Origin: Promethearchaeota archaeon
Lineage (GTDB): Archaea; Asgardarchaeota; Lokiarchaeia; Sigyniarchaeales; SOKP01
Assembly (NCBI GenBank): GCA_048939995.1
Contig: JBHLOY010000006.1
Location: forward strand, 32,001-96,000
DNA: 64,000 nt
Direction: 5' to 3'
Below the pieces are notes generated by a model, which was given only the letters and a program-made list of their open reading frames with translations, made no database searches and was not told the origin of the DNA. Numbering within the stretch: position 1 is the stretch's first letter; the number at the start of each line of letters is the position of its first letter. Made by a program: the position numbers and the translations under genes. Shown in pieces: positions 1-64,000 of this stretch.

Positions 1-3
1 TTT

Positions 4-1569
4 ATGAAAGATAAGGATAGAAAGAAGAATAACGGAAAATTTCAGCGGAAAAAACACAAATTAGGATTTTTTTTAATAATTTCGACTCTCTTCTTAATTA
101 GTCTAAATTGTAATACTAATATTATAAAGCACACAGAAAGTAAAACTTTAAAGACCTCTGGTATTTGGGCAACTCTAGATTTAATAGATGTATTCGGAGT
201 TAATAATTCTCGGCATCCACATGATTCTACTATACAAATCTACGGAAGATTATATAATAGAATAACTGATGAGGGAAAAGCAGGGTTTACTATAGCTCTA
301 AAAATCAATAGCATAATGTATCCAAGTATAAACGATGACACAGATATAAGTGGGTATTTTTTAATCAATTATGTTGTTGATTCGGCTCTTGATGTTTACT
401 TCAGCCATATAATCGAAGCTGAAGTTATTGATCCTACACCAGATAATGTAGAATATCGTACACATTTATTAATCTTTACAAATACTGCTTCTTATTTTAA
501 CGTACAAGACCCTCCATCTGCATCTTTACATGGAGAATTTTTTAATTTTGAAGGATATTTAAACTTTCAAAGCGGAACAGGAATCCCTAATAAGCTTGTT
601 AGTTATTATTGGTATGATGGCTCAAATATCGTAGATTCGAATATCATTTTTACAGATAGTTCAGGCAAAATCCCCTATAATAATATATTCATACCTTTTG
701 TTCCACAAGATGACTTGATTTTAAAACTGAATTTTTCTGATTATCCATACGTAGATTACTCTGAAATTATAGTAAGCAATACAAAGATTTTTTCAGATAT
801 ATCATGTGTATGGAATTTACCATCTACTATTACGGAAAATAATGATTTAAATATCGCTGGAACATTAATATCAAGCACAGATTCGAATCTTAAAATTAAC
901 AATCGCAATATAGAAATATTTTATAATGCAACATATATTGGTACAGATACTACAGATAATAATGGAGATTTTTCGTTTATTTACAGCCTTCCTATTGGAG
1001 TTGGGGTTAGTAGTATAAGAATAGTTTTAGGAGGGACTGGAATAGATACAATTCGGTATATTGATGTAGAAGCTGAAACGCCAAGTGCGCCAATACCACC
1101 AGGTCAGACACCATACTTGCTATTTTTAACAATTTTTTTACCAATTTTAGCCAGTATAATTATAGGATTAGCAATCTATGGTTATCGTTATTACAAAAAA
1201 CAAGATAAGCTTTCAAGAGTAGTAAATTTACCTCTTGAAAGTAAAATCATAAATCTTAAAATTCTTAAAGATTCTGGAAGATTAGAGGAATCTTTATCAT
1301 ACCTTTTTAATGCAATCTATATGGATTTAATAAATGCAAAATATGGTAGATCAAGAAATGTAAATGAAACTATAAGGGATTTTGCAATAGTTAGCGTAAA
1401 AGATTTAAAGTTAAATCCTACAACTATTTACCCATTTATTCAAAAAATTGAAGAAATAATTTATGCAAAACCATTTCAGATAGGTGAAAATGATTTTTAT
1501 AAAACAATAGAATTATTTTCACCGATTTACTTTCAATTAACAGGATATAACTTCATATTGAATTTTTAA
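4..1569 (+). CDS. Membrane-anchored protein: N-terminal signal/TM, beta-rich extracellular region, TM, cytoplasmic DUF4129-like domain
   Basis: Hydrophobic segments at aa ~20-35 and ~372-394, Pro-rich linker, C-terminal ~100 aa similar to the next ORF (ETIRDFAI..IYPFIQKIEEIIY); first visible gene of the MoxR operon; start lies at the window edge. Confidence 0.6.
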   Translation: MKDKDRKKNNGKFQRKKHKLGFFLIISTLFLISLNCNTNIIKHTESKTLKTSGIWATLDLIDVFGVNNSRHPHDSTIQIYGRLYNRITDEGKAGFTIALKINSIMYPSINDDTDISGYFLINYVVDSALDVYFSHIIEAEVIDPTPDNVEYRTHLLIFTNTASYFNVQDPPSASLHGEFFNFEGYLNFQSGTGIPNKLVSYYWYDGSNIVDSNIIFTDSSGKIPYNNIFIPFVPQDDLILKLNFSDYPYVDYSEIIVSNTKIFSDISCVWNLPSTITENNDLNIAGTLISSTDSNLKINNRNIEIFYNATYIGTDTTDNNGDFSFIYSLPIGVGVSSIRIVLGGTGIDTIRYIDVEAETPSAPIPPGQTPYLLFLTIFLPILASIIIGLAIYGYRYYKKQDKLSRVVNLPLESKIINLKILKDSGRLEESLSYLFNAIYMDLINAKYGRSRNVNETIRDFAIVSVKDLKLNPTTIYPFIQKIEEIIYAKPFQIGENDFYKTIELFSPIYFQLTGYNFILNF

Positions 1570-1674
1570 AAGAAATATTATAAATATAAACAAATTTGAT
1601 GAAAAAGAATTACAAAAAAATAAAAACTCGTAAAAAATAATTTATTAAAAAAAAATTAAGTAGAAGGTTTTAGT

Positions 1675-2055
1675 ATGGCAAAAGTAAAGAAAAGGAAAAA
1701 ACAACAAGAACCCGAGCTAGATGTATCCCAAAGTTTTGAAAATGTAAAGGTTTTAGTTCAATCGGAAAGAGCTAAAGAAGCTATAGCTTATATCTATCTT
1801 GTTTATAACGATCTCGTTAGAAGAAAATACAAGAAACCGAGATTAGCTCATCAAACGATTCGGGAATATGCTATTACTTGCGTTAACGAATTAGGTCAGA
1901 AGCCTGAATCAGTATATCCATTTATAAGAAAGATAGAGGATATAATTTATGGGGGAGTGGAACCAACAAGTAAAGAATTAAATTTTACAATAGAATTATT
2001 TTCAAATCTTTATAATGAAATGACGGGAAAGAAGTTGCATGCTGTAAGCTTTTAG
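1675..2055 (+). CDS. Stand-alone DUF4129-like helical protein
   Basis: QTIREYAI..VYPFIRKIEDIIY, paralogous to the C-terminus of the upstream ORF; AAGGT 6 nt upstream of ATG. Confidence 0.6.
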   Translation: MAKVKKRKKQQEPELDVSQSFENVKVLVQSERAKEAIAYIYLVYNDLVRRKYKKPRLAHQTIREYAITCVNELGQKPESVYPFIRKIEDIIYGGVEPTSKELNFTIELFSNLYNEMTGKKLHAVSF

Positions 2056-2095
2056 AATTAAAAAAAACCAAAATAATTTAATCTAAAATAAGAAG

Positions 2096-3859
2096 ATGGC
2101 TATCAGTGGAAAAAATAAAGGAAAAAATGTAAATTTATCAAAGGGAATAATTTTTGTGTTTTTTACCATATTTCTGATATTCTATGGTATTTTCATGTCA
2201 GATTTTATGGATATTTTTGAAGAAAACAATCCTGGAGAGGCATTACCTTCATACTTAAGCTATATTCCTTTTGTCTGTTATGTTGGAGCTATCTTTCTCG
2301 GTATTAGTTTCATAATTTTTCTTCGAAATATAACTGCTCAAAAGTCAAGAGAAGTACTTTCCCGTAAAAAAGTTCAAACGGGTTCTATTTATAAAGAAGC
2401 CTTATTACTCACAATCTTTATCTTTGCTTTTGTCCCATTAATTGGTCCTATCTTCGATCGAGGAGAGAATGACCAGAATTTTTCGATATATAATGATGAT
2501 TGGAATGGAGCTTCAGATTTTAAATATACCCTTGAACAAGAAGGTTATGATATTATGGCAATTCAAACTAGCCTTAGTGCAACCGAACGCCTTAATAAAC
2601 TAAATAAGTCAATTCTATTAATACTATTAGGAACAAATCAGTTTTATAATCCTATTAACGAAATACCATATTTTATAAACTTTTTTAAAAGTACTGTCCC
2701 AAACTCTCTTTTAATATGCCATGATCATGGCAGTACAAGTACTTTACTTTGGGAGATATTTATTGCTAGTGCCTTAGATCCGGACATTCAAGGTGCTCTA
2801 CCTGTCACTATATTTCCAAATGGAATCTTAAGAGATAATGGGTCCTATGAGTTAAGGCCTGATTTTCCAGTTATTGAATCTTTTCCAGGACATCCAACTA
2901 CAGCAGGAACCAATCCACCTTCAACAAACATTGATAGAATTATCCTATCTGAAGCCTCTGCCGTCGTTGGAGGACCTTTTGTAACTTATTTTGGATGGGA
3001 TGTTGTGGGATCCACTACTGACTACTCTTATGTTGATGTAAATGGAGATTATATGTATAAAGAAGTGGATGATTATGTGGATTTAAGTATGATATCTGCA
3101 GTAATACCTGTCTTTCCTGATAGATTAGGATTAGGAAGGGCACAAACAGTATTTGTAGCAAAAGATACTGGTATCGGGAGAATTTTTTTATCAGCAGATG
3201 CTAGCTTATTCAATAATGAATTAATTAATCAACCAGGTTTTGATAATCGCCAATTTGGAATTAATATCGTAAATTGGCTAACATTTAATCATCCTAAAGA
3301 AGATTGGGTCATTGCTTTTGATGAGGCTCATATTCGGCCAGAATATTCAAGAGATTTGACTTCTGCTGGAATTTTTGGTTTTATTATACAGTATATTATA
3401 CACCTTTCGACAAATCCGATCACAGCTTGGATATATCCTCTCCTCGCAGTCTATACCCTGAGAAAATATTTACCAAAGAAGGATGAAAAAGCTCAGAAAA
3501 AGAAAGCTAAAAAGCAAGAACAAAAAGAAGAGCATGAAAGATTTAGAACATCTTCCTATTTTGCCCAAAAAATAGAATGGTTCAGAAGTAAAAATGAATA
3601 TAGCAAGGCTCTAAAACTATTATACAGAAGATTAGAGCGTAAATTAAATACTCAATTAGGAGATCGCCTTATCTCAACTAAAAATGTGGTTGACTTAGCA
3701 ATAGCTAAAGAACCAAATATATCAAAAGTAAAAACAAAACGAATATCAAAATTCATAGACAGAATGCTGTCTATTAAAGAAGGAAAATCTAAAGTAAAAA
3801 ATGAACAAGATTTTGAGAACCTATTCTTTGAGATGGAATGGGTTGTTAATAATATATAA
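2096..3859 (+). CDS. DUF4350-type membrane protein of MoxR operons
   Basis: FSIYNDDWNGAS, GRIFLSADASLFNN, FDEAH motifs; three N-terminal TMs; directly upstream of MoxR. Confidence 0.7.
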   Translation: MAISGKNKGKNVNLSKGIIFVFFTIFLIFYGIFMSDFMDIFEENNPGEALPSYLSYIPFVCYVGAIFLGISFIIFLRNITAQKSREVLSRKKVQTGSIYKEALLLTIFIFAFVPLIGPIFDRGENDQNFSIYNDDWNGASDFKYTLEQEGYDIMAIQTSLSATERLNKLNKSILLILLGTNQFYNPINEIPYFINFFKSTVPNSLLICHDHGSTSTLLWEIFIASALDPDIQGALPVTIFPNGILRDNGSYELRPDFPVIESFPGHPTTAGTNPPSTNIDRIILSEASAVVGGPFVTYFGWDVVGSTTDYSYVDVNGDYMYKEVDDYVDLSMISAVIPVFPDRLGLGRAQTVFVAKDTGIGRIFLSADASLFNNELINQPGFDNRQFGINIVNWLTFNHPKEDWVIAFDEAHIRPEYSRDLTSAGIFGFIIQYIIHLSTNPITAWIYPLLAVYTLRKYLPKKDEKAQKKKAKKQEQKEEHERFRTSSYFAQKIEWFRSKNEYSKALKLLYRRLERKLNTQLGDRLISTKNVVDLAIAKEPNISKVKTKRISKFIDRMLSIKEGKSKVKNEQDFENLFFEMEWVVNNI

Positions 3860-3908
3860 AATAATCATGATCACCAATTAAATTAAGAATAAAATAAAAA
3901 ATAAAAAT

Positions 3909-4910
3909 GTGAAAAATATGGAAGTCCCAGAAAAAGGCCCGGATAAAGCAAAATATTATGAGAGAGAGGAACTTGATGTAGCTCCAATCCGAGAAATGGC
4001 TCAAGAGGTCTTAAGTGAAGTTTCACGCGTAATTGTGGGTTATGGGGAAACTTTGCAACAACTCTTTATAGCACTTCTCGTGAATGGCCATGTACTCTTA
4101 GAAGGAGTACCTGGTCTCGGTAAAACTGTTATGGCAAAGACATTTGCAAAAACATTAGGAATCTCATTTAGACGAGTACAATTTACCCCAGATCTACTAC
4201 CAGCGGATATTACAGGTACAAAAATATTTTCTCAAGAAGAAGGTAGTTTCGTTCTTCAAAAAGGTCCAATTTTTGCAAATGTTGTATTAGCAGATGAAAT
4301 AAATAGAAGTGCGCCAAAAACACAAGCAGCTTTATTAGAAGCCATGGCAGAACGACAAGTCACAATAGAAGGCCAGACCCTAGTATTAGATAAACCATTC
4401 ATTGTGCTTGCTACTGAAAATCCTATAGAAATGGAAGGTACATATCCTCTTCCTGAAGCCCAATTAGATAGATTTTTAATGAAGTTATGGTTAGATTATC
4501 CCGAAGAGGATGGAGAAGTGGAAATTATGAGAAGACAAATCTCCGGAGAGTCTCCTTCAGTTGAACAAATTACTAGTGCCCAAGAAATACTTGCTGCTCA
4601 AACGCTGATGAATCTTGTCTATATTGATGATAGAATATTAAAATATATAAGAGACATAATCTTAAAAACACGTAATCATCCACAATTAAGCATGGGGGCT
4701 GGTCCAAGAGCTAGTTTAGTATTAATGAAATGTGCTAAAGCTCGAGCATCTATTTTAGGACGTCAATACGTAACTCCTGATGATGTTCGTGCCTTAGTGT
4801 TCCCTGCATTGAATCATCGCATTCTATTAAAGCCAGAAGCGGAATTAGAAGGTCTAGATGTTAAATCAGTGATTAAAAATATCATCGAAGAAATTCCTAT
4901 ACCAATTTAA
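3909..4910 (+). CDS. moxR: MoxR-family AAA+ ATPase (start possibly ATG 3918)
   Basis: GHVLLEGVPGLGKT, RVQFTPDLLPADITG, LADEINR, NPIEMEGTYPLPEAQLDRF. Confidence 0.95.
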   Translation: MKNMEVPEKGPDKAKYYEREELDVAPIREMAQEVLSEVSRVIVGYGETLQQLFIALLVNGHVLLEGVPGLGKTVMAKTFAKTLGISFRRVQFTPDLLPADITGTKIFSQEEGSFVLQKGPIFANVVLADEINRSAPKTQAALLEAMAERQVTIEGQTLVLDKPFIVLATENPIEMEGTYPLPEAQLDRFLMKLWLDYPEEDGEVEIMRRQISGESPSVEQITSAQEILAAQTLMNLVYIDDRILKYIRDIILKTRNHPQLSMGAGPRASLVLMKCAKARASILGRQYVTPDDVRALVFPALNHRILLKPEAELEGLDVKSVIKNIIEEIPIPI

Positions 4911-4979
4911 AGCAGCCTCTCTAAAAATAAAGCATAATATTTGTATAAGAAGAATAATTAAAAGGATGGTAAAATAAAA

Positions 4980-6308
4980 ATGTTTGGAGGAAAAGGAAGG
5001 ACATTAATTCTCTTTTCAGTTTTTTTCCTTACAGCCGGATTTGCATTTGTAAATTATTATTTAATATATTTTGCCATTCTCTTATTATTTAGCACAATAA
5101 TTAGTTTACCAATTTTTTATTGGAAAATGAATGTAGAGGAATTGCGTGTATATCGCGAGCTGGAAAAAGAAAAAGTATTCAAAGATGATTTTGTGCACGT
5201 GAAGGTAGTTGTTGAGAATACAGGAAAAAATAGCTTTGAATTTCTCGAGATTCGAGATTATTATAATCCAGAGCTCTTTCGGCTAGTCCTAGGTGAAAAT
5301 TTTATTTCTACTCGTATAGGTCCCAAAGGGTTAATTAAATTTTCTTATGTTCTAGAACCAAAAGTGAGAGGAGAGTATCCTCTTGGGCCTCTCTCAATTA
5401 CAATAAAAGACAGACTTGGCTTTAATTCAGAAGAAAGAATAGTTCCTAATAGTGTTTCGGACATATTAGTTTATCCTCCATATGAAGATATTAAAAGAAT
5501 TGAAATTTTAGGGTCTAAAAGATCACTGCAGCTAAATTATGGCCTTGAAAGATCTAAACAAAAAGGATTAGGCTCAGAATTTTATGGCATGAGAAAGTAT
5601 GTATTTGGAGATCAATTTAGATTAATAGATTGGAAGGCGAGTGCGCGTTCTCAACAACTAATTGTAAAGGAATTCGAAAGTGAACGAGATATCACAGTAA
5701 TGGTTATTGTCGACTCATCAAATTCTATGGCTGGAGGTGCCATTGAAAATACAAAGTTTGAATACGCTATAAGAGCTTGTATGCTTTTAACTAAAGTAGC
5801 ATTAACACGTAGAGATAGCATTGGTGTGTTTACCTTTTCAGATAAAAAAAATATGCAATTCTTAAAACCTGGAAAAGGAGAAGATCACTTTTATCAAGTA
5901 TTAGATTTTGTGGCTAGGATTAAACCTCAAGGAAAAAGCCGGATGGTTGAAGCTATGGATCATTTTATAAGACGATTTCAAAAGCGTAGTTTAATCTTCT
6001 TTATCTCGGATTTGGAATTGGATGTGAAAGAAATTGGACAGGCATTGAGAAAATTGATCCCCTTTAATCATACAGTTATAGTTGTTAATCCTTTTAGCCC
6101 ATGGTTTGAGATTCATGAAATTGATTTATCTTCTACTGATAAAGCTTTAGCAGAAGCCATAAGTGAAGAGATGATGGAGCATATTCTTAAAGTAAAACAA
6201 AATCTTCGAAATCTTGGAGTTAATATTATCACAGTAGGTCCTGATGATATGATGAATCAAGTATTAGGTAATTATATGGAGGCAAAGAAAAAAGGGAGGG
6301 CATTTTAA
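4980..6308 (+). CDS. DUF58 / vWA domain protein, MoxR partner
   Basis: EFYGMRKYVFGDQFRLIDWKASAR, MIDAS-like VDSSNSM, FFISD; N-terminal TMs. Confidence 0.9.
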   Translation: MFGGKGRTLILFSVFFLTAGFAFVNYYLIYFAILLLFSTIISLPIFYWKMNVEELRVYRELEKEKVFKDDFVHVKVVVENTGKNSFEFLEIRDYYNPELFRLVLGENFISTRIGPKGLIKFSYVLEPKVRGEYPLGPLSITIKDRLGFNSEERIVPNSVSDILVYPPYEDIKRIEILGSKRSLQLNYGLERSKQKGLGSEFYGMRKYVFGDQFRLIDWKASARSQQLIVKEFESERDITVMVIVDSSNSMAGGAIENTKFEYAIRACMLLTKVALTRRDSIGVFTFSDKKNMQFLKPGKGEDHFYQVLDFVARIKPQGKSRMVEAMDHFIRRFQKRSLIFFISDLELDVKEIGQALRKLIPFNHTVIVVNPFSPWFEIHEIDLSSTDKALAEAISEEMMEHILKVKQNLRNLGVNIITVGPDDMMNQVLGNYMEAKKKGRAF

Positions 6309-6310
6309 TT

Positions 6311-7759
6311 ATGACAAGATCTTATTTACTTATGTTGAAGATAGTCAATGTAATATTATATATTTGGTTAATCTTAGTTTTCCTCACAATATTCCAATTT
6401 AATGAGGTACTTTTTACCCCAGATGGAGAATTTGCTTTATTATCATTTTTCAATAGTTTGAAAAACATTTTTACTTTTATTATTTTTGGAGGTGCTTATC
6501 TAATAGCAATAGCTTGCGCTTTTCTAGTATCTACAGCTTTTTTTTCATTTATTAATCGTGATTTCATGTTTACGTTTATCGAAGGATTTTTTAAAAACTT
6601 AATAAGCCTTTGGTTCACTTTTCCATCTGGGACTCCACCAACTATCGATCAAATTCCAAATTTAATTTTTAATGAAATTTCAATCTTTTTTGGCGATTTT
6701 TATTTAATTACTTTTCAGTTGCTATTTGTGATTTCAATATTTTACGCAATCAGGACTTTCTTTAAAACAAACCCTAAGCATGACTTATTAGCTGTAGGTG
6801 CGTTAGTCTTGATGATCGTTGTACCTCTAATTTTAACTGGATATAACAACATGATGGATTTATTCCATGCTTCAAGTAGCTATTTAGAAGACTTACCAAT
6901 ACCTTTAAGTGACTCTCTTAGCAGTATTCCATTAGAAAATTTCTTTCTTTTTCTATCAAGCCCTGTTATATTGCTTGCAATTATTTCATATATGTATATT
7001 GAATTAGCTTTTCAAATTAACTATACAGAAACAGTAACTAGACCCTCTTTAGAAAGGAGTAGCAGATTGGAAACCCAATTAAGCATCTTACGAAGTGAAT
7101 CACACTATATTATTGCTAATGTTGATAAAATCAAAGAAGAGGCCAAAAAGAGAATGGAAGAGCTAGATATGGGAGAAAAAACGACACTCAGCAAATTTTT
7201 TGCCAAAACGAGTGAAAAATTTTCTTATGTCAAAGAAATGATTGAAAAGAAAAAGCTAGAGGAAGAAGAAAAAAAATTAGTATCAGCAGCATCAAAGACA
7301 AGACGTTTAGGTAGGTATGTAGAAAGGCTTTTTCGTGAAGATTCTGAAGCTCAAGATACTTTAACAGCTAGATCATCTGCCCCAAAATCGAAAAGTTTAG
7401 CAATTTCTACTTTTATAAATATTATTATCCGTCTTGTAGTACTTATCATAATTAGCTTTATCATTATCCACCCACGATGGTTTTTAGAAGAAGTTTTTAA
7501 CTTACCACCAGCAATTACTGAAAGTGTGGCAATGTATTCACCAGAAGTTATTATTATTTTATTACTACCTATAATGTTAATCTTTCCAATAATTTCAAAA
7601 ATAGTATCCTATATAAAACACAGAAATTTGATTATTAAACTGCAACAAGAAGGAAGAATCAAAGAAATTTTAACATCTGTTGGAGATTACGTAAAAAAGG
7701 AAGAAATAAAAGAAGAAAAGGTTAAGGAAGAAGTTAAAGTAGAGGGAGCAGTGACTTAA
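6311..7759 (+). CDS. Polytopic membrane protein with cytoplasmic coiled-coil, function unknown
   Basis: Several hydrophobic helices flanking a charged E/K-rich segment; starts 2 nt after the DUF58 gene. Confidence 0.6.
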   Translation: MTRSYLLMLKIVNVILYIWLILVFLTIFQFNEVLFTPDGEFALLSFFNSLKNIFTFIIFGGAYLIAIACAFLVSTAFFSFINRDFMFTFIEGFFKNLISLWFTFPSGTPPTIDQIPNLIFNEISIFFGDFYLITFQLLFVISIFYAIRTFFKTNPKHDLLAVGALVLMIVVPLILTGYNNMMDLFHASSSYLEDLPIPLSDSLSSIPLENFFLFLSSPVILLAIISYMYIELAFQINYTETVTRPSLERSSRLETQLSILRSESHYIIANVDKIKEEAKKRMEELDMGEKTTLSKFFAKTSEKFSYVKEMIEKKKLEEEEKKLVSAASKTRRLGRYVERLFREDSEAQDTLTARSSAPKSKSLAISTFINIIIRLVVLIIISFIIIHPRWFLEEVFNLPPAITESVAMYSPEVIIILLLPIMLIFPIISKIVSYIKHRNLIIKLQQEGRIKEILTSVGDYVKKEEIKEEKVKEEVKVEGAVT

Positions 7760-8691
7760 TCATTTAAACTTAAAACAAATTGCGCTAAATTCTTTTTTTT
7801 ATCTAAATTTTCCATAATTGTGTTAAAACAATAAGCCTTTATACCTAAGTCTTGTATTTCAGGTTTTAAATGACAATCCTTATTATCGATTATTAAATGA
7901 CCTAAAAACTCTTGGTAATATTTTGCTACTCCTAAGCATGATATTTCTAAGTTTAGGAAGTTCATCAATTTATCTGCTGGTCCTTTAATAGGTTTTCCTT
8001 CAATAATGGGTGATATAGCAAACACTTTTTCCTTTGCTTCCTTTAATGCACTTCTGATTCCTTTAACTTGGAGAATAGTCCCTATTGAAACTACTGGATT
8101 TGATGGACAAATGATTATCTTTTTAGCCTTCTTAATATATCTTAATACCTCTTTTATTGGTTTTGCTTCTCCAATCCCTTTAAACTTCAATCCCTTAATT
8201 TCTGGTTCACAATTATACTTAATGTAATATTCCTCAAAATGTAGAGAGTTATTTTCCGTGATGATAGTTGTTTGAACATCTTCATTACACATTGGGAAGA
8301 GTTCAGCTTTTACATTTAATCTCTTACATATAATCGAAGTAATTTCTGCTTTATTAAATCCTTGCTTAAATAAATCAGTTCGAAATAAATGAGTTGCTAA
8401 GTCTTTATCTCCAAGATTAAACCATCCGTAATGATAATACTTTTTTAAGACATTTAAACAATTAAAAGTTTCATTTTTAAAACCCCATCCTTTTTGTTCA
8501 TCAATTTCACCTGCTAAAGTATAAGTTATTATGTCTATATCTGGACTAATTCTTAAACCAAACAATTCAATATCATCACCAGTATTTATTACAATTTTAA
8601 GGCTTTCCTGACTTATTACATGAGCTAATCCATCAATAAATTTTGCGGCGCCAACTCCACCAGCTAATACTACGTAACTAGTTTCTACCAT
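7756..8691 (-). CDS. cofD: 2-phospho-L-lactate transferase (F420 biosynthesis)
   Basis: LAGGVGAAKF, NTGDD, ISPDID, WFNLGDKDLATH, CPSNPVVSIG, KGPADKLM. Confidence 0.95.
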   Translation of the reverse strand: MVETSYVVLAGGVGAAKFIDGLAHVISQESLKIVINTGDDIELFGLRISPDIDIITYTLAGEIDEQKGWGFKNETFNCLNVLKKYYHYGWFNLGDKDLATHLFRTDLFKQGFNKAEITSIICKRLNVKAELFPMCNEDVQTTIITENNSLHFEEYYIKYNCEPEIKGLKFKGIGEAKPIKEVLRYIKKAKKIIICPSNPVVSIGTILQVKGIRSALKEAKEKVFAISPIIEGKPIKGPADKLMNFLNLEISCLGVAKYYQEFLGHLIIDNKDCHLKPEIQDLGIKAYCFNTIMENLDKKKNLAQFVLSLND

Positions 8692-10114
8692 ATTTAGATA
8701 ATTCTTTCTTTTCTAATTTATATATAACTTCATCTAAAGATATCCTTCTTGGTTTTATAGCCTTTCTTGTTGGATAACCAACGGTGAAGAATGCAAATGG
8801 ATAATAAGAATCTGGTAAATTCAATACATTCTTTACTATATTTTCAGTAAATAAGGGAGCACAATACCAACAAGCAGCCAACTTGTTTAATTCAAGACTA
8901 AGTAAAAAATATACTGCTGAGGCGCTCACGCTCTGAATTCCCATAATAAATTCATTTCGTTTACGTTCTTTATCAAAATAATTATCAAAACAATCTTTAT
9001 CCAAACATAAGAGAATAAGATAAGGAGCATTTAAGAATTGAGATCTTGTCTTTTCAATTTTTTTAATTATATAAGACTCAGATTTGCCGTCATTTAATAA
9101 ATCTATGCGTAATTTCTCATTCATTTTATTAATTAATCTTTCTCGAAGCTTATCTCTTTCTAGTATTATATAACGCCAATGTTGTCTATTATGGGCACTT
9201 GGTGCCCATCTAGCTATATCAATGCAATCTTCAATGATTTTTCTATCAACTAATTTAGAACTAAATTTTAATTTATAACTTCTTCGAGATTTTAAAATTT
9301 CGGTAAAATAAATATCTGAACTATCCACTCTGAATAAATCTGAAGCTTTTTCTCTCAAAATTAATGAGATAGAAGCCTTCTCTTTAATTTCAAATTTATA
9401 ACCTCTTATTAGTATAATAGGTAAACCTTCATCAGCTTCTCCCATAATTAATTGAGCTGCTGATGCTAAATTATCGACTTGACCTATAATTGTACTTTGT
9501 AATTCATATCCAAATAAATCTTGAGAACCTCGTTTATCTAGAATTGGATTAATACCTGAGACTCCTATTGCGACTCCTATTGCTCCATTTCTAAAAGGGC
9601 GACCGAAAGAATCGGAAATTATTATTGCTACATCCCTGCCAGTTAATCCCTTAAGGGAATCTCGAATCTTTTTAGCTTCTTTATCGGGATGTTCTGGTAA
9701 TAGGGTAACAATATTATCCCCTTTAACGTTAGATTTATCAATTCCAGCGTTTGCACAAATGAAACCATGTTTAGTTTCGACTATTAGAACATGTTCACTC
9801 CTCAAAATTGAATTTGATTCATCTAATATTACTTGAATAAGTTTTGGATCTTTAATGGGTAAATTGAATTCTTTTGCTTTAGGAAGTATTTTATCATAAA
9901 TCTGAATTGCTTTCTTGCTTGGTTTAACTTCTTTTAAATCTCTAGTTCTACCTATACTTTTTGACACTATAGTTTGTGCTATAACAAATATATCTTCATC
10001 CAGTAAGGAAATATTATTTTCAGTTAGTTTTTCTACAATTATTTTTGCAATATCATCCCCTTCTTTTATAAGAGGAATACCTTTCAACCCTATTAATTCG
10101 ACTTTATTATTCAT
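8678..10114 (-). CDS. cofE: F420-0:L-glutamate ligase fused to a C-terminal nitroreductase domain (FbiB-like)
   Basis: CANAGIDKSN, SDSFGRPFRNG, GEADEGLP; C-terminal SRRSYK, WAPSAHNRQHW. ATG 10114 preferred over the ORF-track start 10132 because it overlaps the upstream stop. Confidence 0.9.
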   Translation of the reverse strand: MNNKVELIGLKGIPLIKEGDDIAKIIVEKLTENNISLLDEDIFVIAQTIVSKSIGRTRDLKEVKPSKKAIQIYDKILPKAKEFNLPIKDPKLIQVILDESNSILRSEHVLIVETKHGFICANAGIDKSNVKGDNIVTLLPEHPDKEAKKIRDSLKGLTGRDVAIIISDSFGRPFRNGAIGVAIGVSGINPILDKRGSQDLFGYELQSTIIGQVDNLASAAQLIMGEADEGLPIILIRGYKFEIKEKASISLILREKASDLFRVDSSDIYFTEILKSRRSYKLKFSSKLVDRKIIEDCIDIARWAPSAHNRQHWRYIILERDKLRERLINKMNEKLRIDLLNDGKSESYIIKKIEKTRSQFLNAPYLILLCLDKDCFDNYFDKERKRNEFIMGIQSVSASAVYFLLSLELNKLAACWYCAPLFTENIVKNVLNLPDSYYPFAFFTVGYPTRKAIKPRRISLDEVIYKLEKKELSKYGRN

Positions 10115-11177
10115 AATTAGAAATAAATTCAATATATTTTTTCAAATCGGAATTTTTACTTTTCGCATATTCTTCAAACTGCGTGGGAATAGCGCAACAT
10201 GCAGAATAAAATTTAAATGATACATCTGGCGATCTACCCTTTAACCATTTCAAAGTCTGAATTGAAGGAATTTCGATTCGAGTGATTCCAGCTAAAATAG
10301 AATACTTTTCAATTTGCAATTTGACTTTTCCTCTTGGTCTCATACAACCCAGGGAAATTTCCGTATTAGGGAATACAAATCTAATTATAGCAATTATCTT
10401 AGCAATATCAATCGGGTTTGGATGAAGAAATTTCTTCTTTGACTCTTTAGGAGGTATTAATGCAATTAATACGATTAATGATGGATTTATCCCTGATTCT
10501 TTAATATATTTTATAGCTTCTAATTCTTTATTTAATTTTCCGTAATATAAGCCAACACAAATATGAGGAACAATATTTAAATTATATTTCCTTAAATAAT
10601 CAACGGAATTCTTATAATCTTCAAGATTCTTATTTAAATGATATATATCTCTAACAATTTCCTCGTCCATGCTTATATCAAAAGAAACTATATCCACTTT
10701 TGATTCAGCTAACTTTTTTGCGGTACTTTCATTTAATAGTCCTGTGTGAGTATTTATTATTAAATTTGTTTTGCTTTTAATTAGTTTAATTGTGTCTAAA
10801 AACTCTAATAAAGGCACTGATCCATCCGGTTCACACCCTCCAGATATTAATGCTCCAATACCGCCATTTTTGTAATGAGTTAACAAAAAATCTTCTAAAT
10901 CCTCTTTAGAAAGTATTCCCTTCATTCCATTGAGATACTTCTTATTGCAATGTTCACATTGTAAAGCGCAATCAGAGCCAGTAATGCTAATTGCGGGAAA
11001 CTTCATATTAGGAATATATACTTTCAATTGTTTCCCAAAGTTCTTGATCTTCAAGCCATAGGCAACTTTCAGAAAAGAATCTATATCTCTTGGTTTTAAC
11101 TGGATTAACTTCGAGTATTCTGACCAAGAAGACAACCCTTCTTTAAATTTCTGTAATAACCGCTTTAATTCATTCAT
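10107..11177 (-). CDS. lipS1: Radical SAM protein, archaeal lipoyl synthase LipS1-like
   Basis: SITGSDCALQCEHC (CX3CX2C), GCMRP and C-terminal CC motifs; next to a lipoate ligase; ATG 11177 overlaps the upstream stop. Confidence 0.8.
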   Translation of the reverse strand: MNELKRLLQKFKEGLSSWSEYSKLIQLKPRDIDSFLKVAYGLKIKNFGKQLKVYIPNMKFPAISITGSDCALQCEHCNKKYLNGMKGILSKEDLEDFLLTHYKNGGIGALISGGCEPDGSVPLLEFLDTIKLIKSKTNLIINTHTGLLNESTAKKLAESKVDIVSFDISMDEEIVRDIYHLNKNLEDYKNSVDYLRKYNLNIVPHICVGLYYGKLNKELEAIKYIKESGINPSLIVLIALIPPKESKKKFLHPNPIDIAKIIAIIRFVFPNTEISLGCMRPRGKVKLQIEKYSILAGITRIEIPSIQTLKWLKGRSPDVSFKFYSACCAIPTQFEEYAKSKNSDLKKYIEFISNYE

Positions 11178-11949
11178 ATTTCGCTGTCCATTTTTCATTT
11201 GAATATTTATCAATCATTAAAGACCTTGCTGTATCCATTTCATATTCAGAAAAATTACCATCTTCTAATTTGATGTATAAAGCAGACTCAAAACCTTGTT
11301 TTAATGACTGTAAAAAATTGTCTTCATCATAAATAATAAGTTGTTCTTTGATCCCTATACATTTGGAATAGACAGATCTTACCATTTTTGATTTTGATAC
11401 GTTACTGGGTGCTTTTAATACAGAATACATTAGTTCTGGATTAATTTCTAATAATATTGTACCATGTTGAAGAAGATAACCTTGCTTCCTAATTTGGGCA
11501 TTCCCTGAGAATTTTTTACCATTTAAAAATATAGCTGGACAATGTATAACTCCTTTTTCTGGCTTTAAACCATAATTGGTTAATCCTTTAATAATACCAG
11601 TTTCAATTAACTCAAATTGCTCAATTACTGTCTTAGCATTAAGATTTTCAAGAAATTTTAGGGAACATACAATTGAATATGTGATTTCGCCAGTCTCATC
11701 ATGAAAAACTGCTCCTCCTCCAGTAATTCTTCTTACAATATTAAAATCCTTCTGTTTAACTATCTGTAAATGTACCTCTGTTGAAAGACTTTGATTCCTA
11801 CCTATTGATATTGTTGATGGTTTCCATTTATAGAATCTAATTGTAAAAGGAGATATTCTATTAGTAACTGATCTTAAAATAGCTTCATCTAAAGCCATAT
11901 TCCAGTAACCATTTTCTGTCCGTAAAGGTATAAATCGCCAACTTTCCAT
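11170..11949 (-). CDS. Lipoate/octanoate-protein ligase catalytic domain (LplA/LipM family)
   Basis: NMALDEA, RRITGGGAVFHD, GKKFSGNAQ, LQHGTIL; no LplB-type C-terminal domain. Confidence 0.92.
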   Translation of the reverse strand: MESWRFIPLRTENGYWNMALDEAILRSVTNRISPFTIRFYKWKPSTISIGRNQSLSTEVHLQIVKQKDFNIVRRITGGGAVFHDETGEITYSIVCSLKFLENLNAKTVIEQFELIETGIIKGLTNYGLKPEKGVIHCPAIFLNGKKFSGNAQIRKQGYLLQHGTILLEINPELMYSVLKAPSNVSKSKMVRSVYSKCIGIKEQLIIYDEDNFLQSLKQGFESALYIKLEDGNFSEYEMDTARSLMIDKYSNEKWTAKYE

Positions 11950-11968
11950 GATTCTTCACAAAATCTTA

Positions 11969-12967
11969 TTATAGGAATTTTAAAAGTGACTGATAAATCT
12001 CTTCTTGCTCCATTATCATTAATTTCCGTGGAAAATTATACATTGGTCCTGAAGGTGTAGATGTATAATAAGGACGATTACAACCTGGACATCCAGTAGT
12101 CATGAATGCATCAGAATTTTCAATAATATTCAATAAATCATATCGATTTAAATTAAATTTGATAAGATCGCCTTTTATATTGAATGTAAAATCGCTAGCT
12201 TTTTTGATCTCATTCATTATTAAATATCTACCAAGCTGAATTTTCCTGAATCCGATAAGATCTGGTCTTAATTTATTTTGAAGCTTTGTTCCCTTAATTG
12301 GAGTGAATGCAAATAAACTAACTTTAATTTTTAAATTAAATAAATCTTGAATTAGTTCTAAAATTTGTTGTTGGGTTTCTCCTAAACCTATTATCAAATG
12401 AGTAGTAACTTGACCCTCCGAGAAAATCTCTAATGCCCCTTTTAAACTTTGAAGGTGCTTATTCCAATTATAGGGACCGCTCACCCCTTTTCCCTTTATC
12501 GCTTCAAAGATCTCTTCAGTTGACCCATCTAATGCGATTCCTATTCTATCAACACCAATCAATTTCAATTCTTTTAATCTACTCTTCTCCATTGGTGGTA
12601 TAGCTGTAGAAATGGGTATATTTGAATTTGTTCTAATTTGTGATATAATCTCAACTAAATCACTAAAATTTTGTTTATAATTTAATGTTTGTATACATAT
12701 TCTCTTAAATCTTTTAGGAGGAGGCATATAATTTAATTTTGTCAAAAATTCCTTAAATTCAAATATAGGCCATGTAATTCGAGATAAAAACTCAGTAGAT
12801 CCTTCAGAATCTCTAGCTTGAGGACAAAATCCACAATTTGCGACACAATGCCCTTCAATATAGGTCATACAATAGCATGTAGTTGGAATTTCTTCATAGC
12901 CTTTATTCTTAATTAATCCCAATACTGCTGCACTCCCTATAGAAACTCTGATTTTTTCAACAGTCAT
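11969..12967 (-). CDS. lipS2: Radical SAM protein, archaeal lipoyl synthase LipS2-like
   Basis: CVANCGFC plus TTGCPGCNRPYY motif. Confidence 0.8.
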   Translation of the reverse strand: MTVEKIRVSIGSAAVLGLIKNKGYEEIPTTCYCMTYIEGHCVANCGFCPQARDSEGSTEFLSRITWPIFEFKEFLTKLNYMPPPKRFKRICIQTLNYKQNFSDLVEIISQIRTNSNIPISTAIPPMEKSRLKELKLIGVDRIGIALDGSTEEIFEAIKGKGVSGPYNWNKHLQSLKGALEIFSEGQVTTHLIIGLGETQQQILELIQDLFNLKIKVSLFAFTPIKGTKLQNKLRPDLIGFRKIQLGRYLIMNEIKKASDFTFNIKGDLIKFNLNRYDLLNIIENSDAFMTTGCPGCNRPYYTSTPSGPMYNFPRKLMIMEQEEIYQSLLKFL

Positions 12968-13102
12968 TATGCTTTCTTAGGTTTTTAATTAAGTTAAGTT
13001 TTATCCAATTAATTTAATTTCTATTTCAAAAAAAATTTATTGAATTAATTATTCAAAATAATATTTAATTGAAGAATTTTGTATTGATTAGGTCTTAATT
13101 GT

Positions 13103-15889
13103 ATGGTTGAATACGATCCTCACAAAATCGAGAAAAAATGGCAACAGAAATGGGAAAACAGTAAAATTTTTGAAGTTACGGAGAATCTAGCAAAAAAAGA
13201 ATCTAAATACTATGTTCTTGAAATGTATCCGTATCCTTCTTCAGAATTACACATGGGCCATCTCCGAAATTATTCAATTGGAGATTCATTTGCACGGTAT
13301 AAAAGAATGTGTGGATTCAATATATTATATCCTATGGGATATGATTCTTTTGGGCTACCTGCTGAAAATGCTGCGATTGAACATGGACTTGATCCAAGAA
13401 AATGGACAGATTCTAATATCAAAGCAATTCAAAAACAGCAAAAACGCATCGGGCTTTCATATGATTGGACACGAATGATATTTAGTCATGATCCTAATTA
13501 CTATAAATGGGATCAATGGTTCTTTTTGAAAATGCTTGAAAAAGGGTTGGCTTATAGAGAAAATTCATATGTAAATTGGTGTCCAGATTGTGCAACAGTT
13601 CTTGCAAACGAACAAGTTCAAGCTGGTAAATGCTGGAGATGTGATACAGAAGTCGAGCAAAAATTTCTAACTCAATGGTTTTTAAAAATAAGAGAATATG
13701 CCGAAGAACTTCTTGATGGATTAAAAATTGTTGATTGGCCTGAAAAAGTAAAGATAATGCAGAGCAACTGGATAGGAAAATCAGAAGGTTCAATCATTAA
13801 ATTTAGAATTGAAGGAGAGGATCGTACAATTGATATTTTTACAACAAGAGCGGACACTTTATATGGAGTAACTTTTATGGTTTTTGCTCCTGAACATCCT
13901 TGGGTTAGAGAATGGGTAGATAACTCTGAATATAAAAATAAATTTGAAATTTTCTATTCAGAAGTAATGAAACAAAACAAGTTTGAAAGAACTAATATAG
14001 ATATTGAAAAGAAAGGGATGTTTATCGGAAAGTATGCTATAAATCCAATAAATAAAGAAAAAGTCCCTATTTATATAGGAAATTTTGTCATATACGAATA
14101 TGGCGCTGGAGCAGTAATGGCCGTTCCTGCCCACGATCAACGAGACTTCGAGTTTGCTAAAGCATTTAATATCCCAATTAAAGTTGTGATTCAACCCTAT
14201 GATTATGAATTAAATTCTGAAAAAATAACTAGAGCTTATGAAAGTGATGGGATTTTAACTAACTCAGATGAGTTTAATGGAATAGAAAATAAAAGTGCTA
14301 TTAATTCAATTACTAAAAAGTTAGAAGAGAAGGGAATGGGATTTAAAACCATAAACTTTAAATTAAGAGATTGGCTAATTTCACGTCAGAGGTATTGGGG
14401 GTGCCCAATCCCCATTATATATTGCAGTGACTGCGGAATTGTTCCCGTTCCTTATGATGATTTGCCCGTAGAATTACCAACGGATGTTAAATTTACTGGC
14501 AAGGGAAATCCACTAAAAACAAGTAAAAGTTTCATAAATGTAATTTGCCCAGAATGTGGGAAAGATGCTAAACGAGAAACCGATACAATGGACACATTCA
14601 TAGATAGTTCTTGGTATTTCTTTAGATATTGTGATCCAAAGTCTAAAGAAATACCATATAGAAAAGAAATTGTAGATTACTGGGGAAATGTTGATCAGTA
14701 TATCGGTGGGATTGAACATGCTGTTATGCACTTATTATATGCTAGATTTTTTACGAAAGTTGCTCGAGATTTAAATTTACATTCTCATGATGAGCCATTC
14801 CAAAAATTATTAACACAGGGTATGATAAATAAAGCTCATCCCTACTGTCAGACGTGTAATACATTCGCAATGAAATCAGATATGAAAAATAAGGAATGTA
14901 AACGCTGTGGTAGTAAATATATATTAAAAAGTGTAAAAATGAGTAAAAGTCTTGGTAATACTGTTGATCCAATTACTATAATGGATCAATATGGCGCTGA
15001 TGCCGCAAGATTTTTTATCCTTTTTGGCGCAAGTCCAAAATCAGGACTAGAATGGTCTGACGAAGGTGTTAATTTTGCGTTTAAGTTTATAACGAATTTT
15101 TTCATGTTGATGTGCGAAAAAAATGGTAAATTTAGAAATGAAATTACAATCAAGGATAATCTAGTTGACTATTACTTGAATAAGACTATCAAAAATGTTA
15201 CTGAAAGTCTAGAAGTGATTGATATAAGAAAGGCACTTAATGAGATTATACAATCTACATCAGAATTAACTAAATACAAAGTTGAAAGAGTGAATGAAAA
15301 AATTTTCACTACATGTAAGAAAAATTTAGTTCAATTGTTACATCCATTTATACCACATGTAACTGAAGAAATATGGCAGATTTTAGGAAATAATGATTTT
15401 TTAAGCCTTACTCAATGGCCATCTTATAAAGAAGAAGTTTTAACACTTGAAAATGAATACAAATGGAAGCTTTTAGATAATACCATCAATTCAATAAATC
15501 AGATTTTGCAAATAGTCAAGAAGAGAGATATTAAGAGTTTAATTATAATTATTGCAGCCGAATGGAAATATCGATTTGTCTCAGATTTATTAGATTTAAT
15601 TGAAAATCTAGAAGATCCTAAAATAATAATAAAAGAGCTACTAAAAAATGAAAAATATAAAGAACACACAAAAGTCATTCCTCAAATAGTAGGGAAAATA
15701 TTGAAAAAACGCGGTAAATTTGTAAAGTCCCCATTATCTTTTAATGAAGAATATCAATTTTTTATAAATTTGAAACAAATACTGGAAAAAAAATATTCTT
15801 GTACTATTAAGATCACCTCTGAATTAAAATCTCTCGAACAAAAAGCAACACAAGCTTTACCTGGAAGACCTGCTATTATCTTAAAATAA
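13103..15889 (+). CDS. leuS: Leucine--tRNA ligase (bacterial-type core, archaeal-type C-terminus)
   Basis: HMGH and KMSKS motifs; editing domain FTTRADT and GAGAVMAVPAHDQRD; DWLISRQRYWG. Confidence 0.97.
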   Translation: MVEYDPHKIEKKWQQKWENSKIFEVTENLAKKESKYYVLEMYPYPSSELHMGHLRNYSIGDSFARYKRMCGFNILYPMGYDSFGLPAENAAIEHGLDPRKWTDSNIKAIQKQQKRIGLSYDWTRMIFSHDPNYYKWDQWFFLKMLEKGLAYRENSYVNWCPDCATVLANEQVQAGKCWRCDTEVEQKFLTQWFLKIREYAEELLDGLKIVDWPEKVKIMQSNWIGKSEGSIIKFRIEGEDRTIDIFTTRADTLYGVTFMVFAPEHPWVREWVDNSEYKNKFEIFYSEVMKQNKFERTNIDIEKKGMFIGKYAINPINKEKVPIYIGNFVIYEYGAGAVMAVPAHDQRDFEFAKAFNIPIKVVIQPYDYELNSEKITRAYESDGILTNSDEFNGIENKSAINSITKKLEEKGMGFKTINFKLRDWLISRQRYWGCPIPIIYCSDCGIVPVPYDDLPVELPTDVKFTGKGNPLKTSKSFINVICPECGKDAKRETDTMDTFIDSSWYFFRYCDPKSKEIPYRKEIVDYWGNVDQYIGGIEHAVMHLLYARFFTKVARDLNLHSHDEPFQKLLTQGMINKAHPYCQTCNTFAMKSDMKNKECKRCGSKYILKSVKMSKSLGNTVDPITIMDQYGADAARFFILFGASPKSGLEWSDEGVNFAFKFITNFFMLMCEKNGKFRNEITIKDNLVDYYLNKTIKNVTESLEVIDIRKALNEIIQSTSELTKYKVERVNEKIFTTCKKNLVQLLHPFIPHVTEEIWQILGNNDFLSLTQWPSYKEEVLTLENEYKWKLLDNTINSINQILQIVKKRDIKSLIIIIAAEWKYRFVSDLLDLIENLEDPKIIIKELLKNEKYKEHTKVIPQIVGKILKKRGKFVKSPLSFNEEYQFFINLKQILEKKYSCTIKITSELKSLEQKATQALPGRPAIILK

Positions 15890-16029
15890 TTTTTTGAAAT
15901 TTCTTTTTTTTGTCACATTTATATTAACTCAATTAATTTAAATATTTTAAGTTAAATCATTATTATAAGCTATTATAAATTGATAATCTAAAAATTTTTG
16001 AATAAATATTACAGTTAAGATCTAAAATC

Positions 16030-16887
16030 ATGACTTTCTATGAGTTTTCAGTCATAACTAATACGGGATTTCCTTATTATCACATAAACGTAAAAGATCC
16101 GCCCAAGGACGCGAAATTATTTTTAAGATTTTTTGATTTTGCTGAAAATAAAGCCAATCAAAATCTGGATTTTGACCCTATCAGTTCATTTGAACTAAAT
16201 GCTGGCTTAGTCTCTGCTCTATTCGAATTTGCGCGAAATTTGAATAAGAAAATTGAAATTCTCGAATTTAATTCAAAAGAACTCATAAAAGATTCTGAAG
16301 AGGAATCCAAATATAATGGTGATGTATTAATAACTACACAGACCGAATCATATCTATTACATGAAGCAGTACATCAGAAAATTAAATTAATTTATGATTT
16401 GATAATTTCAGAAAAGATTCCTCTTGATTCCGCTTTGGAAATATTACAAAATGAGGAAGATCAAATAATGTATATTTTACTTGATAAAGAAGCTAAAAAC
16501 CGTATAAATAATAATAAGAATGAGATAACCAAAGTAGCAAATAACTTTCTCAATGAAATGAAAAATTATGGACTAAATGGATTATGTATCACCTCTTTTG
16601 ATTTATCACCACTTTTAGTATTTGGAAAAACTACTAATTTAAATGATATTAACGTAATTTTAAGGCATATAGGAAATTTTCCAGAAATTTCACCAATGGA
16701 ATGGATTTATCGACAATCTTATATTTTAGAACAACAAATATGGGTTTATATCATTAATTCAGGTGTAGGTCCAACTACTAATGGTTTATTTGAACCTTAT
16801 TATTATCTTTTATTCGCTGAACCGCAATCCTATCTAGGAGAATTTCCTGGAAAAGTAGCTGTAAAAATGAATCAAATTCTTGGATAG
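16030..16887 (+). CDS. Hypothetical protein, possible longin-like N-terminal domain
   Basis: FSVITNTGFPYY...LNAGLVSALFEFA resembles the longin beta-hairpin/helix pattern; weak. Confidence 0.4.
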   Translation: MTFYEFSVITNTGFPYYHINVKDPPKDAKLFLRFFDFAENKANQNLDFDPISSFELNAGLVSALFEFARNLNKKIEILEFNSKELIKDSEEESKYNGDVLITTQTESYLLHEAVHQKIKLIYDLIISEKIPLDSALEILQNEEDQIMYILLDKEAKNRINNNKNEITKVANNFLNEMKNYGLNGLCITSFDLSPLLVFGKTTNLNDINVILRHIGNFPEISPMEWIYRQSYILEQQIWVYIINSGVGPTTNGLFEPYYYLLFAEPQSYLGEFPGKVAVKMNQILG

Positions 16888-16895
16888 AATCTTTT

Positions 16896-17666
16896 TTAAG
16901 TAATACTCCCTTCTGCTGCCTTAATTATTTTGAAAAGAGATTTTGCTTCTAATGATGCCCCTCCCACTAATCCACCATCAATATTTTCTTTTTTAAATAA
17001 GGCTTCCGCATTATCTGGTTTAATCGACCCCCCATATTGAATTCTTACTTTTTGAGCAGTCTCTTTATCGTATATTTTTTCTAAGACTTCACGAATATAG
17101 ATATGGATCTCTTCAGCTTGTTCTGGTGTTGCCGTTTTACCTGTTCCTATTGCCCATATTGGCTCATAAGCAATAATGGTCTTAATAATCTCTTTTTTAT
17201 TAAGATTTCTAAAAGTATTAGTGAATTGATTAAGAATGAAATCCTTAGTATTGCCCAATTCTCTATCATTGAGGTGTTCTCCTATACATACAATTGCATT
17301 TAATCCAATCTCTAATGCTTTTTTTAGCTTTTTATTTACTAATTCATCAGTTTCATGGAAAACATCTCTTCTTTCACTGTGACCTAAAATAACATATTGA
17401 CATCCAATTTCTTTTAGAAAATTAGGAGAAATCTCCCCTGTAAAAGCACCTTTCTCTTCAAAATACATGTTTTGAGCTCCTATTTTTATTTGAGTCTTCT
17501 CAACGGCATCTAATATAGTAGCTAATACTGTGTATGGTGGGAAAATAACTATATCAACGGAATCTATTTTCTTTATTAATGATTTAAACTCACGAATCAT
17601 ATCTAATGCTTCCATAGGAGTTCCATAATTCATTTTCCAATTTGCTCCAATAACTGGTTTTCTCAT
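16896..17666 (-). CDS. tpiA: Triosephosphate isomerase, bacterial/eukaryotic type
   Basis: ANWKMN, GAFTGEIS, GHSERR, AYEPIWAIGTG, YGGS, LVGGASL; ATG 17666 (ORF track GTG 17675). Confidence 0.97.
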   Translation of the reverse strand: MRKPVIGANWKMNYGTPMEALDMIREFKSLIKKIDSVDIVIFPPYTVLATILDAVEKTQIKIGAQNMYFEEKGAFTGEISPNFLKEIGCQYVILGHSERRDVFHETDELVNKKLKKALEIGLNAIVCIGEHLNDRELGNTKDFILNQFTNTFRNLNKKEIIKTIIAYEPIWAIGTGKTATPEQAEEIHIYIREVLEKIYDKETAQKVRIQYGGSIKPDNAEALFKKENIDGGLVGGASLEAKSLFKIIKAAEGSIT

Positions 17667-17760
17667 AAAAAACACATTTGTGTGCGATGATTTTTGACCA
17701 AAACTCCATCAAGTTTAAAAAATTTTAAAAATAAAACTAACTTTAAATGTAAAAAAAAGA

Positions 17761-18264
17761 TTACTCTGATTTCTTAACTTTTTCAGTTAAACCTGAAGTC
17801 TCTAATAGCTTCTTTACTTCATCTACATCTGGGGCTATAACTTTTGGTAATCCTAGTTGATCTCTTCTTCTCTCAATAGCAGGTTGCATTGGAATGGCTT
17901 TTCCATGCTCTAATATAGTGAATGCTTGAGTAGTATAATAATCTGGAGCTTCTCCTCTTATTACGCTCATATTTTTTAAAATAGTAAAAATCTCGGTTAA
18001 TTCAACCTTTTGAGGGCAAACCTCATCACAAGTGTCACAGACTGTACATCCCCAGATATTAAATGCATTTTCTTTTCCAAAAATCTTTTCTTTTAATCCA
18101 AGGAGAGCATCCAAAATAAGTCTTCTTGGATTATAGCGACCATTAGTAACTTGTGCTACTGGGCATGCTCCACTACAAGTAGCACATTGATAACAATAAG
18201 CAAGTGTACTTCCAATATCAGATTGAATAATCTGATTTCTAAAATTAAAATCTATTGTTGCCAT
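17761..18264 (-). CDS. hdrC: Heterodisulfide reductase subunit C-like 2x[4Fe-4S] protein
   Basis: CYQCATCSGACP, YNPRRLI, WGCTVCDTCDEVCPQ. Confidence 0.85.
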   Translation of the reverse strand: MATIDFNFRNQIIQSDIGSTLAYCYQCATCSGACPVAQVTNGRYNPRRLILDALLGLKEKIFGKENAFNIWGCTVCDTCDEVCPQKVELTEIFTILKNMSVIRGEAPDYYTTQAFTILEHGKAIPMQPAIERRRDQLGLPKVIAPDVDEVKKLLETSGLTEKVKKSE

Positions 18265-18447
18265 TTTTTTTCTTCTTGGGCTATCTTAGACTTATATATT
18301 ATAACTTTTTCTCTATTTTAAAATTAATTCTTTTATTCTTCAAGCAAAACCATCTTTAGTAAGATAGTTTAATGCAATTAAAGGAATTGAAATTAATAAA
18401 TTTTAAATGAAAATAAAAGGGTACAAATTTGAATTTATGCTTCATAC

Positions 18448-18813
18448 TTAGTTATTATTTATTTTCGAGATTATTTCTTTAATAATAGTCTCTCCTGCTG
18501 CACCTACCATTATCCCGTCTTTAACTAATGGTTGTCCTTGAATTTCAATAATACCATTAACCATTTCACCATTGTTGAAAAATAGAAGTGTGGGTATAGC
18601 TGTTACACCGAACCTTTCTCCTAAAGGTCTATTTTGATCTAAATCTACTTTTATCAATCGTATTAGTCCTTCATCTTTAAGTTTTTCTAAGATAGGGCTT
18701 AGAAACTTACAAGGTCCACACCAAACAGTATAGATATCACATACAAGAACTCCTTGTTTCATATCCTCGGTTATTTCGATACCATACTTCTTTAAATCCT
18801 CGACATTTATCAT
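18448..18813 (-). CDS. trxA: Thioredoxin
   Basis: WCGPC active site, IPTLLFF cis-Pro loop. Confidence 0.93.
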   Translation of the reverse strand: MINVEDLKKYGIEITEDMKQGVLVCDIYTVWCGPCKFLSPILEKLKDEGLIRLIKVDLDQNRPLGERFGVTAIPTLLFFNNGEMVNGIIEIQGQPLVKDGIMVGAAGETIIKEIISKINNN

Positions 18814-19087
18814 AAAATCTCAGCTTTTAATATGGGAATTTTTGATCAATTTACTTTTAATAGTATAATAAATAATAAATTATTTTGGTAAATATTAATG
18901 GCATTAATGAAAATGTGTTTATATTAATTTCACTTATAAAAAATCAAGAAGCTAATAAGAATAGTTGTGAGAATCAGTTCATAATAAAAGTCATCTGTAT
19001 AAAATTCGAATTCGTATCATAAATATTAAATTAGATTATCTTTTTTCAAATATTATTTAAATTTTGATTTTTCTGAGTTAACTAATT

Positions 19088-19594
19088 ATGAGTAATACAA
19101 GAAAAGATTTAGTCCAATCAGAAGCTACTATGAATCAAATGCGAAATGCAATTTATCATCTACAGCGGTTCATGAAAAATAATAACGTTTCTGAAATTAG
19201 ACGAAGGTTTCATAGAATGGGTCAAAATATTGCGCATACATATATAAAGAATTGGAAACCCATTGAAATAGTAAACATCACAAATATAAAAAATCTTATT
19301 GCTACTATTTATAAAAGTATCCTTAATAGCTCAGTTTCAATAGAAATTAATGAGAATGAGAAACATATTATAGTTAAAGATAGTGATTGTGCTCTCTGTA
19401 AGTATCATTTTGAGGATATTGAAATAGCTGGATGTGAAATTATCGCTGCGATGGTAGCTGAATTTATATTATTGATAAATAAGCAAAATAATGGTTATTC
19501 ATTTCTCATTCATCCTATTGAAATAAAGGAATCAAGAACCTTCGGGCAGAAGTCATGTGTTCAACAATTTGAATATACTAACGGAGGAAAATGA
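19088..19594 (+). CDS. V4R/H-NOX/TRAPP-Bet3 fold protein
   Basis: FHRMGQNIA helix, IIVKDSDCALC, GCEIIAAMVAE, terminal ESRTFGQKSCVQ. Confidence 0.6.
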   Translation: MSNTRKDLVQSEATMNQMRNAIYHLQRFMKNNNVSEIRRRFHRMGQNIAHTYIKNWKPIEIVNITNIKNLIATIYKSILNSSVSIEINENEKHIIVKDSDCALCKYHFEDIEIAGCEIIAAMVAEFILLINKQNNGYSFLIHPIEIKESRTFGQKSCVQQFEYTNGGK

Positions 19595-19595
19595 A

Positions 19596-21071
19596 ATGGG
19601 TATTGTTCAATGGTTATTAAAAAAAATCTCCAAAGCTTTTGGTCAAAATACTAGTTCTCTTTTTTATACACTTCTTAATCGTGAAATTCTTAAAGAAATT
19701 AATGAAATTACTGAGAATGAAAAAGATAGCTTAATTATTTTAAGAGAAATTGGTAAGAAGGCGGCATTAGAATCTTGTGAACGCCATTCTAGCGTATTTA
19801 AATGGATGCCTGGAAGCCCAAAAAAAGTCCTAGAATATTTTGAATTATTATGGATAGTTGTATTTGGAAAAGAGATAGAAGAAGGAGATTTAATATATGA
19901 GGAAATACCCAAAGAAGGTTCAAAATACAATGACTATATTGTCACTATTAAAAATTGTCCAATTTGTACTCAATATGGTGATGATGAGATGGATACCTTT
20001 GATTTTCAAAAGCTTAAGGGTGAAGAAACAGAAGGGTTAGCTTGTGGATTATGTGGAATGCTAGAGGGTGTAGCTAATTTTATACTGAAAACTAAAAAAA
20101 ATGATTATCGAATTAACATAGTAGAACAGCAATGTAAGGCGAAAGGAGGCGATTCTCTTCAGTTCATATGTAAAATATATGATATTGCTGAATGGAAGAA
20201 ATTATCTACAATGCGAATTCAAGATCAGTTAACCTCCAGGGTAATTTTTGAATTAGAGATGGAAGAAGAACTTATTCAAGAGACAAAACTGGACATTATC
20301 GATAAATTACAAGATGCCCTTTCATTAGATAAAATTGAAGAATTACTTGATGAACCTTTAGAAGGTGTTAAAAAAAAAGTTGCAGAGCTTATTCAAGATA
20401 AATTAAATATGGAACCAACGCACTTTTTCGATTACTTTAAAAATTATGAAGATGATATGATTAGAATAATTGGATTTTTAACTGTGCACTTATTAAATGA
20501 GTATGGAGGATTAGTAGAGAAAATACTAAGTAATGAAACTTTCTCAAAAATTGTTGGATATATTTTTAAACAATTGAGAGAATTTGTCCTATTATTTGTA
20601 CCCATTGATGTAATAAATGATTATCATAAACTTTTAATTAGTTTTCTGGAAGGACTCGCTCCTGTTGACATGGTTGAGAATGTTAAGAAATATTCAGGCA
20701 AAGATGATTTGAATTTCTTATTTGAAGGTGCAGAGCTAGCTTTAGAAAATCTAGGAATTAACTTCTCAGAATTAAAAGATAATGTTTGGGAGGAATTGAG
20801 AAAAGAAAGAGAAGACGGATTAGTATCAACTGATCAAACTATGATTGAAAAAACAGAAGAAAGGTTCCCTAAGATAATCAGAATAATTCAAGAAATTTTT
20901 ATGCTTTTTAATGAAATACTGACTTTACCTATACGTATTATAGTATCCGAAAGTCATTATGGATTGAAAACAGCCATCAAATCAGTTGTTTCAGAAGAAG
21001 AAGGTTTATTTGGGAGCATAAAAGGACGAATTGATACCATTTTTGATTATTTACAAGAAATAAGAAAATAA
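19596..21071 (+). CDS. V4R/Bet3-like domain plus long acidic helical C-terminal domain
   Basis: LREIGKKAA, KNCPIC, CGLCGMLEG, EQQCKAKGGDSLQF; GGAGG at 19583 supports ATG 19596 (ORF track start 19557). Confidence 0.65.
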   Translation: MGIVQWLLKKISKAFGQNTSSLFYTLLNREILKEINEITENEKDSLIILREIGKKAALESCERHSSVFKWMPGSPKKVLEYFELLWIVVFGKEIEEGDLIYEEIPKEGSKYNDYIVTIKNCPICTQYGDDEMDTFDFQKLKGEETEGLACGLCGMLEGVANFILKTKKNDYRINIVEQQCKAKGGDSLQFICKIYDIAEWKKLSTMRIQDQLTSRVIFELEMEEELIQETKLDIIDKLQDALSLDKIEELLDEPLEGVKKKVAELIQDKLNMEPTHFFDYFKNYEDDMIRIIGFLTVHLLNEYGGLVEKILSNETFSKIVGYIFKQLREFVLLFVPIDVINDYHKLLISFLEGLAPVDMVENVKKYSGKDDLNFLFEGAELALENLGINFSELKDNVWEELRKEREDGLVSTDQTMIEKTEERFPKIIRIIQEIFMLFNEILTLPIRIIVSESHYGLKTAIKSVVSEEEGLFGSIKGRIDTIFDYLQEIRK

Positions 21072-21174
21072 GAAGCTTTACAAAAGCTATTTTTGACTTT
21101 TATTTATTTCTCTGTTCCTTAATAATCCATTTCTTCCAAAGAAGAAAATTAATAAAAAAAATAATAAATAAAAT

Positions 21175-21873
21175 TTAGGTTTTTATTCCAAGATATAATA
21201 AAATACTAGATATAATAATTCCAAACCTAACAATGGATACAGCAATTATAGGAGGAACTACTGAATCAAAAGCTACGATTATTGCAAAAACAATAAAACC
21301 AATGGCTAGATATAGAAATTTCTTTCTTAAAATCCCAGTTGCTTGCTTAGCTTTCACTAAGAACCCAATACCATTAAAAATTAAAATAGATAGTATAAAG
21401 ACAATTAAAAAGTAGGCAGTAGGATACCCATAATTACTAGAAGTATCAATTATATCTGTACCAGGTGCAGGTATAACATAATTAAAAGACTGTTGAGGAC
21501 TCAAAAAAAGAAAATATTCATAAGCAATACTTATAATAATGAAAATACCCACTAGAATCCATTTCTTTTTTGGTATTAATAATTCTCCACCAATATACAT
21601 TCCCAGAGTTATACCCAGAGCAGCCCACATATAACTGAGTAATGGATAAATATATTGATTGATATTAGTGTCATTTATAAGAATATTGATAAAATCTGTA
21701 GTTGGGCCTAGCCACAATAATCCAATGGAAATAATTGTCAATGCGGTAACAGTAAGAAGTTTTGCCTTCAACTTTCCTGCTTTGAATAAACCATAAATAC
21801 CTATTATTATATTTATTGTAAGTACGCCAAAAGCAGAAATCCCATTTAACCATCCTGCGATGTCAGTGAACAA
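21175..21873 (-). CDS. Stand-alone ~7-TM membrane protein (sensor-domain-like)
   Basis: About seven hydrophobic helices, no soluble domain; TTG start with AGGTGA upstream. Confidence 0.6.
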   Translation of the reverse strand: MFTDIAGWLNGISAFGVLTINIIIGIYGLFKAGKLKAKLLTVTALTIISIGLLWLGPTTDFINILINDTNINQYIYPLLSYMWAALGITLGMYIGGELLIPKKKWILVGIFIIISIAYEYFLFLSPQQSFNYVIPAPGTDIIDTSSNYGYPTAYFLIVFILSILIFNGIGFLVKAKQATGILRKKFLYLAIGFIVFAIIVAFDSVVPPIIAVSIVRFGIIISSILLYLGIKT

Positions 21874-22135
21874 TTTTATGATTCACCTTTTTATAATTTA
21901 TTTTTTAAAAATTCATTTTTAATACTTTAAATATTTTAGAATTATTTTTGTTTAAAATATATAATAATATACTCATATGCAGTATTTATAATTACTCAAA
22001 ATTTTAAAGAATCATTCCTAGCCTTTCCTTACAAAAAAATAACGCTTTAAATAATAAATTAACATACTTATTATTAAATTAAATCAATATCAAGAAAGAT
22101 TAAGATAAAAAACATGAGAATTCCAGAAAGTTATT

Positions 22136-23425
22136 CTACTTAGAATTCTCTATTAAATATAACTCATAAAACCATTTAATAATATACTGAAGAAAAAAAC
22201 GTTCTCTAAGCACATCATAATTAGATTTTTCTCTCAGGCTGGTCAATTTTGCTACATCCTCAGATTTTAACTTGTTTTTAGCAATTAAATCCATTCTTAC
22301 TTTAAATTGATCAATTAGTTTTATGGGTCTTAAAATTTTAGCTACAAACTTCGAAATTTCAGGAAGTAGTTTCTGAACTTTATCCAAAGATACATTCAAG
22401 TTATTATCATAAAAATCCTTAATTTTCTGTATAATAATGTCTTTTTCATAATAGTCAATTTGATTTTTAGATTTTAATAAATCTAATAGATACAAAATTA
22501 ATTTATCTATAACAGAATCAGGAAATTTAATGCTTACTAAATCTTCTTTTAACTTAAAGAGAAATTGCTCAGTGAGAAATTGTTTGTACTTTATTATCAT
22601 GGCTTCATTTTGTTTTACATCAGTGCAAATCTCAATAACTTCACCTCTAGGAGTAGAAAAAGTAAAACCAAGCCCTTGAGGGCCGATTCCATAGAGAATA
22701 ACCATTGACAAACTATAAAATTTATATTCTTTTCGAGAGACTATCTTCTCTAAATTCTTACGGAGATTTTTAGGTGAAACTAAATGAAATTTATTTGCAA
22801 ATCTAATTTGTATAAATTTCGCATTTTCATTTGTTACCTTACGTTGAAATGATTTAAGAAAATCTTCTAAGTTGCCTAATAGTTTGACGTTTAAACCATA
22901 AGCATTATAATCATCTAAATAATTTAGTATTAAATCAATATCATTAACTTCATTAGAATAATACTGAAAACTATATTCTCTAAAATAATTATTATAATAA
23001 TATAATAAGTTTAATGGCATTTCTTTTCTGACATATATGATAAAGGAGTTAGAGATATTTCCAAATAAATCTATTAAATTAGCGATAAATAAATAATCTT
23101 TTCTAATATCGTTGATTAATTCTATTTCTGATTTTGTTAAATCTTTGTCGACTAAATTAAATTTATTAACAAACTTCAAAATTTTAAATATCTCTCCCAA
23201 ATTTAGAGTTTGAATACAATCAATTAATAATTCTGAGATTATTTCAAATCTATTAGGAATTTTCCTAGGATCAATGAAGATATCTAAATCTATTGATTTA
23301 TCAATTAGACCTTCTACTTCTTTAAATTCCTTCTTTTCTAAATGTTGAGATAGTTTGTTATAATAATTATCTTCAAAATCTCTTCCTTTTAAATCCTTTT
23401 GCTCATACAATATGGATTCAACCAT
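22136..23425 (-). CDS. Hypothetical protein
   Basis: 429-aa ORF; Gly-rich GIGPQGLGFTFSTPRGEVIEICTD island in a helical protein. Confidence 0.6.
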   Translation of the reverse strand: MVESILYEQKDLKGRDFEDNYYNKLSQHLEKKEFKEVEGLIDKSIDLDIFIDPRKIPNRFEIISELLIDCIQTLNLGEIFKILKFVNKFNLVDKDLTKSEIELINDIRKDYLFIANLIDLFGNISNSFIIYVRKEMPLNLLYYYNNYFREYSFQYYSNEVNDIDLILNYLDDYNAYGLNVKLLGNLEDFLKSFQRKVTNENAKFIQIRFANKFHLVSPKNLRKNLEKIVSRKEYKFYSLSMVILYGIGPQGLGFTFSTPRGEVIEICTDVKQNEAMIIKYKQFLTEQFLFKLKEDLVSIKFPDSVIDKLILYLLDLLKSKNQIDYYEKDIIIQKIKDFYDNNLNVSLDKVQKLLPEISKFVAKILRPIKLIDQFKVRMDLIAKNKLKSEDVAKLTSLREKSNYDVLRERFFLQYIIKWFYELYLIENSK

Positions 23426-23476
23426 AAATATCTTATTGTTAACTTTTTCCTAAAAAAAGTTCTAATCTTCTTAGAA

Positions 23477-23848
23477 TTAATCTAATAAATCAGCAATTCT
23501 TTTTGCAACACTCTGGATATTGAGGAAAACCATGCCTAAACTTGCATTAGCATGACATAAAGTACAAAGAATTGCATTTTCCCCAGCTTTAGAAAGAATA
23601 ATGATACCACTCACACCTTCAATGAGTATCCTTTTAAGCTCGCCTCTATCAAGTTCTTCCACCGCACGCTCCGAAACACTTTGTATAGCTGCCGACATGG
23701 CCGAAACTATCCCATCATTAACATCTCGACTCAAAACAGAGCAGATCGGAAGTCCCTGTACACTAACAATCGCAGACCCTTCTATATCAGAATTGACAGC
23801 AGATAATTTTCTTAGGAGATCTGTAAGTTCACTGATATTTTCAGACAA
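23477..23848 (-). CDS. Roadblock/LC7 (MglB-like) protein
   Basis: IEGSAIVSVQGLPICS, VSAMSAAI, ELDRGELKRILIEGVSG, LGMVFL; TTG start with GGAGG upstream. Confidence 0.92.
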   Translation of the reverse strand: MSENISELTDLLRKLSAVNSDIEGSAIVSVQGLPICSVLSRDVNDGIVSAMSAAIQSVSERAVEELDRGELKRILIEGVSGIIILSKAGENAILCTLCHANASLGMVFLNIQSVAKRIADLLD

Positions 23849-24044
23849 GATTTATTTCCTCCATATCTTCAAATGTGATAGAATTAAATTTCCTAATTTT
23901 ATCCTCAACAATAAATCAAATTAAATGAGCGATAAATTAAATCATTATATGATCTATTAAAATTAACTTTATTTAATTATTAATATTTACTTTATTTATT
24001 TTTATTTATCTTCTCAATCTGAAATAGTTGTTTTTTAAAAAAAA

Positions 24045-25049
24045 TTGAGTGAAAATCAGAAATTAAAAATGAGTGAAAATCAGAAATTAAAAACTAAAAT
24101 TGAAGGAAAGAAAAGTAAAGAGGAATTAGAAAAAGAGGCTGAGGAAAAGCAATATAAGATTGAATCACTTAGAAAAGCGGGAAAAATTGCTCAAGATGTT
24201 AAAAACTTTATCAAACCTAAGATTAAAGTAGAAACAAAAATTTTAGATATAATTGAAACAGCAGAATCAAGAATTGTTGAATTAGGAGGCCAAAGTGCTT
24301 TTCCAGTAAATATTGGAATAAATAATATTGCTGCTCATTATACAGCTCCATTAAAAGAAGACGATCTTGTAATAAGAAATGGCGATATAGTAAAAGTAGA
24401 TTTGGGAGTTCATGTTGATGGATATCTTGTTGATACTGCTTTCACTATAAGTTTCAACGATGAAAAGTTACTTGAAAATATAATTCAATCAACAGAGGTA
24501 GCATTAGAAGCAGCAAAGATGATGGTTAAACCTAAGGTCAATACAAAAGATATTGGTAAAAAAATTGAAGATATTGTAAGAGGATTTAAATATAATCCTA
24601 TAAAAGAGCTTGGTGGACACCAGGTTGAGAGATGGATTGTTCATGGTAAAAAGCAATTACCAGAATTAGGCTCCCAAGGAGGCGATATTATTGAGGACGG
24701 GGATGTTTTTGCTATTGAAATATTTGCCTCAACAGGAAACGGGTCTGTTCATACAACAAATGCTTCATATATTTATGAGCTTAACCCTTATACTGGTAGA
24801 GTTCCATTAAGAAGAAAATTCTCCAAACAGATTCTAGGTTATGTTAATAAAAATTTTAAAACTTTACCCTTTGCTGAAAGATGGTTAGGTAAAGAATTTA
24901 GAATGGGGGTACTTTTTGGGATTCAAGAATTAGTCCAACAAGGAAAATTGAAGGCTCATTATGTCTTAGCAGAACAAAAAGGTGTTTATGTAGCTCAAAC
25001 TGAAGAAACTGTGTTAGTTAATGAAGATACTTTTGAGCAATTAACTTAA
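24045..25049 (+). CDS. map: Methionine aminopeptidase type II (start TTG 24045 or ATG 24069)
   Basis: AAHYT, KVDLGVHVDGYLVDTA, GGH, AIEIFAS, AQTEET; helical insertion with LPFAERWL. Confidence 0.95.
   Translation: MSENQKLKMSENQKLKTKIEGKKSKEELEKEAEEKQYKIESLRKAGKIAQDVKNFIKPKIKVETKILDIIETAESRIVELGGQSAFPVNIGINNIAAHYTAPLKEDDLVIRNGDIVKVDLGVHVDGYLVDTAFTISFNDEKLLENIIQSTEVALEAAKMMVKPKVNTKDIGKKIEDIVRGFKYNPIKELGGHQVERWIVHGKKQLPELGSQGGDIIEDGDVFAIEIFASTGNGSVHTTNASYIYELNPYTGRVPLRRKFSKQILGYVNKNFKTLPFAERWLGKEFRMGVLFGIQELVQQGKLKAHYVLAEQKGVYVAQTEETVLVNEDTFEQLT
24046..24093 (+). repeat. Perfect 24-bp tandem duplication at the map start
   Basis: TGAGTGAAAATCAGAAATTAAAAA twice, giving MSENQKLK x2. Confidence 0.95.
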
Positions 25050-25086
25050 ATAAAAAATCGATAAATAAAAGAAGCTTTTCTCCAAA

Positions 25087-26193
25087 ATGAAAAGATTGAA
25101 AATTGCCCTAATTACACTAGCTATTTCTCCAGATAAGCAAGATGGTAGTGCAAAATTTTTTTCTGGAATCTATGAATACTTAAAAAGTAGAGGCCATAAC
25201 GTCCGAGTTATAACTGGAAGATGGAATTATAATCTAAATGATCCAAATATATCACAAATCAGAATCATGCGGAAGAGCTATTTATGGATTCCTCAATTTA
25301 TATCAAAAGTAGTTAATCTTTTAAGAACTAATGATTTTGATATTATCCATGGAAATGGTCCTAAAGGTACATTACCTCTTCTTTTTTCTAATAAAAAATT
25401 CCTCTCAACAATTCATGATTTAGGCCCTATTGAATCAAGCTTTTCGATGATCCCAATCGAAAAGTTAATTATTAATAAGGTTGTTAAAGAGGCTAAAATC
25501 ATTACAACATGTTCAGAATTTACTAAATGGCAATTAGAAAGTTATTTCCCTAAAATTGAACCTGGCAAAATCTATAACTTGTATTCTGCTATTGAAAGTA
25601 AATTTAAGCCTTATCCAATAAAAGCAAAAGAACTTCGAAAAAATTTAGGGTTAAAGGGGCCCGTGGTTTTATATATAGGCAGAATTGCTCTCTATAAAGA
25701 TGTTGAAAACATCATTAAAGCTTATACGTATGCAAAAAAAGAAATTAAAGATCTTGAATTGATAATTGGGGGATCTCCAGATTTTTATATGAAAGAAGCA
25801 TTCAAAAAGTGGAAGCAAAGTTATAAAGACGTTCACTTTATGGGATTTATTAAAGAACAAGAACTTCCTTATTATTATAGCATGGGAGATGTATTTATAA
25901 CATATTCATATTCTTCAGAAGGATTTGGATTAACTCCTATAGAAGCAATTGCATGCGGTACTCCTGTGATATCTTCCTCAATAGGGGCTTATAAGGAAGT
26001 TCTTCAAGATAATGCTATTTTTGTACCACCTAAAAATCCAAAACTCTTAAGTCAAGAAATCGTTGATTTACTTAACAACGATAATAAACGAATAAACTTA
26101 TTAAAAAAAGCTCAACATTTTATATCCCGATATTCTTGGAATTATGTTGGAAAAAAATTGGAAGAAGCTTATCAAAATTTCTTAAAAGCTTAG
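25087..26193 (+). CDS. Glycosyltransferase family 4
   Basis: IGRIALYKDV, EGFGLTPIEAIACGTPVI (EX7E motif). Confidence 0.92.
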   Translation: MKRLKIALITLAISPDKQDGSAKFFSGIYEYLKSRGHNVRVITGRWNYNLNDPNISQIRIMRKSYLWIPQFISKVVNLLRTNDFDIIHGNGPKGTLPLLFSNKKFLSTIHDLGPIESSFSMIPIEKLIINKVVKEAKIITTCSEFTKWQLESYFPKIEPGKIYNLYSAIESKFKPYPIKAKELRKNLGLKGPVVLYIGRIALYKDVENIIKAYTYAKKEIKDLELIIGGSPDFYMKEAFKKWKQSYKDVHFMGFIKEQELPYYYSMGDVFITYSYSSEGFGLTPIEAIACGTPVISSSIGAYKEVLQDNAIFVPPKNPKLLSQEIVDLLNNDNKRINLLKKAQHFISRYSWNYVGKKLEEAYQNFLKA

Positions 26194-26319
26194 AAAATTC
26201 AAACTATAGAGATTAGCTATTGATACTAGTTAAAATATAAATTTAGTAATAAAAGAATATAAATTATGTTTAATTTCTTAATGTCAAATTTTATTTATTA
26301 TTACTAGAAAAATATACCA

Positions 26320-27684
26320 ATGATTCTAATAACGCAATTAAATTGGGGAATTTTTGAAATTATATCCTTAATCATAATTTTTGTTGGGGGATTTCTATTT
26401 ACTTATTTTATTATTCCATATATCATTAAACTGATGAAAAAAAAAGGATTTACTGGGATTGATATCCATAAAAATGACAAACCAGAAATCCCTGAATCGG
26501 GGGGTTTAAGTATTCTCTTTGGATTAACTTTAACTACAATATTATCATTCATTTTTTTTCCAATTCTATTTAATGAATTAATGATATTTTTATTAACAAT
26601 ACTATTATCGGGAGCAATTGGCTATATTGATGATCGAAAAAAGTTAAGATCCCGATACAAAATTCTACTCACAATTTTCACAGGGGTAGTAATTTTTGTA
26701 GCAAATTTCTTTGGTTATATTAATATTCAATCCCCTACAATACCAATCCTCGGAGAAACGAGATTAACTAGAATCTACCCTGTTATCGTTCCGTTAATTG
26801 TAGCTATTTTAACTAATACATCGAATATGTTAGAAGGTTATAACGGAGAAGGAGCCGGTACGTCTTTGATTGCACTAATTTTTTTGCTAATTTGTGCTTT
26901 TATATGGAATTCGTCTGAAGCATTAGTATTTATAATATCTGGAATCAGTGTTTTAATCCCATTCTTCCTATTTAATAAATACCCTGCAAAAATCTTCCCG
27001 GGTGATGTAGGTACTTTAACTATGGGGGCATTATTTGCTTGTATAGCATTATTGGGATCATTAGAAGTCGCTGTGTTTAGTGCATTATTGATTCATTTTT
27101 TTAATAGTTTTTTTGTTATTAGTTCTGTTAAAGGATTTCTAGAAAGTAGTGAAATACAAGGACAAAAGAGTGATATAATCCTCATGAATGATGATTTAAT
27201 TACAGCCTCCGAAGAAAAGAGGGCAGCGCTAACATTACCACGCTTAATTTTAGCCAAAGGGCCCTTAACAGAACCTCAATTAATAAAAAATTTTTTGATC
27301 ATTTCTGTCGTATGTGGGTTATTTTCAATTGTTTCAATGATATTTATCCATTGGACCTTAAATAATATAGATTTAGCACCATTAATTATATCTGTAATAA
27401 TTACTTTAGTTATAATCACTATTATATTATACATCTTCCCAAGAGTAAGGGGTATTGTCATGTTAATGATAACTTTTTTAGGAATCATTATCATACTTTT
27501 GATTTTTATTGATTCAATTATCATGGAGATTTTTTATCAAGATATTGATTTAGGATTTATAAGAATACCAACTAATATTATCTTCTCTATTATGTTTATA
27601 GTACCATGTCTAGCATTATGGTACTATTTAACAATCAGATATTTCTGGTCTCAAATCAAAAAAATAAAGTATAAAAAAGCCTGA
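26320..27684 (+). CDS. aglH: UDP-GlcNAc:dolichyl-phosphate GlcNAc-1-P transferase (AglH/Alg7/DPAGT1 family)
   Basis: GIDIHK, IPESGG, IGYIDD, NMLEGYNG, FNKYPAKIFPGDVGT. Confidence 0.85.
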   Translation: MILITQLNWGIFEIISLIIIFVGGFLFTYFIIPYIIKLMKKKGFTGIDIHKNDKPEIPESGGLSILFGLTLTTILSFIFFPILFNELMIFLLTILLSGAIGYIDDRKKLRSRYKILLTIFTGVVIFVANFFGYINIQSPTIPILGETRLTRIYPVIVPLIVAILTNTSNMLEGYNGEGAGTSLIALIFLLICAFIWNSSEALVFIISGISVLIPFFLFNKYPAKIFPGDVGTLTMGALFACIALLGSLEVAVFSALLIHFFNSFFVISSVKGFLESSEIQGQKSDIILMNDDLITASEEKRAALTLPRLILAKGPLTEPQLIKNFLIISVVCGLFSIVSMIFIHWTLNNIDLAPLIISVIITLVIITIILYIFPRVRGIVMLMITFLGIIIILLIFIDSIIMEIFYQDIDLGFIRIPTNIIFSIMFIVPCLALWYYLTIRYFWSQIKKIKYKKA

Positions 27685-27701
27685 ATTAAAAATCTTTATG
27701 A

Positions 27702-28805
27702 TTATTGGGGAATTCTTTCTGTTATGTTCTTAAAACATATTTCATTCGGATTTTCAAAATCTTTAAGTCTATTTCTAAAATTTCTCGAAAAATGATTAGG
27801 TTTTGGGTTAATTGATAAAATTTCAATTGCTTTTTCAGCAACTTTATTATATTGTTTAATATGAACTAACGGAAAATTGTTCCTCATTAAGAACAGTTCT
27901 TGGGGTGCTGAATCTCCGGGAAAAAATTCAATACTTGGTACATCTAATAGGCTTGATTCACGAACGATTGTTCCTCCCCCACTAATAACTAAAGCAGAAT
28001 AGAAACAAAGATTAGTCATATTAGGTAAATAACGTGTCAAAATAATGTTTTTATTTTGCAGATAATCTCTTAATCTAACTTTAAGATAATTTTCTTGCTG
28101 ATTTGTTCTAGTGATAATGAAGTATTTTAGGTTAGGAAATTCCTTAAAAATTTGAGGAAAAAAATCAGAAATTAATGTCTTTTCAGGTTCAAGTTTGGAT
28201 AAAAAATAACTTGCGAAACTAGGTTCGCTTCTGATAATAATATATTGTCCCTTTTCAATATCAAACTTTTTAAGTGCCTCAAAGTTAGGCTGAAATTCCA
28301 ATAACCATGCGATCTCATCAATTCCATTATATCTAATGAGTTTTTCTGGATTTGCATGAAGTTTTATATACCAATCTTTCGGTACACACTCAGGAGTTAT
28401 TATTTTATCTATATAGGGAAAAAGTAATTTACAAACATGAACATTCCTTGGTTCGTCATTATAGCCAATAGATGGGATATTTAAGCCATAAGAGATTCTT
28501 GCCCCTTCAAGAGAAGAAAAGGTTATAAAAAATTCTGGTTCAAATTCGGAAATATATGGATATAAACCTCCTAATCTCTCAATGTATGCTTTCAATTTCC
28601 CATTCAGCTTTGCACCTCCATGTCTCCCCACTTTTATATAATTTATTTCTAAATCGTCTAAGATTTGGAAAGTCGAGTCATAATCTCTAGCAGTGATTAA
28701 AAGGGAGGCTCCTTCATCCTCTAGTTTGGTGATTAGAGAATTAAACATTATTGCTGTTTTAGGTTCTTCAATATCAATCCAAATCTTTTTATTATCTAAG
28801 CTCAT
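27702..28805 (-). CDS. DUF354 family GT-B fold protein
   Basis: IWIDI, ITARDY, VGRHGG, SGGGTIVRESSLL; ATG 28805 (ORF track TTG 28838). Confidence 0.8.
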   Translation of the reverse strand: MSLDNKKIWIDIEEPKTAIMFNSLITKLEDEGASLLITARDYDSTFQILDDLEINYIKVGRHGGAKLNGKLKAYIERLGGLYPYISEFEPEFFITFSSLEGARISYGLNIPSIGYNDEPRNVHVCKLLFPYIDKIITPECVPKDWYIKLHANPEKLIRYNGIDEIAWLLEFQPNFEALKKFDIEKGQYIIIRSEPSFASYFLSKLEPEKTLISDFFPQIFKEFPNLKYFIITRTNQQENYLKVRLRDYLQNKNIILTRYLPNMTNLCFYSALVISGGGTIVRESSLLDVPSIEFFPGDSAPQELFLMRNNFPLVHIKQYNKVAEKAIEILSINPKPNHFSRNFRNRLKDFENPNEICFKNITERIPQ

Positions 28806-28840
28806 TAAATCAGCATTTAAATATTTATCCCATTTCAAAT

Positions 28841-29584
28841 TTAGGTAAATTTTTTTAAAAATTTTGCTGGATTACCTACTATCACATCATTCTCAGCAGT
28901 ATCTTTTACTACTACAGCTCCAGCTCCAACAATAGTTCCCTTTTTTAGAGTTATGTCCGGTAAAATTACAGAATTTGCCCCAATTGATACAAAATCTTCA
29001 ATATTTGCGCCTTTTAAACGAAAATCTTTACGTTTCATATATTTATCATTAGTTAATTTGCAATAAGGACCCATGAAAACATTATTTCCTATTTTAGAAA
29101 ATAATGGGATATATACCCCTGTTTGAATACTTACATCATTTCCAATATTTACATTACCATCGATGACGCAATTAGTCCCTACTAAAGAATTTTTCCCGAT
29201 TCGTGTTTTTTCTCGAATTAACACATTGTGCCCTGTCTGGCAATTATCACCAATTATAACCTCTGAGTATATTATTGAACTTGCTCTTATTGTGCAATCT
29301 GACCCTATAGATAACATCGGTCCTTCAAAATCATTAATTTGTTGTTTGCCTTCAATTATTTGCTTCAAAACATTCCTTTGGGGATGCCCTATAATGCAAT
29401 TCTCCCCTATATATGATCCTTTCTTTATGAATGCTTTTCCATAGATTTTTACACCCTTAGAAATATAAACATCTTTTTCTATCTTTACACCTTTTCCAAT
29501 CACAGTAAAATTATCTATAAATGCATCTTGGTGGATTTCTGCTTCAGAATGAATGATTGATAATTCTTGATTAGCCCTAATCAA
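28841..29584 (-). CDS. Hexapeptide-repeat (left-handed beta-helix) acyltransferase, nucleotide-sugar N-acetyltransferase-like
   Basis: Repeated IGxxxx units, FMGPYCKLTNDKY, GAGAVVVKD, VGNPAK. Confidence 0.9.
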   Translation of the reverse strand: MIRANQELSIIHSEAEIHQDAFIDNFTVIGKGVKIEKDVYISKGVKIYGKAFIKKGSYIGENCIIGHPQRNVLKQIIEGKQQINDFEGPMLSIGSDCTIRASSIIYSEVIIGDNCQTGHNVLIREKTRIGKNSLVGTNCVIDGNVNIGNDVSIQTGVYIPLFSKIGNNVFMGPYCKLTNDKYMKRKDFRLKGANIEDFVSIGANSVILPDITLKKGTIVGAGAVVVKDTAENDVIVGNPAKFLKKFT

Positions 29585-29756
29585 TGTATCTCATATATTC
29601 ATTTTTGTATTTAATTTATTTAAATAAAAATTATTTTATTAATTTTCACATAAAAATTTGTTCTGTAGATTTACTAAATTCTAAATTTTAGATAAACTAC
29701 CACGATCATTTGAGCGAATGATTAAAAGAGGTTAAATTGGTTTAATCATAAAATTG

Positions 29757-30050
29757 TTAGTTCTCACATTGACATGGATTTTTTCCACACTTATTACATT
29801 GATTAGGATATTTCTCAATTAAGGCTTCTTCTAAATCAATATCCAGTAAATTTGCGATTGAAATCGTCCATGCTACAATGTCTGCTAACTCTTCAGAAAT
29901 CTTTTTGACTGGCATTTCCTTCTCTTTTAACAGGTTGGCTAGTTCTCCAATTTCCTCAACTAACCAAATAAAACTGTTTCTAATTCCTCTTTTATAATCT
30001 TTTTTATAGTATAAGGTTCTTATCAAATTTTGAAAATCTGAGATCCTCAT
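29757..30050 (-). CDS. MazG-like nucleotide pyrophosphohydrolase
   Basis: WLVEEIGELA, EELADIVAW, C-terminal CNKCGKNPCQC. Confidence 0.9.
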   Translation of the reverse strand: MRISDFQNLIRTLYYKKDYKRGIRNSFIWLVEEIGELANLLKEKEMPVKKISEELADIVAWTISIANLLDIDLEEALIEKYPNQCNKCGKNPCQCEN

Positions 30051-30097
30051 ATTAACACTTCTTTAAGAAAAACTGATAAGAATTCTTTGAACTTATC

Positions 30098-30316
30098 TTA
30101 CCCAAAACTGAATAACCAATTAAAAACACGCAACCAAGCAAGTATAACTATCAGTATTAAAGCAACAGCAAATATTATTGTTGAAATCGGACCTACTTTA
30201 ATTCCAATCGAACTGTCTTCAAAAAACCGCATTAATCCTGCTCCACCCATAGGCATAGGAGCGCTTCCACTTCGTCTTTTTCTACGTCTTGATTGAGATT
30301 TTCTTTTAGTTGACAT
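30098..30316 (-). CDS. secG: Protein translocon subunit Sec61beta (archaeal SecG)
   Basis: Basic N-terminus, GAGLMRFFED..GIKVGP, single C-terminal TM. Confidence 0.93.
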   Translation of the reverse strand: MSTKRKSQSRRRKRRSGSAPMPMGGAGLMRFFEDSSIGIKVGPISTIIFAVALILIVILAWLRVFNWLFSFG

Positions 30317-30465
30317 AATTAGATTTTATATTTTTAATTTATATTATTTAAAGATAAAATTCGAATTATATTAAGTTTTATTCCGAAATATAAAAAAAAA
30401 TTAAATAAATTTTTATTAATAATTTTAATTATTCTTAGTTAACTTTTGGAGTAAGTTAAAAATAA

Positions 30466-32316
30466 ATGTTTAGATTAAAAAAAATTTTTGTTGTAATTAT
30501 TGGACTTCTTATTCTTACACTTTTAATTTCATCAATTAACATAAATTCTAAGACTAATATTCAAAATAATAATCAAAATACAAATCTGGAATTATCAAAC
30601 AGCTTGGAAGGAGCTGAAAATGTATTAATTACTGAAATAATAAGAAACGTAAATATTAGTCGATATGGCTTGGTGCACATTGAAGATATATTAATTGTTT
30701 TAAATAAAAATAACAACCCTATAACTTCAATTTCAATTGGAATACCTAAGGAAAAGTTTTCTGATTTACTATACATCCAAGCTAAAGATTCCGGAGAAGA
30801 ATCTCTTCTAACTGAGAGAGCCAATTTTGAGATCAATGATTTTAGAATGGTTATAATCTATTTTGATACACCATTGTTGTATCAACAAGATACTACGATC
30901 TTTATCATGCAAACCTATAATTACTTAGTATCGTTTGAAACGTCTGGTTCAGAACAGAATATAAATCTTACCTCTTTTGTATTTCCAATTCTCCCCTATA
31001 AAGCAAATGGGGAAAATATTAAAACAATTGTTAGAACTCCTCAAGACTCAACGATTATTGAATTTGAGAAGATTGACACAATGGGGGGTGAAATTTCACC
31101 TGGGATTCTTTTATATGATTTAGCTTCAAGTCTGACAATTGAATATTTGGAACCATTTTTAGTTAATCTTCCTGATGAAAGTAAGGAAATTACAATTATT
31201 TTTCAGAACATTCAGTATATAAAATTAGAAATAGAAACAATCAATCGAGATATAAATATTCTACCATTAGGTATAATTAAGATTAAGGAAGTGCTTTTGA
31301 TTCAGAATACTGGAGCTGTTCCTATCTATAATTTTGATTTTAAGATTCCCTCTCACTCTAAAAATCTGCGTGTCTTTGATAATATTGGAAATCTGGCAAT
31401 AACGACAACAGAATCCAATTCAGATCACAAAAGCATTGAAATTAATCTATTACGAAACAGAGTAGGTATTTCACCCCTTTCTAAATTTGAATTTACTGTA
31501 GAATATAACTTACCTTTCGACGATTACATCTCTCTGAATTGGTTTCAACAATCATTTCAAATAGACTTAATGATAACTAGATATCCCTTTCTAGGAAATA
31601 ATGAATTTATTAATATAATTATTGAAGGTTGTGGTAATTTAGACTTCATCTCTTCCCTACCCGACGCGATTATAGATTCAGAAGGATCTAAAATTCTTAT
31701 TTATAACTTAAATGATGTGAGTCCATTGGAATCCAATTTAATCCAGATTACCTTTGCTATTGATTTATTTGACTTACTTCTTCGACCTATGATAATTGTG
31801 ATTATCATTACCTCTATCTCATCATTTTATGTAGTTTTCATAAAATTAAGTAAGAAAAAGGAGGGGGTCTCGATTATTGAAAGAGACGTGAAGGTTTTAA
31901 ATGAACTTAGAGAATTTTGCGCTTTATTTGAGGAAAAAAATGCTCTTATGTTAGAAATTAGAAAAGCAGAAGAGAATTTAAAGCGTAAAAAAGTTACAAA
32001 AAAGGCTTTTTCAAATATTTCTGATAAAAATTCAGCTAAAATAGAGCAAATTAAACGTGAAATCATTCCATTCAAAAAGACTTTAATGGAGTCGAACGAA
32101 ATTTTTAATAATATTATTAATAAATTAGATTTAATGGATGCTGAACGAATTTCTGTAAATGATAGTTTAACATTACTCGAAAATCGATATAAACGAGGAA
32201 AATTGGAGTCAAAAGCAGTTTATCAGAAATTATTGGAGGATTTTATGAAGAGAAGAAAAAGAATTGATCGCACGATTGATAAATTTATACAACAACTTAG
32301 AAGTTATTTATTATAA
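30466..32316 (+). CDS. Ribophorin I (OST1/RPN1)-like protein
   Basis: Signal anchor; two repeated lumenal domains (IIRNVNISRYGLVHIED / INRDINILPLGIIKIKE; VFDNIGNL); TM at LLRPMII; cytoplasmic helical bundle. Confidence 0.75.
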   Translation: MFRLKKIFVVIIGLLILTLLISSININSKTNIQNNNQNTNLELSNSLEGAENVLITEIIRNVNISRYGLVHIEDILIVLNKNNNPITSISIGIPKEKFSDLLYIQAKDSGEESLLTERANFEINDFRMVIIYFDTPLLYQQDTTIFIMQTYNYLVSFETSGSEQNINLTSFVFPILPYKANGENIKTIVRTPQDSTIIEFEKIDTMGGEISPGILLYDLASSLTIEYLEPFLVNLPDESKEITIIFQNIQYIKLEIETINRDINILPLGIIKIKEVLLIQNTGAVPIYNFDFKIPSHSKNLRVFDNIGNLAITTTESNSDHKSIEINLLRNRVGISPLSKFEFTVEYNLPFDDYISLNWFQQSFQIDLMITRYPFLGNNEFINIIIEGCGNLDFISSLPDAIIDSEGSKILIYNLNDVSPLESNLIQITFAIDLFDLLLRPMIIVIIITSISSFYVVFIKLSKKKEGVSIIERDVKVLNELREFCALFEEKNALMLEIRKAEENLKRKKVTKKAFSNISDKNSAKIEQIKREIIPFKKTLMESNEIFNNIINKLDLMDAERISVNDSLTLLENRYKRGKLESKAVYQKLLEDFMKRRKRIDRTIDKFIQQLRSYLL

Positions 32317-32351
32317 ATTTCAAATCTATTTTATTGAATTGGTTAATATAA

Positions 32352-32975
32352 ATGAAGCCTTGGTTATTTGATGTCTTAGCTTGTCCTATTGATAAACATT
32401 TTCCTTTAGAATTATATATTTTTTCATATGCTAACAAAATTGGTGACTTTGAATCTTTTTTAAATGTGTATAAACAAAGAGATTTAGAAGTTATTAAAAA
32501 AGATTCGATAATTAAAATCTATAAGGAGGGTGAAATCGTATATATTAGTGATGGTATTGTATTGGAAAAAACTCCTTTCGATAGATACATTGAGCTATTG
32601 CTATCAAGTATTAATGAACTTAATTATATTAATGATCAATCCAAAGATAAAATAAGTGGGTTATGTTTTAATCTAATCAAGAATGAAATTAGAGAAAAGC
32701 TAATAGAATTTTTAAAAAATTTTGCTGCAAAAAAAGTTGAAAATCTAATCCCTGAATTTTTTTTTGTTAATAAAATTAAACTTGAGGTAGAAATAAATTC
32801 TGGACTATTACTCTGTCCAAAATGTAAACGCTGGTATCCTATAATTGATACAATTCCGCAAATGCTCCCTGATGAGTTTAGAAACAGAACTAAGGAGCTT
32901 GAATTCTTAAAAACCAACAAGAATTTATTGAATGATGAATTCTTTAAACAAGATTTAAAACCTTTTAATATATAG
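32352..32975 (+). CDS. Trm112-family methyltransferase activator with long insertion
   Basis: N-terminal LFDVLACPIDKHFPL; C-terminal GLLLCPKCKRWYPIIDTIPQMLP. Confidence 0.85.
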   Translation: MKPWLFDVLACPIDKHFPLELYIFSYANKIGDFESFLNVYKQRDLEVIKKDSIIKIYKEGEIVYISDGIVLEKTPFDRYIELLLSSINELNYINDQSKDKISGLCFNLIKNEIREKLIEFLKNFAAKKVENLIPEFFFVNKIKLEVEINSGLLLCPKCKRWYPIIDTIPQMLPDEFRNRTKELEFLKTNKNLLNDEFFKQDLKPFNI

Positions 32976-33000
32976 AATTCAACTATTTATTGATGAAGAG

Positions 33001-33073
33001 AGCCCGGTGGTGTAGCGGCCAAGCATATGGGGCTTTGAACCCCGTGACCACGGTTCGAATCCGTGCCGGGCTA
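33001..33073 (+). tRNA. tRNA-Gln(UUG), intronless, CCA not encoded
   Basis: Acceptor AGCCCGG/CCGGGCT plus discriminator A; anticodon arm TGGGG-CTTTGAA-CCCCG; T loop GGTTCGAATCC; A1:U72 typical of archaeal tRNA-Gln. Confidence 0.97.
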
Positions 33074-33140
33074 TCTCATTCTAAAAAGAATCTATTCTCC
33101 TAATAAAGTTTAATATAGATGAGTTTTTCAAGAACTTAAT

Positions 33141-34082
33141 ATGTTAAATAAATTGAGGAGTATTCTCAACCTCTTGAGAATAAGACAATACTATAAAAAT
33201 GCTTTGATATTTGTGGGAATTTTCTTTAGCGAAAGGTTATTCGATTTTTCCTTGTATTTTTCTCTAATTATAGGTTTTATCTTGTTATGTTGTGCATCAT
33301 CATTTAATTACATCATAAATGATATTCGAGATATTAAATATGATAGAAACCATCCAGAGAAATTAAAGAAAAAACCTCTTGCATCAAAAGAACTTTCAAT
33401 ATTATTCGCGATTATAATTCTATTCATTATAATAGGTATTATCATTCCTTCTTTCATTTATTTAATACCAAACTTGTATTTTGCTTTAATGTTAATTCTA
33501 ATTATCGTAACTGGTCAGCTTTATAACCTTTTTTTAAAAAATTATGCATTTGTTGATATTCTAACTCTTTCTTTGGGTTATTTATGGCGAGCTTTAGCAG
33601 GATGTTTTTTAATTAAAGAATATGTTTCTGCATGGCTATTTTTAGCAATTTTTGAAGTAGCACTTTTCTTGGGAATAGCAAAAAGAAGAGGAGACTTGAA
33701 TTATCTTGGTGAACAAAAAGCAATAGAACATAAAAAAGTCTATAAATATTATTCTGTAGAGTTATTAAACCAGTTTTATATTATTATATCAAGTTGTCTT
33801 TTCATGACATATTCACTCTATCTGATTTTTAACTTTGAATTATTTGATCCTAGCAGTGTCAACCTTTATGAATATATTGCAGTCTTTACAATTCCAATCG
33901 CTTTATACATTATAATGCGGTATAATTATTTAACTACCACAAAACCAAAAGTAGCCCGAAGTCCCGAAAAAGCATTTTTTGATAAGGGTATTATTATCTC
34001 CGCGTTTATCTTATTCTTAATATTGATTCTTTCTTTTTATTTTGACCAATTCATTGAATTCTTTAATTCAATATTAACATAA
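33141..34082 (+). CDS. UbiA-superfamily protein, polyprenyl-phosphate phosphoribosyltransferase-like
   Basis: RIRQYYKNALIF, YIINDIRDIKYDRNHPEK, KRRGDL. Confidence 0.8.
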   Translation: MLNKLRSILNLLRIRQYYKNALIFVGIFFSERLFDFSLYFSLIIGFILLCCASSFNYIINDIRDIKYDRNHPEKLKKKPLASKELSILFAIIILFIIIGIIIPSFIYLIPNLYFALMLILIIVTGQLYNLFLKNYAFVDILTLSLGYLWRALAGCFLIKEYVSAWLFLAIFEVALFLGIAKRRGDLNYLGEQKAIEHKKVYKYYSVELLNQFYIIISSCLFMTYSLYLIFNFELFDPSSVNLYEYIAVFTIPIALYIIMRYNYLTTTKPKVARSPEKAFFDKGIIISAFILFLILILSFYFDQFIEFFNSILT

Positions 34083-34386
34083 ATCTTCTCGCTTAATTAA
34101 CCTAATTAACCTTAATAAGTATATATGACTAAATTGAAACACTAAACAAATTACGTAGAATAATGCAAATGATTTATTTTACGATATAAAATTCCTCAAT
34201 AGAGATTATTCCCTAATAAATAAGCTTTAAATAGAATTAAATATAATATTACAAAAGAAATCAAATTAGGCTACAATCTTATATTGATTTCTGAAACTTA
34301 TAAAAAGAGAAGAAAAAACTTATAAGTTTACAAATTTAAGTAGTAATTTAACAAAATCTAATAAAAAATTCAAAACTTTTAATTAA

Positions 34387-36081
34387 GTGAAAAATATGGA
34401 AATGGAAAAGAAAAATGTCGCCATTATTGTACTAGCTATAGCTTTAGCCGCTTCAGGAGTCGGTAACATTATTCTAGGGCTGCAAGGTGCTCAATTCGTT
34501 GCACCACCAAATACAACTCTAGTATATGGTACTGCCTCAGGCCCTCATGTGCTTGATCCTGTAAATGCATGGGATTCTGCCTCTAATGATGTTATCGAAC
34601 AAATAGCTGAAAGACTTTTTGCTTATAATTTCTCACGACTTGATTTACCACGATATCCTCTCCTTGCTGAAACCTATTGGTGGGAAACAAACACTATTTT
34701 ACATATAAAGGTTAGAGAAGGAATTGTATTTCACGACTTAACTCCTTTTGATGCAAACGCAACAAAATGGAATTTAGATAGACTATTGTATTTAACCAAT
34801 TGTACTGGAACTCTTCCAAGTACAATGGTTCCTGGAGATCCATCTTCATTATACTTTTTCCCTGATGGTGTGACTCCTATCATAAACAATGTTGTCTCTG
34901 ATGGAGCTTATAATGTCACCATCACTCTGAATGCTCCTTTTGCGCCTTTCTTAGACTTACTATGTTATACTGCAGGTAGTATGTTATCTCCAGCATCGAC
35001 TCCTGACGATGACTTTATCTCACTTACATACGGAAGACTTATTGGAACTGGTCCTTTTGTTTGGGAGTATTACGTTCCAAATGTCGAAGTGAGACTTGGT
35101 CGTTTTGATTATTACTGGCAAGGTCCTGCTTTTTTTGAAGAAGTAATCATGGCAATCATTACGGATCCTACCACCAGAAACAATGCAATGTTAGGTCATG
35201 AAATTGATTATTTATCCGGCCTGATAACTTCCTTACTTGACACATACAGGGCAGATCCTACAATTCATGTTGAAGAATATTCTTTTGATAATAATGTTCC
35301 TTCTTTAGTATATCAATACCTTGGTATGAACAACGTATTGATTCCAACTCACTGGAGGAAAGCAATTTCATACGCTGTGAATTACACATATATTATTGAT
35401 GAGTTACTAAATGGTTTAGGAATTAGGGCTAATGGACCAATCTCACCTGGTTATGGTGCTCCCTATAACGCCAGTAATCAAGCAGCAGTTTTTGATTTAG
35501 CTGTTGCTCGACAGGTCGTTGTCGATAACGTACCAGCTGCCGCTGGATTTCCAGTAAATAATGATCCTACTGATGCCACCTGGTTAGGTGCGACCTTAGC
35601 GACTTTTAACTATACTTATAACATAGGTAACTCATTCAGAGAAGACATGTTGGATGCCTTGGAAGCTTGGCTTCCTGCAATAGGCATTAATGTAGTGGAT
35701 GATGGGGTAACATGGAGTGCATATCTCAGAAAATTATTTGGTGATTATGACGAATTAGGGCTCTTTTTCATCGGTTGGGCTCCAGACTACAAAGATCCAT
35801 TTAACATGCTTGATCCATTATTCAATCCTGCATCATACGCAGATTCTGGACAAGTTGATGACTCTAAGTTAAATGGTATGATTGCGCTAGCTTTAACTAC
35901 GACTGATGATACTGCCAGAGCTAACATCTATAAGAATATTCAATGGTATTTAGCTAATAGATTATATCCTCACGTCTTTGTCTACCATTCAGTATCAATA
36001 TCAATTCACTCTGCAGATCTATATGGCTTCTGGTATAATGTTTATGGCGCTTTAAGATTCTATCCTATATACCGAGCATAG
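34387..36081 (+). CDS. Peptide/nickel ABC transporter substrate-binding protein (family 5); start possibly 34396 or 34402
   Basis: LDPVNAWD, REGIVFHDLTPFDA, IGTGPF, RKAISYAVN, GWAPDYKDP; N-terminal anchor. Confidence 0.93.
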   Translation: MKNMEMEKKNVAIIVLAIALAASGVGNIILGLQGAQFVAPPNTTLVYGTASGPHVLDPVNAWDSASNDVIEQIAERLFAYNFSRLDLPRYPLLAETYWWETNTILHIKVREGIVFHDLTPFDANATKWNLDRLLYLTNCTGTLPSTMVPGDPSSLYFFPDGVTPIINNVVSDGAYNVTITLNAPFAPFLDLLCYTAGSMLSPASTPDDDFISLTYGRLIGTGPFVWEYYVPNVEVRLGRFDYYWQGPAFFEEVIMAIITDPTTRNNAMLGHEIDYLSGLITSLLDTYRADPTIHVEEYSFDNNVPSLVYQYLGMNNVLIPTHWRKAISYAVNYTYIIDELLNGLGIRANGPISPGYGAPYNASNQAAVFDLAVARQVVVDNVPAAAGFPVNNDPTDATWLGATLATFNYTYNIGNSFREDMLDALEAWLPAIGINVVDDGVTWSAYLRKLFGDYDELGLFFIGWAPDYKDPFNMLDPLFNPASYADSGQVDDSKLNGMIALALTTTDDTARANIYKNIQWYLANRLYPHVFVYHSVSISIHSADLYGFWYNVYGALRFYPIYRA

Positions 36082-36105
36082 GATATAACTAACTTAAAAT
36101 AAATA

Positions 36106-36134
36106 TTTTTTTTTTTAATTATTACTTTTTTTTT
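36106..36134 (+). terminator. Oligo-T tracts after the binding-protein gene (archaeal-type terminator candidate)
   Basis: T11 at 36106-36116 and T9 at 36126-36134. Confidence 0.45.
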
Positions 36135-36136
36135 AT

Positions 36137-37012
36137 ATGATCTTTTTCAAATCGCCAGTTGTAAAACTAAAATCATTTAAAGATGATATTGCCCCAGTTG
36201 GTTTTTATTTTGACATTTTTCCAACTGAATATTTTAAGATTCCTATTTTTCCCCTTCCGATGCGTGTAGACAAATTGTCAAATGGAGAGCCTACCCTCTT
36301 TATCAATTTAGAAATCCATAAATTGGATGCTTTATGTGAGAAGTTAGATTTAGCAATTGATTTTAAATTATTTTATAGCATTGGAATAAAAAATCTTATT
36401 GAATATGCAAAAATAAAAAAGAAAGAGCTAACTTCGAGAGACTTGGAGAGGAAAAAAGTGAAAAATTGGTGGAGAGAATCCAATTCCTTTAGTTCTAATA
36501 ATCTCGATCTAATTGAATCCTTTACATTTATCAATGCTGAATTTATTAAGATGTATAGTAATATAATTCAGAATAATATAAACTCAACTCAAGGAGATTT
36601 TAGAAATACTTTAATTCGATACTGTGAGTCAATTGTAGATTATTTTCGCATTAAAATTGAAAAGAACATATTTTATATCAATATAGACAATGAACTTAAG
36701 GAAGAAAAATTATATTTAGAAAGGAAAAATAAATTCTATCCATTAATTATTAAAATGCCCGTCCATGATAAAATCAATGATAAGGTTTATGAGATGGGTT
36801 TTGTTCCTTATCTAATTTATGAAGATTTGTTAGATTGCTTCTCATATAATTTAAATCTTTTAAAGACTAAGGACTATACGATAAACTTAAAAGTTTACAA
36901 AGATAACCTAATAATTAATAAAAGATCGAATATTTCTGATATTGAAGTTTTTAAACAGAATATAAGAACTTTTAAGATACAAGATATTGATTTAGATAAA
37001 TTATTACAATAA
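36137..37012 (+). CDS. Hypothetical soluble protein within the ABC cluster
   Basis: 291-aa ORF, no recognised motif. Confidence 0.55.
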   Translation: MIFFKSPVVKLKSFKDDIAPVGFYFDIFPTEYFKIPIFPLPMRVDKLSNGEPTLFINLEIHKLDALCEKLDLAIDFKLFYSIGIKNLIEYAKIKKKELTSRDLERKKVKNWWRESNSFSSNNLDLIESFTFINAEFIKMYSNIIQNNINSTQGDFRNTLIRYCESIVDYFRIKIEKNIFYINIDNELKEEKLYLERKNKFYPLIIKMPVHDKINDKVYEMGFVPYLIYEDLLDCFSYNLNLLKTKDYTINLKVYKDNLIINKRSNISDIEVFKQNIRTFKIQDIDLDKLLQ

Positions 37013-37037
37013 ATCAAACTTACAAGAGAATGATTTT

Positions 37038-37520
37038 ATGAAATTCAAAAAAATTGAATTTGCTAGACAAACTAACTTTATTCTAGGACTACTATTAGTT
37101 CATTTTGTGTTTTTTGGTTATTTGGCGAACATTTTTCATCCACCAGTATCATCATATAAAGGAATAGGTGAAAGAATTTTGTTTTTATACCAGGTTTTAT
37201 TTAGTCCTTATACCTTTCTTTCAGCAATTATTCTGGGAGTTATTGTTTTTATCATGGCATTTAGAGAACAGTTCTTTGAATATGGAATTAGAAACAGTAT
37301 CTGGTTAATTCCCTTTATTATAATTGAATCATGGATATGGTATTGGTTCATAATAGAAGAATTTGACATTACTGTAATTGGAATGTACTTCATAAGAATT
37401 GAAAGTTATATCACAATTGTAAGTTTATTTGGAATAAATTTATTCGCCGCTTTTTTGGCATCAATCGCCAAGGAAAAATATAAGACCTATTTAAAAAGAG
37501 TAAAAGTAATAAAGAGGTAA
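37038..37520 (+). CDS. Small 4-TM membrane protein within the ABC cluster
   Basis: Four hydrophobic segments; MAFREQFFEYGIRNSIW. Confidence 0.6.
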   Translation: MKFKKIEFARQTNFILGLLLVHFVFFGYLANIFHPPVSSYKGIGERILFLYQVLFSPYTFLSAIILGVIVFIMAFREQFFEYGIRNSIWLIPFIIIESWIWYWFIIEEFDITVIGMYFIRIESYITIVSLFGINLFAAFLASIAKEKYKTYLKRVKVIKR

Positions 37521-37546
37521 AAAGTAGTTTAGGAGGCTTTTGGAAA

Positions 37547-38566
37547 ATGAGTTTGATAAAATATATTATTAGAAGATTATTAGCAATGATACCAGTACTT
37601 TTTGGTGTACTGACCTTAACTTTTGTTTTATCAAGATTTATGCCAGGGGATCCTGTATTAGCATATTTACCCGAGGGAAGAGTAGATCCTGATCAATACA
37701 GAGCTGTAATGCGCCTACTGGGATTAGATCAACCCATTTATATACAATATTTTCGGTATCTTGGTGATCTATTTACCGGCAATTGGGGTATTTCCATATC
37801 TATTGTGCGAGGTATGCCTGTTTGGGACTTAATTATGGTTAGTTTACCTAGAACTGTTGATATAGCAATTTTATCCATAATTATAGCCGCGTTTGTAGGT
37901 ATTAAGACGGGAGTTATTTCTGCAAAACATAGAAATAAAGCAAGGGACACTATCTTCCGAGGTATGTCACTTGTTGGAGTCGCTGTTCCCGTTTTCTTTC
38001 TTGGTATGATATTACAATATACACTAGGTTATCTTTGGCCTATTTTTCCAACAACTGGGTTTAAGACTTATAGTTATCCGGATCCTGCTGTTGTTACTGG
38101 TTTCAGGTGGATTGACGCATTAATTTCTCAGGAAATATATATGATATCTGATTATTTATACCACTTAATCTTGCCAGTATTTTGTTTATCGTTTATTTCG
38201 TTAGCGGGAATTGTGAGACAAACTCGTTCCAGTATGCTGGAGGTACTCGAGCAAGATTATGTAAGGACTGCAAGAGCAAAAGGTTGTAAAGAAAAAGATG
38301 TAATCAATACACACGCAAGAAAAAATGCTATGATTCCCACCGTTACCGTTATTGGATTGAGTTTTGCTGGACTCTTGTCAGGAGCCGTTCTTACAGAGAC
38401 AACATTTGGACTAGCTGGAATAGGACAATTGCTTGTTCAATCAATTCGTAATTCAGATTATTGGGTACTTAATGGATTAGTGTTTTTCTTCTCGATAATC
38501 TTTGTTGCTATCAATTTAGTAACAGACTTAATCTATGGAATGTTAGATCCGCGCATTAGATATTAA
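37547..38566 (+). CDS. dppB: Peptide ABC permease (DppB/OppB family)
   Basis: PGDP, LGLDQPIYIQY, EAA loop DYVRTARAKG, LDPRIRY; GGAGG upstream. Confidence 0.93.
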   Translation: MSLIKYIIRRLLAMIPVLFGVLTLTFVLSRFMPGDPVLAYLPEGRVDPDQYRAVMRLLGLDQPIYIQYFRYLGDLFTGNWGISISIVRGMPVWDLIMVSLPRTVDIAILSIIIAAFVGIKTGVISAKHRNKARDTIFRGMSLVGVAVPVFFLGMILQYTLGYLWPIFPTTGFKTYSYPDPAVVTGFRWIDALISQEIYMISDYLYHLILPVFCLSFISLAGIVRQTRSSMLEVLEQDYVRTARAKGCKEKDVINTHARKNAMIPTVTVIGLSFAGLLSGAVLTETTFGLAGIGQLLVQSIRNSDYWVLNGLVFFFSIIFVAINLVTDLIYGMLDPRIRY

Positions 38567-38590
38567 ATTTCTTATAAAAAGTGAGTACAT

Positions 38591-39595
38591 TTGCAAGAAG
38601 AAGAGATTTATCAAGTTCAAGTAGAAGAGAAAGAAAAAGAAAAGTCGACCGTAAATAAAGTAGGTTCTTGGATCTTTAAAAACCTTAAGTTCCTTTTCAT
38701 TCCAGCTTCCAGGTTGGAGGAACTATCTCTTAGAGAGCTTCATTACGAAAGAACAGTGAGTAGAAGGAAATTCATTCGAAGATTTAAATCTACATTGACT
38801 ATAATAGGGATAGCTATAGTATTTGTAATAATAACTTTGGCTGTATTTCCTCATTGGGTATCTACTTTCACAGTTGAACAAGCTAATGGAGTATATCCTG
38901 GGGCTTGGGATGCGCCCTCACCAAATCATCCTTTAGGGCAAACCAAATTTGGACGTGATGTGCTCGCTAGAATGATATATGGCGCAAGAACATCTTTAAC
39001 CGTTGCACTTCCCGCCATTGGCTTTAGTGTCATATTTGGAGTAATTATTGGAGTGATTGCTGCATATTATGGAGGATGGGTTGATTCCATCATTATGAGA
39101 GTAGTGGATGTCTTGCTTGCTTTTCCAGGTTTGATTCTTGCATTAGTTTTTGTTGCAATCCTTGGGACGCGGATTGAAAATATTATGTTTGCATGGGGTA
39201 TTCTTGGAGTACCTTATTATGCTCGTTTGATAAGAGGATCAGTGCTACAAGCACGAGAATTACCTTATATCCAAGCTGCTAAAGTAGCTGGTGCAGGGGA
39301 TTGGAGAATTATGTTTAGACACATATTACCCAACGTTATTCAACCTATAATCATTTCTGTAACTTTCGATATAGGAGGTATAGTATTGAGCTTAGCGGGG
39401 CTTTCATTTCTAGGATTTAGCGATCCAAGAATGATAGACTGGGGGAATGAGATTAATGAAGCACGTGAATTTCTTTACATATCTCCATGGGCTTCAATGG
39501 GACCTGGATTTATGATTTTACTAGCTGTGCTCGGATTCATGTTATTGGGTGATGGGTTACGAGATGCATTAGATCCTAGATTGAAAAACTTATAG
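38591..39595 (+). CDS. dppC: Peptide ABC permease (DppC/OppC family)
   Basis: HPLGQTKFGRDVLAR, YIQAAKVAGA, LGDGLRDALDP. Confidence 0.93.
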   Translation: MQEEEIYQVQVEEKEKEKSTVNKVGSWIFKNLKFLFIPASRLEELSLRELHYERTVSRRKFIRRFKSTLTIIGIAIVFVIITLAVFPHWVSTFTVEQANGVYPGAWDAPSPNHPLGQTKFGRDVLARMIYGARTSLTVALPAIGFSVIFGVIIGVIAAYYGGWVDSIIMRVVDVLLAFPGLILALVFVAILGTRIENIMFAWGILGVPYYARLIRGSVLQARELPYIQAAKVAGAGDWRIMFRHILPNVIQPIIISVTFDIGGIVLSLAGLSFLGFSDPRMIDWGNEINEAREFLYISPWASMGPGFMILLAVLGFMLLGDGLRDALDPRLKNL

Positions 39596-39650
39596 CTAAT
39601 ATTTAATTATTTTAAATTAGTAAATATATTAAAATGGAGTTATCAGAAAC

Positions 39651-40907
39651 ATGGTAGAAAGCTCAAAAGTGGAAGAATTTGATAGTTCTTCTGAAGAAAT
39701 CAAAAAAGAAAAGCTAATAGAAATTAAAGGGTTAAAAACATACTTCTATACAGAAGAAGGAATTGTAAAAGCTGTTGATGGTATTTCTTTTGACATATAT
39801 GAGAATGAAGTACTCGGTCTAGTAGGAGAAACTGGATGCGGTAAATCAGTCACTGCCTTATCAATCCTCCAATTAGTAAGAGCCCCGGGAAAGATAATTG
39901 ACGGGAAGGTATTTTTTAAAGGTAAAAATTTACTAGAATTAGATAAAAATCAAATGAGATTGCATCGTGGTAAGAATATTACTATGATCTTTCAAGATCC
40001 TTTGAATTCACTTAATCCAGTAATGACTATTGGAACTCAAGTAGGTGAAGTATTTTTATTACATCAAAAAGATACTATAAAAGAGGAACTTGCTAAGAAA
40101 AACTTAGAAAGAAAAAACAAGCTACAAAAAAAAAAAGAGTTAAAAGAACATTTAGGTAATAGTAAAAACAGGTTATCAGAGGATGAGATTTTGGAAATTG
40201 AATCTCAAATTAATCAACTAAAGAAAGAAACAACTCATATACCAACCTTCAAAGACATCTTAACTGAAAAATGTGTAACAATTATTAGAGAAGTAGGAAT
40301 TGCTGATGCTCAAGGTATACTTAAACGATATCCTCATGAATTAAGCGGAGGTATGAGACAGCGTGTAATGATTGCAATGGCTTTATCATGCAATCCAGCT
40401 CTTTTAATCGCAGATGAACCAACAACAGCTTTAGATGTCACAATTCAAGCACAGATTCTAGAATTAATGAAAGATTTAAAAGACAGATTTAGAACCTCTA
40501 TATTATTAATAACACACGATCTGGGGATTATTGCTGAATTATGTGATAGAGTAGCAGTGATGTATAGTGGAAGCATTGTAGAATATGCTACTGCTGATGA
40601 CCTCTTTAAGAAACCGCGTCATCCATATACAAGAGGTTTAATTTCTGCTATTCCAAGTATTGAGTTAAGAGATAAGAAATTAAAAACAATCAGAGGGATG
40701 GTTCCAAATTTAATATATCCTCCTTCAGGTTGTAGATTTCATCCACGATGTGATGAAAGATTAGAGATTTGTGATAAAGTTAAACCTGAATTCATTGAAA
40801 TTGGAGATAAGTATTATATTGCATGCCACTTATATGATCCTAGATATAAGGATTCTCCAAAATATCAATGGACAAAAGAAGAAAAAGGTGAATCTCTCTT
40901 AATTTAA
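39651..40907 (+). CDS. dppD: Peptide ABC ATPase (DppD/OppD family)
   Basis: GETGCGKS, LSGGMRQR, IADEPT, C-terminal GCRFHPRC. Confidence 0.95.
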   Translation: MVESSKVEEFDSSSEEIKKEKLIEIKGLKTYFYTEEGIVKAVDGISFDIYENEVLGLVGETGCGKSVTALSILQLVRAPGKIIDGKVFFKGKNLLELDKNQMRLHRGKNITMIFQDPLNSLNPVMTIGTQVGEVFLLHQKDTIKEELAKKNLERKNKLQKKKELKEHLGNSKNRLSEDEILEIESQINQLKKETTHIPTFKDILTEKCVTIIREVGIADAQGILKRYPHELSGGMRQRVMIAMALSCNPALLIADEPTTALDVTIQAQILELMKDLKDRFRTSILLITHDLGIIAELCDRVAVMYSGSIVEYATADDLFKKPRHPYTRGLISAIPSIELRDKKLKTIRGMVPNLIYPPSGCRFHPRCDERLEICDKVKPEFIEIGDKYYIACHLYDPRYKDSPKYQWTKEEKGESLLI

Positions 40908-40929
40908 ATGAATTTAAGGTGTGAGGAAA

Positions 40930-42039
40930 ATGACAATTATAGAGAACGAATTGGAAAGTGAAGAATGGGAAGATTCTGAAAAGAAAAAACCAATTTTAAC
41001 TGTAAAGGATTTAAAGACATATTATCCTATTTATGGTGGTATTTTTAAAAGGGTAGTAGGATATGTGAAAGCGGTCGATGGAGTTTCTTTTAAACTTTAT
41101 AAAGGAGAAACTTTAGGATTAGTTGGAGAAAGTGGGTGTGGAAAAACAACAATCGGTAATACTATTTTGGATCTTGTACCTAATAATGCAGGTGAGATTT
41201 ATTTTGGAGATATAAGAGTTGATTCTGCAGGGATTAAAGGTTGGCGTAAAAAGAAAGCATTGAAACAGGAACGAAAAAAAATGCAAATAAGGAAAAAAGT
41301 ACAGATGGTTTTTCAAGATCCTGATTCATCACTGAATCCACGTTGGAAGGTGGTGAATTTAATAGGTGAACCCTTAAGAATTTTAATGGGTATAAGAAAA
41401 CGTAGCGAAATCCGTAGAAAAGTTCTTGAATTATTAGAAACAGTTTCAATGAAAGCAGAACATTTAGATAGATATCCACATGAATTTTCAGGGGGCCAAA
41501 AGCAGAGAATAGTTATTGCAAGAGCGTTGGCCTGTAATCCAGAAATAATTGTATTGGATGAACCAACCTCTGCACTTGATGTCTCCGTTCAAGCCCAAAT
41601 ATTAAATTTATTGAGAGATCTTCAAAATCAATTTAACTTGGCTTATATTTTTATCACTCATGATCTGACTGTTGTCCAACATATTGTAGATAATATCCAA
41701 GTCATGTACTTAGGTAAATTTGTAGAGGGTGGTACAATTGATGAAGTATTTTACAATCCCACACATCCATACACGAAAGCATTATTGTCCGCAAGACCTA
41801 CATTTGATCCTTCTTCTAAAAGGAAAAGAATAATTCTAGAAGGTGACGTTCCTAGTCCGATAAATCCCCCTTCTGGATGTGCCTTTCATCCACGATGTTT
41901 TGAAAAAGACCAACATATGGGATGTGGAATTGAAAATCCTGTAGAAATAAAATTAGAAGGAAATCATTACATAAGCTGCTTACCCTTCAAAAAAGAAGCA
42001 GAAAAATCCTATGAAGGTTGGGAATATATTTCAGATTAA
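40930..42039 (+). CDS. dppF: Peptide ABC ATPase (DppF/OppF family)
   Basis: GESGCGKT, FSGGQKQR, LDEPTS, GCAFHPRC; ATG 40930 (ORF track GTG 40921). Confidence 0.95.
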   Translation: MTIIENELESEEWEDSEKKKPILTVKDLKTYYPIYGGIFKRVVGYVKAVDGVSFKLYKGETLGLVGESGCGKTTIGNTILDLVPNNAGEIYFGDIRVDSAGIKGWRKKKALKQERKKMQIRKKVQMVFQDPDSSLNPRWKVVNLIGEPLRILMGIRKRSEIRRKVLELLETVSMKAEHLDRYPHEFSGGQKQRIVIARALACNPEIIVLDEPTSALDVSVQAQILNLLRDLQNQFNLAYIFITHDLTVVQHIVDNIQVMYLGKFVEGGTIDEVFYNPTHPYTKALLSARPTFDPSSKRKRIILEGDVPSPINPPSGCAFHPRCFEKDQHMGCGIENPVEIKLEGNHYISCLPFKKEAEKSYEGWEYISD

Positions 42040-42129
42040 TTTCTAATATTTTTTTTCTTATTTATATTTATCTTCTAAGCTTTATTTAGAATCATAAAAA
42101 AAATAAACCTTCAATAATTATTTTTTTTT

Positions 42130-43302
42130 ATGACTTCAGTGAACCCTCAAGTTTTTGTACTTAAAACAAAACCCGCCTCTGTTTTAAATGACTATAAGAT
42201 ATTACTCAATATGGCAGAATATCAGAAATTTTATAGTAAACAAGAAAAAATTCTTATTAAGTTAAATTTGAGTTGGTCTAAATTCTTTCCTGCATGTTCA
42301 AGTCCGCCATGGCAATTAGAAGGTGTTATCAAAACTATGGTTGAGGATGGGTATGATCCTCATAAATTATTTACAGCAGAAAATAGAACAGTAGTGACCA
42401 ATATTGAAAAAGGATTGAAAGGAAATCGTTGGTGGCCTATATTAAAGAAGTACAATGCATGGTTTATCCCTTTAACTCGAATTCCTTTTATTCCATATGA
42501 ATCTCTAAAGCCTAAATTCTTGAACTTAAAGAAACAAGAATTGCTTGTTTTAGATTCAAAAGTGTTTCCTGAAGGATTTCGAATCCCTGAATTTTATGTA
42601 GGAAAGTCTATTATTCACCTTCCAACTATGAAAACACATGGACATACTGGGGCAATTGGAGGCTCTTTAGAATATACTGAGAGCGAAATGAAACATGGAG
42701 GTATAACCTGTGCTATGAAAAACGCTTTTGGTGGCTTACTTACTAAAAGAAGACATTTTTCACATCAGTATATGAGTGAAGTGCTTGTTGATTTATTAAT
42801 AATTCAAAAACAGATTCATCCAAATATCATGGCTGTGGTTGATGGAACTGTTTGTGGCGATGGGGCAGGACCAAGAACCATGATACCAAGAATTAAAAAT
42901 TATATTTTAGCAGGATATGATCAAGTTGCTGTAGACACTGTGGTCGCCAGAATGATGGGTTTTGATCCTTTTAAGCTGCCCGCCATTAAATTAGCTCATG
43001 ATATGGGATTAGGATGCGGAGATTTCAATCAAATTGAAATAATTGGGGAGGATGTATCAAAAATCAATTGGAATTTTAGAGTAAAAAGGAGTCTAGTAAT
43101 TTGGGGGGATCAAATGGTAAGGAAAGGACCGCTACAATTCATCTACCCCTTATTTAAAAATGAGCTCTTTTTTATTGGTCCAATTATGGCTTCTATGATA
43201 TTTCATGACATGATCTGGTATCCTACAATTGGAAAGCGAAGGATAAAGCAATTTATTAAGACAAAATGGGGGAAACTATTCACAACTTATCCTGTTAATT
43301 AA
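42130..43302 (+). CDS. DUF362 family protein
   Basis: ILIKLNL, LPTMKTH, TCAMKNAFG, AVVDGT, DQVAVD. Confidence 0.8.
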   Translation: MTSVNPQVFVLKTKPASVLNDYKILLNMAEYQKFYSKQEKILIKLNLSWSKFFPACSSPPWQLEGVIKTMVEDGYDPHKLFTAENRTVVTNIEKGLKGNRWWPILKKYNAWFIPLTRIPFIPYESLKPKFLNLKKQELLVLDSKVFPEGFRIPEFYVGKSIIHLPTMKTHGHTGAIGGSLEYTESEMKHGGITCAMKNAFGGLLTKRRHFSHQYMSEVLVDLLIIQKQIHPNIMAVVDGTVCGDGAGPRTMIPRIKNYILAGYDQVAVDTVVARMMGFDPFKLPAIKLAHDMGLGCGDFNQIEIIGEDVSKINWNFRVKRSLVIWGDQMVRKGPLQFIYPLFKNELFFIGPIMASMIFHDMIWYPTIGKRRIKQFIKTKWGKLFTTYPVN

Positions 43303-44383
43303 ATTGCTTTCCTTTTTTAGCAAAGTAAAAAGCTAATTTCCCAATTTGTACTTTAATAGAAATTTTTGAACCGAACTTATTATAAAGAATTTTAAATAAT
43401 AGCCCCATTAGGCTGACTGTGATTAATATATAGATCCATATATTTATTGTGTTTAATTGTTTATAAAATAAAAAATACAATACATTATGGATAAAGTAAA
43501 TTGTAAGGGAATAAAATGAATAAAAAAATAAGAAATGGTAGCTTCTTTTTAATTTAAGCACTTTAAATTCTTCAAAAATAAATAATATTGAAAATAGCGT
43601 TAAGTCAATTCCTAAAGTGTAAATTGTCCAAGAAAAACTTCGGTTAATTAGAAAATTAGGATAAAATATCACAATTCCGACAAAAATTAAAAATAGACCT
43701 GAAATTAAGGTAGGGTATATAAATCTTTTTTTTATAGTCCTTTTTAAATCCTCTTCATCCTTAATACGATAGATTTTAAATAGAATTTCTCCTATTACAG
43801 TTCCAAACAAAAAAAAAGGAAAGAATGTAAGAATAACATCAAGATCACGGCTGTGATATAGAATATGAAACATAATTCCATATACATTTAATTGATTTTG
43901 ATAAGGGAACAAAAAGAATAATAAGACCTGATTTAAAATCCAAATAATAAAACCAATGGCAATCCTAATCCAAATTGGCAATTTCATTAAAAACCATCCA
44001 AGAATAAGAGAAATTGATACCGTTAGTAATACAAACCATGTCCATATCCATAATGGATTCAGAATTGCTGCTGCTATACTAATATTGTACATAATTGCCA
44101 ACAAGAAGATTAATAAGGCTCTAAAAAAGTATTCTCTTTTAATCATTTGAGGTTTATACTCATCGTTAAGTTGTGCTTTAATAAACCTCTGACGAACAGA
44201 TAATACCGCAGTTAAGCCTGCTATGAAGATAAATGCTGAAGAGCCAATTGGATCGACTATTGTAAAAGATAAATTATAGAGCCATAAATCTGAATCTCTT
44301 AACCACCAATTCTGAAGATGACCAACGAACATCCATAACATGCTCAATCCGCGAAATGTATCAATACTTTTTAAGCGTTTCAT
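43295..44383 (-). CDS. HGSNAT-catalytic/DUF1624-type membrane acyltransferase
   Basis: RLKSIDTFRGLSMLWMFVGH, SLTIYFIH; polytopic. Confidence 0.8.
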   Translation of the reverse strand: MKRLKSIDTFRGLSMLWMFVGHLQNWWLRDSDLWLYNLSFTIVDPIGSSAFIFIAGLTAVLSVRQRFIKAQLNDEYKPQMIKREYFFRALLIFLLAIMYNISIAAAILNPLWIWTWFVLLTVSISLILGWFLMKLPIWIRIAIGFIIWILNQVLLFFLFPYQNQLNVYGIMFHILYHSRDLDVILTFFPFFLFGTVIGEILFKIYRIKDEEDLKRTIKKRFIYPTLISGLFLIFVGIVIFYPNFLINRSFSWTIYTLGIDLTLFSILFIFEEFKVLKLKRSYHFLFFYSFYSLTIYFIHNVLYFLFYKQLNTINIWIYILITVSLMGLLFKILYNKFGSKISIKVQIGKLAFYFAKKGKQFN

Positions 44384-44439
44384 AGGGTAAATTAACTTAA
44401 TTTAGATTAGTAGTTTAGATTGTTCTCTAAATAAATAGC

Positions 44440-45585
44440 TTAATTAAACTTTTCCTTTAAATTATACTTAAAATACGGTTTATTAGGTTTAATTAAATCG
44501 ATTTTTCTAGCAAAAAAGATAGCTGATTTATTAATAAGAAATTTTAAAGAAATATATTTTTCCCAATTTTTATGAAGAATACGAAATAACAATGTCCATA
44601 TAATTATTATTGGGATTATTAGAAACCAAATTTGCATACTATTAAATTGTGGTTGAAATAGGAAAAATAATAGATGGTGTGAGAGGAACATTGTAAAAGA
44701 ATAGAAAGAATAAAATTCAAAGAACTTATAACTTCTTTTTAACTTAAATCTTCTATAATCTTTTAAAAAGACTAAAAACGCGAAGATCAAAAACTCAAAT
44801 CCAAGTATAAACATATGGGATGAAAATGTTTCTTTATTTGCAATATTTGGAAATTTATAACCTAATCCAAAAAATATTAGAATGAAACCTCCAATTATGA
44901 TAGGTTTGAATAACTTATTCTTTAAATAAGAGTGTTGCTTCTCCAAATTATTTATTCTTCCCGCATCAAACAAAATATCTCCGATCACAGTTCCCAAAAG
45001 TAGAAATGGAAAATATCCAAGAATTACATTTTGTTCGGGGCTGTTGTAAAGGAAATAGAAAAAATATCCAAGAATATTCTCTTGTCCAGCATAAGGAGTC
45101 AACCACACATATATAAACTCATTACTAATCCAACTAATAAAACAAATAAATATTCGAAATATCTTAGACGTTTTTAAAAGTGGCCATACCATTAGAAGAG
45201 AAATTGAGATAGTTTGTAAAACAAACCATAACCATACCCCGGGCAAGCCCATATATATAGTTCCTATAGTATTCCATATCATAGAGATAAATAAAATCAA
45301 TGAAGCTCTAATAATATATTCATTTCTAATTGTTTTCAAACTAAACTCTTGATTATTCTGAGCTTTCACCAATCCTCTTTTATATAAAAGTGCTGCACTC
45401 ATCCCAGAGACAAGTAGGAAACCACCTCCTCCAAAAATAGCTCCATAATTCCATATTACCTCATAAAGCCAAGTATCTGTTGGAGAAATCCACCAATAGA
45501 TCATATGTCCAAAAATCATATAAAAAATACAAAGTCCTCTAAATATATCAACACTTTTGAACCGAGTCATAGTTAATTTTATCAC
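44440..45585 (-). CDS. HGSNAT-catalytic/DUF1624-type membrane acyltransferase (tandem paralog)
   Basis: RFKSVDIFRGLCIFYMIFGH; collinear similarity to 43295..44383. Confidence 0.8.
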   Translation of the reverse strand: MIKLTMTRFKSVDIFRGLCIFYMIFGHMIYWWISPTDTWLYEVIWNYGAIFGGGGFLLVSGMSAALLYKRGLVKAQNNQEFSLKTIRNEYIIRASLILFISMIWNTIGTIYMGLPGVWLWFVLQTISISLLMVWPLLKTSKIFRIFICFISWISNEFIYVWLTPYAGQENILGYFFYFLYNSPEQNVILGYFPFLLLGTVIGDILFDAGRINNLEKQHSYLKNKLFKPIIIGGFILIFFGLGYKFPNIANKETFSSHMFILGFEFLIFAFLVFLKDYRRFKLKRSYKFFEFYSFYSFTMFLSHHLLFFLFQPQFNSMQIWFLIIPIIIIWTLLFRILHKNWEKYISLKFLINKSAIFFARKIDLIKPNKPYFKYNLKEKFN

Positions 45586-45686
45586 ATATTCAAAATAAAA
45601 AATTAATATTTATTTTGAATTTTCTTGAAATAAGAAATCTTATCGATTTATAATATTATATAACAAATTGTTAAAAAACTTATTCT

Positions 45687-46523
45687 TTAAATTAGTTGTG
45701 ATGCATCGCTGAGCGAAAATTCATTATTTAAAATTTTTTTAATTATCTCTTCCATAGGATATAATGGTTCATTAAGAGTTTTAGACTTGTTTTGGTGAAA
45801 GCTATTAATTTTAGATTTTTTTCGCTTGGTTTGATTAAATATTGAGAGATAATTATTAAAATTAAGTTCAATACCTTCTCTTAATGCTAAAATTAAAGCT
45901 GATATTTCATCTTTAGATATTTTTTTCTGGCGATATTTGTTTAAAGTCTTTATTTTTGAAGATTTAAATTCATCAATTAAAAAAATTCTTGTCTTATTTT
46001 CATTTTCTATTGTTTTATAAATCATATCAATTAATTTTTGTGTTATTGAGAGAACTCCACTCCCAAATTTAAATTCTAAATTCATTAAATGAGGATTGTT
46101 TATTTGAAAATAATTTATTGTTGCGTGAATATTCTTAATTATACTATCTTCTTCATAAAAACAATAGGAATCAAAGTAATAATCATCTAAAAAAACCATT
46201 AAGCCTATTCTATTTCCAGGGTCGATTGAGAATATAAGGGAATTATAATTATTTTTAAATCCTACTCTATAAGAAGCGATGACTTTTAATAGGTAATCCT
46301 CAAATTTTTCATTTAGCGAATATGCTAATATTATTGCTCTATTATTTATTCTTAGCAATCTGTCGAGTTCTTTGACTGTAGTTAGAATTATCGAAGGGAA
46401 ATTTGGAATTTTGTTTGGGATGTTAGATATTTTAAAGGGGATATTTTTTTCTTTTAATGCTTTATTTAATCTATAAAAAAAGTTCAAATCTTCTGTAAAT
46501 ATATATAAAGGTAATTTTCTCAA
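45687..46523 (-). CDS. RNase H-fold (YqgF/RuvC-like) protein
   Basis: FSIDPGNRIGL, IFLIDEFKSS, DEISALILA. Confidence 0.6.
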   Translation of the reverse strand: MRKLPLYIFTEDLNFFYRLNKALKEKNIPFKISNIPNKIPNFPSIILTTVKELDRLLRINNRAIILAYSLNEKFEDYLLKVIASYRVGFKNNYNSLIFSIDPGNRIGLMVFLDDYYFDSYCFYEEDSIIKNIHATINYFQINNPHLMNLEFKFGSGVLSITQKLIDMIYKTIENENKTRIFLIDEFKSSKIKTLNKYRQKKISKDEISALILALREGIELNFNNYLSIFNQTKRKKSKINSFHQNKSKTLNEPLYPMEEIIKKILNNEFSLSDASQLI

Positions 46524-46565
46524 ATTAAATATATAAATTAATTATCAATTTAAAAACTTATAATT

Positions 46566-47243
46566 ATGTTTTCTGAAAATAAAGAATTTAACGAACTTAT
46601 CCACCTTTTTTTTTCCAATAAAGGCATTATTTCGATTTGGGGTGATTATGGCGTTGGAAAGACTACCTTTTCGCTTCAAATGGCATTGGATACTGCCTTT
46701 AAAGAGAAAACTGTTATTTATATTTATACAAAACCTAACTTCCCTTATGAAAAAATCAATAATTTTATCCAGGATTCAAATCAGAAGATATTAAACAACA
46801 TAAACTTTATACAGTCATTAAATTTTGAAGATTTGTATTCTTTAGTTTTCAATTTAGAATTTATTGTTCTAGATAAAAATACCAGAATTGAATTAATTAT
46901 AGTTGATTCTATAACAGATCTCTATCGTATAGAACTTAATAGAGAAAATAAAGAAAAAAATTTTTTAATGAATTATAAGTTAAGTCAAATTCTAGCGAAC
47001 TTGTCCTACTTAAATAAAACATATAATATAGATATTTTAATAGTCAATAATAAAACTTATATTGACTCTAATGGACAAATAATTGAAGTGCAAAGCGGAG
47101 GATTAGTTATGGAATACTGGATTAATTCAACCATTAAAATTATACGTACAAATAAATTAAATCAACGTAAATTTATTTTTAATACAGAAAATAAGGAAAT
47201 TATCAAAAAATTAGTCACTCTTACTAAGAATGGGTTTTCATGA
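46566..47243 (+). CDS. RadB-like RecA/Rad51 paralog
   Basis: Walker A GDYGVGKT, Walker B IIVDSITDLYR, GGLVMEYW. Confidence 0.8.
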   Translation: MFSENKEFNELIHLFFSNKGIISIWGDYGVGKTTFSLQMALDTAFKEKTVIYIYTKPNFPYEKINNFIQDSNQKILNNINFIQSLNFEDLYSLVFNLEFIVLDKNTRIELIIVDSITDLYRIELNRENKEKNFLMNYKLSQILANLSYLNKTYNIDILIVNNKTYIDSNGQIIEVQSGGLVMEYWINSTIKIIRTNKLNQRKFIFNTENKEIIKKLVTLTKNGFS

Positions 47244-48362
47244 AACATCTAATATTCCCTCTTTAATCATAATTTTTAGTGTTTGCTTCGAACAAGAAAT
47301 TACTTTTGATCGAAAAGGAGGCCTTTCAAGAACTTCAGCAACACTTTCTAAAAAAAATCTAGAAATAATTTTACAGGTAGAATTTAATTCTCTTATCTTA
47401 CGTGTAATAAGTATAGTGTTAGTCACGTCTGTTATTGTATTAATTACATAGTCTATCTCTTGAATCTTTGCTTTCCCTAATATTAAAGCTTCTTTTGGAT
47501 CGCCTATTATTACAGTTTCTTTTGGAATCATTAATTGTTCAATTTTCTCTTCATCTTCCTCAATTATATAATAATTAAGATTTTTGTTTAACTGGATCTT
47601 TTCAATTAATCGTAAAGATATATGATTCAACCCGATAAGAAGAATTTTTTGGTAATTCCGTTTAGTAATTTTTTTAAAAATTGCTTCAGATGCAAATTTG
47701 GAAGTAGAAATAACTTTAGCATTATAAGATTTAGCAATTAGGTCCCCAATGTCATCCTCAAAAACACGACACACTAATTTACAATATTTATTTAATTCTC
47801 TAATATTAGCATTCACTACCAATTGAACCTCTAAATTATCACTCATAACAAAGACAGCCCTTGCTTGCTCGATATTCGCATCTTTTAAGGTTTCCATTTT
47901 TAAAGCATCATCATTTATAACAGCTTGTTCGTTGTCAATTAAATCTTTCACTAAATCTTCTTTCTTTTCAATAATTACAACGTCATATTTTGTATTCTCA
48001 GTAACATAATTAGCAATTCTTTTTCCTATATGATTATGTCCTATAACTACAACATGATTATCACAAAATCTTGCTAATTCTCTACAGGTGTCTGCTGGAT
48101 TGTACTTTCTAAAAAGATCGATGGTTATAAGTGAAAATATTAACCCGAAAATTATAAATTCTGTAAAATTTGCATAGAAATTGCCATATAAGCTTATATA
48201 GTTCTTGAAGTAAAATATTATCAATAATGCTTCATATAAGTCAGAAGTTTTAATCGAAAAATAGATGAAATTGCCCAGAAACCAAAAAATAACAATTAGG
48301 ATTGCAGCGTAATTTTGTCTTAATACTTTTTTAACTTTAATTAATTTTCTCGATCTTATAAT
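47238..48362 (-). CDS. 2-TM plus tandem RCK (TrkA-N) channel-like protein; probable non-canonical start (ORF track start 48224)
   Basis: NHVVVIGHNHIG and ILLIGLNHIS RCK domains; frame stays open for 46 codons upstream of the TTG and encodes a TM helix. Confidence 0.7.
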   Translation of the reverse strand: MIRSRKLIKVKKVLRQNYAAILIVIFWFLGNFIYFSIKTSDLYEALLIIFYFKNYISLYGNFYANFTEFIIFGLIFSLITIDLFRKYNPADTCRELARFCDNHVVVIGHNHIGKRIANYVTENTKYDVVIIEKKEDLVKDLIDNEQAVINDDALKMETLKDANIEQARAVFVMSDNLEVQLVVNANIRELNKYCKLVCRVFEDDIGDLIAKSYNAKVISTSKFASEAIFKKITKRNYQKILLIGLNHISLRLIEKIQLNKNLNYYIIEEDEEKIEQLMIPKETVIIGDPKEALILGKAKIQEIDYVINTITDVTNTILITRKIRELNSTCKIISRFFLESVAEVLERPPFRSKVISCSKQTLKIMIKEGILDVS

Positions 48363-48542
48363 GGATTACACCTTTTAATTTAATATTAATTTTGGAATTA
48401 ATAAAATAAATCTGTTCTAAATAAACTATATAGTTTAATTATAATTCTGTATATAATTTAACTCTCTTCTGTTTATATAAAGAATTAACAATGATTTTAC
48501 ATTATAAAAATTAAAGATTTTAAAAAAGTTAGTTTTTAGATT

Positions 48543-49526
48543 ATGAGTAGTAAGGATGATAAAATTAAATTATCTAAGTGGTTACAAAGAGAAATAAATC
48601 CATCATATCCACATAAAGGAAAGTTAATTGAAATTATTGAAACTATAGCTGAAGCTACAATTCCAATACGAGGTTTACTTGAGAGAGGAATAACATCTCG
48701 AGAGATAAAACAAAGAATGAATATTAAAGATACTTACGGTGATTCTAAGAACATTTTTAATGAACTTCAAATTCATGAAGATATTTTAACGCACAGTATA
48801 ATCTTAAAAGCATTAACAGAGGGTAAGACAAGTTTTTCATATATAGCTTCTGAGGAATCAGAACCTGTTCTAGGAGAGGGAGTATTTGGGATTACAATTG
48901 ATCCTGTTGATGGCTCAACAAATGTTGCTGTAAATAGAACAGTCGGCACAATTGTTGGAATTTATAATGATGTTGGTAGAATAATCTGTGGATTTTACGT
49001 ACTTTATGGTATTTTCACAAATCTAGTGATTGCTGTTGATAATAAAGTTGCAGAATTCATGTTAGATAATTCTCCCTATAGTATGACCTTTTATCATTAT
49101 GTATTTCAGGAATTAAAATACATGCCTAATGAATTAGAAGGCGGCATTAGGTGTATCGGTGGCGATTCTACTCAATGGTTTGAAAAATTTAAAAAATATG
49201 AACAGCTGCTTCTCCAACATCACTTAAAAGATCGTTATAGTGGCAGTTTTGTAGGAGATATTCATGCAATCATTAATTATGGAGGGATTTATGCATACTT
49301 TCCTTCACCTAAACCAAAAATCAGGGTTTATTATGAATGGTTACCCTTAGCCTATATTATAAAAGCACTAGCAGGAGAATTTTTGGCTTTAGATAATAAA
49401 GGTAAAACGAAACAGATAGAAGATATTCCCCCTTTAAAAAAAAATAATGTCAAGGAAATGCATACCCTCATATATGGTGGAATTATAGGTAGCGAAAAAG
49501 TAGTCAATCTCTATCTTACTATTTGA
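48543..49526 (+). CDS. fbp: Fructose-1,6-bisphosphatase class I
   Basis: ASEE, IDPVDGSTN, RYSGSFVGDIH..GGIYAYF, KIRVYYEWLP. Confidence 0.88.
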   Translation: MSSKDDKIKLSKWLQREINPSYPHKGKLIEIIETIAEATIPIRGLLERGITSREIKQRMNIKDTYGDSKNIFNELQIHEDILTHSIILKALTEGKTSFSYIASEESEPVLGEGVFGITIDPVDGSTNVAVNRTVGTIVGIYNDVGRIICGFYVLYGIFTNLVIAVDNKVAEFMLDNSPYSMTFYHYVFQELKYMPNELEGGIRCIGGDSTQWFEKFKKYEQLLLQHHLKDRYSGSFVGDIHAIINYGGIYAYFPSPKPKIRVYYEWLPLAYIIKALAGEFLALDNKGKTKQIEDIPPLKKNNVKEMHTLIYGGIIGSEKVVNLYLTI

Positions 49527-49568
49527 AAGATTTATTAAATAAAACCTTAATTAAAGTTTAGAAAAATA

Positions 49569-50780
49569 ATGAATAATAAGAGTAGAAATAATAAATACAT
49601 ATTACAGAAAGAAGGGTCTGTTAAATTTTATATACATCAATCGGATAAAGATTTAATACCATCAAAATCAATGAATGTATTTTATAATAAGAACATGGAA
49701 ATAAATCGTGACATAACTATATCATCAATTATAACATATAAAAATTTATATAACCCAGATTCGTTGATCATCGTTGATTCCATGGCAGCCTCTGGAATAA
49801 CATCTATTAGATTACTCCAAGAATGTAATAATATTGAAAAAATTTACATAAATGATATAAACCCTCTTGCAAATTATTTAATAAAAAAAAATTTAGAACT
49901 AAATAGAAACCTTTTAAATCATGTAGAAGTAACTAATGAGGATGCTAATTCTCTTTTTCTAAAATTGGGCCATCCTAATGAGTTAAAAAAGCCCAATATT
50001 ATAATTATCGATCCTTTTGGTACTCCTTCCTACTTTATTGATACAGCCTCAAAAGCAATTCAAAAAGAGAATGGTTTATTATGTATAACTGCTACAGATA
50101 CGGCAGTTTTGTTTGGAATTAGAAAGAATGCATGCATTAAAAAGTACCTATCTAAACCTCTCCACAATGAATATTGTAAAGAAATTGGTGCAAGAATCTT
50201 GCTCAACTTTATTTCTAAAATAGCTAATATGAATAATCTAGGCATTATTCCACTATTAACATTTTATTCAAGTCATTTTTTAAAGATTTTTGCTCTTACA
50301 TATAAAGGAAATAAAAAAATCTACTCAAATCTTTCAAATAATGGATTTATACTTCACTGTAATGATTGTGGGCATCGTTCAATATATCCTGATGACATTT
50401 TGAAGGTTCCTCATCAATGCCCGATCTGCAATGCAAGTAAAGTGTTGGACTATGCGGGTCCTCTCTGGATTGAAAATTTGCATGATAAGATTTTCGTTGA
50501 AGGATTAATTCAATATAATTTAGATTCTTACTTTTCTAATAAAAATAAAATAAATAAAATTTTAAATTTGGTATTAAAAGAAATTGAAATGCCAGCTACA
50601 TACTACAATATCCATAAATTGTGTGAAAAGTTGAGAGTTCCACAAATTCCTAAAATTGATTTAATTATTGAGAAGATTAGAAGCCAAGGAGCTCAAGCTT
50701 CAAGAACCCATTTTGACTTTTTATCAATCAAAACAAATATTGGAATAAAAATGTTAACAGAACTTATCCGCGCAATGTAA
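49569..50780 (+). CDS. trm1: tRNA (guanine26-N2)-dimethyltransferase
   Basis: VFYNKNMEINRD, MAASGITSIR, IDPFGTP, CITATDTAVL, AGPLW, SRTHF. Confidence 0.93.
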   Translation: MNNKSRNNKYILQKEGSVKFYIHQSDKDLIPSKSMNVFYNKNMEINRDITISSIITYKNLYNPDSLIIVDSMAASGITSIRLLQECNNIEKIYINDINPLANYLIKKNLELNRNLLNHVEVTNEDANSLFLKLGHPNELKKPNIIIIDPFGTPSYFIDTASKAIQKENGLLCITATDTAVLFGIRKNACIKKYLSKPLHNEYCKEIGARILLNFISKIANMNNLGIIPLLTFYSSHFLKIFALTYKGNKKIYSNLSNNGFILHCNDCGHRSIYPDDILKVPHQCPICNASKVLDYAGPLWIENLHDKIFVEGLIQYNLDSYFSNKNKINKILNLVLKEIEMPATYYNIHKLCEKLRVPQIPKIDLIIEKIRSQGAQASRTHFDFLSIKTNIGIKMLTELIRAM

Positions 50781-50788
50781 AAATTAAG

Positions 50789-51433
50789 GTGTTAAATCTG
50801 GTTAGATATAAATCAGACCATGCAAAGGATGCATTTTATAGAGAAGCTAAGCAAAAGGGATATAGAGCACGTTCAGCTTTTAAACTTTTAGAAATCCAAA
50901 GTAGGTTTGACGTATTTAAGAGAGTTTTTTACATTCTAGATTTAGGAAGCGCTCCTGGCTCTTGGTTACAAATTTCAAAAGAATTGGCTATTAAAAATAT
51001 CGAGAAATATAATGATTCTCATTATTCAAGAGATTATTTTAAAATAATGGGTGTAGACATTAAAAAACTATCACCAATTGAGGATATTGAGATTTTAACA
51101 ATGAACATTAACGATAAAGAGCTAAGGAATAAAATTGATGAATATTTTAATGGAGAGAAATTAGATTTAATTCTTTCTGATGCCAGCATAAACAAATCTG
51201 GCAATAAATTTAGTGATCAAGCAAGACAAATCAAACTATGTTATGAAATATTTTCATTAATAGACTTTTTAAAAAATAGAGGAAATTTTGTTATTAAGCT
51301 CTTTCAAGGAGAAGATTTTGAAGCTTTTTTTAAAAGTTTTAAAAGCTATTTCATGCAAGTTAAAAGTTTTAAACCAAGGGCTTCGAGTAAAAAAAGCAAT
51401 GAAATCTATCTCATTGGATTAAAAAAAAAGTAG
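50789..51433 (+). CDS. rlmE: 23S rRNA 2'-O-methyltransferase RlmE/FtsJ family
   Basis: GYRARSAFKL, DLGSAPGSW, ILSDA, FVIKLF, KPRASSKKSNEIY. Confidence 0.93.
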   Translation: MLNLVRYKSDHAKDAFYREAKQKGYRARSAFKLLEIQSRFDVFKRVFYILDLGSAPGSWLQISKELAIKNIEKYNDSHYSRDYFKIMGVDIKKLSPIEDIEILTMNINDKELRNKIDEYFNGEKLDLILSDASINKSGNKFSDQARQIKLCYEIFSLIDFLKNRGNFVIKLFQGEDFEAFFKSFKSYFMQVKSFKPRASSKKSNEIYLIGLKKK

Positions 51434-52072
51434 TTACTCTAAATTCTCTGATTTAACCTCATCAAAATTTACCTTATAAATTTTACCCTCTAATGAAGCA
51501 TAAATCCATTCAGTAAGCCAAGCGCAAATATGGGGATTAAATTGATCATTGCTCGTTTCATTACATCTACCAATAAAAGGGCATATTAAACATGGTTGAT
51601 ATGAGAAGATATCAAATATAAAATCATTTTTGCTTTTATCAATTTTAATATCTTTTACTTTTGCTTCGATATCTTCAACAGCAGATATGAATTTTGTCCA
51701 TGATGCGGCAACTAACTCCCTTCTTATCTTTATTTTTGATTGTAGAGCTAGAGTATCCAAAATTTCATCTAAATCATTACGATTTTTTTTAGTTAATTTT
51801 AAAAGATCTTTAAAATATAAACTCCTTTTTTTATTTATTATATCAAGGACAGCTTTTTCTTCCTTTCTAAGATTTCGAGTAAAATGCCTTTTCCTTTCTT
51901 CTATCCTTTCGATTCGTCTTTCAGCCTCTGATTGATCAGATTCCTCGGAACCCTCCAATCGTTCCTTCACTTTGCATTTATGACGTGAAAGGTATGCAAA
52001 ACTATTCCCACAATAAGGACAGACTTCTTTTTTTTTCTTTGCCATCTTAATCTTCATTCTTTCTTTTGACAA
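51434..52072 (-). CDS. RPC34/C39-like (TFEbeta-like) winged-helix plus Fe-S protein with extra N-terminal zinc finger (start possibly 52045)
   Basis: C-terminal PCLICPFIGRC..NPHICAWLTEWI resembles the RPC34 Fe-S motif; central HTH; N-terminal CPYC-x9-H-x-C. Confidence 0.75.
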   Translation of the reverse strand: MSKERMKIKMAKKKKEVCPYCGNSFAYLSRHKCKVKERLEGSEESDQSEAERRIERIEERKRHFTRNLRKEEKAVLDIINKKRSLYFKDLLKLTKKNRNDLDEILDTLALQSKIKIRRELVAASWTKFISAVEDIEAKVKDIKIDKSKNDFIFDIFSYQPCLICPFIGRCNETSNDQFNPHICAWLTEWIYASLEGKIYKVNFDEVKSENLE

Positions 52073-52196
52073 ATATAAATTATGTATAGTTTAAAATTAA
52101 TTTTTGCAAATTATTTTAGGGTTAATTTTTAATATCTAATAGATAAATAATTCTTAATAGTAACTAAATTTTAAATATCGAGTAAATTAATATAAG

Positions 52197-52991
52197 ATGG
52201 ACTTAAATCTCTCCAAAATACTCTACAAAACAAATCAACGTATTAGTACAGATGTAATATTAAAAAAAAAAACCAATTATTTAGAAAGAATTAATATACT
52301 TTCTTCTGGGTTACACAATTTAGATAAATTATTGGGAGGGGGATTTCGTTCAGAAAAACTATATATAATATTTGGAAAATATAGTACTGGAAAGACTCAA
52401 CTCTGTCATCAATTATGTGTAGAATCCTACAAGAAATTTGCTTCTTCTATTTTTATAGATACTGAAAATACATTTCGTCCCGAAAGAATTATTCAAATAG
52501 CAGATGCACAGAAACTTAATCCGAATAATGTTTTGAAAAGCATTTTAGTAACGAAGACTTTAAGTAATTCTATGTTTCTCTTGAATCTACAAAATGTCGA
52601 AAATATGATAAAAAGTAATAAATACAAAGTAATTTTAATTGATTCAATTAATAAATACTATCGCTTAGAGCAATCTAATGATGAAATTAGCTTTTACAAG
52701 GCTAAAACTAATTTTCTTAAAATATTAAAGTATCTTAATGATCTCACCAATTCTTATAACATAATCACAATTTGTAGCGCTCAGGTTTCTCCAATTTTCA
52801 TTGCTAATAACATCATCGCAGAAAATCCAGTGGGAATTCAATACTTAAATCATTTTTGTTCTGAGTTTTTGTATTTAACTATGCAAGGAGAATCAATTGG
52901 GAATGCACATTTAGTTAATTCATTTTCACTAGCAGAGGAAAAAGCAGTATTTGAAATAAAATCTGAAGGTATTAAAGATTGCGATATTTAA
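52197..52991 (+). CDS. RadA/Rad51 paralog (ATPase core only)
   Basis: LDKLLGGG, GKYSTGKTQLCHQL, FIDTENTFRPERI, ILIDS. Confidence 0.88.
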   Translation: MDLNLSKILYKTNQRISTDVILKKKTNYLERINILSSGLHNLDKLLGGGFRSEKLYIIFGKYSTGKTQLCHQLCVESYKKFASSIFIDTENTFRPERIIQIADAQKLNPNNVLKSILVTKTLSNSMFLLNLQNVENMIKSNKYKVILIDSINKYYRLEQSNDEISFYKAKTNFLKILKYLNDLTNSYNIITICSAQVSPIFIANNIIAENPVGIQYLNHFCSEFLYLTMQGESIGNAHLVNSFSLAEEKAVFEIKSEGIKDCDI

Positions 52992-53834
52992 TTAGAATTT
53001 ATCTAAAACGAATTCCTTGAATTCAGATAAAGTTAAATTATGAATTCTTTTTGATTTTGTAGTAGAATTTACATAATAAATAGGGCATACTATTTGCTTT
53101 TGTATCTGTTCTAATAAAAATTTAGCATATTTTAGTTTCTTTCTCTTAATTCTTGAAGCTTTAAAATTATTTAATTTATCAATTTTGCTATACTTTCCAA
53201 CTATCTTATCAAAATCCATACCTATTAAAAAAACTACTTGTGTTGGTCTTAGAAGTGACTTTAAAAAAAACAGAACTCTATCACCATCTGTAAAACCTCC
53301 TGGATTTAAAACATTTTTAGTTGGTTCCACCTGCGTCGTCCCGATTATGTTGTCAAAATTAATAATCAGTTTTTCAAAGGCCTGCAGTTTATTTATATTA
53401 TCTCCATGTGCGTGTACAATTAAGAATTTTGAGTAAAGGAACTCCCTTTCAGTAATTCCATCTAAATCTGTAAAGATTATATCGACGGGTATATCATTAT
53501 CGCGTAAGAACCTAGATGATCCATCAGCACATAAATTAATGAAATTATTAAAAATATGGCTTCCCTTTATTTCGAGTGTAAATTTCATTGTTTCCTCCAG
53601 TGATGGTCCACAACCATATATTAGTATTATCTCCTTATCATTAACAAGATTTTTAATAGAATTAAGGACTTTTTCAAGGTTGTAATCCTTACTTTTTTTC
53701 AAAATAATTTTATGCAGAAGATTTCGTGCATATTTATCAGATTTATAATCAAATTTGAAACTTTTTAGGATTTTAATATAAGTATCTTTAAAATTACTAT
53801 AATAATTGATTATATCACTGAGTGTAATTGTCAT
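52992..53834 (-). CDS. mptE: 6-hydroxymethyl-7,8-dihydropterin pyrophosphokinase (MptE/DUF115)
   Basis: GCGPSL, CADG, FTDLDG, VHAHGDN, GGFTDGDR, IGMDF. Confidence 0.88.
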   Translation of the reverse strand: MTITLSDIINYYSNFKDTYIKILKSFKFDYKSDKYARNLLHKIILKKSKDYNLEKVLNSIKNLVNDKEIILIYGCGPSLEETMKFTLEIKGSHIFNNFINLCADGSSRFLRDNDIPVDIIFTDLDGITEREFLYSKFLIVHAHGDNINKLQAFEKLIINFDNIIGTTQVEPTKNVLNPGGFTDGDRVLFFLKSLLRPTQVVFLIGMDFDKIVGKYSKIDKLNNFKASRIKRKKLKYAKFLLEQIQKQIVCPIYYVNSTTKSKRIHNLTLSEFKEFVLDKF

Positions 53835-53962
53835 TTTATCAGATCTGATTTTAGGTTTAATTAATAAAAAAATTTTATATTTTGGATATAATTAAATTTA
53901 TCATACAATTAAATTCAATATATTTTGTTCATAAAAATTATAAACAAAGAGTTAGATAAAAA

Positions 53963-54361
53963 ATGACAATATGGTATACTAAGACCCACCAATGGTTTGA
54001 TGATTCAACTGGGGCAGTTGGAATCACTCCTTATGCTGCTGAACAATTAGGTGAAATTTCTTTTGTAGATGTTGAAGCTCTTGAAGGGGCTACTATTACG
54101 CAAGTTAAAATGGACGGAGATGAGCCAAGTAGTGATCCATTGGATTGCACTGTTGAATCAAGTAAAGCAGTTGGGGATGTTTATAGCCCAGTTTCCGGAA
54201 CAGTCACAGAAGTTAATTCATCCTTAATGGATGAACCAGAAAAAATCAATGAAGATGCTTTTTCAGCATGGTTATTTAAAGTTAACCCATCAAATTGGGA
54301 TTCTGAAAAAGGAAATCTTTTAGATGAAGCTGCATATAAAGCTTTTATTGCTAATTTATAA
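53963..54361 (+). CDS. gcvH: Glycine cleavage H protein / lipoyl carrier
   Basis: YTKTHQW, VGITPYAAEQLGEI, VESSKAVGDVYSPVSG (lipoyl Lys), WLFK. Confidence 0.93.
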   Translation: MTIWYTKTHQWFDDSTGAVGITPYAAEQLGEISFVDVEALEGATITQVKMDGDEPSSDPLDCTVESSKAVGDVYSPVSGTVTEVNSSLMDEPEKINEDAFSAWLFKVNPSNWDSEKGNLLDEAAYKAFIANL

Positions 54362-54383
54362 TTTTTGATTAAAAATTCATTAC

Positions 54384-54399
54384 TTTTTTTTCTTTTTTT
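54384..54399 (+). terminator. Oligo-T terminator candidate after gcvH
   Basis: T8-C-T7. Confidence 0.45.
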
Positions 54400-54430
54400 C
54401 AATAATAAACAGAAACATTAAGCAAGAAGA

Positions 54431-54943
54431 TTAAACATTAAATAATCTTTCTCCCAATTTTATAGTTATAAATGCCTGTAATGCAACAAAAGCAGAAATA
54501 ACTAAAATAATTCCAATTATCAAAATTTTTATCGCAGTTATCTTATTATACACATACTTTGATGCCTGATAAAGTAGTATAAAACCAATAGAACAGAGAA
54601 AAATGAAAATTGAAGCCACAATACTCTCAATTATGAAAGCTTCAGATATATCCGGATAAAATAAAACAGGATTACCTTGTGGATTGGCCCCTATAGCGAT
54701 AGGTTCTCTATAAATAATATAAATAATACCTGTTTGAAGGAGGAATAATATAATATATATTCCTATAACTACTAAGGTTCTTCCCGGTAAAGGCATTTCC
54801 ATCTTTGGAAGTTTTAACTGCGGATAATTTACTTTAGGCTTTCTTAGTGAATTTCCAAACACCCAAGGGGTTTTGCTTTTTATTTTTTCAAAAATTGTCT
54901 CGGAACCACTGACATCTTCCTTAGGGGTTGATTGTTTTTGCAT
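54431..54943 (-). CDS. OSTC/DC2 (OST3/OST6 membrane domain)-like 3-TM protein
   Basis: GIIYIIYREPIAIG...FIIESIVASIFIFLCSIGFILL resembles DC2 GIIYDVIVEPPSVG...[22 protein letters not shown] (recalled). Confidence 0.7.
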   Translation of the reverse strand: MQKQSTPKEDVSGSETIFEKIKSKTPWVFGNSLRKPKVNYPQLKLPKMEMPLPGRTLVVIGIYIILFLLQTGIIYIIYREPIAIGANPQGNPVLFYPDISEAFIIESIVASIFIFLCSIGFILLYQASKYVYNKITAIKILIIGIILVISAFVALQAFITIKLGERLFNV

Positions 54944-55031
54944 AAATATCCGCGAGTTACTTTTTATCTACAAGATATTAATTTTTTTTAAATTAAAAAG
55001 TTTTTAGTTATAAAAGTTATTTTCATAATAT

Positions 55032-56534
55032 CTAAACTAATTTCTTTAATAAAGATATTAAGAAATTCCATATTTTCTCTACGGTTTTTATTTTTAGCCG
55101 TTCATCTGGAGAATGACCATCAATAATAGTTGGTCCAATTGAAATAATTTCCAAATTAGGAAAATGATGCTTAAAGTAAGCGCATTCTAGACCTGCATGA
55201 ATAGCTTGTATTATAACCTCACTTTTGAATAATTCCTCATAGGTTTCTGAAGCAAGATTTGAAAGCTTTGAATTAAAATTAGGAGGCCAACTTGGATACT
55301 CATACTTAATATTAGTATTAATCTTCAATCCAGACATTCTAAATAAAGTTTGAAACTGATCAAATATAACATCTTGGTCATATTGAGTTAGGCTTCTTTG
55401 ACTAATTATAAATTTTATAGAAGTCTTTGATGTCTTTATTGAAGCAAAATTACTTGAAGTGTGGACTAATTCTTTATTTGCTGGATGTATATAAATAGGG
55501 CCATTTTGCATTGAAAACAAAAGTTCAATTAATCTATTTTGGACATCTTTTGAGATAATTGAAAAGGCACTAGATTCTTGTACCCGCTTGATAAGGATAT
55601 TAATACTAGGTTCAATATCTTCATACAACATCTGAATATTTGGAGAGATCTCCTCTATAAATTGAGTAATTTCAGAGAATTTAAACTTCTCAGAAAAAAA
55701 TAACGCTTCTGCTTCTCTTGGAATAGCATTATCTAAATTACCACCATCTAAAGAAATTAAATGGATATTATAATTACTATTTATTTTCCATAATACTTGA
55801 GAAAGTATATTTAGTGCATTTGCTCTACCTTTATCAATGTCTACTCCAGAATGACCACCAGTTAATCCTGTAATTGAAAGTTTAATAGGAATTAAATCTT
55901 TATTATGATCAATAAGATTCTTTTCAATTTGTAGAGTCACTTCAAAAACTCTGCCACCTGCAGCTCCAATTGTAAATTTATTATCCCCTTCTGAATCCAG
56001 ATTTATCATATAAGGACCACTTATAAAATTTTTGTCGATTTGGCTTGCTCCTGTTAATCCTCTCTCTTCATCGACAGTAAATAGAAGATTAATTGATATA
56101 GGGCCTAAATTTAACTCTTTGTTATACATTTTCTTCATAATCGCTAATTGATATGCCATTCCAACAGCATTGTCAGCCCCTAAGGTAGTACCTTTAGCCT
56201 TTATCCATTTTTCATTATTTATTTCAATTATTTCCAAATCCAAAGAATCTTTTGAGAAATCATGAATTACATCATCATTTTTTTCACAGACCATGTCCAT
56301 ATGACTTTGCAAAGTAACGCCTAGAACATTTTTTTCATTTAAATTTGAAGGAATTTCAATTACTATGTTTTTAACTTGATCTATTTTAGTTTGATATCCC
56401 AGTTTTTCAGCTTCTTTTTGTATAAAAAGCCTTATTTGGTCCTCATGACCAGAACAGCGAGGAATTTTTGAAATTTCAAAAAAGTATTCCCAAAATTCTG
56501 ATGGATTCCCCAGTTCTTTTAAATATTTAATCAT
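55032..56534 (-). CDS. pepD: Aminoacyl-histidine dipeptidase (M20C)
   Basis: LQSHMDMVCEK, TTLGADN, TVDEERG, NLDSE, GGHSG, IHAGLEC, HSPDE. Confidence 0.93.
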   Translation of the reverse strand: MIKYLKELGNPSEFWEYFFEISKIPRCSGHEDQIRLFIQKEAEKLGYQTKIDQVKNIVIEIPSNLNEKNVLGVTLQSHMDMVCEKNDDVIHDFSKDSLDLEIIEINNEKWIKAKGTTLGADNAVGMAYQLAIMKKMYNKELNLGPISINLLFTVDEERGLTGASQIDKNFISGPYMINLDSEGDNKFTIGAAGGRVFEVTLQIEKNLIDHNKDLIPIKLSITGLTGGHSGVDIDKGRANALNILSQVLWKINSNYNIHLISLDGGNLDNAIPREAEALFFSEKFKFSEITQFIEEISPNIQMLYEDIEPSINILIKRVQESSAFSIISKDVQNRLIELLFSMQNGPIYIHPANKELVHTSSNFASIKTSKTSIKFIISQRSLTQYDQDVIFDQFQTLFRMSGLKINTNIKYEYPSWPPNFNSKLSNLASETYEELFKSEVIIQAIHAGLECAYFKHHFPNLEIISIGPTIIDGHSPDERLKIKTVEKIWNFLISLLKKLV

Positions 56535-56629
56535 AATTGCTTTCCATGAAAATATATATATGTATTTTTTTATTACTTTTATAAAAATAACATTAAATTC
56601 CTTATAATTTTAATGTGAGAGATATTTAG

Positions 56630-57736
56630 ATGAGTAGCTGGAAAGATTTATATTCTGAAGTTAAGCAACGTAAAATGGAAGCGCTTAATAAAAAAGATGT
56701 TGTAAAAGCTGTTGAAAAACATGGTAAAATTTTAGCAGTAGAAGGACGATATGAGAAACCAAAAAAAATTATTGACCATATGTATGCCGCCATTCGTGAA
56801 ACAATAAAACCAAAACAAATTATGAAATATGATCTTAATGACTATGATGTAGTACTAATTGGATGTCCTGGTGATGATATTCCTCATTCGGCATATCCAA
56901 AAGTAAAAGATTATGTATCTTTGAATGGCGGCTGGCTAATAACAACAGATTGGGCAATTAAAACTTTAGTAGAAGTAATTTTTCCGGGTTATATTCGCTG
57001 GAATGGACAAAAAACAGGAGATGCTGTTGTTGCATGCCAGATAATGGAACCAAATCATCCTTATCTTGATGGGGTGCTAAGCGAAATTCAACAAAGTAAA
57101 TGGCAAAAACAAGACGCAAAAAATACCAAAAGGTCAGAATTCAGATGGTGGTTAGAGACCAAAAGCTTTCCAATAAGCATCTTGAACCCAAGTGTTCAGG
57201 TCTTAATATCATCCCAGGAGATCTTACGAAAATGGGGTGAATCTCCAGTCTTTGTATATTTTGATTATGGGAAAACTGGAGGTAGAGTTATTCATATGAT
57301 CTCTCACACTCATTTACAGAAAGGGGGGGTAAAGGGCAAATATGCTTCTGCACTTATCTTAACAAATATTTTAGATGAAAAAGTAGCTAAAAAAACAGGA
57401 ATTTCAAAAGCACCTACGCCTGGATATGTATCTAATTGGGAGGATACACAACAACCCCAACAGCAATATTCAGCATCAACTCAACAAAATACTTATCTAA
57501 CTCCTTCGGATAGTGTTAGTGGATTGACAGGTACCTCGCAAATTATTGAAGTAAATATGAATAGCAGTGAATTTTCATTTGCTAGCAAATGTGGGTATTG
57601 TGGATATGATTTTGGGGAATATGCTGGAAAGATTTACATGTGTAAAGCCTGTAAAACCTTATATCATGAAACATGCCTTAATATGCAGATTAATGAGGGC
57701 GTTTGCAAGAATTGTAATAAGATTTTATTATGGTAA
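56630..57736 (+). CDS. GATase-like-fold domain, Q/S/T-rich linker and C-terminal C4HC3 (RING-variant/PHD-like) finger
   Basis: YDVVLIGCPG, GGWLITTDWA; CGYC..CKAC..HETC..CKNC. Confidence 0.65.
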   Translation: MSSWKDLYSEVKQRKMEALNKKDVVKAVEKHGKILAVEGRYEKPKKIIDHMYAAIRETIKPKQIMKYDLNDYDVVLIGCPGDDIPHSAYPKVKDYVSLNGGWLITTDWAIKTLVEVIFPGYIRWNGQKTGDAVVACQIMEPNHPYLDGVLSEIQQSKWQKQDAKNTKRSEFRWWLETKSFPISILNPSVQVLISSQEILRKWGESPVFVYFDYGKTGGRVIHMISHTHLQKGGVKGKYASALILTNILDEKVAKKTGISKAPTPGYVSNWEDTQQPQQQYSASTQQNTYLTPSDSVSGLTGTSQIIEVNMNSSEFSFASKCGYCGYDFGEYAGKIYMCKACKTLYHETCLNMQINEGVCKNCNKILLW

Positions 57737-57841
57737 TCCTAAGTCCTCCAATTGGTGTTTCTTGGTCATTTTATTCTAAAATTTAATTAATCCTTAACTA
57801 TATTCATTCATTAGACCTATTTCAATAAATTAAGTGGAAAT

Positions 57842-58469
57842 ATGATACAAGAGATTTTTGAAGAAATTAATAATCTAGATGAAGAACGAATCATGCAGAT
57901 TATGCGACAACTCATTGAAATAGACACTTCGGTACCTCCAGGTAATTCCTATCGTGATTATGTTGATGCTTTATATCCGTATTTTATCGAATTGGATTTC
58001 TCATTAGAAGAGGTTAAAGTTCCTGAAGAATTAATTAAACAAATTCCATACCCTTTAGAAGGGCCTCGTATTAATCTTATAGCTAAAAAAGAAATTTGAG
58101 GAGGTAAAGCATGAAATTATCGAAAGTATAAATCGAGGAAAACAAAATAGCAACGCATTAGATATTAAAATTTCTTTTAGATATGATAATCCTCCTTTAA
58201 AAATTGACCCTAATTCAAGCGTAATTAAAAGTTGGAAAAAAGCTATGGCAATCAGTAACAATCTCCTTGAGGATAAGATTCAATTAATCGGAACGGCATC
58301 TTCCTCTGATATGGGATTCGTATCAGAAATTCTCAAGAAGAATGATATTATTATAACCGGTATTGAATCCCCATCATCTAAAGCTCATGGAGAAAATGAA
58401 TTTGTTAGAATTAGGGACATAAAAACCTTAATAAAAGAACTTATTGTTTTTTTATGTGAAGAATTATAA
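57842..58469 (+). pseudogene. Internally deleted M20 (ArgE/DapE-like) metallopeptidase
   Basis: N-terminal part LIEIDTSVPPG..RINLIA (57842-58099) joined out of frame to the C-terminal part FEEVKHEI..SSDMGF..AHGENE (58095-58469); central metal-binding region absent. Confidence 0.8.
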
Positions 58470-58483
58470 TATATGATTAATAA

Positions 58484-58507
58484 TTCGTGAAAGGGGGGTT
58501 TCACGAA
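58484..58507. promoter_or_regulatory. Perfect 9-bp inverted repeat (operator or hairpin)
   Basis: TTCGTGAAA-GGGGGG-TTTCACGAA. Confidence 0.5.
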
Positions 58508-58566
58508 AAATTTTTATTTTTATATTCTGAAGATTATTTAAGAAATAAATAGCTATATCTAAGAAA

Positions 58567-58914
58567 ATGATAAAAAAGTATTGCAGAGTAATTAAAGAAC
58601 ATAAAAGTTCCTTTCCCGACCCTCTAATACTTAAAAAGGGAGAAAAATTGCATGTAGAAAATAAAAATTCGGAGTGGCCCGGTTGGATTTGGTCTATTAC
58701 TAAATCCGAAAAATCAGGATGGGTTCCTAAAAGTTACCTCGAAATTCATGGGAATAAGGCTATTATGTTAAGGGATTATGATGCAACAGAGTTAACAGCC
58801 TCAATTGGAGAAGAATTTCTAATTGAAGGGAAAGAAAGCGGATGGGCATGGGTAACTTCGATAACAGGAAAATTTGGTTGGATTCCATTAGAAAATATTG
58901 AAATTATTAAATAA
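58567..58914 (+). CDS. Tandem SH3-domain protein
   Basis: LKKGEKL..WPGWIW..SGWVPKSYL and DYDATELTASIGE..SGWAW..FGWIPLENI. Confidence 0.85.
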   Translation: MIKKYCRVIKEHKSSFPDPLILKKGEKLHVENKNSEWPGWIWSITKSEKSGWVPKSYLEIHGNKAIMLRDYDATELTASIGEEFLIEGKESGWAWVTSITGKFGWIPLENIEIIK

Positions 58915-58969
58915 TTTCTTAAAAGAGTGATAATAAAAATAAAAAAAATTTTGAAATATTTAACAGATC

Positions 58970-59167
58970 TTAATCTTCTGTAATAGTAATAGCTTCTTCA
59001 GAGCATTGAGTTTCACAAGCTCTGCAACCTACACAATCGTCTCTGTTTTCTTCCAAAATATGTACTTTGCCTCCCTCTGGTTCTCCAAAACATTCACTAG
59101 GGCAGACCTCATAACATGTTCCACATCCAGAGCAAGCCTCCAAATCAATTTCAATTCCGAATCCCAT
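58970..59167 (-). CDS. Dicluster ferredoxin
   Basis: CSGCGTCYEVCP and CVGCRACETQC; ATG 59167 (ORF track start 59212). Confidence 0.93.
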   Translation of the reverse strand: MGFGIEIDLEACSGCGTCYEVCPSECFGEPEGGKVHILEENRDDCVGCRACETQCSEEAITITED

Positions 59168-59303
59168 AATTAAAACCTTTTTAGTTGTGTTTTTTTCTAT
59201 ATGTTCGTTCAATGTGTTTTTCAGTAATTATGAGAATAAAGTAAAAAATTTAAATTTCGTTTTTATTTTGGAAATCTTTTTCTTGAAAAAAAAAAGAAAG
59301 AAT

Positions 59304-59750
59304 TTATTTATACTTAAATTTTAAGATAAAAAATATCATACAAAGGATCCCACCCACAAGACTACCATAGAACCCTAATTCCGGCCACCATTCAAAATCA
59401 CTAAATAATCCGTACACTATTCCGAAGGAACCTAAACCTATTAGAGCTAAAGTCCATGTTAAACTTGCCATTATTAATCCTATCATTGTTAAATCCTTTG
59501 AAATGATTTTTTTTGGAATTAATTCATTTAAAGCAATTAAGAATTGAAGTATTAAAAGTATAATTATAAATATCTGTGCGATTAAATCAACTGTAGTCCA
59601 ATACTCACAATATAAACAAGAATAGTAATTGTAACCATAACCAAAATGGTAGAATCCAGCGAATGGTCCAATTATTACCATTATTAAGGCAATGATACTC
59701 AGTGTCAATATTAAGGCGGAAAAAATATCAATTTTCCTTTCTGCTGACAT
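59304..59750 (-). CDS. 4-TM membrane protein
   Basis: Four hydrophobic helices; aromatic-rich first loop containing CLYC. Confidence 0.65.
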   Translation of the reverse strand: MSAERKIDIFSALILTLSIIALIMVIIGPFAGFYHFGYGYNYYSCLYCEYWTTVDLIAQIFIIILLILQFLIALNELIPKKIISKDLTMIGLIMASLTWTLALIGLGSFGIVYGLFSDFEWWPELGFYGSLVGGILCMIFFILKFKYK

Positions 59751-59853
59751 TTATTAATCACAAATATAATTTTTAGAGTATCTAGGGTTTAAAAGTAAAT
59801 AAAATAAATTCTTTTATAATATTAGTTAAATAATTCAAGCTCAGTGAATTAAT

Positions 59854-60963
59854 TTGAGAATTATTGAGAAATGGAAATGTCAAACTAATAAGCCATTATT
59901 GGGACTAGAATTAATGAAAAATCAAAGATTAGAAAATCATATAGTCCTATATTCTAAATCAGGAAAAATTTACTTTTTCTCATTTAATGGAATATTATCA
60001 TTCGAGAGCGTTTTAACACAAAATACGCCAATTTGGAATCTTAAAATTCTTGATCTTAATAATGACAATGATCTGGAATTAATCTTTGGTGGTATGGATG
60101 GAATATTACGTGTTTTTAAAATTTCAATGCCATTATCACTAAAACCTTTATGGGAACATAGATTCAACTCTTCAATTAGTGGGTTTTTAATGGATGATAT
60201 AAATCTTGATAACCATTTAGAAATTATTGCTTATTCTCTAGATAAAAGTTTACGAGTTCTAAAGTCTTCAAATGGTTCTTTAATTTGGGGTCAACTACTT
60301 GGGGGCGGGATAGAAGATGCTTCTATATGTTTAAATAATGATCTTCCTCCTAAGAGAGAAATATTAGCATGCGGAAACGACGGAACATTTAGGGTTTTTG
60401 AAGGAAGTAATGGAAATTTATTATGGTTTAAGAAATTCTCCAATAAAGTAAGATTTATCTCATATTTAACAAACGAGGATACAAACTTTATTTTATGTGG
60501 CGGAGATGATAAAACTGTTCATGTAATTGATATAAAAACTCAAAATGAAATTAAAAGTATTTTCTTCGATGATTATGTATGGAAATGCTTTTCACCGCTA
60601 TTTTTTCATCACAAAAAGGTATTAATAAGTTCGTATTCTTTTTCACACTTCAATCATTTAAAAAATTTAAAGGATCTAAGATTTTCTTCAAAATTGATTT
60701 GTCTAAATAACAATTTGGAAGTTGAGTGGGAATTAAAACATATAAATGTAGAGACTTTATGCCAGATTAATAAAGATGAAGAAAAATACTTAGGTATTGG
60801 TACTACTAAAGGAGAATTGTTAATTGTAAGCGTGGACAATGGAAAAATATTAACAAGTATTTCACAACCATCAAGTGTGAATGGTTTATTATATGAATCG
60901 AATTCCAATCTCTTATTTAGCTGTTGTGATAATGGTGATCTCTTTGCTTACTTTTTAAATTAA
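59854..60963 (+). CDS. WD40/PQQ-type beta-propeller protein
   Basis: Repeats GGMDGILRVF, YSLDKSLRVL, CGNDGTFRVF, GGDDKTVHVI, CCDNGDLFAY. Confidence 0.8.
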   Translation: MRIIEKWKCQTNKPLLGLELMKNQRLENHIVLYSKSGKIYFFSFNGILSFESVLTQNTPIWNLKILDLNNDNDLELIFGGMDGILRVFKISMPLSLKPLWEHRFNSSISGFLMDDINLDNHLEIIAYSLDKSLRVLKSSNGSLIWGQLLGGGIEDASICLNNDLPPKREILACGNDGTFRVFEGSNGNLLWFKKFSNKVRFISYLTNEDTNFILCGGDDKTVHVIDIKTQNEIKSIFFDDYVWKCFSPLFFHHKKVLISSYSFSHFNHLKNLKDLRFSSKLICLNNNLEVEWELKHINVETLCQINKDEEKYLGIGTTKGELLIVSVDNGKILTSISQPSSVNGLLYESNSNLLFSCCDNGDLFAYFLN

Positions 60964-61015
60964 AACTTCTTTATGATGTAAATAAAAAAAAATAGAGAGT
61001 TTTTTATTGTTCTCG

Positions 61016-61339
61016 CTAATCTTCTGAAGATTCTTCCTCTTCAGCCGCTAGTTCCTCCTCCAATTCTTCAAGTGGAACAGGTGCGGGTGTGGTAAGCATA
61101 CTGTACCCAATCCAAATGGCGATAATACAAATTAATATCACAATCAACCACATTGGCAATACAACGAATGCTTCATAATCTAGCCAATCAACACCAAAGA
61201 ATCGAAAAGCTAGATCCCACGTTGGTTGATTAAGCAACTTATCGAATATAAGATCAACGAGGGATCCCATCGTGTAAATAACTGCAATTAAAATCCCAAG
61301 AATTAAAACTATCGCACCAATAATTTTATCTTTTGCCAT
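61016..61339 (-). CDS. Small 2-TM protein with acidic tail, DPM2/PIG-P-like pattern
   Basis: DKIIGAIVL..VIYT, VVLPMWL..IWIGYSMLTTP, acidic tail. Confidence 0.55.
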   Translation of the reverse strand: MAKDKIIGAIVLILGILIAVIYTMGSLVDLIFDKLLNQPTWDLAFRFFGVDWLDYEAFVVLPMWLIVILICIIAIWIGYSMLTTPAPVPLEELEEELAAEEEESSED

Positions 61340-61504
61340 TATTATTCACTTTTAGTTTATAATTATTTTGTTATGATAATAAGCAATTTGGTTATAGTTA
61401 ATATTATTTGTTAAAATAATATTAAATTAAAACCATTCGATATGATACAATTTTAATTGTGATGATCTACTTATGGTTAATAAAAATTAAAAATCAAAAA
61501 TAAT

Positions 61505-62473
61505 ATGATTAACTCGAAAAATTATGTAATTATTATCGGTTCTAGTAATATAGATTTAAACATATATTCAGAGAGGTTACCTAAACCAGGTGAAACAGTT
61601 ACAGGTGGAACATTTAAGCAATTTTTAGGTGGAAAAGGAGCAAATCAGGCAGTTGCTTCAGCACGTTCAGGTTCAAGAACTATTTTTATAGCCAAAATAG
61701 GTAAAGATGTTTATGGGGAGCAAATGATCTCTCAATTAAGAAATGAAGGAGTTGATACAAATTACATTCTTAAAGATAATATTGAATCAAGTGGAATCGC
61801 TTTCATAATGATTGACAAAGATGGGGAAAATATGATAAGTGTTGCACCAGGAGCTAATACTAAATTATTGCCCGAAGATATTCGTAAATTTGCAGAATTG
61901 ATTAAAAATGCGACTTCTTTAATAATACAAATGGAAATCTCAATTGAAACTATTGAAGAAGTTTTCTCAATTGCCTCTGAAGGGAGGGTAATAAAGATTC
62001 TTAATCCTGCTCCTTTAAAACCCATTCCCATTAAAATATTAAAGAAAATCGATATTCTCATCCCAAATGAAGGCGAAATAATTCGATTAAACGCATTGTT
62101 AGGTTTTAAAGAAACCCCTCTCAAAGGAAATAAAAAGATTGTCCATATCTCGAGAAATATATGCAGTTTAGGGGTGAAAAATGTGATAACAACCCTTGGT
62201 AGTAAAGGTTCCTTAATATATCTCTCAGAAAAGGATGAATATGTTGAATTACCAGCATTTAAAGTTCAGGCAGTTGACACTGTAGGAGCAGGTGATTGCT
62301 TTAATGGAGTTATAGCAAGCAAATTAAATCAAGGAGAAGACATAATAACATCTGTAAAATATGCTACAGCTGCAGCCTCTATTGCAGTAACCAGAAAAGG
62401 AGCTCAAGAATCAATTCCATATATACATGAGATTGAAGAAAGATACCATAATTTTAATAATTCATTATTGTGA
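61505..62473 (+). CDS. rbsK: Ribokinase
   Basis: GSSNIDL, GGKGANQA, ILNPAP, PNEGE, DTVGAGDCF. Confidence 0.93.
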   Translation: MINSKNYVIIIGSSNIDLNIYSERLPKPGETVTGGTFKQFLGGKGANQAVASARSGSRTIFIAKIGKDVYGEQMISQLRNEGVDTNYILKDNIESSGIAFIMIDKDGENMISVAPGANTKLLPEDIRKFAELIKNATSLIIQMEISIETIEEVFSIASEGRVIKILNPAPLKPIPIKILKKIDILIPNEGEIIRLNALLGFKETPLKGNKKIVHISRNICSLGVKNVITTLGSKGSLIYLSEKDEYVELPAFKVQAVDTVGAGDCFNGVIASKLNQGEDIITSVKYATAAASIAVTRKGAQESIPYIHEIEERYHNFNNSLL

Positions 62474-62479
62474 GTTTAA

Positions 62480-63154
62480 TTGATAGAGAATTATTTAGAT
62501 GGCCATAAAGGAACTTCTTTAAGAAAAAATGGTAAAGATAGATTGGTAATTTATATTAATGAAAGTTTTCTAAATGATGTTTTCCTCATAAATGGGCCCT
62601 CTTTTATTACTGAAAGTTTATCAATAGGAGATTTGAGCATAGCTCCATTTGATTATTATATGTTGCTAAACAACGGGAAGAAAAAAATTAAGTATGCGGT
62701 CAATTTGGATATTTCTAAACATAAAATTATCTACAATCCATATAAATATGAACATACACAAAAAGTAAATATTGATCCGAAACCATTTATTGATAAGTTT
62801 AATGTTCCTAAAGGTTTTGTCGATGTACTATCAAAATGGTATAGCATAAAATTCACATATCGTAAGTATAATCTGATATATATTAAACCAGAGATGGGAA
62901 TCTCAATCCAAATTCATAAATATCGAGATGAAGCCTGGGAAGTCCTAGCAGGTAAACCTATTATTATAAATGGCAATAGAGTTTATTATTTTATTAAAAA
63001 TGGTTCTCATTTTATAAATTTAAAAGATATGTTTCATTCAGTAATAAATCCGAATAAAGATCCAGAGGCCTTCGTTATATTAAAAGAAAGTTGGAAGGGA
63101 AAATTTGACGAAGAAGATATTAGAAGAGTTTATAATCCTAATAATTATTATTAA
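62480..63154 (+). CDS. Cupin-domain protein (mannose-6-phosphate isomerase type II-like C-terminus)
   Basis: ISIQIHKYRDEAWEV, FHSVIN, FDEEDIRR. Confidence 0.7.
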   Translation: MIENYLDGHKGTSLRKNGKDRLVIYINESFLNDVFLINGPSFITESLSIGDLSIAPFDYYMLLNNGKKKIKYAVNLDISKHKIIYNPYKYEHTQKVNIDPKPFIDKFNVPKGFVDVLSKWYSIKFTYRKYNLIYIKPEMGISIQIHKYRDEAWEVLAGKPIIINGNRVYYFIKNGSHFINLKDMFHSVINPNKDPEAFVILKESWKGKFDEEDIRRVYNPNNYY

Positions 63155-63384
63155 ATGATATAAACCTTAATAGAAAACTCTTTAAGGCTCGATAAAATTC
63201 ACATTTTGAAGATCCTAGGGATTTGGGTCAACTTTAGGTCATAGACTTTTAAATTTTATGTTTTTCAGTTCTCTTGTTTTAATAAAATTAAAATTTAATA
63301 GATAACTTATAACCTTACATGTCAAAATAATTAAGTAAATATTAAACAAGAAATAGTAAATGGAACAAATAGATTGGTGGAAAA

Positions 63385-63930
63385 ATGGCTCCGAATGAGG
63401 AACTTGATGAAGAAGATAAAGAAGATTTAGAAGAAGAAGAATCTCCAGAGAAAGTTAAGGAAGAGATTGAAGAAGAAGATGAAGAAGAAGATGAGATCGA
63501 GGAATTAGACGTTGAAAAGGAACGTGATAAATTAAGGTTTCATTACCGCGGTAATACGCTAGAAGACTTAAAAAAAATGAATATGGATCAGTTACTTCAA
63601 TTACTCCCTTCAAGAGTCAGAAGAACTCTAAGAAGAGGATTACCTCCACGCCAGAAAAAAGTCATTGAAAGATTAAGGAGAGCTTATCGAGCAAAAAAAA
63701 GAGGAAAGGATTTAGTTGTAAGAACCCATGTTCGAGACTTAGTAATATTCCCAGAATTTGTAGGTCTTAAAGTAGGTATTTATAATGGAAGAACTTATGA
63801 AATAGTAGAAATTCGTCCTGAGATGATCGGTCATTATCTTGGAGAATTTGCTCTAACAAGAAAGAGAGTGCAACATGGATCACCTGGTATCGGAGCAACC
63901 CGCTCAAGTAAGTATGTTCCCCTTAAATAA
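63385..63930 (+). CDS. rps19p: 30S ribosomal protein uS19 (S19P) with acidic N-terminal extension
   Basis: FHYRG, RTHVRDLVIFPEFVG, EMIGHYLGEFALT, GATRSSKYVPLK. Confidence 0.97.
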   Translation: MAPNEELDEEDKEDLEEEESPEKVKEEIEEEDEEEDEIEELDVEKERDKLRFHYRGNTLEDLKKMNMDQLLQLLPSRVRRTLRRGLPPRQKKVIERLRRAYRAKKRGKDLVVRTHVRDLVIFPEFVGLKVGIYNGRTYEIVEIRPEMIGHYLGEFALTRKRVQHGSPGIGATRSSKYVPLK

Positions 63931-63953
63931 TATTAAGAAGAGAGATAAAGAGA

Positions 63954-64000
63954 ATGCCTAATTGGGATTATTCATTTGTAGAACAAAAGTATGATGCTGA
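63954..64000 (+). CDS. rpl22p: Probable 50S ribosomal protein uL22, truncated by the window edge
   Basis: ATG 63954 gives MPNWDYSF..., resembling archaeal L22 N-termini; uL22 follows uS19 in the conserved gene order. Confidence 0.65.
   Translation, partial: MPNWDYSFVEQKYDA

Follow-up and report, generated by a model that had tools for sequence, protein, structure and literature searches.

An Asgard orthologue of ribophorin I (Ost1) in a conserved gene neighbourhood with Sec61beta and AglH/Alg7

The window analyzed in this study is a stretch of 64,000 nucleotides (GC content 29%) from Promethearchaeota archaeon, an Asgard archaeon of the Lokiarchaeia type. An initial annotation had described an ER-like translocon and N-glycosylation neighbourhood in this stretch, and all of the open reading frames and the tRNA-Gln gene that it listed were found at the positions given. 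The annotated features are as follows.

25087..26193, + strand, GT4-family glycosyltransferase, 368 aa (Pfam Glycos_transf_1 113.7 bits, also Glyco_transf_4)
26320..27684, + strand, AglH/Alg7-type polyprenyl-phosphate GlcNAc-1-P transferase, 454 aa (PF00953 107.5 bits)
27702..28838, - strand, DUF354 protein, 378 aa (PF04007 134 bits)
28841..29584, - strand, left-handed beta-helix sugar N-acetyltransferase (NeuD/PglB/VioB-like), 247 aa (Hexapep 116 bits)
29757..30050, - strand, small MazG-type NTP pyrophosphohydrolase, 97 aa (PF03819 37.3 bits)
30098..30316, - strand, Sec61beta, tail-anchored, 72 aa (PF03911 44.2 bits, cut-off 27)
30317..30465, no strand, divergent intergenic spacer between Sec61beta and RPN1, 149 bp
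30466..32316, + strand, ribophorin I/Ost1 orthologue (RPN1), 616 aa (PF04597, by profile and fold evidence)
32352..32975, + strand, Trm112-like zinc-ribbon protein with an insertion of about 125 aa, 207 aa (PF03966 40.3 bits over aa 5-166)
33001..33073, + strand, tRNA-Gln (UUG), found by ARAGORN
33141..34082, + strand, UbiA-family polyprenyl-phosphate transferase, 313 aa (PF01040 59.9 bits)
54431..54943, - strand, OST3/OST6-family protein, DC2/OSTC-like, 170 aa (PF04756 34.5 bits, cut-off 27)
61016..61339, - strand, small membrane protein once proposed to be DPM2/PIG-P-like, an identity not established (sub-threshold scores)

The 616-aa open reading frame is a true Asgard orthologue of ribophorin I/Ost1, and the earlier assignment to this family and fold is borne out by both profile and structure comparisons. 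A default hmmscan returned no Pfam family, and no Ribophorin_I match even at E<=10. A permissive whole-genome search with PF04597 placed the protein above the cut-off of 25 bits, with 34.5 bits over profile positions 3-229 and a collinear 16.1 bits over positions 257-435. A total of 103 close homologues were found, all of them from Asgard archaea and most with a precomputed PF04597 match, and 12 of the 19 Asgard RPN1 family representatives are matched by PF04597 in the default hmmscan. Human RPN1 is matched by profile A1 (E 3.9e-9) and, over the full length, by the phylum-wide Asgard profile A3 (E 5e-45), which also matches yeast Ost1 (E 2.2e-26).

The AF2 model of RPN1 (pLDDT 82.3) has strands over residues 53-432 and helix from residue 434 onwards. 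An N-terminal signal or anchor is followed by two beta-sandwich outer domains, a membrane helix (residues ~434-460) and a helical bundle (residues ~470-616); this is the layout of a type I membrane protein, with outward-facing sandwiches, one membrane helix and a cytoplasmic bundle of about 150 aa. The best eight PDB matches of the model in Foldseek were all human or yeast RPN1/Ost1 (E 2.5e-31 to 3.3e-21). Residues 468-616 match 8WHN, the crystal structure of the OST1 cytoplasmic domain of MK-D1 (Carilo et al. 2024, PMC11417166), with an E-value of 1.8e-32, 44% identity and a TM of 0.83. The cytoplasmic domain was also found to be the best conserved part of RPN1, with a mean identity of 67% compared to 43-46% for the outer domains. 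The frame could otherwise encode a surface protein unrelated to ribophorin, built from beta-sandwiches and ending in a coiled coil, in line with the lack of a Pfam family in the default hmmscan and with the integrins and aminopeptidase domains that appear among the weaker fold matches. This reading is effectively refuted, as both profile and fold align the protein collinearly with human RPN1 and yeast Ost1 over the full length, the next fold is more than ten orders of magnitude worse in E-value, and the tail matches 8WHN.

The window protein shares its N-terminal signal, two beta-sandwiches and single membrane helix with human RPN1 (OST-A; 6S7O, 8B6L) and yeast Ost1 (6EZN). The cytosolic helical bundle is shared with mammalian RPN1, whereas yeast Ost1, aligned over about 430 residues, lacks it. 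The Foldseek TM to the eukaryotic proteins reaches 0.74 although identity is only 13-16%, and the location of the window protein would be the cell membrane, as opposed to the ER in eukaryotes. OST1 of MK-D1 (Prometheoarchaeum syntrophicum), which belongs to a different family of the same taxonomic order, is its direct orthologue. According to the searched text of PMC11417166, the MK-D1 cytoplasmic domain pulled down human, not native, ribosomes, and its localisation was also reported. The Asgard Ost1 gene itself is already known, through sequence surveys and a single structure accompanied by a heterologous pull-down. Ost1 has nevertheless been called absent from MK-D1 (PMC11284389); default Pfam scanning misses the orthologue and so leads to annotation gaps, of which this absence, set against the structure in PMC11417166, is an example.

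The GT4 and AglH genes converge on the DUF354 gene as previously described, with ends at 27684 and 27702. The nearest solved relative of AglH is human DPAGT1 (E 5.5e-10), with MraY behind it (E 8.4e-7), and this closeness to DPAGT1 in sequence assigns the protein to the eukaryote/archaeal branch of the family. The DUF354 protein was modelled with a pLDDT of 89.9 as a GT-B fold that most resembles UDP-sugar 2-epimerases: its best Foldseek matches are UDP-GlcNAc and UDP-diNAc-GlcA 2-epimerases (E ~1e-14, TM 0.6-0.72), and its family profile matches the epimerase 4hwg (E 6.7e-5). Several of the neighbouring genes score under the cut-offs of NCBIfam models, namely the acetyltransferase (NeuD_NnaD, 108.8 bits), the Trm112-like protein (Trm112_arch, 51 bits against 77), which also matches human TRMT112 weakly, and the UbiA-family protein (DPPR synthase, 179.7 bits against 234). 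The last of these resembles decaprenyl-phosphate phosphoribosyltransferase (PDB 8j8j, E 4.8e-20).

The N-terminus of Sec61beta is basic and its C-terminal part forms a membrane helix. The protein scores 47.6 bits with the NCBIfam Sec61beta model, under the cut-off of 55 bits, and is the only match in the whole genome; the SecY gene lies elsewhere in the genome and not at this locus. The divergent region of 149 bp described earlier between Sec61beta and the ribophorin gene was confirmed, and the length of this spacer clusters at 140-160 bp across 72 related loci. The spacer is 87% A+T and has a conserved G at -11 and at -17 of the RPN1 ATG, positions that may belong to a ribosome-binding site. 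No conserved promoter motif was detected in the spacer.

Sec61beta and RPN1 form a direct head-to-head pair in 76 of the 78 informative loci from the window's family (f1) and in all four informative genomes of its sister family (f2). The conservation of gene order, for which synteny across Asgard archaea had been proposed as a check, holds within the window's taxonomic order, but Sec61beta and RPN1 were adjacent in 0/45 genomes from 18 other Asgard families, and for this reason the pairing may have arisen by chance in this lineage. The other neighbours show differing extents of conservation. Within the window's family, the Trm112-like gene lies 3' of RPN1 in 80/80 loci, the UbiA gene does so in 56 loci, and the GT4 gene occurs nearby in 67/80. 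The Trm112-like gene is found near RPN1 in nine families overall, and the GT4 gene is near it in the sister family too. The same tRNA-Gln follows Trm112 in some loci of f1, f2 and f9. MazG always adjoins Sec61beta in the window's order and does not do so elsewhere.

The linkage of RPN1 to AglH is wider. AglH is located within 7 kb of RPN1 in nine of the 20 families (f1, f2, f3, f9, f14, f15, f18, f21 and f28), reaching 13/13 in f9 and 10/10 in f14, although genomes within one family are not independent and such counts exceed the actual number of evolutionary events. The two genes are head-to-head, about 165-175 bp apart, in f9 (a Thorarchaeota family), Freyarchaeum and f28, and co-directional in f14. 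The proposed tie between ribophorin and the initiation of lipid-linked glycans is supported by this recurrence in many Asgard families, and recurrence in different arrangements points to more than local inheritance. AglH is the sole PF00953 gene in the window's genome and is single-copy in five of the six genomes checked. Trm112-like, sugar acetyltransferase and DUF354 genes also recur near RPN1 across families, with acetyltransferase homologues adjoining it in f7, f12, f14, f16, f18 and f29. None of these partners was found near RPN1 in families f5, f10, f11, f17 and f23. As a control with unrelated neighbours from the window, the M24 peptidase, MazG, solute-binding protein and UbiA genes were not found near RPN1 outside the window's order, and Roadblock has one further, distant match there, in f23.

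A second link to the translocon was observed in the Heimdallarchaeota lineage f24, where RPN1 is head-to-head with SecY/Sec61alpha in all six genomes in which both genes could be placed. RPN1 of Thorarchaeota carries a fused N-terminal FKBP isomerase domain and an Ig domain.

The co-location of a multi-subunit OST suggested by the initial annotation was not upheld. AglB/STT3, a single gene in the window's genome, and Ost5 are on other contigs, and the OST3/OST6-like gene is 22 kb away from RPN1. Ost4 was sought in the window's genome and not found. Among 140 related loci, AglB/STT3 was never found within about 7-8 kb of RPN1 or before the contig end. Partner OST subunits have been reported in Asgard archaea, with those beyond Ost5 and Ost4 restricted to Heimdallarchaeia (Eme 2023). 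The gene that had been called DC2-like is indeed a member of the OST3_OST6 family, although the match covers only the membrane part (profile positions 178-288) and there is no thioredoxin domain. The DPM2-like label could not be sustained, as this protein scores 16.7 bits with both DPM2 (cut-off 27.3) and PIG-P (cut-off 39.3) and a whole-genome search for DPM2 gave no match at E<=1.

We consider that the locus is probably a conserved N-glycosylation neighbourhood in which Ost1 serves as an accessory subunit linking AglB, the SecYE-beta channel, the ribosome and the synthesis of the glycan donor. RPN1 lies in an old conserved neighbourhood comprising AglH/Alg7, GT4, the epimerase-like DUF354 protein, the NeuD-like acetyltransferase and the UbiA transferase, where AglH/Alg7 as a single-copy enzyme would start the lipid-linked glycan. 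Ost1 would place the AglB oligosaccharyltransferase beside the SecYE-beta channel, its cytoplasmic bundle may contact the translating ribosome by analogy with RPN1 in eukaryotic OST-A, and its expression may be coordinated with that of Sec61beta and the glycan-donor enzymes. What was observed is the identity of the genes, the fold and the conserved gene order, whereas the assembly of a complex, contact with ribosomes in the native host and co-regulation are inferred.

Against the neighbourhood reading stand the positions of AglB/STT3, Ost5 and SecY away from RPN1, the five families in which RPN1 has none of these partners beside it, and the lack of a promoter motif in the spacer. MazG, Trm112, the M24 peptidase and Roadblock, which are functionally unrelated, are equally conserved within the order and also count against it. 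Their retention in the same block fits with inherited synteny without function, where Sec61beta, MazG, RPN1 and Trm112 would simply not have been separated since the ancestor of the order and each would have its own promoter. The confinement of the Sec61beta adjacency to f1 and f2 and the lack of a shared promoter motif in the spacer agree with such an origin. We nevertheless regard it as somewhat unlikely, since the block has been rearranged often (AglH has switched from an upstream to a downstream position, some loci have acquired or lost the acetyltransferase, and loci L069 and L078 have an inverted MazG) while the Sec61beta-RPN1 pair and its spacing persist. The nine families with differently arranged RPN1-AglH linkage and the pairing of RPN1 with a different Sec61 subunit in the Heimdallarchaeota lineage also speak against passive inheritance.

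Asgard Ost1 could also be associated mainly with the ribosome and the translocon, as a ribosome receptor or folding platform that is largely independent of glycosylation by AglB. The greatest conservation falls on its ribosome-binding-type cytoplasmic domain, AglB/STT3 is unlinked to RPN1 in the loci surveyed, and both the fusion to an FKBP folding catalyst in Thorarchaeota and the pairing with Sec61 subunits in two lineages would suit such a role. We find this role unlikely, as the commonest conserved neighbours of RPN1 are glycan-donor enzymes, namely AglH, the sugar acetyltransferase, DUF354 and GT4, and all solved eukaryotic RPN1/Ost1 proteins belong to the OST complex.

Within the N-glycosylation reading, a more far-reaching arrangement is conceivable, which we put forward only tentatively. 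An OST-A-like machine of Asgard archaea might carry out co-translational glycosylation at the cell membrane, with the ribosome docked by the Ost1 bundle beside SecYE-beta. The outer domains of Ost1 would hold AglB, and in Thorarchaeota also the fused FKBP foldase, at the channel exit, and glycan-donor synthesis by AglH would be recruited to this site or coordinated with it. Such a supercomplex would predate the ER, and three gene pairs could be its independent genomic traces: Sec61beta-Ost1 in Lokiarchaeales, SecY-Ost1 in the Heimdallarchaeota lineage and AglH-Ost1 in Thorarchaeota, Freyarchaeum and others.

The gene context of RPN1, including the Sec61beta pairing, the AglH linkage, the SecY pairing and the FKBP fusion, was not found in the literature searched, and the searched text of PMC11417166 contains none for MK-D1 OST1. 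Across much of the phylum Ost1 is linked to the enzyme that opens N-glycan-donor synthesis, and in two separate lineages to Sec61 subunits. Its conserved position beside an export-channel subunit and this enzyme gives new genomic support for a role in glycosylation at the channel, and the gene context provides independent evidence on the origin of the eukaryotic ribosome-Sec61-OST translocon during eukaryogenesis. With this conserved context, the proposed connection of the translocon to glycosylation can be tested directly in cultured Lokiarchaeales.

Glycosyltransferases for the N-glycan donor and sugar-modifying enzymes are grouped in archaeal agl clusters, for instance near aglB in Haloferax and Methanococcus. 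The neighbourhood described here differs from these clusters in that AglB is unlinked, whereas the eukaryote-type accessory subunit Ost1 and, in the window's order, Sec61beta are present. Compared with eukaryotic ALG7/DPAGT1 (6FM9, 6BW5), whose Alg13/14 partner is reportedly missing from most Asgard archaea (PMC8993221), the window AglH matches DPAGT1 above bacterial MraY but carries an additional C-terminal membrane module of two helices. The last ~40 aa of AglH weakly resemble the product of a separate small gene of ~95 aa that lies 3' of AglH in three other Asgard families.

The 616-aa open reading frame at 30466-32316 was assigned to no family by default hmmscan against Pfam (even at E<=10) or NCBIfam. 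A permissive whole-genome search gave two collinear matches to the Ribophorin_I profile PF04597, one of 34.5 bits over profile positions 3-229 and one of 16.1 bits over positions 257-435, against a cut-off of 25 bits that no control genome passed. The ribophorin-I-like identity given in the initial annotation was confirmed by profiles built from homologues. A database search returned 103 close homologues, every one of them from Asgard archaea ('Promethearchaeota'), the majority having a precomputed PF04597 match and the label 'hypothetical protein'. A profile of 21 of these homologues (A1) matches human ribophorin I (RPN1) with an E-value of 3.9e-9, and a second profile (A3), in which 19 Asgard families have one representative each, matches full-length human RPN1 (E 5e-45) and yeast Ost1 (E 2.2e-26). 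With default hmmscan, PF04597 was found in twelve of the nineteen representatives, the best match having an E-value of 4.6e-32.

The AlphaFold2 model of the protein (pLDDT 82.3) consists of an N-terminal hydrophobic helix, beta-rich domains (53-432), a long helix from residue 434 and a helical bundle reaching the C-terminus. Its top eight PDB matches are all RPN1/Ost1 chains from the oligosaccharyltransferase (OST) complexes of human and yeast, with E-values between 2.5e-31 and 3.3e-21 and target TM of 0.56-0.74. From these to the next fold the E-value rises by over ten orders of magnitude. Residues 468-616 match 8WHN, the cytoplasmic domain of OST1 from MK-D1 (E 1.8e-32, TM 0.83). The ribophorin fold is thus present and the identification as ribophorin I/Ost1 is secure. 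The cytoplasmic domain was found to be the best conserved part of RPN1, with a mean identity of 67% against 43-46% for the outer domains, in keeping with a conserved partner on the cytoplasmic side, for example the ribosome.

Asgard Ost1, Ost3/6 and STT3 have been on record since 2017, further OST and TRAP subunits were added in 2023 (PMC10307638), and Carilo et al. (2024) reported the 8WHN structure and the pull-down of human ribosomes by the MK-D1 domain (PMC11417166). As the family was reported in these papers, the gene is a new member of an already known family. RPN1 was detected in 234 of the 301 genomes sampled in the phylum and in 82 of the 90 high-quality ones. MK-D1 has been said to be without Ost1 (PMC11284389), contrary to Carilo et al. 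(PMC11417166); a miss by default hmmscan, as seen for the window protein, probably explains such conflicts in the literature. The complete genome G210 was not taken to be that of MK-D1, since the 8WHN peptide motifs are missing from its RPN1 tail.

The window is part of contig C23 of a 3.75 Mb genome that is 98% complete, and its G+C content varies between 26 and 36%, being mostly about 29%. All the open reading frames and the tRNA named in the initial annotation were located where it had placed them, and the block around RPN1 (Pfam identities) is as follows.

Genes of the block around RPN1
25087-26193, GT4 glycosyltransferase
26320-27684, AglH-type transferase (PF00953)
27702-28838, DUF354 protein
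28841-29584, hexapeptide acyltransferase
29757-30050, MazG
30098-30316, Sec61beta (44.2 bits, cut-off 27)
30317-30465, Sec61beta-RPN1 spacer (149 bp)
32352-32975, Trm112-like protein
33141-34082, UbiA-family transferase

The Sec61beta identity is upheld by its Pfam score, a basic N-terminus and a C-terminal membrane anchor, and the gene is single-copy in the genome. AglH resembles human DPAGT1/ALG7 more than MraY. No other PF00953 gene occurs in this genome, and the same holds for four of the five distant genomes checked. The DUF354 model has a GT-B fold (pLDDT 89.9) and a fold search gave UDP-GlcNAc and UDP-2,3-diacetamido-glucuronate 2-epimerases as its nearest solved relatives; a reading of DUF354 as the missing Alg13/14-like second-step transferase found no firm basis, the fold being closest to the UDP-sugar 2-epimerases and not to MurG or Alg13/14. 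The acetyltransferase is NeuD/PglB/VioB-like. Since the UbiA-family protein resembles decaprenyl-phosphate phosphoribosyltransferase, it probably also acts on a polyprenyl-phosphate carrier. Taken together, these four proteins are consistent with a pathway that makes and modifies a lipid-linked glycan donor. A short (~340-aa) AglH is directly followed in three families by a gene for a ~95-aa two-helix membrane protein (L099 5680-5991, L103 11051-11329, L100 12834-13121). These small genes are mutually homologous (E 2e-12 and 2e-5), and they are weakly matched by the C-terminal end of the long AglH, both that of the window (aa ~410-450) and that of family f14; a partner subunit of AglH may have been fused to it or split from it.

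The conservation of the Sec61beta-RPN1 pair was analyzed by mapping the proteins of the window onto 80 species-level loci of its own family (f1), in which RPN1 is 41-74% identical. Upstream sequence is available for 78 loci; in 76 of these Sec61beta and RPN1 form an immediate head-to-head pair, and in the other two an inverted MazG is placed between them. The spacer measures 140-160 bp in nearly all loci. MazG comes next after Sec61beta, Trm112 is found 3' of RPN1 in all 80 loci, and DUF354, GT4, an M24 peptidase and a Roadblock gene occur upstream. In the window the latter encodes a Roadblock/LC7 protein at 23477-23848 (-), and its position upstream of the block is conserved in the order. AglH is upstream as in the window in ten loci and downstream of Trm112 in the majority, and 29 of the 80 loci have the acetyltransferase. 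The pair also occurs in the sister family f2 of this order, whose RPN1 is 26-29% identical: it was found in all four informative genomes, and in a fifth genome the contig stops 270 bp past RPN1. The window spacer is 87% A+T, and no conserved promoter motif was observed in 72 orthologous spacers anchored on either start codon. Weak enrichment was limited to G at two positions close to the start of RPN1, and the region is too A+T-rich to read.

Outside this order, a different picture was obtained. Comparison of RPN1 and Sec61beta coordinates in 45 genomes of 18 other families gave no adjacent pair, the two genes being on different contigs or 17-250 kb apart, and the pairing is therefore specific to the order of the window. 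A region of about 16 kb around RPN1 was then taken from 60 genomes of 20 families outside f1 and searched with HMMs made from the 80 f1 loci.

Families with block genes within about 7 kb of RPN1 (f1 counted from its own 80 loci)
AglH: f1, f2, f3, f9 (13/13), f14 (10/10), f15, f18, f21, f28
Trm112-like: f1, f2, f8, f9, f15, f18, f20, f21, f24
Acetyltransferase: f1, f7, f12, f14, f16, f18, f29
DUF354: f1, f2, f18, f21, f29
None of these four: f5, f10, f11, f17, f23

Exact-sequence matches identify f7 as Ca. Heimdallarchaeum, f9 as Thorarchaeota, f21 as Ca. Freyarchaeum deiterrae and f24 as a Heimdallarchaeota MAG lineage. A head-to-head AglH-RPN1 pair, spaced by about 165-175 bp, is present in f9, f21 and f28; in f14 the two genes are co-directional, and the genes between them are those of an oxidoreductase, a TrmB regulator and the acetyltransferase. 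Proximity of AglH and RPN1 by chance is roughly estimated at about 0.5% per genome. Unrelated neighbours from the window served as internal controls: the M24 peptidase, MazG, UbiA and a solute-binding protein were found near RPN1 only in the order of the window, and Roadblock had one extra, distant occurrence in f23. Trm112 is the most widely conserved RPN1 neighbour, and tRNA-Gln(UUG) lies directly 3' of the Trm112-like gene in f1, f2 and f9 (window 32352-33073; L090 11253-12080; L116 9463-9983). The f14 genes between AglH and the acetyltransferase-RPN1 pair encode a GFO/IDH/MocA sugar oxidoreductase and a TrmB-type sugar regulator (L098 9990-10961, 11059-11889), and in f18 a PMT_2 transferase (GT-C, dolichyl-phosphate-sugar dependent; L103 12420-13952) adjoins AglH.

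A second link to the translocon was found in f24, where a SecY/Sec61alpha gene (SecY 219.8 bits, with a match to the plug domain as well) stands head-to-head with RPN1 and Trm112 lies on the opposite side, the pairing being observed in the six genomes in which both genes are placed.

RPN1/SecY pairs in f24 loci
L105, 7745-9802 (-) and 10349-11854 (+)
L123, L139, L149, 5234-7300 / 7855-9372

A second SecY occurs in three nearly complete genomes of this lineage; the two copies compared in G259 are 83% identical and neither is beside ribosomal protein genes within the fetched stretch. The Thorarchaeota RPN1 (981-983 aa; open reading frames of 985-1230 aa in other f9/f28 loci) has two domains N-terminal to the ribophorin domain, an FKBP isomerase domain at aa 146-230 and a bacterial Ig domain at 342-411 (L116 5499-8450 (+); the 13 f9 loci all have an equivalent, as does L104), and its NCBI name mentions the FKBP isomerase only.

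The co-located multi-subunit OST proposed initially was not borne out. The sole STT3/AglB match in the genome is on another contig (G000:C11:157290-158471 (-)), Ost5 is on contig C19, and the OST3/6-like gene and SecY are 22 kb and 61 kb away respectively. The match of the DPM2-like gene is below threshold. AglB/STT3 was near RPN1 in none of 140 loci, within about 7-8 kb or to the contig end, and neither STT3 nor OST3/6 was near RPN1 among the loci examined. The AglB/STT3 match sits in an unusually long open frame of 1308 aa, unlinked to the other OST genes found.

The initial observation is thus confirmed and its interpretation partly supported: the ribophorin fold and the AglH context stand and the latter recurs in distant families, whereas the Sec61beta pairing is limited to one order and the OST is dispersed. 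The setting of Ost1 among glycosylation genes is old and was kept through rearrangement; this is read as selection for linkage, which supports an N-glycosylation role for Asgard Ost1. The Sec61beta-RPN1 pairing is young, and together with the separate SecY pairing of f24 it is consistent with Ost1 working at the translocon. We would infer that Ost1 forms a complex and that Sec61beta and Ost1 are co-regulated. The literature searched contained no report of the conserved RPN1-AglH neighbourhood, of the Sec61beta pairing across the order or of the SecY pairing in a Heimdallarchaeota lineage, although they may have been published elsewhere, and their added value is moderate.

Other genes were observed in the window. 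An operon for an oligopeptide ABC transporter is followed by two tandem membrane acyltransferases, which match the heparan-alpha-glucosaminide N-acetyltransferase (HGSNAT) catalytic domain. Eukaryote-like small domains occur, besides the Roadblock/LC7 protein, in two further proteins, one with C-terminal PHD/RING-like zinc-finger matches that are sub-threshold (PHD 20.6 bits, cut-off 24) and one with two SH3 domains.

43295-44383 and 44440-45585 (-), HGSNAT-like acyltransferases
56630-57736 (+), PHD/RING-like zinc-finger protein (sub-threshold)
58567-58914 (+), protein with two SH3 domains
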